Assembly (NCBI GenBank): GCA_002269645.1
Contig: NIVC01000322.1
Coordinates: forward strand, 62,001 to 126,000
Direction: 5' to 3'
Source: Macrostomum lignano
Lineage: Eukaryota
Length of the DNA: 64,000 nucleotides
Below, one piece after another: positions 1-64,000 of this stretch. The notes under the pieces are model-generated. The model was not told where the DNA came from. It did no database searches and was given only the letters and a program-made list of their open reading frames with translations. Every line of letters begins with the position of its first letter. The first letter of the stretch is position 1. The position numbers were made by a program, and so were the translations under genes.

Positions 1-2577
1 AGAGAGTCGCAGCAGCCCCTCTAACCCGTCGGCAATCCGATCCGAATCTGTTTGTCTCCATGGCAACGTTGGAACCGGATCGACTTCACCAGCTGGCCCA
101 CTGCCTGAGAATTGCCGGCCACCCCCTGATGGCGGAGCTGCTGCTGCAGACAGGTTATTGCGGACACTTCAATCTGCTTTTGGTCCCTGTGCCTGCGCAT
201 GCAGTGCTTGGGCACGGGAGCTTTTATCAAGAACTTGAGCAGCTTTTGTTCTATATAGAAAAATAGTGTTTGCTCAGTGTCAGGGACTTCCCCCACGAGA
301 CACCTGGACTGGAGCGGAGGTTAAAGCCCTTTGAAGCCTTCGTCTCTTGTCTTGTGAATTTCTGGTCTTGTGAATTTCTGGTCTTGTGAATCTCTGGTCT
401 TGTGAATCTCTGTTCAACTGTGAATTTCTGTTCAATTGTGAATTTCTGGTCTTGTAAATCTCGGTTCTTATGAATTTCTGATCATGTGAATCTTCGTTTA
501 TGTGAATCACTGTTCTTGTGAATCTCTGTTCTTGAGGAAATTTGGTCTTGTGAAAGATGGCTCTAGAACTCTCCATTCCCCTATTATGCCACTGAGGTAT
601 AGATTTGATCTCCAGTCCGGATGGCTAATCCAGCGGTCCATGAAAGCAGCAGCAATAGTAGTGAAGAAACGCGGAAGCAGAGCAGAAGAGAAGTTCTCAT
701 ATTTCTTTCTCTCCTCTCCTTTTTGTGTTTTTCTTTCTCAACCAGGAATTACTTTTAAAGAAGCCTTTAACGGCGCCACCCCCTGGGCACCCGCAGTGAC
801 GTCCTGGGACTCCAAGGACCCCGGCGCAGCCGAGCACACGAACTCGCTGCTGTTCGGTACATCCAACCGCCTGCCTCAGTCTGTCGCCGATAGTCTCGTC
901 GACTCGCCCGAAGCTCAGTCGGATCTCGCCGAGTTCCTGTCCGAGAGGCGGCTGCTGACCTGGTGCCGGGAGATCCTGTTTGACCCAGCTGGTGCTGACG
1001 TCATGAGCCTGCGGCGTCAGCACGCTGAGGAGTCCTGGCGAGCTGCTAGAGATGTGCGAGAGAAGACCGCTGCTATGGCTGAGCTGCAAGCTGAGGTGAG
1101 TTCGATTCACATGTACAGTCACTGATCACTGCTGCTGCATGTACAGTCACTGATCATTGATCACTGCTGCTGCATGTACAGTCACTGATCATAGATCACT
1201 GCTGCTGCATGTACAGTCACTGATCACTGATCACTGCTGCATGTACAGTCACTGATCACTGATCACTGCTGCATGTACAGTCACTGATCACTGCTGCTGC
1301 ATGTACAGTCACTGATCACTGCTGCATGTACAGTCACTGATCACTGCTGCATGTACAGTCACTGATCACTGCTGCTGCATGTACAGTCACTGATCACTGC
1401 TGCTGCATGTACAGTCACTGATCACTGCTGCTGCATGTACAGTCACTGATCACCGCTGCTGCATGTACAGTCACTGATCACTGCTGCATGTACAGTCACT
1501 GATCACTGCTGCATGTACAGTCACTGCTCTCAGAGACACCAAACTACACCCAACTCTGAACTGATGCAGCTAACCCAGGCTCAAGCTGCCGTTACCGAGC
1601 GAGACCAGACCATCGCCCAGCTGGAGTCGCGCCTCTCAACACTGGCCGCAGCGGCAGGAGCCGCGGATGATGTCAGCGAGCTCCGCAGTCAGCTAGAAGT
1701 GTCGCGGCGTCACCAGGCAGCCAGCGAGAGCCAGGCCCAGCGAGCGACGGCCCGTCTGGAAGCCTACAGCGCCGCCTTTGATTTCGTGCTAGCGGAATCT
1801 CGACAGTTCGAAGCCGAAGCCGCCGACCAGGTGCCGTCGATTTCAACCGATGGCGAAGCTACAGAAGGCGGCTTCGTTGAGAACCTTCGTCAGGAGCTGG
1901 ACGACAGTCATCGATTAGCGTCGTTTCAATCGGAGTTCGCTGGACGATTCCTGGCGACCTGTCGCGCTCTGCTTGAGGAGCGGCGCCAGGTGGTGCAGCT
2001 GGCAGAGAGGTTGGCGAGTTCCACAGATGGTGGCAGCGGCGACTTCGACCCGCAGCAGCCTCTGGCTGAGGAGCTGTCCCGGCTTGTGGCAGGTCAAGCC
2101 GAGGAGAACGCCATGCTGACCGCTCGGCACCGCCTCCTACTGAAGGTGCTCGAGGGTGGCAGCGTTCAGCCGACGACGTCAGATTCCAACGACGAGCTGG
2201 TGGCAGCTGTTGAGTCACTTCGGCGTCAGCTGGCCGAACGCGACCGTCGGATCGCCAGCCTGACGACAAGACCTGCCGAATCGCCAGCCGCTGCCCTGTC
2301 GCCGCCTCCGCAGCCGCCGCAACGCTCGGCGGCCGTCACCCGGGCCTGGGACGAAGTCGCTTCACCACCGGACTCTGGTTCGACATCCGAGATGAAGCGC
2401 TACTCAGTGCTGCCGGAAATCCAGTCGGCTTCCAGCAGCAACAGTCGGGGCCGGTCTGGCCAGACTCCCAGCGTCATCCCGCACAGCCACCGGAAAGCCA
2501 CCAAGCGGGAGGGCAATGTCAAGAAGCGGGAGCCGCCGGGCAAGCCGATGCCAGCCAATGTCGTGTCGCTCAGCTGA
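1..2577 (+). CDS. 3' part of a spliced coiled-coil protein of unknown function; exons <1..153, 746..1095, 1534..2577
   Basis: Donor GT at 154 (phase 1) matches acceptor CCAG|GA at 746. Donor GAG|GTGAGT at 1096 (phase 0) matches CTCTCAG|AGA at 1534. Frames join without stops to TGA at 2575-2577. Heptad-like Q/E/L/R-rich segments; AATAAA at 2782. No family recognised. Confidence 0.75.
343..556. repeat. 16-bp tandem repeat (TGTGAATTTCTGGTCT) in intron 1 of the coiled-coil gene
   Basis: TCTGGTCT recurs at 361 and 377; the array degenerates towards 556. Confidence 0.85.
1108..1527. repeat. 25-35-bp minisatellite (core CATGTACAGTCACTGATCACTGCTGCTG) filling intron 2
   Basis: About 15 copies; the last unit runs straight into the acceptor at 1533. 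Confidence 0.95.
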
Positions 2578-3499
2578 TGGCTGACTGTGCTGAGAAGGGC
2601 GGGTGGCTTCCATGGACAGCTTCCATGGACATGGGCCCCACAAGGCCCAGCGAGTGTACATGCTGGTATGCGCTCAGGGGTCAGAGGAATGCGCAGAATC
2701 GCCGTCAAAGCTCATTTTGGATCCAAAGTTTATTTTATTATAGTGGCTTATTTATTTATTTATTTATTTATTATTTTCATTAATAAATCGGGGTGTCCCT
2801 CTTGGTATAACGTGCACACAATTTGCTAATGAGCTGTATTTTAAAACTCTTTAATTCGTTTAAACTTGGTTAAATTTTCAATAGCACTGAAAGTTTGAAG
2901 AAAGCTGATTTTAAATATTTATATCTTGATATTTTAAAACTTCATTTTAACAAAAAATATACGATAGGTCAGATAATGTCTCTATAAATTAACCGTTGAA
3001 TTAACAGACTGTTTATTTAATAATAATTTTTTCAAGAGCGCAAAACTGCTCTGATTGTTTAATAACGGTTTGTCTTTGAATTTCGTATACTTGACACGAA
3101 AAAAAACAGTAAAACAAATATCGCTCCAGTAATTGTTTGAAAATTACCAAGTGAAAACAGTTTTTTTGATAAACAGCAGTTAAAAATTTTAACAAAAAAC
3201 TTCCTGTTTATGATAGCTTGTTTTAAACAATTTTATGCTACATTTATTTAAATATGGTTTGATTTTTTAATGCTTTACATTACACTCAAATTATTAGCTA
3301 AGTTATATTCAGTAGTACTGTATTACTCGTATTCGAAGCGTTGAACAATAAAAATCAATTTTTTATGTTCATTTGACCTTCACAGCATAAACTTTACAAA
3401 TGGCCGTCGAAAATGACCCCTGATAGTCAACTGCGATTCAACAGAATGACCGTCCCTACTTATGAAACCAAATGACCCACTGAACACCTCACTTGCCGC

Positions 3500-5150
3500 C
3501 CAGTGACCCAGTATGACCCAATCTGACCCAATCTGACCCAATCTGACTCAATCTGACTCAGTCTGACCTAATCTGACCCAGTATGACCCAATCTGACCCA
3601 ATCTGACCTAATCTGACCCAATATGACCCAATCTGACCTCATCTGACCCAATCTGACCCAATCTGACCCAATCTGACCCAATCTGACCCAATCTGACCCA
3701 ATCTGACCCAATCTAAACCAATCTGACCCAATCTGACCCAATCTGAGCCAATCTGACCCAATCTGACCCAATCTGAGCCAAGGTGACCCCATCTGACCCA
3801 ATCTGACCCAATCTGACCCAATCTGACCCAATCTAAACCAATCTGACCCAATCTGACCCAATCTGACCTAATCTGACCCAATCTGACCCAATCTGACCCC
3901 AATCTGACCCAATCTTACCCAATCTAAACCAATCTGACCCAATCTGACTCATTATGACCCAATCTGACTCATTATGACCCAATCTGACCCAATCTAAACC
4001 AATCTGACCCAATCTGACTCAGTATGACCCAATCTGACCCAATCTAAACCAATCTGACCCAATCTGACTCAGTATGACCCAATCTGACCCAATCTGACTT
4101 AGTATGACCCAATCTGACCCAATCTAAACCAATCTGACCCAGTCTGACCCAATCTGACCTAATCTGACCCAATCTGACCCAATCTGACCCAATCTGACCC
4201 AATCTGACCCAATCTAAACCAATCTGACCCAATCTGACCTAATCTGACCCAATCTGACCCAATCTGACCTAATCAGGCCCAATCTGACCTAATCTGACCC
4301 AATCTGACCCAATCTGACCCAATCTGACCCAATCTAAACCAATCTGACCCAATCTGACCTAATCTGACCCAATCTGACCCAATCTGACCCAATCTGATTC
4401 AGTATGACTTAATCTGACCCAATCTGACCCAATCTGACCCAATCTGACCCAATCTGACCCAATCTGAGCCAAGGTGACCCCATCTGACCCAATCTGACCC
4501 AATCTGAGCCAAGGTGACCCAATCTGACCCAATCTGAGCCAAGGTGACCCAATCTGACCCAATCTGAGCCAAGGTGACCCAATCTGACCCAATCTGACCC
4601 AATCTGACCCAATCTGACCCAATCTGACTCAGTATGACCCAATCTGACCCAATCCGACCCAATCAGACCCAACTTTACCCAATCTGACCCAATCTGACCC
4701 ATAATGACACAATATAACCCATAATGACACAATATAACCCATAATGACACAATATAACCCATAATGACACAATATAACCCATAATGACACAATATAACCC
4801 ATAATGACACAATATAACCCATAATGACACAATATAACCCATAATGACACAATATAACCCATAATGACACAATATAACCCATAATGACACAATATAACCC
4901 ATAATGACACAATATGACCCATAATGACACAATATAACCCATAATGACCCAATATGACCCAATATGACCCAATTTGACCCAATCTGACCCAGTTTTAACC
5001 AATCTGACCCAATCTGACTAAGTATGACCCAATCTGACTCAATATGACCCAATATGATCCAATATGACTAAATATGACCCTATATGACTCAATATGACCC
5101 AATATGATCCAATATGACTAAATATGACCCAATCTGACCTAATCTGACCC
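3500..5150. repeat. 10-bp minisatellite (AATCTGACCC) with a 20-bp variant block (ATAATGACACAATATAACCC, about 4700-4940)
   Basis: Read directly; lies just 3' of the innexin stop codon. Confidence 0.97.
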
Positions 5151-5209
5151 AGCCACCTCCCCAAAGCTCCACCCAAGTCAGCAGCCACCTCAGTCCATCA
5201 TCAGATATG

Positions 5210-7660
5210 CTAAGCATACTCAGCCGCAGTCTTCAGCTGACTCGGCTCAGCCTCTCGCGAAGGCAGCTGAAGTGTTTCACTGCCAGCAGTCGGCATCAGC
5301 GGGATGTCACCGGCATCGTTGTCAACCGAATCGTCCGGAGTTCTGCGCAGTCCGAATTCCCGCCAGACGCAGCCGAGCAGGTGACTGGCAGTTCGCTCGT
5401 CCGCATTCGCAGCGATGAGCTGGAACACCAGAAGGCCATCAGAGCCCAGGCAGTTGTCGGTGAAGTCTTCCAGCTCGAACCTGTCCACGTCTGGATCGCT
5501 GTTCAACTGTGCAACGAACCCCCGGCGTCTCCATGGCAACAGGAGTGCGGTCAACCAACCGAACGAATGTAGCACGGTTACTATGGCAACTAAGAGCATC
5601 CAGAAGCCGGCGAATACGAAAATTTTCTCCGTGAATATGTTGATAGCGAGGACGCACTGGATTGAGTAGCTTTTGGGAGTTGGGGGCGGTTTTGTAATGC
5701 AGTCCATCTAGTAGGTGTCTGGTGTGGAAAACTTCTTTATGGCAACTACATATATAATCTCTATATTAGTAATAGAGTTCGATAATCAAGTATCTGGAGT
5801 AGAACCGGATTTTTTATACACAGGTCCATGGAGATCTAAACCCAATATCTGAAATAGAAACCTGATTTGTAATGCAAAGGTCCGTGGAAGTTTAAACCTT
5901 ATATCTGGAATAGAAATCTGATTTGTTATGCAATCGTTCATGGAGACTTAAACTCAATATCTGGAATAGAAACCTGATTTGTAATGCAAATGTCCATAGA
6001 GATCTTTACCTAACATCTGGAATAGAAAATTGATTTCTAATTCAAAGGTCTATGGAGATCTAAACCCAATTTCTGGAATAGAAACCTGATTTTAAATGCA
6101 AATGTCCATGGAGATTTAAATCCGATATCTGGAATAGAAACCTGATTTCTAATGCAAAGGTCCATGGAGATTTAAACCCAATATCTGGAATAAAAGCCTG
6201 ATTTCTAATGCAAAGGTCCATGGAGATTTAAATCCAATATCTGGAATAGAAACCTGATTTGCATTCGATGGCTCACGGAGATCTAAATAAAATATCTGGA
6301 ATGTTAACCTAAAAACATAACCAAAATCAGAATTGATAAAGAATCTCACTTATTAATATTCCCCAGCCGTCTAATTGAGAAGTCGCAGAATGTAATCCTG
6401 GGAAAATGTCCGGACTCATGCCACTCCACTCCTAGCGCCAGGTCCCGGGTCACGGAGAACAGCGAGTCAGTTGCTCGACCGAAAAAGGACGACAGAATGA
6501 AGAACTGAGCCAGGGAGTTCACCGAGTACAGCAGCTTGGTGATGAGGTACAAGCAGGTGAGGAAGCTGCGCTGAAAGAAGAAGCTGTTTCGCTCTGAATC
6601 CATTCGGGTGAGCAGGTTGGAGCTCAGCTGGAAGCCAACACCGTCCAGGTTGTCTCGATTGACGGCTCGAGACACGATTGTTGGCAGGTCCAGGCCTGAG
6701 GGCGCAGTGGGACCGGGCAGGACTGACGCATCGCTTCGATTTGGGAGAGATCCTCATGTTCTCTTCCCCCACTGTTCTCCTCCCAGTGACTTCCCCCACT
6801 GTTCTCCTCCCAGTGACTTCCCCCACTGTTCTCCTCCCAGTGACTTCCCCCACTGTTCTCCTCCCAGTGACTTCCCCCACTGTTCTCCTCCCAGTGACTT
6901 CCCCCACTGTTCTCCTCCCAGTGACTTCCCCCACTTTTCTCCTCCCAGTGACTCCCCCACTGTTCTCCTCCTAGTGACTTCCCCCACTGTTCTCCTCCCA
7001 ATGACTTCCCCAACTGTTCTCCTCCCAGTGACTTCCCCCACTGTTCTCCTCTCAGTGACTTCCCCCACTGTTCTCCTCCCAGTGACTTCCCCCACTGTTC
7101 TCCTCTCAGTGACTTCCGTCAGTCAGTCAGTCAGTCAGTCAGTCAGTCAGTCAGTCAGTCAGTCAGTCAGTCAGTCAGTCAGTCAGTCAGTCAGTCAGTC
7201 AGTCAGTCAGTCAGTCAGTCAGTCAGTCAGTCAGTCAGTCAGTCAGTCAGTCAGTCAGTCAGTCAGTCAGTCAGTCAGTCAGTCAGTCAGTCAGTCAGTC
7301 AGTCAGTCAGTCAGTCAGTCAGTCAGTCAGTCAGTCAGTCAGTCAGTCAGTCAGTCAGTCAGTCAGTCAGTCAGTCAGTCAGTCAGTCAGTCAGTCAGTC
7401 AGTCAGTCAGTCAGTCAGTCAGTCAGTCAGTCAGTCAGTCAGTCAGTCAGTCAGTCAGTCAGTCAGTCAGTCAGTCAGTCAGTCAGTCAGTCAGTCAGTC
7501 AGTCAGTCAGTCAGTCAGTCAGTCAGTCAGTCAGTCAGTCAGTCAGTCAGTCAGTCAGTCAGTCAGTCAGTCAGTCAGTCAGTCAGTCAGTCAGTCAGTC
7601 AGTCAGTCAGTCAGTCAGTCAGTCAGTCAGTCAGTCAGTCAGTCAGTCAGTCAGTCAGTC

Positions 7661-7692
<32 letters not shown>

Positions 7693-8107
7693 AGTCAGTC
7701 AGCCGCTCACCGCATTTCCAGTTGAACATCCGCCAGACCATGGCAGGGAAATAATAGCAAAAGGCTTGCAAAGTCATCACGTAGGGAATCCACTGGTAGT
7801 AGCCGATCTCCTGAGTCTTGCGCACCTCAGCGTGAGGCGACAGCTCCTCGCTTTTCGGCACAAAGTAGGTGTTCTTGACCCAGCAGTAGTCCTCGGCGTA
7901 CTGAATCCAGGGGTCCTTGAACTCCTGCGGCGTCCAGCATTTCAGAGGCTCGCCAACGATCTGCTTGGCGCTGAGAATGATGGCGAACATCACCATGATC
8001 AGCGAGGTCCAGTACCGGTTCAGCCGGTCCACGAAGTCATCATCCAGCTTGGAGTCCCCAGCCAGGGAGTTGAAGCCGCGAAACGTTTCGAACAGGGCGA
8101 AATCCAT
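5210..8107 (-). CDS. inx: Innexin (gap-junction/hemichannel protein), 400 aa; exons 8107..7711, 6695..6350, 5669..5210
   Basis: Motifs DDDFVDRLN, CWTP, YAEDYCW, GYYQWIP, FPRITFCDF and YSIQCVLAINIFTEKIF; four extracellular-loop cysteines. Intron phases 1 and 2 match; total 1203 nt. Confidence 0.95.
5790..6300. repeat. 56-bp tandem repeat in innexin intron 2 (about 9 copies)
   Basis: CTGGAATA core at 5961, 6017, 6073, 6129, 6185 and 6241. Confidence 0.9.
6760..7116. repeat. 27-bp minisatellite (CCCAGTGACTTCCCCCACTGTTCTCCT) in innexin intron 1
   Basis: About 13 copies; source of the GEVTGRRTV pseudo-ORFs. Confidence 0.95.
7118..7702. repeat. (GTCA)n microsatellite, about 146 copies, innexin intron 1
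   Basis: Nearly pure tetranucleotide tract beginning about 8 nt from the donor site. Confidence 0.98.
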
Positions 8108-8425
8108 GACTGAATTCTGGCGCAGACAGTAACTGCTGTGCGCTCCTTTCTGCTTCTTCTGAAGAATGAAAAATTTAATTCTCTGCTTTCCTGACTAAAA
8201 TGGGCATTTCTTATCACTGTTTAAACCTGATAATGTTTGTGGCTCCGTTCACTGTTGACTGCAAGCAAAGCATGCAGAACTGGTGGCTAATCTTATCTTT
8301 GCGAATGCTGAGTTACCGTCTGAGTGAGCAGCTTTCTCAGTTCTGAGAATTGGGAGCGTCTCTTCTTCTAATTTCTGAAGCAGAAACGAATTTGAATAAT
8401 TAGATCGACAAATAGATCTACCTAC

Positions 8426-9018
<593 letters not shown>

Positions 9019-9329
9019 CACTGTTATGTATTTTGCGTGGGTGTTGCATGAGCATATTTTCTAATTGAATCCTTCTGCAAAGTCCGCACCCAACCCTCTA
9101 TCCTTTTTGAGCTGCTTTGACCAACCATTTGAAGACCCACCCCAGCCCGGACGAAACTAACCCAGAGTGCTCAACAGGTCGCGCAGCCAAAGGCGAAATT
9201 CTATTTTTAACTGCACATCTACAAGGTACTGACTCAGAAGGCAGTGCATATTTTAGCTTGCCAGTCTGTCAGTGGCTTAACAAAAACAAGTTAGAAAAAA
9301 CCGCAGATACACAAGCGAATGAGTCCGGC

Positions 9330-11199
9330 ATGTCAGCTGATGAAATCCTTGAGTTCGCCGCAGATCTGGGCCTGCCAATCAGGACAAAGGCGCTGCAAGG
9401 TATTTAACTTATTGACTCTGCACTGATTGACCGTTAGTGCTGGTCTGGTGGCCAATTTAAAAAATGACCAATTGATAGTTTCAAGAGTGACCAATTGATA
9501 GTTTCAAGAGTGACCAATTGATAATTTCAAGAGTGACCAATTGATGGTTTCAAGAGTGACCAATTGATAGTTTCAAGAGTGACCAATTGATAATTTCAAG
9601 AGTGACCAATTGATGGTTTCAAGAGTGACCAATTGATAGTTTCAAGAGTGACCAATTCATAGTTTCAAGAGTGACCAATTGATAATTTCAAGAGTGACCA
9701 ATCGATAATTTCAAGAGTGACCAATTGATAATTTCATGAGTGACCAATTGATAATTTCAAGAGTGACCAATCGATAATTTCAAGAGTGACCAATCGATAA
9801 TTTCAAGAGTGACTAATTGATAATTTCAAGAGTGACCAATTGATAATTTCAAGAGTGACCAATTGATAATTTCAAGAGTGACCAATCGATAATTTCAAGA
9901 GTGACCAATTGATAATTTCAAGAGTGACCAATCGATAATTTCAAGAGTGACCAATCGATAATTTCAAGAGTGACCAATTGATAGTTTCAAGAGTGACCAA
10001 TTGATAATTTCAAGAGTGACCAATCGATAATTTCAAGAGTGACCAATTGATAGTTTCAAGAGTGACCAATTGATAATTTCAAGAGTGACCAATTGATAGT
10101 TTCAAGAGTGACCAATTGACAATTTCAAGAGTGACCAATTGATAATTTCAAGAGTGACCAATTGATAGTTTCAAGAGTGACCAATTGATAGTTTCAAGAG
10201 TGACCAATTGATAGTTTCAAGAGTGACCAATTGATAATTTCAAGAGTGACCAATCGATAATTTCAAGAGTGACCAATTGATAGTTTCAAGAGTCACCAAT
10301 TGATAATTTCAAGAGTGACCAATTGATAACTTCCTCCGCCCTCCGCCATCACAGACTGGAGCTTCGAGGACCAGAGAAGGCTGCTGAGCACGCTGATGTT
10401 TCGGCACTCGCCCCGGATCCAGCGGTCTTCAAGGCACTCGATGGCCGCACTGAGCCACAGTGTGAGCAGCCATCTCAGATCCCATGGCCTCAGCGGCATG
10501 GACCGCTACTTGTTTGACAATTTTGGCAGCTTCCTCAGTGACGAGTTTCTGCTCTGGAAGAAAGGTTTTGATGGCTGGGGTTCTCTGGTGGGGATTAGCG
10601 GGGATTCTCTAGTGGGATTAGCGGGGACTCTCTGGTGGGATTAGCGGTATTCTCTAGTGGGTTTAGCGGGGACTCTCTGGTGGGATTAGCGGGGATTCTC
10701 TGGTGGGATTAGCGGGGATTCTCTGGTGGGATTAGTGGGGATTCTCTGGTAGGATTAGCGGGGATTCTCTACTGGGATTAGCGGGGTTCCCTGGTGAGAT
10801 TAGACAGCAAGATCTCTAATCCCATATTCCTCATTCTGTCCCGCAGTCCTGGAGCCGACAGCTCAGTTGCCAGTCCCCAGCCGACGCAAAGTCCTGTGGA
10901 AGCACCTGCTGCACCTGCTCATCAGCAGTCACCCATCAGTGGAGTGGCTGGACGCCCCCTCAGGACTGTTCCGCTTCATCAACAGCGAGTCAGCAGCCCG
11001 CACCTGGGCCAAGGTGAAAAACCGACCATCGATGGACTTTGAGAAAATGACTCACTCAATCCGACTGTACTATCCCGGCAAGAAGAACATCATGTACAAA
11101 GGTGTCAGGGACTTGGAGTACGGCTTCAACATGGGGAGCGCTGAGGTGCGAGCTTTCATGGAGCTGAGCCAATGTGCTGAGCCTCAGGTGCGCAGATGA
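9330..11199 (+). CDS. Divergent ETS-domain transcription factor, about 210 aa; exons 9330..9399, 10355..10564, 10847..11199
   Basis: The last exon encodes LWKHLLHLL..VEW..SGLFRFINSESAARTWAKVKNRPSMDFEKMTHSIRLYY, an ETS winged helix. Two phase-1 introns join in frame (633 nt). The start codon is tentative. The N-terminal LGLP..DWS segment is weakly Pointed-like. Confidence 0.8.
9464..10330. repeat. 23-bp minisatellite (GTGACCAATTGATAATTTCAAGA) filling ETS intron 1
   Basis: About 37 copies, read directly. Confidence 0.97.
10582..10795. repeat. 23-bp minisatellite (GGGATTAGCGGGGATTCTCTGGT) in ETS intron 2
   Basis: About 9 copies; period 10591 to 10614. Confidence 0.93.
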
Positions 11200-11399
11200 T
11201 TGGACAGCAGCTGCATTGCATGAAGTCATTTTTACTGAGCTGTACAGACTCCTGACTCTTGATGAGCGCATGCGGATGTTACTGGGTGTACTTTTGATTT
11301 GCTCACTGATAAATAAATTTAAATAGCCTTTTTTATTTTCTAATTCCTCATTTGTTATTTGATTTGTCACTCTGGGCTGGGACTTGAGCACTGTGATCT

Positions 11400-13010
11400 G
11401 TTGTGTTCTCCGCTTCTTTGATGAACCGGAGTTGAAGTCGTGAGACACGAACTACTGCGAATTCGAAACTCAATATGAGCTCTTCTTCTTCTTTACCGAC
11501 TTCAACTTGTTTCCGCTCATCGCTTAGGTTGGGTGGTGGTGTTGGTGTCTCAACCTGTGTTGCCACTACAGTTGCTGTGAAACAGGGCGTGCTGTCGCCT
11601 CCGCCTTTGGTAGCTGTTGGCACTTCACTTCAGGTCTCTAAGCATCGCAAATCTCCCATCTGAAGTCGTCTTGTGCAGGTGCGAATCCGTTGAAGTGTTT
11701 TTGCCTGTAGAGCAGACGAGTGTGGCTTCCTGACTCCGCGTAGATGAGGCTCTCACTTCTTGAGAGTATAGTGGCGGTTGAATCTTCCTGCCAAACAGTA
11801 ACACTGACAGCTTGACTCATGGCCGTTGGCTCAAATTGCCTCTTCGATGGTGCGTACAAAGCGTTGTGTTCTTCCCTTCTTTGATGAACCGGAGTTGAAG
11901 TCGTGAGACACGAACTACTGCGAATTCGAAACTCAATATGAGCTCTTGGCTCTACAATGCGCTTGTATATTTTCCAGCTAGCATTGCTGGCTTCAAGCCC
12001 ATACCTGTAAAGCGCGAGTCCCCCAGCATGTCTGTGGAAAATCTCTTACAATATTATTGTAAACGTGTGCGGATGACAGTGTGCCATCTGTCAAAAAATC
12101 ACTCCCAGTACTTGACTCTCGGCTTCTTCTTCTTTACCGACTTCAACTTGTTTCCGCTCATCGCTTAGGTTGGGTGGTGGTGTTAGTGTCTCAACCTGTG
12201 TTGCCACTACAGTTGCATTTCACTTCAGGTCTCTAAGCATCGCAAATCTCCCATCTGAAGTCGTCTTGTGCAGGGCGAATCCGTTGAAGCTGATCGAAGT
12301 GGGCTTTCTTGAACTGGTTTGGACGCAACTTACAGTCGCCGTGTTTTTGCCTGTAGGGCAGAAGAGTGCGGCTTCCTGACTCCGCGTAAATGAGGCTCTC
12401 TCCTGGCGCCCAGCTGCTTCTTGAGAGTCTTCCTACCGAACAGTACCTCAGCCGGCGATGATCCAGCGCTTCCAACAGCAGATATACCGATCGATGGCAG
12501 CTTGACTCATGGCCGTTGGCTTAAATTGCCTCTTTAATCCATTGTTAATCCATTGCTTTGCGGATGGTACGCAGGAGTTGTGACCAGATTGCAGACAATC
12601 CTTTCCAGCCAGCTACGCTTCTCCTCACTGACAAAACTTGGACCGTTGTCAGACACGAGGTGATTAGGAACGCTGAGTTAGGAGAACGTTCTGCGAAGTC
12701 TGCTCGGCACTGTTGAGGACATCATGTCCTTAGTTTGGTGAACTTCGAGGCAGCCCGAGTACGCGTCGACTAATATCAGCAGGCCTAGCTCATTTCAGCA
12801 TTTGCGCACTTGCGACGCCATGATCTGTTGTGTTCTTCCCTTCTTTGATGAACCGGAGTTGAAGTCGTGAGACACAAATTACTGCGAGGTCGAAACTCAA
12901 TATGACCTCTTGACCCTCTACAATGCGCTTGTATATTTTCCAGCTAGCAAACGCTGGCTTCAAGCCCCTACCTGTAAAGCGCGAGTCCCCCAGAATGTCT
13001 ATGGGAAATC
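11400..13010 (-). mobile_element. Rearranged, degenerate Ty3/Gypsy integrase remnant with internally duplicated segments
   Basis: Minus strand 12790-12545 translates LILVDAYSGCLEV...RRTFS*LSVPNHLVSDNGPSFVSEE...TTPAYHPQSNG (rve core with a stop). An 85-bp block occurs three times (11400, about 11865, about 12827) and other blocks twice. Confidence 0.85.
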
Positions 13011-13057
13011 TCTTAAGTCACAATAATATTATGCACTATTAGTCATCAGTGACACAA

Positions 13058-13230
13058 CATGATCTGTCACTCTGGGCTGGGACCTGAGCACTGTGATCTG
13101 TCACTCTGGGCTGGGACCTGAGCACTGTGATCTGTCACTCTGGGCTGGGTCCTGAGCACTGTGATCTGTCACTTTGGGCTGGGTCCTGAGCACTGTGATC
13201 TGTCACTTTGGGCTGGGTCCTGAGCACTTG
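13058..13230. repeat. 34-bp tandem repeat (TGATCTGTCACTCTGGGCTGGGACCTGAGCACTG), 5 copies; one extra copy at about 11365-11400
   Basis: Period 13061 to 13095. Confidence 0.92.
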
Positions 13231-13919
13231 GGCGACAACGAGGGGCGCCGGTCCCGGACGCCACCGGACGTCATTCTGCTGTCGGGTGCCGTCTTGAAGG
13301 CATCAACGCGGAGGTGCCAGCAGCGCACCTGAGCCCTTTGTCTCGATACGCACTGGAAGGAGTGGCGGGTCGGCAGTGAGGGTGAGGCAGAGAGAGAAGC
13401 GCAGAGAGCCGAGCTGCTTGCCAACCAACTGGCTGAAGCTGCGGCAGTTGAGATGCCGTGCAGCGGCAGAGTGGGAGAGAAAAACTCACCAAGGCGGTTT
13501 AACAAGGCACTTTCCTGTGCAGCCGAGCCGCCTCACCCAGCTGATGCGATTTCAAGCCATTCATTGCTTTGCTTTGAACAGACAAAAACACACTGAGTAC
13601 AGGTGAGGGACTGAGCAGCATTTTGCACCAATCAGTGGGCCATTAAATGCATTTAAAGATCTCAGACTGCACTGAGGCACAATGGGTCAGCTCAGCCTCA
13701 TCAAGTACAGCTTGGGGTGGCCGCTGCAGCCGCAGCCTCTCCGTTGCCATGCTGGGTGCACAGAGGCGAAGGCGGCGGACTCAGCGCTCATGCTCGGGAG
13801 AGAAGTTTCGGCTGCTCAGGCCGGGGGTGGTCGGCCTCGCCAGAGGCTGCAAAAGGGCGGCAGCTGAGAGATGAGGCGGTAAAATCTTTCTGGCAACCGG
13901 CTGCACAAACCTTTGAAAC

Positions 13920-14066
13920 ACCTGCCGCTCTGACAGCAGCCGTGACTGACATCTGCCGCTCTGACAGCAGCCGTGACTGACATCTGCCACTCTGACAGCA
14001 GCCGTGACTGACATCTGCCACTCTGACAGCAGCCGTGACTGACATCTGCCACTCTGACAGCAGCCA
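13920..14066. repeat. 31-bp tandem repeat (CTGCCGCTCTGACAGCAGCCGTGACTGACAT), about 4.5 copies, upstream of the cGLR
   Basis: Period 13922 to 13953. Confidence 0.92.
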
Positions 14067-14297
14067 ATGATCACAGGTAAGATTCAAGTAGCAATACACT
14101 CGCAGGGTAATTTAAATTAGCTAAAAACTTTTAGGTAAATGTACACCAGCATAGCAGTGCCTCTTTCTCTTCCTATTTCTCCATCCCCTTTTTCTGCGTT
14201 AGGTAAACTTTCTACTTTCTTTCTACTTTCTACTACCTTCTTTTCTGCATTATCTGCATTATCAGTAAACTGCACTTCAACTATCAACAGCTGCAGA

Positions 14298-17200
14298 ATG
14301 GGCAACAACGAAAGCCAACTTCGAGAAAATGCTCGACATGCTGCAAAGTCTGGTGACTTACAAGAAGTAAAGTCTCTCCTGCAGGCAGTCGCCAACCAAA
14401 GAAAAAGTGATGATTTCTGCATCGAGGCTGCTGAATCTGCTGCAGAAAATCGTCAGTGGGAAGTCGTTAAGTTTCTCGTGCAGGCAGTCGCCAACCAAAC
14501 AAAAAGAGATGATTTCTGCATCGAGGCTGCTGAATCTGCTGCAGAAAATCGTCAGTGGGAAGTCCTCAAGTTTCTCGTGCCGACAGTCGCTGACCAAACA
14601 AAAAAAGATGATTGCTGCATCACGGCTGCAGAATCTGCTGCATTCAATGATCAGTGGGAAGTCTTCAAGTTTCTCGTGCCAACAGTCGCTGACAAAACAA
14701 AAAGAGATGATTTCTGCATCAAAGCTGCAAAATATGCTGCAAGAAATGGTCAGTGGGAAGTCGTCAAGTTTCTCGTGCAGGCAGTCGCTGACCAAACAAA
14801 AAAAGATGATTGCTGCATCGAGGCTGCTAAATCTGCTGCAAGAAATGGTCAGTGGGAAGTTTTCAAGTTTCTCGTGCCGACAGTCGCTGACCAAACAAAA
14901 AAAGATGATTGCTGCATCGAGGCTGCTAAATCTGCTGCAAGAAATGGTCAGTGGGAAGTCCTCAAGTTTCTCGTGCCGACAGTCGCTGACCAAACAAAAA
15001 GAGATCGCTGCTGCATCGACGCAGCGGAATATGGTGCGAGAAATGATCAGTGGGATGTCAAGTTCCTCATCTCGAGTCTCTCAAGTCCGGATCAGAAAGC
15101 GAATATCTGTTTCCAATGCGCAGTCGAGGCTTGCTCTCGTCTTCGCGAGGATGTCGTTGCCTCCCTCGGCCTCGAGCCCGACTGGCTCTTCCAATACAGC
15201 ACCATCCTCAGCTTCACTGCAGCAATGGCCATCGAAGGCAGGAACTCTGTTCTCTTAAACACCCTCTCTCGAATGAAGCTAGCGCGCATCACAGAGCTGC
15301 TTTGTCTCTCCATCTCTCAAAGACACGTCGCTCTTGCTGTCACACTGATCAATTATCATCAAGTCAGCAAAGAGCATGTCGATCTGCCAGACAGCACTGG
15401 AGCCACTGCTCTCATGCTGGCAGCTGATGCAGGTCATCACGAGCTCATTGAGAAACTCATCGATCTCGGTGCGTCAGTGCGTGCTGAAGACAGTCAGGGT
15501 CGGACTGCTCTGTCACGAGCGTGCGAAGCCGGTCACGTGCGAGCAGCCAAGGCTCTAATGGACAGAGGAGCGGATGCGAGTCATCGAGACGGTCGGGGTC
15601 TGACGTGTGCGCAGGTGGCACGGCGATTTGAGCAGCGGCAGGTGCTGCGGCTGCTGGATCCCAGTGGAGCGGGGTGAGTGAGGCAAGAATTTTGCGAACA
15701 TATTTTTTGTATATTGAAGTAATTGCTGTTTGCTTTCCTTCACGCATTGCAGAAGCCCAGAGGCCCGGCAGGCAGCCGCTCACCGCTTCGATTCGGGCCT
15801 CCATCGGTGAGTCTGACCGGTTCGGCTTTTACTGCCGTATTGCGCCTTCCAACAGGCTGACAGCTTGGGGCAGAAATTGCAGCGAAACTCCGCAGGCTTG
15901 AGATTGGGTTGGACTGAGTGCTGCAGCAGCTGCACTCTCAGCTCTCCTGCTTGAGATGCCAGTCTGAGTGCTGCAGCAGCTGCACTCTCAGCTCTCCTGC
16001 TTGAGATGCCAGTCTGAGTGCTGCAGCAGCTGCACTCTCAGCTCTCCTGCTTGAGATGCCAGTCTGAGTGCTGCAGCAGCTGCACTCTCAGCTCTCCTGC
16101 TTGAGATGCCAGTCTGAGTGCTGCAGCAGCTGCACTCTCAGCTCTCCTGCTTGTTCTGTCCATCCAACTCTAAGCAAGTCACCCACACGCATCTCGGATC
16201 ATTCCAGGCTCCCAGACGACTCCCAGCAAGACAAGCGCCTGAGCGAGGAGCTGCATCGACTGCTCAGCGATGCGGGATTCACCGAGCAGAGAGCAAAGTG
16301 TCAGCAGAGACTGGCTGGCTGGCTGCAAGTAGTCGCTCGAGTTCTTACACAGGATGGCAGGCAGATGACGGGCAGCTACGCAGAGGGCTGGGCCAACAGT
16401 CTGGTGCAAGTGAACGGCAGGACAGCTGCAGACTCGGACATTGACTGGACTGTGCTGGTTGCTGGGCAGCAGTTACATCTGGAAGGTGGCTGCAAAGGAT
16501 TGTTTCGTTCCTGCAGAGGCGCCACTCGGCTCAAGGAGGTCACGGAGGGCCACGCACAGGTGGCAGCGGGAGCAGGTGAGTGAGGCTGAGTTCATCATCA
16601 GAATGCTAAGATCCGCATGCAACTTATTATCCCCCATTAACTTTGCTCAATTTTAAATTCGCAACCGAGTGGCGCCCAGCCTCCAGCAGCTTCTGTGACT
16701 TGGGTGCTGAAACAAGCGGCAGGCGAAATCGAAAAGAAAACTCTGAGGCCTACTGGCTGTGCCGGGCAATTGGGTTTTGAATTCACAGGATCCGATTGTA
16801 GCAGAGTGGGTGCAGCGGTGCTTGGGTGACCCACGGTAGGCGGCATGGCTCTGCTGAGGTGCTGCTGCTCTCACTTGGAAAATTTCAAACAAAATAAACC
16901 GAAGCCGCCCTGACTGCCTGATTGGTGCCTTGCTGCGGGGCACTGAGTCCTGATGATGCTTGAGCAGCTGTGCTCAGCTGCAGCCTGATGAAGCCAGAGC
17001 AGCTGAAGCTGAATCTGGGCGAACTCAGTGGGTGCAGAGGCTTATGCCTCACAGGTGCATTTACGAGCTATTTGGCTCTTAAGAGAATTTTCAAATTTAA
17101 ATTTAGCAAGTTTTAAACCAACCCATCTTTTTCACTTGCCACAAAGCGACTCTCCGCTCACTGCGCTCTGCAGGCAGCCAACCTGCATTGACAGCCACGG

Positions 17201-19053
17201 CGTGCGGTGTGCGGCCTGCACAGGACACGTGCCATGCGATCGAGTGCTGCAGCAGTTTCTGTGAAGATAAAATAAAAAAAATGCATCGGTGCTTGCGTAC
17301 TATGCTATTTAAGTACTCTGGTACTAAAGTTCACCTCGTTCGGGCGACCAGACCGAGCTCGACCAACGAGCTCAGAGTGAGCTTCAGCTTCCAAGAGAAA
17401 GACATCATGAGACGGCTGAGCACAGTCCAAGGCCAGCTGTTCACACTCATCAAGTTCATCTTCAAGAGACACTTGCCGCTCACTCTGGACACACCTGGAC
17501 TCAAGACCTACCATGCAAAGACTCTGCTCTTCGCAATGCTGGAGAAGCATGGCACACATCCTGAAACTGAGGCTTGGCAGCCCCACAATCTTATGAGGCG
17601 CTTCAAAATGCTGGAGAAGCATGGCACAGATCCTGAAACTGACGCTTGGCAGCCCCACAATCTGATTGCTCTGCTCAAGGAGTCTCTCGACATGATGCTG
17701 AGCTTCATCGACTCGAGCAGCTCGCCCGATGAGTGCATGCCGCACTTCTTCATGCCCGACGCTCCGCTCTACTTCAAGAACGCTGGAATCGGCGGCGACT
17801 TCGACAACACGAAGGCGAGGGTTCGAGACCGACTTCGTGAGGTGAGAAGCGACATCAGCGGAGTGGTCGAGCAGCTGAGGAGACTCGTTCGACCTCTGCA
17901 GTCAGAGAAGTTCTACTTTCATCCGTTCACTCTGCTGCCTCTGACATCGATCAGGAAAGGAAGTTATTACTATTCGAAGATCGCAGAAGTGTATAAAAAA
18001 TACGATAGTACAAATATTTTTTCATGTACTTTTCCAGCAAAATACTGTTTCAGAGACACGGAGAATATCGCAGACGTGTACAGTGTGGTCCACCAGTATG
18101 TAAACGACCTACAGTCGCAACTGAGCGACAGAGACACCCTGATGATACGAAGTCTCTTGCATGAGCAGCAGTGGTGCAAGTGCGCCGCCCTGTGCATGAC
18201 CGCCATGGCGCATTTGAAGTTCGGAAAATATGAGGAGGCTGAGAGAATCGCGATGGAGCTACAGAGACATCAGGTTGAGTCAGGGTTAAAGCTACAGGAT
18301 ATTCGTCTCGACATTCCTAATATAAAACTGCCAGAAGACTCAGACTGGGCGTGGAGGTTCTGCGTCCCCTGCGACTGTCCGCCTCGCTTCCCATTCCTTC
18401 CCGAGTTCACGCAGACTCTGTTCACAGCCAGACTGTCGCAGCCTCTCTCCTCCCACCTGTACGTGAACTTCCGCTGCCTGAGCTGGAGTCTCCAAGCTGA
18501 GCTGCTCCGCAATCGCGCACCTGCAATCGCATTCGATCATTGGATTGAACAGCTGCTTGGAGACCCGGACTTGGAGGAGCTGCTCACTCTGGCTCACTAC
18601 AGCGACTGCCGCTGGCACGTGGAGCTCAGCCTGGAGAAAATGGAGATGATTGAGAAAGAGAGACGCGTCGCCATGGAGACGCAGGACGAGGAGAAGATCG
18701 GCTGGGTCAGGCAGAAGCGGTGGCGAGTTTCGAACCGCAGCGGCAGCGACAGCGGCGCTCACCGCAGCAGGGAAGATGAGGAGCGGAGGCTGTGGGCGAG
18801 GGCGATGCTGCGGCGAGACGGCGCCGACTTGGGGCGCCTGGTTGCCATGGAAACAGCAGCGGAGCAGAGAGACAGCTGGACTCACGCCAAGCTCAGTCGG
18901 ATGAGACTAGAGAAGCTGGAGAGACCTGATGCAGCAGCCGGAGTCCTCAAAGTCGAGTTGCAAAGTCGAGGTCGGAAACGGAAGGCTTGTTTTACTTTGT
19001 TTTGTACTGTTCTTTTTGTTCTGCTTTGGTTTGTCTGTTCTTTTAGGAAATGA
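14298..19053 (+). CDS. Ankyrin-repeat + Mab-21/cGAS-like nucleotidyltransferase (cGLR-like), about 1225 aa; exons 14298..15673, 15753..15806, 16208..16575, 17174..19053
   Basis: Seven 33-aa repeats plus canonical ANK repeats (GATALMLAADAGH, GRTALSRACEAGH). NTase motifs GSYAEG, DSDID and QDTCHAIEC. Mab-21 C-lobe VHLV..ELRVSFSFQEK..LKTYHAKTLLF..W..HNL..MPHFFMP, then a TPR-like helix pair. Intron phases 2, 2, 1 all match; total 3678 nt. Confidence 0.9.
15914..16152. repeat. 50-bp tandem repeat in cGLR intron 2 (about 4.8 copies)
   Basis: CTGCAGCAGC at 15921, 15971, 16021, 16071 and 16121. Confidence 0.95.
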
Positions 19054-20959
19054 GCACATCGAGAGCCATCGAGTGCGAGCAGCCCTCCTGCTGTGAACTG
19101 CAGTTTTGCACATTTGTGCTGCTATTCAATTCACACTGCATGCTGAATTGCTTTTTCCCTTCAAACTGCGTGTCCGCTTTGATGCGGGCTTTTCTCTGCG
19201 ATTTTGTTCTGCGGACTTCAATACCCAATTGCCAATGCTGTTTAGTAAAATATTCAAGCCACATGCCCAGGTAGCAGTTATCTGCATGAACCTGGAAAAT
19301 TCAAAGGTCGGCTGGGTCAGGGAGAAGCTGGAGAGACTTGATGCAGCAGCTTGAGTCGAACTCGTAATTTTGTAAGCTTCTCTGGCTTTTGCGCGAGCTG
19401 TTTGAGAAATTTTACTCTACTTATTTCTGATAAATATTTTACATGTAGTTTACGGGCTTAAAGTACGTATTACGTGTATAAACATATTTTTTAAGTTTGT
19501 TGCTTATAAAAAAACTGACATATTTTTAGCGCCTTCTAGCCGATCCAAAAATTAAAACCTATGACCCAATGATAATTTTTATGAGGAACTATAGTTTATG
19601 ATTTCAAATAATTGCCCAAAAGTTTTTCTTGATATCCGAGCCCAGTTGTAAGAAAAATTAGCAGTAAAAGTGTAGATGTGCAGTAGCTGTGTGCCCTAAG
19701 TGTAAAAATTAGTGCAAATAATTAAGAATTGAACTGAATTATTTAACCCTGATGTAATGAATGATCAATGATGCCAATTTTAACTTTTTTGCTTGTCGTA
19801 CGGCTAAGCTACCAACATACGTAGGTACAATGTTTATTAAAAATTAATTTCAGCCTACTGTTAGTGTTAAATTAATACGATGTTAACCTTATCATCGATA
19901 GCTTTGTCTGTGCCGCTGTGCGTTAGTCAATCTTCGATTATATCACTAGACCTACAGAATCAGATAGGCTCGGCTGGGCCAGGGTCTATAAATTTGAATA
20001 TTATGTTTCGATTGAATTGTTGTCAAATTTTACTGGAGCTCACGAATAGGCTTACTCAATAAATTGTTTGGCTTTCAGTTTTCAGTAATAATATATTGGA
20101 TTCAGTTTTTCTGTAAAAGTTGACATCATACTGTAGGTTTAAAAACTAAATCGCAAATTCTAAATAATCATTTCTCCAGGTATCTATCCAGGTGCATAAA
20201 CACGAATTCAAATTTTCAAATTATTACGCAACTACTCAAAAGCTCGTAATGTTGGTGTTTTATTCGCAATCAATAATTAACATATTTTTCGTAACTCAGC
20301 TGAAAATGGTGGGCCATGAACCAAACTTTTTATGCGCAGTTCACTTTGACTTGTGAAAGAGATTCCTAAAGCTGATCCAGACTCTCGAAGCAGCTGCACC
20401 TCCTACATTCGCACTGAAGCCACCTGAGTATCTGCCACCCAACTTTCACTTGGATTCCAAAGCCAAATGGCATTGGGTGTTCAACTCCTGAGCGTGTCAG
20501 ACTTATGAACATAAATTGACAATAATTATCCCATTTTTCTACTTTCTCTATGTAATTTTGCGTTCGGTGGCTCCCAATTGGGCCGTTTTAGCTGTGACTA
20601 TTTTGGACGAAAAATCGCTAAGTTTTGCGACTTAAAAAGCCTTTCTAATATTAATTTGTCAATATCACGACGAGTTCAATACATTCAATACAAGTTGGAA
20701 TGCATGCTGATGCATTGTTGATGTCGAGAATGCAGTTTCCTGAACATATAGCCTTCAGTAATGAATTATATGCTCCAGATATGGTAAATAAATTCTTAAG
20801 ACATCATTTATCTGATATGATAGCGTCATCTCCAATGATGGCAGACTCCGGTAGGAAGTATGAGGCATGAAATGGATACATAATATGATGCTGGAGTTGA
20901 TGAGTCGCACAATTTCTCTTAGAAGCAGTTGACAAACATCCTAAAACAGAGTTATCACT

Positions 20960-21400
20960 GTCCTCGCGCTCTTGTCTGCCACGGGCACGGCTTCCGGCCA
21001 GCCAGAGAAAGCGTCAACCAGCACCAGCACCAGGATCAGGCTGCCTCCTGACACATGAGCATGGTCCATGTGCACCTGCTTTCAAGGCGTCTCCTCAGGA
21101 GCCCAAGTGTGCACCATGCAATTGCGCAGTGGTCGAATCCTCGTACATGTTGCGCACTGCTTCACAAACCGTTCGACATCCTTGCAGTGACCCTGAGCTG
21201 CTGTAGAGTTTTACTACTGACAACGGCAGGCGTAACCAGCAGGTCTCCGCAGCATATGACGCCGTTTTCGATGGTCAACTGATGTCAAACAGCCTTGAAC
21301 GGGCGCCCTGCAGCCGAGCAGTTGAACCAGACGTTTTTCTGGATCCGGCATTTGATGCTCTTGAGCACTGGGCCGATTCTGTGCCCCGGCGGATCTCAGT
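20960..21400 (-). mobile_element. Degenerate Ty3/Gypsy pol remnant (pre-integrase, zinc-finger C..C and integrase N-terminus)
   Basis: Minus strand reads PVLKSIKCRIQKNVW...LTIENGVICCGDLLVTP and DVERFVKQCATCTRIRP...P*KQVHMDHAH...LVDAFSGWPEAVPV, with stops and deletions. Confidence 0.85.
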
Positions 21401-23299
21401 CAGTCTCAACAGTCGGAAAAATGGCTGAGGACGGCATGAGGTCTGTTCCAGCTGTTCCAACGTACAACATAGACCCGAATCTAAGAACACTGCCGCCAGT
21501 CCGGTCCAGTCTGTCGTCAAGGAGAAAATCCATCTTTGCTGACTTTCGGTGGCGTCAACTTGTTCGTAAGCAATGTTGTCATCGCTGATGGCTGTGTGCG
21601 ACAGGAGCGCTACTTTTTTCACTCCACGCTTTGTAAATCGCAGCAATCAAAATTTTAGTACGAAACTTTAGTCCGAGACAGCGACTTCCTTGGCACCTGG
21701 CCAACTTGGCATGCGAACATGAGCTTCTTATTATGCTTTATTCCAATCAGATCGCCATAGTCGATGTCACATCCTACCGCAAATTGAGCTCAATCACCGA
21801 ATCACCAATTGCCAGGGTGAATGCTGGAGCCGTCCAGCCATTCTCGGGCACCTGTTGTGAGGTTGTACTGCGCACCGACTTGCAGAACTGTTTATGGAGG
21901 CCTACATTTACAGCATAACTAAGCATAACGAGCAATAGTATTCACCGGATGGATTTCTATTACCATCGATTTCAAAAACTCGTAGAAACGCTTATGACAA
22001 AGCTGTTGCATTCCATTGAGCTACGATTCCGGCATGCAGTGGAGGCTGAGGTGGAAATTTGAAGTTTTTCTTAATACTTACACTTACACTGCAAACGCAA
22101 CAGGAATTCAACTCACCTCTATGGCCTCCATCAAATCGGAAGTAGTGACTTCGACTTGGTGGACAATGTGAGTAGGAACTCGAGTCGAGACGAACAGGCT
22201 TGTCACAGTTACTGGGTAGAGCATGCAATAGTCTGAAAGCCAAATTGACAGTCATCGCTTCACTCTGCATATTTGCTTCTCAAGAATTTTGCTCTATAAA
22301 TGGCCTATAATTGAACAATTAATTAAACGTTGGCCAACTGTCGATATTTGGGTTTATAAAGTGATTAATAATATCCCTGTTGTCACCTCGATGTAATCCT
22401 TTACTAAACCATCCTGGCGCAGTCCAAAAACTCATGTAACGGTCAAAAGTGTCAAAAAAGTTACTCCTATCACAGCATTCGACATTTTGAGTTGCTGCTG
22501 TATGAGTACGAGTGCTCGTAGCAGCCTGGGATATTTCTCATGCCTTGACTATCGAGTTCTTGAAGTTCCGATGCTGAGTAGCTGATTGTCTTGCTGCTCA
22601 ACTCAGTTAATACTGGCGGGCCGAGTAAGTCTGGCGTTATAGTGATACAGAGTGCCAGGTTAGTGACAAGTGAGACCCATTGGCTGACATCAGCAGCTCC
22701 TACCTGTCCTGGTATGACGAGCAGGCAGCATCAGATCAGCGTACGGAGTATTTTAACTTTAGTGTTTAAATAACTGCAGCATGAGGCTTACATTCAGTAG
22801 AATGTTGCTCTGCCCAAAATGAGCCTCCAGTTACACCCTGTGCGTCAGCGGCTCGGGAAATCGCCTTAGAGACCTCTGCAGTGGCTGGTGATGGTGCGAC
22901 TTTACTGAATGGTGCAGTGCCAGATTGAAATGTGAAAACAATTCATGATTTTTACTTGTTGGATACATTTTTCCTCGGAAAGTTTTTTTATACTTTTAAC
23001 AGTAATATTAAGCGTTTAAATTCCTGTTACATCGGCGGTAAAAATCGATGACTTAATTCAGGTAATTTAAATCATTGGTTTTCTGTATTTTCATTAAGAA
23101 ATGCTGATGCTGCCACCATACTCGTCAGCACCTGCAAGTTAAGCAGGGTTGGTCGGGTTAGCAAACAGCGTCCAACCCTCATGCAGCCACTGAGAGCGAT
23201 TCCCGACAGTCGCAGCACTGCGCTCTGCTAGCTTTTTTCCTTGCCAACTTGTATTGTAGAAATCATGGAGAGCATCGCTACCTACCTTAATTTCCCATC

Positions 23300-23900
23300 A
23301 GCCTGAGACGTTTCCAGCTGTGCCTATCGACCCAGACATTCTGCAGGAAAGCCGCGGATCTCCCAACTGGTCGACCGGGGCAAAGCAGCTGAGGCAGCGA
23401 GTCGGAGCTCGACTTCGGGTAGCTGAGCGTGACGCATTCTGTCCAGTTCTCTTGAAAGCGTCGTGAATCATTGCTGGATCTTCACAGTCAGATTGTTCGC
23501 GCTCCAAAGTTTCATAAGGATCCGTAATAAAAAATTGTTTCTTAGACAAGGCTAAACACACTAAGAGCTCTGAGACGCTGGGGCGTCGGAACGGCAAATG
23601 GGTCGTTATTAACTCTTGCACAGGTGAATCAGGTTAATGGTGTCTGATTGAACTTTTTTCAACTTTAGGACAACTAAAGTGCTGGGCTTGGGCTCTAAAA
23701 ATAAATGAGATTTTGTTGATTAAACAGGGCCTTCTCCATGCACACACACTAGAACGACGAGAGCTGAAGATGTTTTTCCTGAACCAGGAGCCGCACATGT
23801 CGGCCGGATTCGCCCTGAACCGGTTGTTGCATTGGGACTCGGCCACCCCAGCCATGCCGACCGTAGGAGTTTCCACAGAAGTAGTGCGCCAATCACCACT
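23300..23900 (-). mobile_element. Possible highly decayed LINE (endonuclease-like) fragment
   Basis: Only weak similarity (DMCGSWFRKN..., I..I...RHH) to the AP-endonuclease C-terminus of RTE/CR1-type elements; broken frames. Confidence 0.25.
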
Positions 23901-24371
23901 GCGTGCAAATTACAGAAACCTTGAGCACATCCGAGCGCACAACCGGACAGTTGTGTCTGAGCTCAGTCTCCACCGTGCGCAGGTCGCGAACTCCGGAGTC
24001 TCGGTGTGATGAAAAAAAGGCAATTAGATAAATAGCATGCACGGTGAGCAATTATTTAGGCCCTAGACAAACCTACTTGGAGCGTCAGAGATTTTAAAGC
24101 TATTGATCCTAATCGCCTATCGCCGGTCGGCGAGTTCTACCAGTCTTTCTCCAATAGCCGCAGGTACAGTACCGGAAAAGAAAGAACACGAGGGAACGCG
24201 AACCGAAAGATTTAGAGAGTGACAATCCTATAAGAACAGCTAATAAACAATTGACTTGACGGTTTAATTTGACACATTCAATAGTTACAAGATTCAAACA
24301 AATTTGCGGCGCAGATAATTAGACTGATGATAACGAATAATACGATTAATAATAATGATTATATTACGCAC

Positions 24372-25191
24372 TGACAAGCGGATCTCAGCTGAAGAAGGAG
24401 GAGGCACCGAACACAGGACCACGGAGAAAGACTCCTAACCCCTGGCCTAAGCCAGAACCTACTTTCAAACGAGAGCCCTGCCGAATCGACCGTTCAACGG
24501 AGTACCGACTAAATTCTATCGGCACTGCCCTTCAGTGTAACACTGAGGCCCTCGGGATCGAGGCCGCGTACTTGATCAGATCCGACAGTCTCTATCTAAC
24601 CGCGCTTGATAGCGACGACTTCAGACAGGAATTTGCCGTAGACGTTACGCCACAAGACTAAAGCGGTTGGGCGGGGACAAAGATACGGACCGGGGGTGAT
24701 AAATTCAGGCGCCTCAAAGCGCGAACCAACAAGAGGAGAAAATCGGGCCACCGGCCGGGAAGCAAGACAAAACCGGGGAAAGAGAGAGAGAAAAGTGAGA
24801 TCCGATTGCCAAACACACCTTCATATATAGTCAGAGTCAAACCCTCACAAAACCCCCCTCAAGCCGGGTGGTGGTCGTCTGGCCGGCCGCTTGCTAATCC
24901 GACTTGCACTGTGCCCGCGGCGCCGGGTAGAATTGAAACTTGCCGCGTGCCAGGGTCCAGGCCGGTTCTGATTGGCTGGCCGCGCAAAGCTGGGGTTCGC
25001 AGACAAACTCAACCCTCCGCTGAGTCACAGATGGCGTCTGGCTTCTAGCCTGTTTACGCAAAATTGATTCTAACTAACAAGGAAAAAGTACACCAAAAAC
25101 GTATGACTAAACTAAAGCAAAATAACAATTCAATACCAATAATGCAAAACCTAACTAATAGAATACAAGGCTATCGCAAAAGATGCTCACA
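24372..25191 (-). mobile_element. LTR-like segment (promoter architecture on the minus strand)
   Basis: CCAAT box (plus CTGATTGGC, about 24970) and TATA (plus TATATAG, about 24826), followed by a pyrimidine-rich tract. Candidate TG..CA ends, but no matching target-site duplication found. Confidence 0.35.
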
Positions 25192-25621
25192 CTACATCGG
25201 AAACAGCCGATGTAGCTGATTCCTGTCGTGGTTTAATTGTGAGTTTGTATGCTTTGCGGAAGTGTTAGGATGCAGCTTTGCAGGTGGACTACGAATACGC
25301 TCGTATAGGGCTTGTTCAGTGGAATAATATGTTTTTGCAGCCTAAAAGAAGGCCAGAGACGACCGAAATCAGAGATTATGCAGACACATGTGGTCGAAGA
25401 ACTGATGAAAAATAGCAAGGCTTGGCAACGAACGACAGTGTAAATATGCGTAAATGAATGCTGAATGTACTTTTCATAACAAATTAGCGCTTATGGAAAT
25501 ATTCAGATCTCGTGGACTATTCGAATTTGTCAACTGTCTAGATGTGTGGCGAATTCATTCTTGTTGAAGCAGCTGATGTCGTGTGCATGAATACCTTTGA
25601 GCACCCTCTCCAGTTCTGCCT

Positions 25622-26920
25622 TGACTGATAGCCTGACAGCTCCCTCATGAACATTCAGTGACTGACAGCCTGACAGCTCCCTCATGAACATTCAGTGACT
25701 GACAGCCTGACAGCTCCCTCATGAACATTCAGTGACTGACAGCCTGACAGCTCCCTCATGAACATTCAGTGACTGACAGCCTGACAGCTCCCTCATGAAC
25801 ATTCAGTGACTGACAGCCTGACAGCTCCCTCATGAACATTCAGTGACTGACAGCCTGACAGCTCCCTCATGAACATTCAGTGACTGACAGCCTGACAGCT
25901 CCCTCATGAACATTCAGTGACTGACAGCCTGACAGCTCCCTCATGAACATTCAGTGACTGACAGCCTGACAGCTCCCTCATGAACATTCAGTGACTGACA
26001 GCCTGACAGCTCCCTCATGAACATTCAGTGACTGACAGCCTGACAGCTCCCTCATGAACATTCAGTGACTGACAGACTGACAGCTCCCTCATGAACATTC
26101 AGTGACTGACAGCCTGACAGCTCCCTCATGAACATTCAGTGACTGACAGACTGACAGCTTCCTCATGAACATTCAGTGACTGACAGCCTGACAGCTCCCT
26201 CATGAACATTCAGTGACTGACAGACTGACAGCTCCCTCATGAGCATTCACTGACTGACAGCCTGACAGCTCCCTCATGAACATTCAGTGACTGACAGCCT
26301 GACAGCTCCCTCATGAACATTCAGTGACTGACAGCCTGACAGCTCCCTCATGAACATTCAGTGACTGACAGCCTGACAGCTCCCTCATGAACATTCAGTG
26401 ACTGACAGCCTGACAGCTCCCTCATGAACATTCAGTGACTGACAGCCTGACAGCTCCCTCATGAACATTCAGTGACTGACAGCCTGACAGCTCCCTCATG
26501 AACATTCAGTGACTGACAGCCTGACAGCTCCCTCATGAACATTCAGTGACTGACAGCCTGACAGCTCCCTCATGAACATTCAGTGACTGACAGCCTGACA
26601 GCTCCCTCATGAACATTCAGTGACTGACAGACTGACAGCTTCCTCATGAACATTCAGTGACTGACAGCCTGACAGCTCCCTCATGAACATTCAGTGACTG
26701 ACAGACTGACAGCTCCCTCATGAGCATTCACTGACTGACAGCCTGACAGCTCCCTCATGAACATTCAGTGACTGACAGCCTGACAGCTCCCTCATGAACA
26801 TTCAGTGACTGACAGCCTGACAGCTCCCTCATGAACATTCAGTGACTGACAGCCTGACAGCTCCCTCATGAACATTCAGTGACTGACAGCCTGACAGCTC
26901 CCTCATGAGCATTCAGTGAC
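25622..26920. repeat. 37-bp minisatellite (GACTGACAGCCTGACAGCTCCCTCATGAACATTCAGT), about 35 near-identical copies
   Basis: Period 25641 to 25678; no spacers. Confidence 0.98.
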
Positions 26921-27689
26921 CGGACAGGCAGGTCGCGGCCCCAGTCGCCATTCATTTTTCTGTCCGATCCGAGAGCTCCGCACGCTGCTGATGAACTCAA
27001 AACTGCAGCCATTTCAATATTGCCGTCCATATTTGATGCCTGCCCTGTGCCATAAACCAAATTCTAAATATAGAATGATGCGACCTGCCACTCGCTCTCA
27101 GTGCCAGCTCTGATGCTCTGCAAGGGTGGCTTGAAATGCCAGCCATTGCTTTGCAGATTTGCCTCATAAAATTCACTTGATGGAGATGTGCGTGCGTTTC
27201 AGCAGCAAGGTGGATTAAGGCAGGAAGTACAGAAATAAAATAGGTCATGGGTTCGAAATATTGTGCAGAAATTCAAAAATTCAAGTCAGCAGTTTGGACT
27301 TATAATAATTTCCGTAGGCATCAGAACTTTCTAAACGAGTTTTAAAGTTCCTCAAGTACTTTTATTTTGCATTTGCACTTGCGGACATTGAAAATTCCTA
27401 CTAGAACCGAATATCTGGGGCATAAAAATGAAGTGAGCTAATGTTACAACTTAAAGTAAGTGTGGTCACATACAGCTTTGATTTTAGCAGTGCTACATTA
27501 ACATAACTGATTCTGTACACGAAAGCAGAAATGTAAAGCTCGGTGCAAAACAAAGCAAAACAATTTCGAATACAATGCACTAAGGCACTACTCAGTCAGT
27601 AGTTGGCGGGAATGTGGTTGCACTTTATTTAAAACAAAAAGAGACATCAATGGCAAAAAAGACAATGCCTCGGCTGTCCTCTGATTCAC

Positions 27690-28220
27690 CCTGTTGCTAT
27701 CTGGTAGCTACCCTGTTGCTATTTGGTTGCTACCCTGCTGCTATCTGGTAGCTACCCTGTTGCTATCTGGTTGCTACCCTGTTGCTATCCGGTTGCTACC
27801 CTGCTGCTATCTGGTAGCTACCCTGTTGCTATCCGGTTGCTACGCTGTTGCTATCTGGTTGCTACTGTTGCTATCTGGTTACTACCCTGTTGCCATGTGG
27901 TTATTACCCTGTTGCTATCTGGTTGCTAACCCTGTTGTTATCTATGTGGTTGCTACCCTGTTGCTATCTATCTGGTTGCTACCCTGTTGCTATCCGGTTG
28001 CTACCCTGCTGCTATCTGGTAGCTACCCTGTTGCTATCCGGTTGCTACGCTGTTGCTATCTGGTTGCTACTGTTGCTATCTGGTTACTACCCTGTTGCCA
28101 TGTGGTTATTACCCTGTTGCTATCTGGTTGCTAACCCTGTTGTTATCTATGTGGTTGCTACCCTGTTGCTATCTATCTGGTTGCTACCCTGTTGCTATCC
28201 GGTTGCCATCCGGTTGCTAG
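27690..28220. repeat. Degenerate ~22-bp repeat (CCCTGTTGCTATCTGGTTGCTA) with a 205-bp higher-order duplication, abutting the STIM stop codon
   Basis: The same variant series starts at 27781 and at 27986. Confidence 0.9.
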
Positions 28221-31200
28221 CTATTTATTTTTACTTCGCCGCCTTGCCGAACGCCCGGCAAAAATCGACAGCGCCCGAAGTTTTGCCAGTTTGCTGCCTG
28301 CGGCCGCCTTCGACTTCCTGGCGCCGACGGAGGCGTCGCCAGCGTCCGATGGACTCGACGGGGCAGCGGAGATCAGCGAGGCCGCGCGGCTGCTGACAGC
28401 TTCGGGACCGACGGGCTGCGACTGCTGGCGCTCCGGGGACACCCGAGGAGAGTCCACGTCTGCGTAACTGGGGGGGATCGATATCGGGGGTTGGATGGGG
28501 AGATGAACGGACAGACAGACAGACAGATCATAGACACAAGACGGACACAGCACAGACACAGCACGGACACAGCAGACAGCACGGACACAGCACAGACACA
28601 GCAGACACAGCAAAGACACAGCAGACACAGCACAGACACAGCAGACACAGCAAAGACACAGCAGACACAGCAAAGACACAGCAGACACAGCAGACACAGC
28701 AAAGACACAGCAGACACAGCAAAGACACAGCAGACACAGCAAAGACACAGCAAACACAGCACAGTCACAGCACAGAGAGCAGACACAGCAGACACAGCAC
28801 AGTCACAGCAGACAGCACAGACACAGCACAGACACAGCACAGACACAGCAGACAGCACAGTCGCAGCAGACACAGCACAGACAGCACACACAGCACAGAC
28901 AACAGACACACATAGCAGACACAGCAGACAACAGACACACATAGCAGACACAGCAGACAACAGACACACATAGCAGACACAGCACAGACAGCAGACACAC
29001 ACAGCAGACAACAGACACACACAGCAGACACAGCACAGACAGCACACACAGCACAGACAACAGACACACATAGCAGACACAGCAGACAACAGACACACAC
29101 ATAGCAGACACAGCACAGACAGCAGACACACAGCAGACAACAGACACACACAGCAGACACAGCAGAAACAGCACAGACAGCAGACACACAGCAGACAACA
29201 GAACACACACACAGCAGAAACAGCACAGACAGCAGACACACAGCAGACAACAGAACACACACACAGCAGACAACAGAACACACACACAGCAGACAACAGA
29301 ACACACACACAGCAGACAACAGAACACACACACAGCAGACAACAGAACACACACACAGCAGACAACAGAACACACACACAGCAGACAACAGAACACACAC
29401 ACAGCAGACAACAGAACACACACACAGCAGACAACAGAACACACACACAGCAGACAACAGAACACACACACAGCAGACAACAGAACACACACACAGCAGA
29501 CAACAGAACACACACACAGCAGACAACAGAACACACACACAGCAGACAACAGAACACACACACAGCAGACAACAGAACACACACACAGCAGACAACAGAA
29601 CACACACACAGCAGACAACAGAACACACACACAGCAGACAACAGAACACACACACAGCAGACAACAGAACACACACACAGCAGACAACAGAACACACACA
29701 CAGCAGCCGCAGCCTCACCCGTCAGGCACGTGAAACTGAGCCACAGCCAGCAGCTGCTCAGGCCGCTGACCGCAGCTGCGCAGCAGCAGGTCGGAGCCGG
29801 TCTCAAATGAGTGAGCCGAGGCCGCCCCTGAAGGCTGCAGCTGCGGGCTGCCGCTGGCATCCGCGGTGGCCTCCGAGCCCGCAGCGGCGGCGAGAGCGGC
29901 AGCGGAGGTCTTCGGCCAAGTGAGGCCGCTGCCGCAGGCTGCAGGGAGAGCGTCCGCTGAAAAGAAGCGGCCGGATTTTTATAAAGCTGAATAGCCGATA
30001 TGTATCGAAATAATTATAAATAACCAGTTTTAACCATTGAGTCCAAAAAGTTGTGAACTCAGCACTTAGCAGCACCGGAAAGCTTAGATAATCAACCACC
30101 GATATGTATCGAAAAAATAATAAATAACCAGTTCTGACCATAGAGTTCAATAAATCTGTGGACTCGGTACTTAGCAGTACCCGGAAAGCTTAGATAATCA
30201 ATTGCCGATATGTATCGTATAAAACTTTATACACTACAAAAAGCTGCTCACCAGGCCTGGCTGAAGATCTCCTGCGCCCAGCTGCCTGCCGCGGCTGCTG
30301 CATGTCGATGTCGCTGTCCAGCAGCCGAAGAGCTGCAGAGCTGATCGGGCGGGCTAGGTGGGCCGGCACTGTGGCTGTAAGAGGCGGTTTTTTGGAAGAA
30401 ATTTAATTAAAAATAGTTGCACTTTTTCAACTTTTCTACTGAAAGTAGCTGACTGAAAAAACAAAGAAGCAAGAAAAATTCCGGTCCGATTGTCAAAAAA
30501 TAAAAATTAGGAATAATTTTCGAATAATTTCGCGTCTGCAACCAGCTCACCATCCTGCGATAGATTTCTTATGTGCAACTGGCTTCCTGATAGGTGCCGG
30601 GAAACAAACAGGATTTGCTATTGGATTGGACTGACAAGGTGGCGAGGCATTCTATTTGTTTAAGATTGTCATAGTTACTCCCGCTGTTTACCCAGACTCA
30701 AAAAATACCCAGCAACTCCGCACCTCTGTGCCTCAGAACGGCGCCGCCAACAGCCGTGGCGGCAGCGCTGACCGCCGACTTCGGCGCCTCGGCGGCTCGC
30801 TGCGTCACCGCGACGCCTCGCGATGGCTGCTGCATCTCGACGCCCAGCAGCTCCTCGATGCGGGCCCAGCGCTGCATCCGCTCGGAGACGTCAAGCTTGA
30901 CTTTGTCGGCAAATTCCCTGCGGAGTGCGGAGCCGGCTTAGGGGTCATTGGGGCTGAGCTGGGACCATTGGGGCTGAGCTGGGGTCCTTGGGGCTGAGCT
31001 GGTGTCATTGGGGCTGAGATGGGGTCATTGGGGCTGAGCTGGTGTCATTGGGGCTGATCTGGTGTCATTGGGGCTGAGCTGGGGTCATTGAGGCTGAGCT
31101 GAGGTCATTGGGGCTGAGATGGGGTCATTGAGGCTGAGCTGAGGTCATTGGGGCTGAGATGGGGTCATTGGGGCTGAGCTGGGGTCATTGGGGCTGAGCT

Positions 31201-34200
31201 GAGGTCATTGGGGCTGAGATGGGGTCATTGGGGCTGAGCTGGTGTCATTGGGGCTGAGATGGGGTCATTGGGGCTGAGCTGGTGTCATTGGGGCTGATCT
31301 GGTGTCATTGGGGCTGAGCTGGGGTCATTGAGGCTGAGCTGGGGTCATTGGGGCTGAGATGGGGTCATTGAGGCTGAGCTGAGGTCATTGGGGCTGAGAT
31401 GGGGTCATTGGGGCTGAGCTGGGGTCATTGGGGCTGAGCTGAGGTCATTGGGGCTGAGATGGGGTAATCGGGCTGAGCTAGGGTCATCGGGCTGAGCTGG
31501 GGTCATTGGGGCTGAGCTGGGGTCATTGAGGCTGGGCTGAGGTCATTTGAGCTGAGATGGGGTCATTGGGGCTGAGCTGGGGTCATTGAGGCTGAGCTGA
31601 GGTCATTGGGGCTGAGATGGGGTCATTGGGGCTGAGCTGGTGTCATTGGGGCTGAGCTGGGGTCATTGGGGCTGAGCTGGGGTCATTGAGGCTGAGCTGA
31701 GGTCATTGGGGCTGAGATGGGGTCATTGGGGCTGATCTGGTGTCATTGGGGCTGAGCTGGGGTCATTGGGGCTGAGCTGGGGTCATTGAGGCTGAGCTGA
31801 GGTCATTGGGGCTGAGCTGGTGTCATTGGGGCTGATCTGGTGTCATTGGGGCTGAGCTGGGGTCATTGGGGCTGAGCTGGGGTCATTGAGGCTGAGCTGA
31901 GGTCATTGGGGCTGAGATGGGGTCATTGGGGCTGAGCTGGTGTCATTGGGGCTGATCTGGTGTCATTGGGGCTGAGCTGGGGTCATTGGGGCTGAGCTGG
32001 GGTCATTGGGGCTGAGCTGGGGTCATTGAGGCTGAGCTGGGGTCATTGGGGCTGAGCTGGGGTCATTGAGGCTGAGCTGAGGTCATTGGGGCTGAGATGG
32101 GGTCATTGGGGCTGAGCTGGGGTCATTGGGGCTGAGCTGAGGTCATTGGGGCTGAGATGGGGTCATTGGGGCTGAGATGGGGTCATCGGGGCTGAGCTGG
32201 GGTCATTGGGGCTGAGCTTGGGTCATTGGGGCTGAGATGGGGTCATTGGGGCTGAGCTGGGGCCATTGGGGTTGAGCTGGGGCCATTGGGGTTGAGCTGG
32301 GGTTATTGAAGCTGAGCTGGGGTTATTGAAGCTAAGTCGGGGCCATTGGGGCTGAGCTGGTGTCATTGGAGCTGACCTGGGGTCATTGGAGCTGAGCTGG
32401 GGTCATTGGGGCTGAGCTGGGGTCATTGAGGCTGAGCTGAGGTCATTGGAGCTGAGATGGGGTCATTGGGGCTGAGCTGGGGCCATTGGGGCTGAGATGG
32501 GGTCATTGGGGCTGAGCTGGTGTCATTGGGGCTGAGCTGGGGTCATTGGGGCTGAGCTGGGGTCATTGGGGCTGAGCTGGGGTCATTGAGGCTGAGCTGA
32601 GGTCATTGGAGCTGAGATGGGGTCATTGGGGCTGAGCTGGGGTCATTGGGGCTGAGATGGGGTCATTGAGGCTGAGCTGGTGTCATTGGGGCTGAGATGG
32701 GGTCATTGGGGCTGAGCTGGGGTCATTGAGGCTGAGCTGAGGTCATTGGGGCTGAGATGGGGTCATTGGGGCTGAGCTGGTGTCATTGGGGCTGAGATGG
32801 GGTCATTGGGGCTGAGCTGGTGTCATTGGGGCTGATCTGGTGTCATTGGGGCTGAGCTGGGGTCATTGAGGCTGAGCTGAGGTCATTGGGGCTGAGATGG
32901 GGTCATTGAGGCTGAGCTGAGGTCATTGGGGCTGAGATGGGGTCATTGGGGCTGAGCTGGGGTCATTGGGGCTGAGCTGAGGTCATTGGGGCTGAGATGG
33001 GGTCATTGGGGCTGAGCTGGTGTCATTGGGGCTGAGATGGGGTCATTGGGGCTGAGCTGGTGTCATTGGGGCTGATCTGGTGTCATTGGGGCTGAGCTGG
33101 GGTCATTGAGGCTGAGCTGGGGTCATTGGGGCTGAGATGGGGTCATTGAGGCTGAGCTGAGGTCATTGGGGCTGAGATGGGGTCATTGGGGCTGAGCTGG
33201 GGTCATTGGGGCTGAGCTGAGGTCATTGGGGCTGAGATGGGGTAATCGGGCTGAGCTAGGGTCATCGGGCTGAGCTGGGGTCATTGGGGCTGGGTTGGGC
33301 AAGTTGAGGCTTTATATTTGAGTCTGCGACTCTGGGGCCATAGAATCGTATCTGAGGCGTGCCAGAGTCGCTGTAGAGTCACTGAGTTGCGTTTAAAGCG
33401 CATCTGCGTCACTTTATGAATTAGAATCGCATTTTGAATTTATAACAGCTCTATTTAGATTTAGACTACTTAAATTAGTAGAAAGTTAAGCGCTAACACA
33501 ACCGACTCTTTTAAGATTCTGCAGCTCACGTGATGCAGTCGTTTGAGTTGATAAAAATTCACAAGAGTCATACGAGGGCTGTTTAGCGATTCATGCCCCG
33601 ATACCGTTTTCAGGGGTGCTAAGCTGGGGCATCAATCAGTACAGAAACTTACTTGGCCTCAGCAATGCTCATCTCAAAGGTGCCAACCATTTCGGCAGAA
33701 TTGAAGGCGCCCCTGAGCACGCCAATCGCTGAGTTCTGCTTCCGTCTCAGCCGCTCCAGCTGAAAGAGGATGATAGCAAATGAGCAGTTGGAAGCCGCAG
33801 AGCAGAAAATGCTGAACAAGACAGCAGCTCTCACCCCTTCAGATGCTTTGGCCAGTCTCAGCTCAGCCTGCTGCCAGTTCTGCCGGCAGTACCTGAGCTC
33901 ACTCTCCCAGGTCAGCTGCAGCAGAGTCCACAGCTCCGGTGACACCGCAGCGGCTGCGGGTCTTCGCTGGGACTCAGTTTCCAGAGCGGCTCTGAGCTGG
34001 CAGACCTCCTGCTCTGCAAGACGAAGCTTCTCTGCCAGATCTGTTTCCGTGGTGTTCAGCCGCTGACTCGAGAGCCGCCCGGCCTCTGCCTGCGGTGTGG
34101 GAGTGACTCACTGCGGTGTGGGAGTGACTCACTGCGGTGTGGGAGTGACTCACAGCAGTGTGGGAGTGACTCACTGCGGTGTGGGAGTGACTCACTGCGG

Positions 34201-34548
34201 TGTGGGAGTGACTCACTGCGGTGTGGGAGTGACTCACAGCAGTGTGGGAGTGACTCACTGCGGTGTGGGAGTGACTCACTGCAGTGTGGGAGTGACTCAC
34301 TGCAGTGTGGGAGTGACTCACTGCGGTGTGGATGACTCACTGCGGTGTGGGAGTGACTCACTGCGGTGTGGGACTGACGATCATTTCAGAGATCTACCAG
34401 CTCAGAGACTCACCTTCAGGCTGTCGATCTCTTTCTGATAAATATCCTGGAGGCGAAGTCGCTCCGCTCTGTCGAGCTCTCGCTGTTGCTCAGATCTGCT
34501 GAGTCTGATGTGGGCAGTTTGACAGGAATTGGAGACTTCATTTGTCTA

Positions 34549-34589
<41 letters not shown>

Positions 34590-34628
34590 GTCTGTCTGTC
34601 TGTGTCTGTCTGTCTGTCTGTCTGTCTG

Positions 34629-34675
<47 letters not shown>

Positions 34676-34698
34676 GTCTGTCTGTCTGTCTGTCTTTG

Positions 34699-34753
<55 letters not shown>

Positions 34754-34790
34754 GTCTGTCTGTCTGTCTGTCTGTATGTCTGTCTGTCTG

Positions 34791-34829
<39 letters not shown>

Positions 34830-34878
34830 GTCTGTCTGTCTGTCTGTCTGTCTTTGTGTCTGTCTGTCTGTCTGTCTG

Positions 34879-34941
<63 letters not shown>

Positions 34942-34968
34942 GTCTGTCTGTCTGTCTGTCTGTCTTTG

Positions 34969-35057
<89 letters not shown>

Positions 35058-35080
35058 GTCTGTCTGTCTGTCTGTCTTTG

Positions 35081-35121
<41 letters not shown>

Positions 35122-36395
35122 GCCTGTGTCTGTCTGTCTCTGTCTGCCTGCCTCTCAGTCTGTCTGTCTGTCTGTCTGTCTGCCTCTCAGTCTAGTCTGT
35201 CTGTCTGTCTGTCTGTCCGTCTGTCTGTCTGTCCGTCTGTCTGTCTGTCTGCCTGTCTGTCTGTCTGTCTGCCGCTCTATCTGTCATATTATGCTGTTAA
35301 TTACGCACACATTTCTAATAACGAGCATATTGAACCAAAAAATGCTAAGTAAGCTACGCATTCAACCTGAAAGTCGGCATAGCAACTCGCAGCTCACTCC
35401 AGGCAAACAACCGCAGTTCCAGAATGTCAACACCAATTCCATACAGTACTCAATCACCCCCAGCTCTCAACAACACCTGAGCACCCGCAGCCCCAGTTCG
35501 CTGAAAACTGGTCTAAAGCGCCGACATTCACAGTCTGCAACTGCGCATATCAGGCAGCCCTGCCCACCAAAAGCAAGCCAAAGCAGAGCTAGCAAAAGGC
35601 CAGCACTCAAATCACTGAAAGCAGCATTAAAAATGTGTCGTGAGCTCACTTCTCCTGCAGGTCTCCCAGCGACCTCTCGGCATGGTGGAGGCTGTCCAGC
35701 TCCGCAAACACCCGCCTTCGCTGCCGGTCTGTCAGCCGTAGCTGCGCCCACACCGTCCAGGCACCGCCCAGACTGGCCAGCAGACACAGCACCGTCAGGA
35801 AGTCTTTCAGGGGGTTGTGCGCTCCTGGGGATTGCAAGGGGGCTGCTGAGTGAGCTGGGGCTGGAACTGAGGCTGGGAGTGGGACTGGGACTCGGACTGG
35901 GAATGAGAATGGGACTGGGACTCGGACTGGGAATGAGAATGGGACTTGGACTGGGACTCGGAATGGGAATGGGACTGGGACTCGGAATGGGACTTGGACT
36001 GGGACTCGGACTGGGAATGAGAATGGGACTTGGACTGGGACTCAGACCGGGGCTGGGAATGGGACTTGGACTGGGACTGAAGATGTGACAAAATACATGC
36101 AATGAACAAGAAGCCCTACAAAGAGACACAGTGCCAAGGATAACCCAGCAGCAGCCACTCACTCCCCGGCGGCCCGAACAGCACCAGGTCGGTTGCCCTG
36201 ATCGTCAGCTTCCGCTTCTCCGTAGGGCTGAGCGCCTGCGCCAGCGGGGCCACGGAGGGGTGCGGGCTGAGCTCTGTGAGCAGCGGCAGGTGCGGCCCGT
36301 CAATGCCGAGCTCTCTGGCCAGGGGCACCAGCTGGCCCAGGGAGGCGTGGGCTGAGAGCCAGCTGCACACCTGCGGGTTGGTGGGGTGGATGAGC

Positions 36396-36464
<69 letters not shown>

Positions 36465-36685
36465 TACAGACAGGCAGACAGAGAGACACACAGACAGTCA
36501 GACAGACAGACAGACAGAGAGACACACAGACAGTCAGACAGACAGACAGACAGACAGACAGGCAGACAGACAGAGAGACACACAGACAGTCAGACAGACA
36601 GACAGACAGGCAGACAGACAGACAGAGAGACACACAGACAGACAGACAGAATGATAGATAGACAGGCAGACAGACAGACAGACAC

Positions 36686-36718
<33 letters not shown>

Positions 36719-37211
36719 AAGACAGACAGACAGACAGACAGACAGACACAGACAGCCCCACCTCCTCAACAGTCCAGTTGTGCATCTCTGACGCCCGCCA
36801 GGCCCGCCAAAGGTCCAAGGCGTTGCCTTTCCCGCCGCCGCCTTTTCTGCTACCAAAAGCAGCAGCCGCGGCGGTGTCGGCGGGGCTCCGTCCGGCAGCA
36901 TCGGAGCCGCTGTACACCCGCTCGAAACTGTGCACCTGGCTGAGCTCCTCTCTGTCGCTCGTCCGCTGCCAGTCGTGCAGGCGGCGCAGTGCCTCCAAGG
37001 AGGCGGCATCCAGCCGGCAGACGCGGGCATCAACCGCGAACCTGCAGGCGGCAACAGCGGCTGTTCCATCGTCCAGCGAGGACTCGGCGGGATTCGCGGG
37101 CTGCGATTGGCTGGCGAGGTAGTAGGCAGGCCGGGACTGCGAAGCCGCGGCAACCGCCACTATCAGAACCAGCATGCTGACTATGCCAAATGCTGATAGC
37201 CGCTGACTCAT
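28221..37211 (-). CDS. STIM: STIM (stromal interaction molecule), 695 aa; exons 37211..36762, 36370..36163, 35824..35650, 34504..34414, 34089..33835, 33759..33653, 30917..30724, 30374..30252, 29956..29719, 28467..28221
   Basis: Signal peptide; [19 protein letters not shown]; SAM domain ending LVLFGPP; HNPLKDF plus a TM helix; CC1; [12 protein letters not shown] and [14 protein letters not shown] (SOAR/CAD); basic tail. All nine intron phases match; total 2088 nt. Confidence 0.93.
28510..29710. repeat. CA/GA-rich compound minisatellite filling STIM intron 9
   Basis: Units GACACAGCA and CAGCAGACAACAGAACACACACA, read directly. Confidence 0.95.
30945..33300. repeat. 20-bp minisatellite (GGGGTCATTGGGGCTGAGCT), about 117 copies, STIM intron 6
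   Basis: Read directly; variant units recur in higher-order blocks. Confidence 0.98.
33328..33569. repeat. Interspersed GACTC/GAGTC-rich repeat, copy 1 (STIM intron 6)
   Basis: Colinear similarity to 63381-63619, e.g. GGGGCC(A/G)TAGA(A/G)TCGTAT..GCGTGCCAGAGTC..CACTGAGTTG..AAGCGCAT..AAGTTAAGCGC. Confidence 0.8.
34090..34376. repeat. 21-bp minisatellite (CACTGCGGTGTGGGAGTGACT) in STIM intron 4
   Basis: About 13 copies; the terminal unit supplies the acceptor. Confidence 0.96.
34543..35275. repeat. (TCTG)n microsatellite in STIM intron 3
   Basis: Read directly. Confidence 0.97.
35860..36085. repeat. GGGACT/GGAAT-based repeat in STIM intron 2
   Basis: Read directly; source of the GLGLGM and PSPSP pseudo-ORFs. 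Confidence 0.9.
36398..36755. repeat. (GACA)n microsatellite in STIM intron 1
   Basis: Read directly; starts about 6 nt from the donor site. Confidence 0.96.
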
Positions 37212-39683
37212 ATTGGAAGCATTTTTTGCTGTCTTCTTGTTAGGGACTCTTCTAAAAGTAACTTTGTGGTGAATTGGTTCATGAAACAGAAAAATTCAAT
37301 ACAAAATTGTGAACTTCATTAGCATCGTAAACAGTAAAAATGCTTAATAATAAAGTTTTATACCTTAGGCTTTAAAATTGAATCCAGAGTTAACTATACT
37401 TAATTTCTATATTATAGAAATTTTTCAATCTTGCATTACTAATATTTGTGTGATTTTTATTACTTCCTAGTTTTCTTTCACAATTAACTAACTTTGAATT
37501 TTACCTAGCCAGTGCAATAGTTTTTCTACAAAAAATGCAATATACTTGTATCGTTAAAGGGCCTATATCAATAGCTTTCTTTGGCTTTAAGTATTTAACA
37601 AACATACAAACCTTAGAGATTTAGTATATTTAGATGGTGCATCTCTCTTTTTATTTTTTAATCACTGATATAAATTTTCTCTTTTTCTTTTATTTGTATG
37701 TTTTCTATTGTTTTATTCATTTTTTTTATTTCTTTGTCCTATATATCTCTCTCATAAGTTTTGGTATTTAGTTGATTACTTTTATAAGATATATCTGCCT
37801 TGGCCATCTTCTCACCTTGCTATATTGGCTTGGCCGTATATTGCATAGGCATGATTTTGCTATCATTAAAAATATTACCTAATTTAATTTATACCTATAT
37901 TTTTAACTTGCATCTTTAATGGATAAATGCAAAATACATGTGAATGATTTGATATTTCATTAAAATAATTTGAAAGTTGAATTCTATTTAACCATAATGA
38001 ATCTATACTATAATGTTTAGGTTTTTGTTTTGCTCAGAGGTTGGAAAATTATTTTAGCCATAAAGGCCAGATAGAGAATTTAGTGCATGACTAGATAATC
38101 CAGAGGAAGAAAGGAACTTTTGTGTCCCAAAAGTTCCCAGAATTTTGGCTATAGCTTCTCAGTAAAATAACCAATTTTTATATTGTATATGTCAAACTGA
38201 AGACAATTTGTCATTTGAATTTTCTTTCTATCTGGTTTTGGTTAAGAGTTACACCAGGAAATGTGAAGGAAGGTCAGCACTAATATTGCACAACCTCAAA
38301 TGTCTGTGGTGTCTTTTTTCCATAATCATTTTTTTGTAAAATTCAACCTTGAATTTGTCAGAAAGGTGTGGAAACATCTAGGGGTAAAAACAATTAAAAT
38401 TGCTGATTAGATCTCGTGGTGCCAGCGCCAGCTTATTTCATACCAATTGCTTGCTTTTGGCTTAAGGTTTAAAGATAAGTTCTCTCCATAGCCTTGAAAG
38501 TCAGTGGAGTCAAGTTTTTGCTTTGTGGGTTCAGCGAGAATGTGGCTGCTAGTCATTTAAAGTGGACAGGTGACCATCTTTGAACTGTTGGATCTATCCT
38601 AAAATAGCTATTTTTTAATGCTATTCTCACTGTGGATTGAGAAAAGATAATTGGCAATTTTGGTCCTACCCTATCCTGCAGACTATATGGTGGCTAACAG
38701 AATCAAAGATGCTGTTTTCATGAAGCAAAACGACTTTTATGCAGTCATTGACAACCCAAACAATCTTTTGCTTCTTAAAAAAGAAGCTTTGTAGAACTAT
38801 GTGACAGGAAGAAGTATAAGTACAATTGCAAATACAAATACTTGTATATGATTATTAAGAAACAATATAATTCATTTTGTTTTTACCACTATCTAACATT
38901 TAGAAAATAATAAAAATTCTGATTCCAATATTGTTGCTAAGCCATTTTTGGCTTGTAGCAATATTTCTTGATAAGAAAAAAATCTACTCACTAGACTTTA
39001 TGAAGCATACTGGCAGAAGAAGAAAGAATAAAGTGAAGGAAATAGCAAGAAAGTGGAAGTAAAAAAATTTACTAAGCCTAAAATTATTTTATTAGACCCC
39101 ATGCAAATCTCTACATCCATAAAATTCATTTTACAGTTTTAGCACACTATTTATATTGTCAAATGTTGACAAATATCTTGGCCTACTCATTGGTAACTCC
39201 CAGAGAGAAAGCTTTGCACTATACTATTAGATTTGCATACAGCAAATAGACTCCAATTCTTGTGGCACTTTTGTTCCACTCTTAAGCAGAAATTTGTTGC
39301 TTGATAAGCGCACTAATATGCCTAATGTGCAGCCAAAGCTGTCTGTTGCTTGAGGCATTATAAAGACAGCAATAACCAATTTTGATAAAATATCAGACCA
39401 AAACATATGCCATGGTTGCCATTTACAATAGAAGAACCCTGGCCATTTGGTCAAAATCATTCTATGAATACAATTGAGTGGATTATTGAAAATTAATGAC
39501 TTAAATTGATATAATTCATGTATCTATAAGCATATATGGGGCCACATAAAATCTGCAGATTGAGTGCCAATTATGCCTCCTCTGGTTTTACAAATCTTGC
39601 TAGACTTGACAACAAGACTAAAGCATCAAAGTGTATATCACATACATTAATTTGGACAGCTGACAGTGATATTTTGTTTATAC

Positions 39684-41924
39684 TGATGTAACCACACTCT
39701 GGTCGCGGGATAGGGCATGGGAACTTTTTCGAAAGTGCCTCCTATCCCGTGTACCCTCTGCACAGAGCTGTCGAGACTCGGCCAGGTCTCCGCCCAGGCC
39801 TGGAGACTCCCACTCTGCTGCCCCCCTCCTACTGCCTTGGTTCCGTCTCCCCTGCCGCCACACCTGCCTTTCCGGAGCTCCCTGTCCCTCTCTGTACCCT
39901 CCCCTCTACCTCATCTCCCCTGCACTCCACCCTATTCTTCTTGTACTTTCCCTTCCCCCCCCTCTTTTTGTCTCTCTCTGCACTCTTTTCCTGCACTGTC
40001 CCCTCCTTCTCTGTGTCTACTTACAGTATTTTGTGTGCTCACCGTCTCCCCATCCCCTCCCAAACTCCCAAACGGTGACGCAAGTCGTGTGACCCCTTCT
40101 TCCCCCCGATGACTCATCGATGACTCATCCCCCTCTCTTGCGCAACCTTTTCTCATGCCATTGTTCTCCTCCCTAAATTTCTCATGCGACACCAACCCCA
40201 CCTACGCTTCTATTGTTCTCGTTTTTGATTCTTTTGTTCTCTCGACCCCCACCAATTATCACATTTTCTCTGATTTTCTCTTTCTTTTGTTCTCGTTTTT
40301 GCACCTAATTATCACCTTTTCTCCTATGTTTACTTTTCCATTGTTCTCAGTTTTCCCCAATTATCCCTGATTTCTAATTCCTTTGTTCTCGACCCTAGCC
40401 CTATTGTTCTCCATGTTTGCTTGCGCAACACTTTCGCGACCACCCGCTGCGCTAATTATCCCCCCACCCCACCTCCGGATTGCGCAATTTCCTTATTTCT
40501 CATGTTGCTATGCTAGTCTCATGCTTCTCATCATGACTCATTCTGACGTCATTCTGCCGGCAGCCAATCAGAGAGAGGGAGCCATGGTAACGACCTTGAG
40601 GAGGCGGCTGTGAGGTCTATAAAAGGAAGTGATTTCGGCATGAGAATCATCAGTCGCATTCTACGCTTCCACTTCTGCCCACCTTCGGGCTCCTAGTCTT
40701 TCTTTAGACTTGCCGTCAGACTGAGTTCTGACCCATTTGTCTATTAGACGAATCCTTGCCGGTCCGCGGTCTGTTACCATCAAGTTATCCTTAGCTCCCC
40801 AAGCGAGCTCGCCTATCGGCCAGCGGTCTGATACCACCCAGCATCATCAGCATCGCCTGATCTACATCAGCGCCTTGCCGCTTTAGTGCATCGCCGCTTC
40901 ACTGTCTGCCTGACTGCAGCCTACAGCCACCCTTGGTCACTCTGCTTCTCTCTCTCTCTCTCTCTGTGCAGCTGCCGGTAAGTTCCTGTTACTAATTTGT
41001 GCTCTAATTGCCTTTGCTTATCCGGGGTTGCCTATTTCCCATTGTCTGATTAGAGAGCTGAGCCAATTGTGATACCGTATCTTTTGCTGTATTTTACTCA
41101 ATAGTGAAGCCGCCTAATTGCCTGATTATTCGCCTAAGGGCCTAATTATTAACTATTAACTAACTTCATCATTATTCAATCTTTCACCATCATTTAACTC
41201 ATGGCTTGCTAAGCCTTTCTCCCGGGGTGGCAAAGCATAAGGGAGTTTGGGTAAGCTAATGGCCTCTCCCCGTGCAAAGCCCGCCTGTGAGTGCGTGCTG
41301 CAGGTCCGCGTGTGCGTGCAGTAGAGGGATTAGCGAGTCTTGGCACAGAATGGCAGTAGGAAGGTTGCAACCCCATGCTAACGCGTCCCTTCGCCCTGAG
41401 CAATCTAAACTGGAGACAGTACATGTTCGCCTCATACTACTCTTAGTAATCAAAGTCGCAAGTCAGCCTTGCTCACAACCACAAAGGATCCCCTGCTGAG
41501 AAATCCTCCAGGATTGAGCCCAGAGTTCCCGATCATGCCCCAAGCAGAGTCCCTGTACTCAGCTGCATGTGTCTCCCCTGTTAGCCTAAATCCCCTGGTA
41601 ACCAATCCAGGCGGGGCTCTAGCCTCGAGAGGTCTAGTAGAAAGATCCAGGTGCGCCAGGTCACATAGAGTGGTGGCAGCCACTCGGTCATACCATGACC
41701 GAGTGACCAACTATTGCACCTTGGCTACAGGTGGGGTCCATGTGGGTCCTTGGCCCTCTGGTCACGAAGCGCTACCAAAAGCTACTAATCATGTGGGCAG
41801 GACAGTCTGGTGCTGGAGGTCCGTCAGGTCGTTGCCCGGTCATAGGCAGCCTTACGTCATTGCCCCCTCTAGTCATGCATTTGTCTCTCTACGGAGCGGA
41901 CAGGCGACAAGGGCGGTTACATCA
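39684..41924 (+). mobile_element. 2241-bp solo-LTR-like insertion with 10-bp terminal inverted repeats and a 4-bp TSD
   Basis: TGATGTAACC (39684) ... GGTTACATCA (41924), flanked by ATAC on both sides (39680-83, 41925-28). Internal CCAAT (about 40564), TATAAAA (about 40618) and GTAAGT (40978). Sharp GC shift against the AT-rich flanks. Confidence 0.85.
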
Positions 41925-43487
41925 ATACTAAATTTATATTTATATTTCCAAAAATTTCCTAGCTTTATTGTTCTTTCCCTTCAATTATAATATTAACTAC
42001 AATTATCTATACATAGTATAAGACGACATTTACACAAATAAAGTTTTTTCTAATAAGTTATTATAATAATTGTTTTAAGAAAATGCCTATGATATTTTAC
42101 AATAAACTTATGTTAACATTTTTTTGGCTATCAAATTTTCCATTATGTAATTAAAGTGTCATTTTGAACCTAAAAAGCTCAGAAAATATCTTAAGAAATA
42201 TGCCAACTAACCATATGTTTGATTGCACATCTTGTAATACATTCAAGCAAAATATGCAGCAATAGATATAGACATAACCCACAGAATGCACATTTTGGAA
42301 GCAAATATCCCCAGAAACTAGACTCTGGAAGGTTACATTACATGTATTCCAGAAAATTTAACATACAAATTGTCATGCATTTTTTTGGCATACAAATTTT
42401 GATGCACAAATTCATACCAATTTTTGGCATACAAATTATGGTGAATAAAATCACATGCCATACATGAAAATTGTAATGTAAATTAACATTTTATATAAAG
42501 TAAAGGAAAATTTATATAGTCTATATAGTCAATGATTAACTTTTTGCTTTTTGAAATTAACAATAAATTATTGCTAAGAGCATCAGTTTTATATTTATTC
42601 TGTAGGTATCATTTAAGTTTGTTTAAAATGAAAATATTTATAAATGTAAATTTTATTAAATATAAATTTTAAATATTTGTATTTGTAAATTTTTTAAAGT
42701 AAAATATTTGTTATATTTTATAGACTTTTCGTATGAAAACTTTTCTTAGAATACTCAACTTGCAAAAACCAAATGACCTTTTTAGGAAGAACTTTTGGCA
42801 TACATTTTAGCAAAAATTTTTATTTTTGGTATATACTGGCATAGGCCCTACATTTAGATGAGCTAGGATTCTTGATCTAGCATATACTATTATACAATCT
42901 AGACCCTAGCCTAGAAATACAAAAGTCAAACATGTCTTTAAGATATCATTGCAAAGCTGAGACATGTGTCAGAAACTGACAAAAAATACATTGCTACCTT
43001 ACTTTATAAGTTCTTTGGCATAAGAATTTATGTTAGAATGCATGATAGAATTCATTTTAACTAGGGGTCAGACGTGATCACGATCGTGATCACGATTTCA
43101 TGAATTCACGACCATTTTTTTCACAATTGTTATTTCCTTGAAACCGGTTCATGACAGTCGTGAATTTCTACTTTATTACATTTTTATTAGAAGTATAACT
43201 TTTCTACTTGGTTTACCAAAATATATGAACACAAATGTGTAAAAGAATAATACATTTTAAATAAGTTGACTTAACAGCATTACTGAGTAGCTATTATCAA
43301 TTTATAAATATTTCTTTTCTTGTTTTGTTATTTTCAACACTTGTAACTTACGAGCTCAAAATACGTGTATGCAAATTATATAAATTCACAATCACAATCA
43401 CGATCACGCCCGACTTTGAAAATTTCACGAAATTCCACGCCCGACCAAAATTTTCTGCTCTTTTAACCTCTAATTTTAATATACTTT

Positions 43488-43596
43488 GGCTATCTTCTCT
43501 AATTGTTCATTAAATTCCAACCCCACCCCCACCGCCCTTAAATAGAGGGCGAAATAATTCCAGAAATAATTAAACAAACAATTTGAGAAGATTGCC
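43488..43596. mobile_element. 109-bp MITE-like element, copy 1
   Basis: Imperfect ~29-bp TIRs (GGCTATCTTCTC.. / ..GAGAAGATTGCC); paralog at 44168-44276. Confidence 0.7.
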
Positions 43597-44167
43597 TATA
43601 CTTTATATTCATATAATAGGCTTTTTTTAAGTTAAAGCATAAAACTTTTGTCTACAAAATTTTAAAGCTGAATATAGTGTAAAAGTAAGAAATGCATCCA
43701 AAAACATGAATTCATTTTTTGTTTGAATTATCTGTCTAATAGAGAAAACATCTGTATAGGCAATATTGGTTGGGGGACACTTACATTTAAGGCACACTAG
43801 AATTTTCAAGCAAAAAGGCTATCTACTTGACTATGGAGCCTATATATTAGATAAAAAACTTGCTCAGTCCCTCTTGGCATTTTTCCTGGGTTTCTACTAA
43901 AGCCCTAAAGCCAAGGGACAATTGCCTATCTGGCTTAGCCCTTGATATAAATGTTATTTGATATTATGTTTAATTATGATATAACATTAGGTGCTTGACA
44001 TGGACAAACTTGTATCAAGAAAGGAATTTCAAAGTAAAAGTTAAACATAAAAGTCAAAATAGATAATAAACATTTTAGAATGAAGGAGTAGCCACAAATC
44101 TAAATGGTAAATTTTGAATGGTAGAGTCCATTTGACCAATTTCAAGTGAATGTATAGCAGAAATTAT

Positions 44168-44276
44168 GGCTATCTTCTAGTTCGTTCGTTTAATTCCAAC
44201 ACCCACCCCCACCACCCTTGAATAGAGGGCGAAATAATTCCGGAAATAATTAAACGAACGAAACTGAAGGATAGCC
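44168..44276. mobile_element. 109-bp MITE-like element, copy 2
   Basis: TIRs GGCTATCTTCTAGTTCGTTCGTTTAATT / AATTAAACGAACGAAACTGAAGGATAGCC; same core as copy 1 (CCACCCCCACC..AATAGAGGGCGAAATAATTCC). Confidence 0.75.
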
Positions 44277-45278
44277 GAAATAATATAATTAACACACATT
44301 ATATCCAAACCTTACCATGACTAGACACTAATATATATGTAATTTAATGACGATGTTATGTTGAACAGACCTGATGATAATAATAAGAGTTGACACTTCT
44401 GACTGACAGGTTGACAGTAAGTAGAAAAAATATTCGAAATTTTTCTGTATGCAGCATAACTTTTCAATATGCGCGAAAGTATATAATAACAAATTATAGG
44501 ACGGAATTTAGGTACAAATTAATATATATAGATAGCTAATTAATTATGATGCATCTATACTTATGCGAGTTACAATAGAACCAATGACAAAATTTATAAG
44601 CATAGCCTGTTAGATAAAAAATGGGTTGCGGCATCTGTCAAAGGTTTAAATTAGCAATTATACACGTGTATAATATTGTGCCTAATTTTGTAAAACGCTA
44701 TTCAGACTCCAAGCAGTAGTTTTTTTTTGTCCAGACTGAAATACAATACTGATTTGACACGATATACGTACACGTTGTCGTACATGACGTACACGTCAGA
44801 ATGTTAATTCTCAGAATTACATGTAATAGCACCGGCCCATGAAGGTACATGTACATGTACTAAGCGTTTTTTTAATGATTGGCGCCCCTTCAATATGGCA
44901 ACCCCAATAAATTAAATGGCGTTACCTCAAATGAAATGCATACATGCTGCGGCTTCCAAAAGACCTGCTTCAGCTGTGCCTGTGCGCGTACAGCTAGGCT
45001 AGATATTGTATTGGGCCGACTGATGCGTCATACGCAATCGCTGTCGTTTCGATCTCTCGATGTTCGTAACAAAATTTCAAAAACGACGAAATGTTGTAAA
45101 GAATTCCGCAGCGAAATCTTTGTGACATTTTTTTCATTCCTCTGTCTTGTTATGCAAATAAGTTTACAGCACAAAATTTTTATTCGGAGCGGACGCGCAG
45201 ACTCCAGCTCTCAGCAATAAACGTTTCAGACTCTCTTAGGACTCTTGCAGTTTTCTTGTGCATCTCCCAAGTTAATAC

Positions 45279-45360
45279 GGACGCGCTTGGAATCGAACCA
45301 GGAGTTGTGGCGGGTTGTCATGCGTTTATCAGACACATAAGTACCAACCGACCAAACCCC
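45279..45360 (-). other. Possible tRNA-derived SINE head or tRNA pseudogene fragment
   Basis: Perfect B-box GGTTCGATTCC on the minus strand (45299-45289) and a weak A-box upstream; no convincing cloverleaf. Confidence 0.25.
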
Positions 45361-45711
45361 AAGACACAGCTAGAGTGTACCACCATGCATGCCTCGATCA
45401 CCCGATTAGAAAGTCAGGGCCCAGTCTGAATGTGTGCATGAGTATAGTGTGTGCCTGCGTACAGTATTGGCGCGCTTGTATATGTGCTCAGAAGTCAGTG
45501 GAATGGGAAGAATTGCCGTCAGCGCTGCTTGTGGGAATTTCGTCGAAGGCATTGCGCTTAGGTTGCCTCACAATCCTACTGCAAATATGAATTATGTAAG
45601 CTAAATCTTTATCTACGAGCTGTCTGTCCGTGTAAAACGCTCGATAGACTGTAGGCCTCAAAAATTTTTATCACGTTCTCACTAAGAAAAATAATACAAA
45701 ATTGGTCATCC

Positions 45712-46650
45712 AGTCTTCCATTCTTCCGGTCTTCCGGTCTTCCGATCTTCCAGTCTTCCGATCTTCCAGTCTTCCAGTCTTCCAGTCTTTCGGTCTTCCA
45801 GTCTTCCGGTCTTCCAGTCTTCCGGTCTTCCAGTCTTCCGGTCTTCCAGTCTTCCGGTCTTCCAGTCTACCGGTCTTCCAGTCTTCCGGTCTTCCAGTCT
45901 TTCAGTCTTCTAGTCTACCAAAGTTTCAGTCGTCCAGTCTTCCGGTCTTCCGGTCTTCTAATATTCCATTCTTCCGGTCTTCCGGTCGTCCGGTCCTCCG
46001 TTCTCGATCCGCTCTTCCAAACTTCCAGTCTTCCAGTCTTCCAGTCTTCCAGTCTTCCGGTCTTCCAGTCTTCCAGTCTTTCAGTCTTCCAGTCTTTCAG
46101 TCTTCTAGTCTACCAAAGTTTCAGTCTTCCAGTCTTCCGGTCTTCCGGTCTTCCGGTCTTCTAGTATTCCATTCTTCCGGTCTTCCGGTCTTCTGGTCCT
46201 CCGTTCTCGATCCGCTCTTCCAAACTTCCAGTCTTCCAGTCTTCCAGTCTTCCAGTCTTCCGGTCTTCCAGTCTTCCGGTCTTCCAGTCTTCCGGTCTTC
46301 TAGTCTACCAAAGTTTCAGTCTTCCAGTCTACCAAAGTTTCAGTCTTCCAGTCTTCCGGTCTTCTAGTATTCCATTCTTCCGGTCTTCCGGTCTTCCGGT
46401 CCTCCGTTCTCGATCCGCTCTTCCAAACTTCCAGTCTTCCAGTCTTCCAGTCTTCCGGTCTTCCAGTCTTCCAGTCTTTCAGTCTTCCAGTCTTCCTCTC
46501 TTCGATGTTCTGATCTTCCATATCCGATCATCTAGTCTTCCCGTCTTTCTCTCCAGTCTTCCACTCTTTCGGTCTTCCAGTCTTCCAGTCTCTCTGTTTT
46601 CCAGTCTTCCGGTCTTCCAGTCTTCCAGTCTTCCTCTCTTCGATGTTCCG
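45712..46650. repeat. 8-bp repeat (TCTTCCAG/TCTTCCGG) with higher-order duplications
   Basis: Read directly; the block CTCCGTTCTCGATCCGCTCTTCCAAACTTCC recurs three times. Confidence 0.95.
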
Positions 46651-47119
46651 ATGTTCCGATTCGGATATAATTCAGATCCTAAAGTTAGCCCCAAAAACAA
46701 GGTACTTAACGACCAGCCAGCTCTGCTGATGGATAAAAGGTAGCCGCGAGCTCTGAGTATAAAGGGCCGGCCAAATCTGGCAGATCCGACGAATCTCAAC
46801 GGTCTCGGCTTGGGCGAAAACGCGCCAAGCGGTTGGCCAAGAAGGAAGCCACGGCTCCCAAAGCGGTGGCGCCCGTCATGGGTGCAAAAATGGCCTCTGC
46901 CAACAAGGAGGTTTCTTAGGAGCTACCTTTGCGGCAAAAGGCCAAGGCCGGAATCCCGGTAGTGTTCATTCAGGGTCGCGGCCAGGACCGGACACCTGAT
47001 TAACTTCAAAAAGTTTGGAAGGTTACTGACTCCATTTTGATTGGGCTGACTGTGAAGGAGGGAATCTCCATCGGCATTGATTCATGGAGTGTCAAGTAGC
47101 TGCCCAAAGCGTCGGCTCC

Positions 47120-47560
47120 GAAGGATCAGCGACTGCAGAAGCTGCTAGAGAAGTTCAACCCCGTTTTCTAGGGTGGTCTCAGCTGTTACACTGGTACGTG
47201 TACGTGAATCTCTGAAACTGCGAGTGAAGCCTGATGCGCGACCCAGGTTCATGAAGGTGCGGCAGGGGCTTTTTGCTTTGAAGTCCAAGATGGAGTTCAA
47301 AGCGAGCAACTCGAGTGGGAGATCCAGCAGCAGGAGACTAAAATTGAATTCCACATCTGCCAGTCCGTCACCAGCGCTGCCACAATCTTAGGACTTTCAG
47401 TCAGCCATGGGATTGCTGGAGGTAGTGGTGAGCGACAACGGACCGTATTTCGTGGAGCCAGGAGATGAGCAACTTCTTGACCAGCAACGGCATTCGGCAC
47501 ATCAAGGTTTCTCGATATCTTCCATCGTCCCTGCTGATGATCGGCAGGCAGTACTCCTCC
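47120..47560 (+). mobile_element. Internally deleted Ty3/Gypsy pol remnant
   Basis: QKLLEKFNPVF*GG...LKLRVKPDARPRFMKVRQ..FALKSKME (pre-RT) joined to HGLLEVVVSDNGPYF..EMSNFLTSNGIRHIKVSRY (integrase core). Confidence 0.8.
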
Positions 47561-48933
47561 CAAAAGGAGTACCATGACCTGCGACCCTGCGACCTTCGAA
47601 GAAGGCGATAGTGTCCATGAGAGAAGCGATTTTGCCAGTCAGACAGCAGGGCGGTGGCAACGTATTGGGCCTCAGAAAGCATCTGTCAAGTAATGACTCG
47701 GCTTTTTAATCAAACAACGCTGATATCATTCATAATTGTTTGGGAGTAATGAATTTCAAGGTTCCGTGCGGATACCTTAGGTTCAAGTAAGAACCATCGT
47801 TTGTTGTCTCTTATGTCATCATCTACAACAGATACGGCTGCTTTGCATTCGAGTGCAGAGGATAAAATATATTGAAATTAAAAAAAATATTAAAGCAACA
47901 TATAGGTGGCTGTTTGAGAATCCATATTGACTCATTAAAACAATCGACTGAATGAGTTTCTAAAAGGATTGAAAACCAAAAGATCAGAGAGGCTCCGCAG
48001 TGTAAAGGGTAGGCTCTTAGACTTTGTTGACAACTTTTAAGCAGTCGCTGTCAAAGTTCTTAACCAGCCCACTTGAGCGAGGTTCATACACAGTTGGTTA
48101 TGCATATAAACCGACACAACAATAACTGATAAAATGTTGTGGATTTTCCCATTGAATTCTTAAGCTACCTCGTAATTTGAAGCACCCAGTAACGCTATCG
48201 CACAATCTCCAGTTAAAAGTGAGCGCACCAAACATGCTACCCCCCCCCTCAATCAGAAATCCTGTCTATGCCAATAATGCTACGAGCTTCTTCGAATATG
48301 ATTGATTTAACAATACTGACAGGATCTGTCAAAAGGTATAATCCGTATTTATTCCCGGAATTCAAATTATTCCATCGGATCTGCCTTTTAACTTCTAGAG
48401 AGTTAGCTTTGCTTTGCCATGAGCATAAAAAATAAGCTCGATGTCGCTAAAGGTGGCCTGAATCAACTTGGAGTCACACTGCTCTGTCAGGATCTTGAAA
48501 AAGTGACTGGCACTTGACCCAGCTGGCTTGAAGGTCATATCCAATGCAGCGCAATATCCCAGCTGCCTAACATGCATTAGCTTCCTCCGACGCATGGGAT
48601 GAGACGCACATGCCAACCTGGCAAACTATGACTAGCACAATCCTTGCTACGAGCTACATGATGGTCCTATCACAGAGCGGGATAGGCTATCACAGAGCGG
48701 GTTCGCTTTTTCGCATTCTACTGCAGCCTATAAATTTTATACTCAGTAGAAGAGCTGCTAATTTTAATTTCGCCTACCCCGGATACCAGATCAGGACCTA
48801 AAAAACCTAAAAAAGCCATTGAAGATATGTGCGAATTAATGATGAGCATTAAAAATCCCTAAGTTTAAGGTGACAAGCTCCTGGTGGGTGCAAGAACTAA
48901 TACTCTGACCGAAAATAAGTTCCAAACTCACAG

Positions 48934-49322
48934 CCACAAACTCATTTGAAATTCGGAAGCTGTCGGCAGAGCTCAAGGATCGAATCGGGCGTTTGCGGAC
49001 GATCGATTGACGGAAACAAAAACCAAAACTACTTGAACTTGTCCTGCAGCCACACCACAACCCGCCCGAATGGTGGGAGGGGCAGCTCGCCGCTCCATCG
49101 CTTGTCTATTGCATCACCATCTACAACAGGCAGGACTGCTGCGCTGACCGACTCAGAAAATTCTCGCTGCAGGTGGACGGCGTCGAGTGCAACCGAGTGA
49201 ACCTGACGGAACCGTTCTCTGTGGCCAACTTCAGCTGCAACGCCTTTGGCAGCCGGGTTCGAGTGACGAACATGCTCAGCCACTTCTTGACCATTTGCGA
49301 GATCGAGGCTTACACTCTGTAA
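48934..49322 (+). pseudogene. F-type lectin (fucolectin/F5-F8 type C) domain exon with a 1-nt frameshift near 49060-49068
   Basis: CRQSS..RSIDGNKNQNY..SCSHT | PEWWEGQL..ITIYNRQDCCADRL..LTICEIEAY*. The fucose-binding H...RxDxxxxR motif is present. No upstream exon found. The frameshift could be an assembly indel. Confidence 0.8.
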
Positions 49323-49401
49323 GCTGAACTGTAAGCTGAACTGGTGAGTGAACACGTACTTCTTAAGTAGAAGGGCCGGCGCAACATTCAAAATCTACGG
49401 A

Positions 49402-50370
49402 AAAAGTTTTGAAAGCCACTTTTCGCCGAAAGAGACACTATGGAGATAGGAAGTTTTCATTTTTTCGTCACAAAAATTGAGGTGCCGGGCGTGTTTTGAT
49501 GTACTGCACTGCACCTGACTCACCTGAGTCTAATAATGAGTAACTCTAACTAGCCAGCCAGCCTAACTAACCAAACTGGCCTACTCCGGTGTACGCTGCT
49601 CTGTGTACTTTCTTTTTCTCTCCCCCTTGACATGATAATATTCAGTAGTGATCGATTCTGAGTTTTAAGTCCACTTACTTGTTTGTCTTTTAAGCCTATA
49701 TATTGGTCTCGCCACCTACCACCTCGTATCTCACATTCTTTGCAATATTTCGCTCGTCTCAAATACACAACTTCGTACTTGACTCAAACCAAGCCCACAG
49801 GCGGCCTTGTCATCGTTTACTGGGCGCGACTTGACAAAAATTGTTATTGCTTTTGATAGCAGGCAGATCCAGTGTTCATCTTTTGATATGTTGTGCCTTT
49901 CTTATAACTCATTGATGTCCATACAGCTTTTCTCATTTCTATTTCTCATTCTACGTACAATTGCATATGTCCTGTGCCTAGTAACCCTTAAAATGGCGCG
50001 GCTCAGCTCATTGGTTTTATGAACCTTTTTTTGTCATTCTAAGCTGACTGTGTAACAATATGTGTAACAGAGATGATAAAATCGATTCATAATATACCAA
50101 AGATTCGAGCTGTGCCATGCATTTTTATGATTTTAGGTACAGGAAATGTACGTAGAATAAAAAATGAACAAAGAATCCCAATTTTCTAAACGAAAAGCTT
50201 TATGAATATCAATAGAGAGCAATAAGAAAGGCACAACATATCAAAAGATGAACACTGGGTCTGTCTCTTATTGAGAGCAATAAACATTTTGTGCTGAAAA
50301 AATGAAAACTTCCTACAGTGTATCTCCGTAATGTATTTTTCGGCGAAAAGTGGCCTTCAAAGCTTTAGTG
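49402..50370. mobile_element. Foldback/TIR element with long imperfect inverted arms centred near 50050
   Basis: 49402-49477 plus 49842-50020 is the reverse complement of about 50370-50080 (e.g. CCACTTTTCGCCGAAA; CAGTGTTCATCTTTTGATATGTTGTGCCTTTCTTAT). Confidence 0.75.
49478..49836. mobile_element. 359-bp solo LTR nested in the left arm of the foldback element
   Basis: TG...CA ends with a 5-bp TSD AAAAT (49473-77, 49837-41); removing it restores colinearity with the right arm. Confidence 0.75.
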
Positions 50371-51321
50371 GTCCTTGAGAGTGAACTTAATCTGACAATG
50401 ACCTTGCTTGTTCTTTTTTGGTTGGTAGGTTTTCTTTTTTGTTGCAAGTTCGACTTTTCAACAATCGCCAAATGAGTCAGTCTAAGTTACTCATAGTAGT
50501 ACTAATTCGAACATGCTAAACTTTAAAATCTAGTGAAAAAAGGTTATATTTGACAGAAATAGGACACACGAAGAAGATTAAGAGTTGCTAGCTAAACTGC
50601 ATGCTTATTATACAACACACGTTCAATAAAACACAAAAATTAGGCTAAACAGAAGCTATGAAGAGTTTTTAATACTAAAAAACTCGAGTTGTTTACTCGT
50701 ATTTCTCGAGAGTAATATGTTTTTTTAATATCATAGCATAAAAATAAATTCTCTAAAAAGTATCACAGTGTGCTTTTCTATTCGAAAGTTTTAGCATCAT
50801 AAGATGAAATATCTAATCAACTAATTTTGAGGTTAATTCAAGTAAGCTATAAAACTAAAAACATCATAATTAAAAGGTTAAAACTATATTCAGCCTGAAA
50901 AAATGTTTTCTTTGCTTGAGTATCACACAACTATTTAAAATAAATAACTCATGTTTAAGAAAAAAACTCAGAAAAACTCAGAAGAAAAATAAACAAAAAT
51001 AGTAAAAGCACCCGCCAGATTTAAGTTGCCAACAATGTTTTGTTGCAAGCATTTTCTAATTTTTGTAGTAATACATGTAGATCAGAAATTTCATCTACCA
51101 ACCGTTATACCTGATCGCATATACCTTAACCTTTGTATCCAGTTATTAAAGTAGTTTTAAAGCTTCAAAAAAGCTTTAACAAAACCCCAAATCAATTCTA
51201 AAACTTTTCTGATCAACTTAAACCTGAATCCAATCCATAAAAGTTAAAAGTTGAAAACGTAATTCGTTTCTAAAACTCAGAACCAATTCAAATCCAGTGA
51301 AATTCACCCAGTATATCAAAT

Positions 51322-54300
51322 TCAGTCAGTTTCAGCCGCTCTGACGTCTCGGTTCCCTACGGCCGCATCCGAGTGCTCAGTAGTTTGCGTCTTCTGTCGT
51401 CGGCGTCTCTTCTTCTGTTTCTTCTCAAGCAGCTCTGTGATGCCTTTAATCTGGTCTTGTATGCCTTTTATGCTCGATTCCATGGAAATTATCTTTTCCA
51501 GTGTCGCGTTGGTGTCAGACTGCTGTCTCTGCACTTGAGGTCGACCGCTCAGGTCTTCCCGGCTAGATTGAGCTGTCAGATTTCTTTCCGGCCTGATGTC
51601 ATCTTGGGCGTCGTGACGTTTTAGCAGCGGTCGGCGGCTCGATCCGTCACCACTGCAAGCGATGTCGGCCAGCTTGTTGTCGAGGCCCTCCTCCAGCGAC
51701 TTCAGTTCCTTCCGGCTCCAGTCCGGGTCGGTCAGCAGTTTCGGTCGGATCCGGCGGAACTGCATGGCTTGAAAGCGGAGAAACCTAAGGTAGCGCTCTG
51801 GGTAGTTCTTAGGGGTGAGCCACCATTTCTAAAAAAGGAAATTGTCGTAACGAGACAGTGAAAAAATGATATAAATACCGACACAAGTGACAAGTTTATA
51901 ATGGGTTAACTGGGATGTGGTAGTAGATAGATACACGCACCTTATTGTTGTTCTCGTCTTCAGCTCCGTGAGGGCTGATTTTGGTTTGGCAGCAAAAGCA
52001 GTCGCTGAGCATCTTATAGATGTAGTAGAGGCAGGACAGAGGAGGCGGCACGGGACTGAGGCTCTCGTACTCTCGTAGCATAGAAAAGTAGGTCTTGCGC
52101 CAGATCCCCAAGGCTTCGTTGGCCATGCGGCTGACTCGAAGGTTGAACAGAGCAATCAGCAGGTTCAGCATAACAATGTTCACGAGCCCCATGAATAGGA
52201 ACAGCATCAGATTCTCGAACACGCCGATGCCCTGCACGTGAGCAGTCTTGCCGATGGTAACGTTGGTCAGCGATGGCGGGTTGAAGTCGATTTTGTCGAA
52301 ATTCGTAAACAAAATGTTAAACGGCAAAGTCATAACTTGAGTGAACGCGTCCCATCCGTACCAACTGCTGTTATATTTTTTCGAAGTCGTGTCCGTACTG
52401 GTCACCGGGAAAAGCAGGTTGAAGAAGAACACTCCAAAAGCGTAAATAAACACAGAAATGATGGCCATAAACGGGGCCAGATCGTTAAACAGCAGACTCC
52501 ACAGCATTGATACGATCGGCCCGATGACTCCCGAGTAGCTGAGGAAATGCACCCAGCGAAACATCAGCAGTCCGAAGGCGATGGTGAAGACCATCTGGGA
52601 GGGGTAGGCCTCTTGCAGAGGTCGATGCAATGCCAGCAGAGCCCACTTCCAAGCCAGGCCAACTATCATCGCCAAGATCACAGTGCAGTCGAAAAAGTTG
52701 AGCACCTCTTCGCAATAGTTCGGGCATCTGCAAATGTGTGCTTCGCCAATAAGGTAAGTTCGAATCTTCTTCCGCCTGCGCATGTCGATAATCTCCTGCA
52801 TGGTGAAGCTGATGGTGAACAGGACAATCACAATGTCGGAGTACCAGCCGGATTCGAAGCTTCTCTTGAAGTCGATAACGTACCAAGTAAAGAACAAGGT
52901 GAACGCTCCGAAAGATGCGCAATGGAGCCAAAATTTTGATAGCGGAGAGAACGAACGGTACAGAAAACTTCGAGAATTACTCGCCTCTGGTCCTGATGGA
53001 TTGGAATTTTGATGCTGCGGCTGTTGCTGCTGACTCTCCTCTCCGCAACAGCTGGGTTCGCGTCCTTGCTCGAAGTTTTTCTGTGCCAGGTTGAAGATAC
53101 AGTCGGTAGCAAACAGCTCATTGCAATTGGCCATTTCTATCATGGCAATGATGGTGCCCTGTTTTACCACGCCTTTCTCATTTCTGAAAGGAAACAACGG
53201 ACCCTTGACGCCCTTCTCGTCAGCGATTCGGCCTTGAATATAGTCGAAAAGCAGCTTTCTTTCGTCGGCGTCTGCGCTAGCAAACAACTCGTCGAGAGCG
53301 TTCACAGCGATGCTCAGTATTTTCTCGTGCAGCTGCTGCAACTTTGCATGCTTGCCGCGCGCCTTGGCTCGCATCTTGAGTATTTTCGGGCCCAGCTCAA
53401 CCAGCAAGCTGATGCTGGCAGGAATTAGCTCGAACTGACGAGTGAGAACCAGGTCAGGAAGAATCTCGTCCTTCTTGAAGAATGCAGCCATGTCGATGAT
53501 CAGCAGCTCAGAGGACAAATCAAACCGCTCACGGCTGCAAAATTTCTGCTGCCGAGGGAAGTGCTTGGCGGCGCTTGGTTCTTGAATCTTCTCAATGAGA
53601 TATTCAAACATTGCTGCTCCAATATTTGACGTGATGATATCGATTCGCAGGGCACTGCGCAAAATTTTGACCGAGTCCAACTCGATGGTCTTGAAGAGAA
53701 TCTCGCTGTCACGCTTACGGCGCCAGAGCGTCTCTGATTTTGGCTGCGGAGCGGAGAAATCCTTGTTATGATCGGCGACCGAAGTCAGCAACCTTTGAGC
53801 CGTTCGTCGGTCAGGAAGCTTTATCGATCGGCGAGCTGGGTCAATCAGCAGCAGAATTTCTGCATCTGGGGATTCCACCGCTGTCAGGAGTGCATCAGAG
53901 TCTTGCGCTCCATTGTTCTCACTTGTTTCTGTTTGTTTTTTGGAGAGTTCCTCGTAGAAGTTTTTTACTGCCTTTTCAGTTGTCTCCAGAGTTCCACGAT
54001 CGATCGCGAAGTCGATGCAAGACATACCGGCCTCCGTAAACTTTTGAAGCCTGAGGCCGTTTGATAGCAGATACCTAATGTTGGCCGTTTGGCCTCCTTC
54101 GCAGGCGAAATGGAGGCAGGTTGCGTTCTTGTTGGAGCCTTTTGGCACCGTCAGTTTCAGCAGCTCTGCATCCTTCTTATCAGACAATTCTGCCAGGGGT
54201 TGGATTATTTGCTTCAAATCGTACCTACTAGCAAATGTGTGCACGACATGCAAACTGTTTGAGCTGTAAAGCAATTTAACGAAATGTTCTTTGTAGCTGT

Positions 54301-55632
54301 GTGTCTTAGCTGCCTCATGGAGAACTTCGCGCAGCATAGTAGGATGCAGCTCTGCCGCGTGGAGACAATTTTGGCCCAGCTTGTTTTCCGCTTTGAGATC
54401 GACGTGTTTGCGAATCTCATCAAATTTTAGAAAGAAATCCGTCACTTTTTTGGATAAGTCGTCAGCTTTCACCTCGGTTCGATAGCACTTGAATAAATAA
54501 TGCAGCATGGTGTTTTTAAAGGTGTCAAGTTGGTACTTTTCTCTCGTTGGAGCTTGCTTTGGCACATTGGAACCGAAGACATCAAGAGCCAGACGGAAAG
54601 GCGATTGCCATCTTTCATTCAGCCGGAAAACAATTGCCCCATCATTTTGCTTTTGGATCGCAGCCTTTAGCACTGCGTCTGTACTTTGCCTATCTTTGTT
54701 GCTCCTAGCTACCACATGCAGACACATGTCACCGTTGCTGTCTTTCATCTCGATAACGGCATTGTCAACCGCTTCGATTAGAACTTTGCCCGTGTCAGGA
54801 TTGCAGTTGTACATGGCATAGTGTAGCACAGTTTGTTGGCTTTTGTTTTTCCAAGCCAAGCATTTATTTCCGAGCAGCTTCACAGCGTCCTCGAGAATTG
54901 AGCCTTTCTCTTTGCCTAAAGCTGCCACATGGAGACAGGTGTTACCGTTAGAATCTCCAGGTTCAAGAAGAGCACGAAGCCAATTTTTTTAATTAAATTC
55001 TTGGATAAGTGGCCGCAGAGTTTTGGCGGTGCACTTTTCCATGGCAATGTGCAACGGAGTCTGCAATAAATTGTTTTTATCGACGAGGCACGCGGTACTG
55101 AGTTGGATTTGATTGAATTCAGAACTTTTTCGCAGAAAGCCCCAAAGGCATTTGGATTTTTAGCTGCGCTGTGGGCGGCTGTGTTGCCATCTACGTCCTT
55201 GTGACTCAGGCAAGAAAGTTCTACACCGCTCAGTAACTGCTCAGCGGTTTCTGATCTGCAGTGCTCCAGTGCCAACTGCAATGGTGTCTCACTCCTGTCA
55301 TTCGCATGCGTCAGGCAGGCCAAGGAATTTGTCATGGCAACTACTTCAAGAATAACATCGTCATTTGTACGATTTCGAGCAGCATAGTGGGCGGCTGTAT
55401 TGTCATAAAAATCGCGCGTTGACAAGTTCGAAGCTCTCACTATGTGAACTCCGCTAGCCTTCCAATCCTCCCGAGAGAAGGTCATAGCAGAGAGCTGCAG
55501 TGGTGTGGCTCCATTACTGTTTGCTTTGAGCAGTACTGCAGTTCCGAGTGAGCTGACTGCGTCAATAAAATGTTTTGGACCGTTTTCAGGGTCCATTGCT
55601 GCTTTGTGAAGGTCAACAGCTGGATTGGTCAT
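51322..55632 (-). CDS. Ankyrin-repeat TRPM-like cation channel (about 1400 aa if repaired); exons 55632..51941 and 51828..51322; frameshift near 55120 and in-frame TAA at 54991-54989
   Basis: About 14 ANK-like repeats, an MHR4-like helical region, then S1-S6 (SPLSKFW, LNFFDC, IGPIVSM, NIVMLNLLIALF), TRP helix (IWRKTY..EYESLSPVPPP) and a C-terminal coiled coil. The phase-0 intron AAG|GTGCGT...TTTAG|AAA joins in frame. Confidence 0.85.
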
Positions 55633-55811
55633 CTCGATGGTCTTGGATTGAGCGGATCAGCTGGTTTCGTTTGTAACCTACTGAATTATAAAAAGCAATT
55701 ATTTGTATATGATTCGTTAAAACAAAATTTAAAATAATTTCTTAAATGGTATTTAGTGCGACTTAATTACTTTTTTGCTTGGCTTGACTTGAGCAGAAAT
55801 CACCCGGTAAA

Positions 55812-56100
55812 CAGCATTCCGTAGACAGCAACCCATAGACAGCAGCCCGTAGACAGCACCCCGGAGACAGCACCCCGGACACAGCACTCCGTAGACAGCA
55901 CCCCGGAGACAGCACCCCGGACACAGCACCCCGTAGACAGTACCTCGTAGACAGCACCCCATAGACAGCACCCCATAGACAGCACCCCGTAGACAGCACC
56001 CCATAGACAGCACCCCATAGACAGCACCCCATAGACAGCACCCCATAGACAGCACCCCATAGACAGCACCCCGTAGACAGCACCCCATAGACAGCACCTC
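55812..56100. repeat. 14-bp minisatellite (AGCACCCCATAGAC) upstream of the TRP gene
   Basis: Period 55981 to 55995. Confidence 0.93.
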
Positions 56101-56904
56101 GAGGAAGACTGCACTCTAAAGATGTACAGCACTCTAAATTCAGCACTTCTAAGACAGAACTCGCTCACTGGCAACATGCAGAGCATCAGACAGCAAAGAG
56201 AACAATCTTGACCCATTTTAATCTTACCCCTTCCAAATCGAAATCTCATCTCCAACTGTAATAATCTACGTATACAAGTACAAATATTATATAACAGATC
56301 GTACATCAAAGGAGGGGTTGTCCTACCACTTCAAAGTACATACGGTCATTGATAGGGTAGTATCGAGTATAAAAATATTGCATATCTGATCGTTTGTCTC
56401 GTGCATGTGCATTTACTACAACAACATCTAATACTATTATTTATTGCCAAAGAAAACAATTAATAAGACTATTTCATAACTTACAGCTGGAAAGTCCTGG
56501 CAGTTGAGCTCCTTGTTTACCATAAACTCGTGAAAAAATATTAAAAACAGAATATTCTCTGCGACAAAAACGAAACCCAATAAAACTTGCTGCTCATCTA
56601 TTTTATGGAGTGCCGCGAGGGTCTGCCTCAAACTGTACGGTTGGTTGGTAAAGACTCGGTCCTGCCTCTCTACAATAGAAAAACCAGCAATATGAGACCT
56701 CTGTACACATAGCCAAGGACAAGTAGCTAGCAGATGCTAAAAATAGTTCAAACCACGTACTCAGGTCTCTCACTGGTGGCCTGATTCTTTCGAATCTGAA
56801 ACTAAACTCAAGCAGTGTCTAAAATTATCTATCTTTAGTAGCTAATTTATTTTGAGTCAATTGGAATTGCAAAGTGTGATAGAATTCTACTAACGCTTCA
56901 GACA

Positions 56905-58305
56905 CTAAAAGTCACTGAGACGCTTCAGACACTAAAAAACACCCCAGACACTCAAATTCACCAAGACGCTTTAGTCTGGCCTCAGCCTTCCAAAGTCTCC
57001 GAGACGCTTCAGACACTCAAAATCTACTAGACGCTTCAGTCACTCAAGTCACTAAGACGCTGCAGTCACCCAAAGTCACCAAGACGCTTCAGTCAACTCA
57101 AAGTCACCAAGACGCTGCAGTCAACTCAAAGTCACCAAGACGCTTCAGTCAACTCAAAGTGACCAAGACGCTTCAGTCAACTCAAAGTGACCAAGACGCT
57201 TCAGTCAACTCAAAATCACCAAGACGCTGCAGTCAACTCAAAGTCACCAAGATGCTTCAGTCAACTCAAAGTCACCAAGATGCTTCAGTCAACTCAAAGT
57301 CACCAAGATGCTTCAGTCAACTCAAAGTCACCAAGACGCTTCAGTCAACTCAAAGTCACCAAGACGCTTCAGTCACTCAAGTCACTAAGACGCTGCAGTC
57401 ACCCAAAGTCACCAAGACGCTTCAGTCAACTCAAAGTCACCAAGACGCTTCAGTCAACTCAAAGTCACCAAGATGCTTCAGTCACTCAAGTCACTAAGAC
57501 GCTGCAGTCACCCAAAGTCACCAAGACGCTTCAGTCAACTCAAAGTCACCAAGACGCTTCAGTCAACTCAAAGTCACCAAGATGCTTCAGTCAACTCAAA
57601 GTCACCAAGATGCTTCAGTCAACTCAAAGTCACCAAGACGCTTCAGTCACTCAAAGTCACCAAGACGCTTCAGTCACTCAAGTCACTAAGACGCTGCAGT
57701 CACCCAAAGTCACCAAGACGCTTCAGTCAACTCAAAGTCACCAAGACGCTTCAGTCAACTCAAAGTCACCAAGACGCTTCAGTCAACTCAAAGTCACCAA
57801 GATGCTTCAGTCAACTCAAAGTCACCAAGATGCTTCAGTCAACTCAAAGTCACCAAGACGCTTCAGTCACTCAAAGTCACCAAGACGCTTCAGTCACTCA
57901 AGTCACTAAGACGCTGCAGTCACCCAAAGTCACCAAGACGCTTCAGTCAACTCAAAGTCACCAAGACGCTTCAGTCAACTCAAAGTCACCAAGACGCTTC
58001 AGTCACTCAAGTCACTAAGACGCTGCAGTCACCCAAAGTCACCAAGACGCTTCAGTCAACTCAAAGTCACCAAGACGCTTCAGTCAACTCAAAGTCACCA
58101 AGATGCTTCAGTCACTCAAGTCACTAAGACGCTGCAGTCACCCAAAGTCACCAAGACGCTGCAGTCAACTCAAAGTCACCAAGACGCTTCAGTCACTCAA
58201 AGTCACCAAGACGCTTCAGTCAACTCAAAGTCACCGAGACGCTGCAGTCAACTCAAAGTCACCAAGACGCTTCAGTCACTCAAAAGCACCGAGACGCTTC
58301 AGACA
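56905..58305. repeat. ~28-bp minisatellite (GTCACCAAGACGCTTCAGTCAACTCAAA) with higher-order structure
   Basis: Read directly; 26-27-bp variant units recur periodically. Confidence 0.96.
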
Positions 58306-58617
58306 TTAAAAGTCCAAGTAGCACATTTTCCATGCACATAAAATCTGTATCTGTGTAAACGTATTAGCGTACCATTCAAATAGAACTATATAAAGCCTTT
58401 ATTTTAACAATTTTTGGCACCAAAATATGAATTACTTTAGTTTCTCGATCGTTGCATTGATAAGAAAAATGATATAGTTTAATGTTAGCTCATAAAAAGA
58501 CAACTGGAACTAATTAAAAATCCTGTCAGGGAGCAAATCTGCGTGTCGATCATGCGGACATTCTTTTTAAGACAAAGATAAAATGCAGCAGCATAAGTCA
58601 GAAAAGAATATTCTGTT

Positions 58618-64000
<5,383 letters not shown>

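What the first reader, a model, noticed from the sequence alone, without database searches (positions are those of the whole stretch)
51322..55632. Chimeric TRP channel: TRPA-like ankyrin stack on a TRPM-type channel core
Seen: about 14 ANK-like repeats, often alternating TPL- and TxxH-type, directly precede an MHR4-like region and TRPM-style S1-S6, TRP helix, PPP motif and coiled coil. I see no SLOG/MHR1-3 or Nudix domain. The pore (PFNILFTNFD) and TRP box (WRKTY) diverge from the TRPM consensus (PYWxxxGE, WKFQR). About 3.7 kb is one exon, unlike the intron-rich neighbours, suggesting retroduplication. Known: canonical TRPM channels lack ankyrin repeats, while TRPA and TRPN have long stacks. 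Inference: a domain-shuffled sensory channel with possibly altered selectivity; its relation to the TRPS/TRPM clades needs testing.
Basis: partly seen in the sequence, partly recalled or inferred. Interest (0 to 1): 0.7.

Follow-up and report, generated by a model that had tools for sequence, protein, structure and literature searches.

The report
Ankyrin-bearing TRPM-like flatworm channel gene
This is a gene of the free-living flatworm Macrostomum lignano for an ion channel that joins a long ankyrin-repeat stack to a TRPM-type pore; the design is already known from the schistosome meclonazepam target TRPM_MCLZ, and this copy is one of dozens of paralogs and has a frameshift and a premature stop.

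Summary
On the minus strand at 55632..51322 lies a two-exon gene. Its conceptual 1399-aa product has about 15 ankyrin repeats, an MHR4-like linker, a TRPM-type S1-S6 core, a TRP helix (WRKTY, PPP) and a C-terminal heptad helix. It has no SLOG/MHR1-3 or Nudix domain.

The organism is Macrostomum lignano. By sequence, profile and predicted fold, the channel core is closest to TRPM, not to TRPA, TRPN or TRPC.

The architecture is not a new chimera.

In my trees the window gene falls in a strongly supported subfamily (bootstrap 99), named members all M. lignano apart from one environmental contig. It groups only weakly (about 50%) with a second M. lignano group plus TRPM_MCLZ.

Paralogs share the giant-exon-plus-small-last-exon structure and the intron position, so recent retroduplication of this gene is not supported.

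Verdict: new member of a known kind, possibly a young pseudogene. Modest interest.

The parts
51322..55632 (-). Whole gene: two exons, conceptual 1399-aa ankyrin-TRPM-like channel
   Evidence: ORFs and manual model. About 99% identical across the main exon to the fused UniRef model P0001 of M. lignano.
53909..55632 (-). Ankyrin-repeat region (aa 1-575), about 15 repeats alternating between TPL(H/Q) and T-x-x-H types
   Evidence: Motif scan, ANK HMM, PDB hits to NOMPC and other ankyrin proteins. Collinear with paralog P0021.
55097..55098 (-). Frame change: two surplus bases (GT) between codon TCA (55101..55099) and codon ACC (55096..55094)
   Evidence: Three-frame translation. Ankyrin-like coding continues in the new frame upstream of the only possible acceptor site, and the alignment with P0021 runs through it.
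54989..54991 (-). In-frame TAA stop (position 215 of the conceptual protein), inside an ankyrin repeat
   Evidence: Homologous coding sequence lies on both sides. The P0001 gene model skips this zone with a predicted intron.
53492..53908 (-). Subfamily-specific linker (aa 576-714) with the 'LIDPxxRxLKLPD' and 'ELDSxxILR' motifs
   Evidence: Conserved among M. lignano paralogs. No match to canonical TRPM.
52946..53491 (-). MHR4-like region plus pre-S1 (aa 715-896), including the invariant 'RQFxLIP' motif
   Evidence: hhalign to canonical TRPM starts at aa 715. The linker HMM and BLAST hit TRPM_MCLZ orthologs consistently, but canonical TRPMs only marginally. Invariant columns in A2.
52139..52945 (-). 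S1-S6 channel core (aa 897-1165): S1 897-920, S2 931-953, S3 977-1001, S4 1006-1031 (H1029), S5 about 1045-1074, pore helix 1092-1109, S6 from 1137
   Evidence: AlphaFold2 helices (model residue + 215 = protein residue). PDB and fold matches to TRPM. Residue mapping.
52289..52360 (-). Pore helix and filter region (aa 1092-1115), 'LPFNILFTNFD'; N1106 aligns with Y1038 of Sm.TRPM_MCLZ
   Evidence: Y1038A attenuates TRPM_MCLZ currents (PMC10788528).
52034..52138 (-). TRP helix with 'WRKTY' and the 'PVPPP' motif (aa 1166-1200)
51829..51940 (-). GT-AG intron, 112 nt, phase 0, just before the conserved 'WW..YP..Y..F.FQA' motif
   Evidence: The paralog P0005 locus L001 has an intron at the same position, and the P0021 locus L002 probably does too.
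51322..51828 (-). Last exon (aa 1232-1399 plus TGA): conserved post-TRP motif, disordered stretch, heptad helix at aa 1340-1371 (51409..51504)

Best explanation
The locus is a Macrostomum lignano member of the flatworm 'TRPM-like' channels that carry N-terminal ankyrin repeats in place of the SLOG/MHR1-3 module. The characterised member of that family is TRPM_MCLZ, the schistosome meclonazepam target.

The window gene is not the TRPM_MCLZ orthologue. It belongs to a separate, strongly supported paralogous subfamily that has expanded in M. lignano.

Inferred mechanism, by homology:
- Four subunits form a non-selective, Ca2+-permeable cation channel, held together by the TRPM-type core and a C-terminal coiled coil.
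- The S1-S4 voltage-sensor-like domain and the TRP helix form a ligand and Ca2+ pocket that gates S6.
- The cytoplasmic ankyrin stack, attached through the MHR4-like region, takes the place of the nucleotide-binding SLOG domain as the regulatory or interaction module.
- The natural stimulus is unknown. The expansion in a free-living worm suggests sensory diversification.

This particular copy has a frameshift and a nonsense codon in the ankyrin region. It is therefore either a young pseudogene, an N-terminally truncated gene, or mis-assembled at those two points.
For: Shown:
- Organism and paralog family.
- The core is closest to TRPM by sequence (TRPM1/2/3/8/4 at E 4e-10 to 1e-6), by profile (ordinary TRPM2-like and TRPM3-like proteins follow the flatworm hits; hhalign aa 715-1221 against canonical TRPM, E 3e-36) and by predicted fold (all 50 top-ranked matches listed are TRPM, E about 1e-12 to 3e-10).
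- Collinear profile alignment with TRPM_MCLZ orthologues: aa 185-1209 against residues 56-1137, probability 100%, E 9e-41.
- Identity of those orthologues: P0213 is CAH8438365.1 and P0280 is CAH8481013.1, the accessions used in PMC10788528. H946, Y1038, R1120 and T1121 are at the published positions.
- The MHR4-like region hits TRPM_MCLZ consistently, but canonical TRPMs only marginally.
- In two NJ analyses all ankyrin-bearing flatworm sequences form one clade (bootstrap 50 and 48). The window subfamily has bootstrap 90 and 99. The second M. lignano group plus TRPM_MCLZ has bootstrap 78 in the larger alignment.
- The intron-poor structure and the intron position are shared with paralogs. Sm.TRPM_MCLZ has three exons (PMC10788528).
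- The residues that coordinate Ca2+ in TRPM2 (recalled from my own knowledge) appear to be kept: E and D in S2, N and D in S3, by my reading of the alignments.

Inferred from PMC10788528: non-selective, Ca2+-permeable conduction and ligand gating through the S1-S4 pocket.
Against: - Monophyly of the ankyrin-bearing sequences has only about 50% NJ bootstrap support, and no ML or Bayesian tree could be run.
- For the TM core alone, the window subfamily is about equally distant from TRPM_MCLZ, the second M. lignano group and canonical TRPMs.
- The ankyrin region shows only generic ankyrin similarity, so an independent gain of ankyrin repeats is not strictly excluded.
- TRPS was not included, because no labelled sequence was available.
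- No expression or functional data exist for this gene. Its frame is broken twice, and the transcript-based NCBI annotation has no protein at 90% identity or more for it.
Confidence: 0.8

Rival explanations
1. One reading: a novel chimeric sensory channel made by recent domain shuffling (a TRPA-type ankyrin stack fused to a TRPM core) and spread by retroduplication.
For: - The architecture is real.
- The gene has one intron in 4.3 kb, whereas M. lignano genes average about 5 introns (PMC5730564).
- The neighbouring STIM-like gene has many exons.
Against: - The same architecture is already published for flatworm TRPM_MCLZ (PMC10788528, PMC11731825, PMC12861061) and occurs in trematodes, cestodes and M. 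lignano, so it predates the divergence of these flatworm lineages.
- Divergent paralogs at 30-45% identity share the exon structure and the intron position.
- The ankyrins show no specific affinity to TRPA.
Confidence: 0.05
2. The gene is intact and functional. The frameshift and the TAA are assembly or polishing errors, or polymorphisms of one copy, in a repetitive, partly duplicated PacBio-based genome.
For: - The remaining 1,180 or so codons are open.
- The assembly is Canu/PacBio polished with Pilon and has large duplicated blocks of at least 95% identity (PMC5730564).
- Another family locus, L002, also shows a frame change inside the core, which hints at indel noise.
Against: - A TAA substitution is not a typical long-read error.
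- Two lesions lie within 110 nt of each other.
- The independent P0001 model, which differs at several residues, also had to skip exactly this zone.
- No transcript-based NCBI protein corresponds to this gene.
Confidence: 0.3
3. The channel belongs to TRPA, TRPN or TRPC, the families that normally carry ankyrin repeats, and the TRPM resemblance is superficial.
For: A long ankyrin stack. The best single PDB hit overall is NOMPC, but that is because of its ankyrin repeats.
Against: - The NOMPC TM domain scores only 17.6 bits, against 37-41 bits for TRPM cores.
- With the core HMM, the TRPN sequences score 36-46 bits against about 110-120 bits for TRPM and TRPM_MCLZ sequences. A TRPA1-like protein (P0257) gives no hit at E<1e-3.
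- No TRPA or TRPC chain appears at E<=0.01 among the best 60 PDB sequences listed.
- All 50 top-ranked fold matches listed are TRPM.
- The MHR4-like region aligns to TRPM.
Confidence: 0.02
4. The ankyrin-bearing window subfamily and TRPM_MCLZ acquired ankyrin repeats independently, or the window subfamily is a separate offshoot of SLOG-bearing TRPMs. The shared architecture would then be convergent.
For: - TM-core distances to TRPM_MCLZ and to canonical TRPM are similar.
- Bootstrap for the joint clade is only about 50%.
- The ankyrin similarity is generic.
Against: - Both NJ analyses recover one ankyrin-bearing clade and no canonical TRPM falls inside it.
- The MHR4-like region is specifically closer to TRPM_MCLZ.
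- Same phylum, same domain order, same intron poverty.
Confidence: 0.15

Closest known systems
TRPM_MCLZ (Sm.TRPM_MCLZ, Smp_333650), the flatworm 'TRPM-like' clade that is the meclonazepam target (PMC10788528, PMC11731825, PMC12861061)
   Same: - Domain order: ankyrin repeats, then an MHR4-like linker, S1-S6, TRP helix and C-terminal helices, with no SLOG or Nudix.
- Collinear profile homology.
- Same clade in the NJ trees.
- Intron-poor gene.
- S4 histidine (H1029, aligned with H946) and the PPP motif are conserved.
   Different: - Only about 19% identity.
- The window gene sits in a different, strongly supported subfamily. The second M. lignano group (P0059, P0090, P0196 and others) is the closer relative of TRPM_MCLZ.
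- More ankyrin repeats (about 15).
- The pore residue Y1038 is N here. The TRP-domain residues R1120 and T1121 are L and S.
- Many paralogs instead of the single gene described per parasite.
- This copy has a broken reading frame.
Canonical TRPM channels (TRPM2/3/4/5/8; TRPM alpha and beta clades)
   Same: MHR4, pre-S1, S1-S6 and TRP helix are homologous (E 3e-36). Best fold matches. Residues at the S2/S3 Ca2+ site kept by my reading of the alignments. C-terminal heptad helix.
   Different: No SLOG/MHR1-2 or MHR3 match; ankyrin repeats in their place. TRP box WRKTY instead of WKFQR. Filter region LFTNFD instead of (I/Y)(F/Y)GE. No Nudix or kinase domain.
TRPN (NOMPC) and TRPA1
   Same: A long N-terminal ankyrin stack ahead of a 6-TM TRP core.
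   Different: The TM core is only distantly similar: 17.6 bits to NOMPC, 36-46 bits for TRPN with the core HMM, and no hit for a TRPA1-like protein. They have no MHR4-like region. The ankyrin similarity is generic.
TRPS (CED-11-like, sister family of TRPM; PMC7306681)
   Same: A TRPM-related core with a divergent TRP domain.
   Different: TRPS has SLOG and Nudix domains and no ankyrin repeats (PMC7306681). The window protein has neither domain and about 15 ankyrin repeats. The relationship was not tested by phylogeny here.

Membership tests
Flatworm ankyrin-bearing 'TRPM-like' channels (TRPM_MCLZ family) | N-terminal ankyrin repeats in place of the MHR1/2-SLOG module | tested here: met
   About 15 repeats. 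No match to TRPM N-terminal regions.
Flatworm ankyrin-bearing 'TRPM-like' channels (TRPM_MCLZ family) | Full-length collinear homology to experimentally characterised TRPM_MCLZ | tested here: met
   hhalign aa 185-1209 against residues 56-1137 of P0212, probability 100%, E 9e-41. Identity of the reference checked by accession and by key residues.
Flatworm ankyrin-bearing 'TRPM-like' channels (TRPM_MCLZ family) | Groups with TRPM_MCLZ, apart from SLOG-bearing TRPMs, in a phylogeny | tested here: inconclusive
   Recovered in both NJ trees, but with bootstrap 50 and 48. TM-core distances alone do not discriminate.
Flatworm ankyrin-bearing 'TRPM-like' channels (TRPM_MCLZ family) | One-to-one orthology with TRPM_MCLZ | tested here: not met
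   The window lies in a separate subfamily (bootstrap 99). Another M. lignano group is sister to TRPM_MCLZ (bootstrap 78).
Flatworm ankyrin-bearing 'TRPM-like' channels (TRPM_MCLZ family) | [quoted passage not shown] | not testable with these tools
   Requires heterologous expression. Only the S4 histidine equivalent (H1029) could be checked.
Canonical TRPM | TRPM-type S1-S6 core, TRP helix and MHR4/pre-S1 | tested here: met
Canonical TRPM | N-terminal melastatin region with the SLOG domain (MHR1/2) and MHR3 | tested here: not met
   No alignment upstream of aa 715. No PDB sequence match to TRPM N-termini.
TRPA / TRPN | TM core closest to TRPA1 or NOMPC | tested here: not met
TRPS (soromelastatin) | SLOG and Nudix domains, no ankyrin repeats | tested here: not met
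   No SLOG or Nudix; ankyrin repeats present. Definition from PMC7306681.
TRPS (soromelastatin) | Phylogenetic grouping with CED-11-like sequences | not tested

The most novel reading that the evidence does not exclude
The window gene represents an undescribed second subfamily of ankyrin-bearing TRPM-like channels. This subfamily has radiated into about 20 or more divergent paralogs in the free-living flatworm M. lignano, each further duplicated by recent genome duplication, whereas the papers read here describe a single TRPM_MCLZ per parasite. That would make it a lineage-specific sensory-receptor radiation. If the whole ankyrin-bearing clade proves to be sister to all SLOG-bearing TRPM/TRPS channels, it would also preserve the ancestral ankyrin state that Himmel et al. 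inferred was lost before the TRPM-TRPS split.
Probability: 0.3. Interest if true: 0.55.

Novelty: new member of a known kind. Interest (0 to 1): 0.3.

Why it matters
TRPM_MCLZ is a validated anthelmintic target, and its unusual ankyrin-for-SLOG architecture has so far been discussed only for parasites. A transgenesis-capable free-living flatworm that carries dozens of relatives offers a tractable system for three questions: what these channels sense, how an ankyrin stack substitutes for the SLOG domain, and how the S1-S4 drug pocket varies. The clade also bears on when ankyrin repeats were lost or gained in the TRPM/TRPS lineage. The particular copy in this window adds little by itself, especially if it is a pseudogene.

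Tried and rejected
1. A 38-nt GT..AG mini-intron (55098..55061) would restore the frame. I rejected it because ankyrin-like coding ('ACLVDKNNLLQ') continues in the new frame upstream of the would-be acceptor, and because the paralog P0021 aligns straight through.

2. The roughly 370-nt intron used by the UniRef model P0001 ('HANDR|TLGKEKG') skips both lesions. However, it joins two repeats out of phase, so it is probably a gene-finder rescue.

3. The word-indexed protein searches returned M. lignano paralogs for the channel and otherwise only ankyrin-only or very weak hits. The exhaustive profile search was needed to reach the parasite orthologues and the ordinary TRPMs.

4. Group-HMM scoring of the TM core favoured the canonical-TRPM HMM. 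I judged this to be biased by the greater diversity of that HMM. Pairwise BLAST showed near-equidistance.

5. I tested for specific similarity of the last ankyrin pair to TRPM_MCLZ. It was no better than to decoy ankyrin proteins, so I dropped that argument.

6. Dead ends:
- The FASTA supplement of PMC12861061 is not held.
- The DNA of P0001 is not on record, so no dN/dS and no second-copy check of the lesions was possible.
- No ML tree program was available.
- TRPS could not be included.
Full report
**What is in the sequence**

The feature lies on the minus strand. Three ORFs tile it: 55632..54916, 54928..51896 (1010 aa) and 51765..51322. Reading the DNA gives this model:
- ATG at 55632.
- A frame change caused by two surplus bases at 55098/55097.
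- An in-frame TAA at 54991..54989.
- A 112-nt GT-AG phase-0 intron at 51940..51829.
- TGA at 51324..51322.

With X placed at the two lesions, the conceptual product has 1399 aa.
- Residues 1-575 hold 11 clear and about 4 degenerate ankyrin repeats.
- Residues 897-1191 form S1-S6 and a long S6-TRP helix in an AlphaFold2 model (mean pLDDT 71.6).
- 'LPFNILFTNFD', 'WRKTY' (aa 1178-1182), 'PVPPP' and a heptad helix at aa 1340-1371 are all present.

The '3.7 kb single exon', however, is not an intact reading frame.

**Which channel family the core resembles**

- Against PDB sequences, the core (aa 880-1225) hits TRPM1, 2, 3, 8 and 4 at E 4e-10 to 1e-6. The NOMPC TM domain gets 17.6 bits and TRPV1 reaches E 1e-3. 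No TRPA or TRPC chain appears at E<=0.01 among the best 60 sequences listed.
- The NOMPC hit that tops the list is due to its ankyrin repeats.
- A profile of the linker plus channel from six paralogs (A1) was searched against 1.84 billion representative proteins and found 1381 relatives. Flatworm sequences come first, followed by ordinary TRPM2-like and TRPM3-like proteins that match only the pre-S1-to-TRP part.
- With a core-only HMM, the TRPM and TRPM_MCLZ sequences checked score about 110-120 bits (a fish TRPM6 59), TRPN sequences 36-46 bits, and a TRPA1-like protein gives no hit.
- Profile-profile comparison aligns aa 715-1221 to canonical TRPMs from about 200 residues before S1 onward (E 3e-36). 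That confirms an MHR4-like region. Nothing upstream of aa 715 matches MHR1-3.
- All 50 top-ranked Foldseek matches of the model are TRPM structures.

**Organism and relatives**

The closest protein, P0001, is about 99% identical across the main exon. It is a fused Macrostomum lignano gene model covering this or a near-identical locus. The named relatives in M. lignano have the same ankyrin-plus-channel layout, usually in two or three near-identical copies.

The exhaustive search also found ankyrin-bearing relatives in Opisthorchis, Dicrocoelium and Schistocephalus. A search from the Dicrocoelium protein added Schistosoma, Trichobilharzia, Fasciola, Taenia, Echinococcus and others.

**This architecture is already described**

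- Park et al. (PMC10788528) identified Sm.TRPM_MCLZ (Smp_333650) as the meclonazepam target. It has a long N-terminus with multiple ankyrin-like repeats, six TM helices and a TRP helix, and is encoded by three exons. Its I-V relationship is linear with a reversal potential near 0 mV, and it gives Ca2+ signals in HEK293 cells.
- The review PMC11731825 states that it lacks MHR1/2-SLOG and has ankyrin-like modules instead.
- PMC12861061 (2026) places it in a clade next to the TRPMs and suggests the name 'TRPM-like'.

I verified that my parasite hits are this channel:
- P0213 is CAH8438365.1 and P0280 is CAH8481013.1, the accessions used in that paper.
- The 1380-aa Schistosoma sequences have H946, Y1038, R1120 and T1121 at the published positions.

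**How the window gene relates to TRPM_MCLZ**

The window subfamily profile aligns collinearly with the TRPM_MCLZ profile over 876 columns: aa 185-1209 against residues 56-1137, probability 100%, E 9e-41.

I built two NJ trees rooted on TRPN: the TM core (140 sequences, 298 columns) and MHR4+TM (116 sequences, 391 columns), each with 200 bootstraps. Both recover all ankyrin-bearing flatworm sequences as one clade with no canonical TRPM inside it, but with bootstrap of only 50 and 48. Within that clade:
- The window subfamily is well supported (bootstrap 90 and 99; the window gene with P0021, 99-100).
- A second M. lignano group joins TRPM_MCLZ (bootstrap 37 and 78).

The MHR4-like 185 residues consistently hit all TRPM_MCLZ orthologues (best E 1e-6 to 0.04), but canonical TRPMs only marginally.

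Two caveats apply. TM-core distances alone are about equal to all three groups. The ankyrin similarity is generic. I conclude that the gene is a paralogous member of the known ankyrin-bearing flatworm family and not the TRPM_MCLZ orthologue. A single origin of the architecture is likely but not proven.

**Retroduplication**

The gene is intron-poor compared with the M. lignano average of about 5 introns per gene (PMC5730564) and with the multi-exon STIM-like neighbour. But the paralogs share this structure:
- P0005 has one 4.7-kb exon, an intron at the homologous position just before the 'WW..YP' motif, and a small last exon.
- The P0021 locus has the same layout.
- The schistosome gene has three exons.

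Intron poverty is therefore a family trait. At most it reflects an old event, not a recent retrocopy of this gene.

**The two lesions**

The alignment of the conceptual N-terminus with the paralog P0021, whose N-terminal region is uninterrupted, is collinear through both lesions (37% identity over 579 columns). They therefore interrupt real coding sequence.
- A 38-nt mini-intron or the P0001-style 370-nt intron could restore a frame, but each would cut repeats out of register.
- The rest of the gene, about 1,180 codons, is open.
- The P0001 model, which comes from a slightly different copy, also skips this zone.
- No transcript-based NCBI protein matches the gene at 90% identity or more.
- On the other hand, the genome is a Pilon-polished PacBio assembly with large duplicated blocks (PMC5730564), and another family locus also shows a frame change.

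I rate a real, young disruption at about 0.5, an assembly artefact or polymorphism at about 0.3, and a truncated or rescued product at the remainder.

**Likely mechanism**

This is inferred by homology, not shown.
- A tetrameric, non-selective, Ca2+-permeable cation channel.
- The residues at the positions of the TRPM2 Ca2+ site (recalled from my own knowledge) are conserved in the family: E and D in S2, N and D in S3, by my reading of the alignments.
- The S4 position that sets meclonazepam sensitivity is His here (H1029), as in the sensitive schistosomes.
- The pocket's TRP-domain residues differ (L and S instead of R and T).
- The pore-proximal Tyr that is needed for TRPM_MCLZ currents is Asn here.
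- The filter reads LFTNFD instead of the TRPM (F/Y)GE.

Selectivity and ligands may therefore differ. The ankyrin stack, attached through the MHR4-like region, replaces the nucleotide-binding SLOG module.

**Novelty and verdict**

The finding is real, but the architecture is known. The papers I could search describe only parasite TRPM_MCLZ. I found none that describes the M. lignano expansion or the window subfamily, so that part may be new. I file the gene as a new member of a known kind, with modest interest, reduced further for this copy by its broken frame.

Noticed in passing
P0034 (protein MEE4247282.1; 5.1-kb contig), not in the window: A 1537-aa member of the window's flatworm subfamily is deposited as 'MAG: Kangiellaceae bacterium'. 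This is presumably flatworm DNA binned into a bacterial metagenome-assembled genome.
   Followed up: partly
window 33652..58848, minus strand: The UniRef model P0001 ('EF-hand domain-containing protein', 1988 aa) fuses three things: an upstream exon (58705..58848), the TRP gene, and a multi-exon STIM-like gene (33652..49394). It also reads an 8-nt satellite (45705..46634) as 'EDWKTGRL' peptide repeats.
   Followed up: partly
L002:9663-9675: The locus of the closest paralog, P0021, changes frame inside the channel core. The annotated 1225-aa protein stops there, while homology continues in another frame and then in a last exon at about 9991..10071. This is either another disrupted copy or an indel error.
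   Followed up: no
L001:7740-10290: The single 2.5-kb intron of paralog P0005 contains a called ferritin gene (8684..9199) on the same strand.
   Followed up: no
P0221 (Paragonimus westermani 'Cu+-exporting ATPase'): This annotated ATPase carries a TRPM_MCLZ-like N-terminus (58% identity over 30% of the Dicrocoelium protein). It is probably a fused gene model.
   Followed up: no
window 55801..56098 and many other sites (e.g. 58893..61050, 30941..33292, 25622..26920, 3504..5151): The window is packed with micro- and minisatellite arrays. Examples are a 14-mer x21 array about 170 bp upstream of the TRP gene's ATG, (ACAG)n over 2.1 kb, and a 20-mer x118 array. These arrays account for the extreme AT- and GC-skew blocks seen.
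   Followed up: partly
window 52547..52549 (H1029): The S4 residue that determines meclonazepam sensitivity in schistosome TRPM_MCLZ (His in sensitive species, Tyr in insensitive ones) is His in the window protein and in two close paralogs. Other M. lignano paralogs have A, S or R there.
   Followed up: partly
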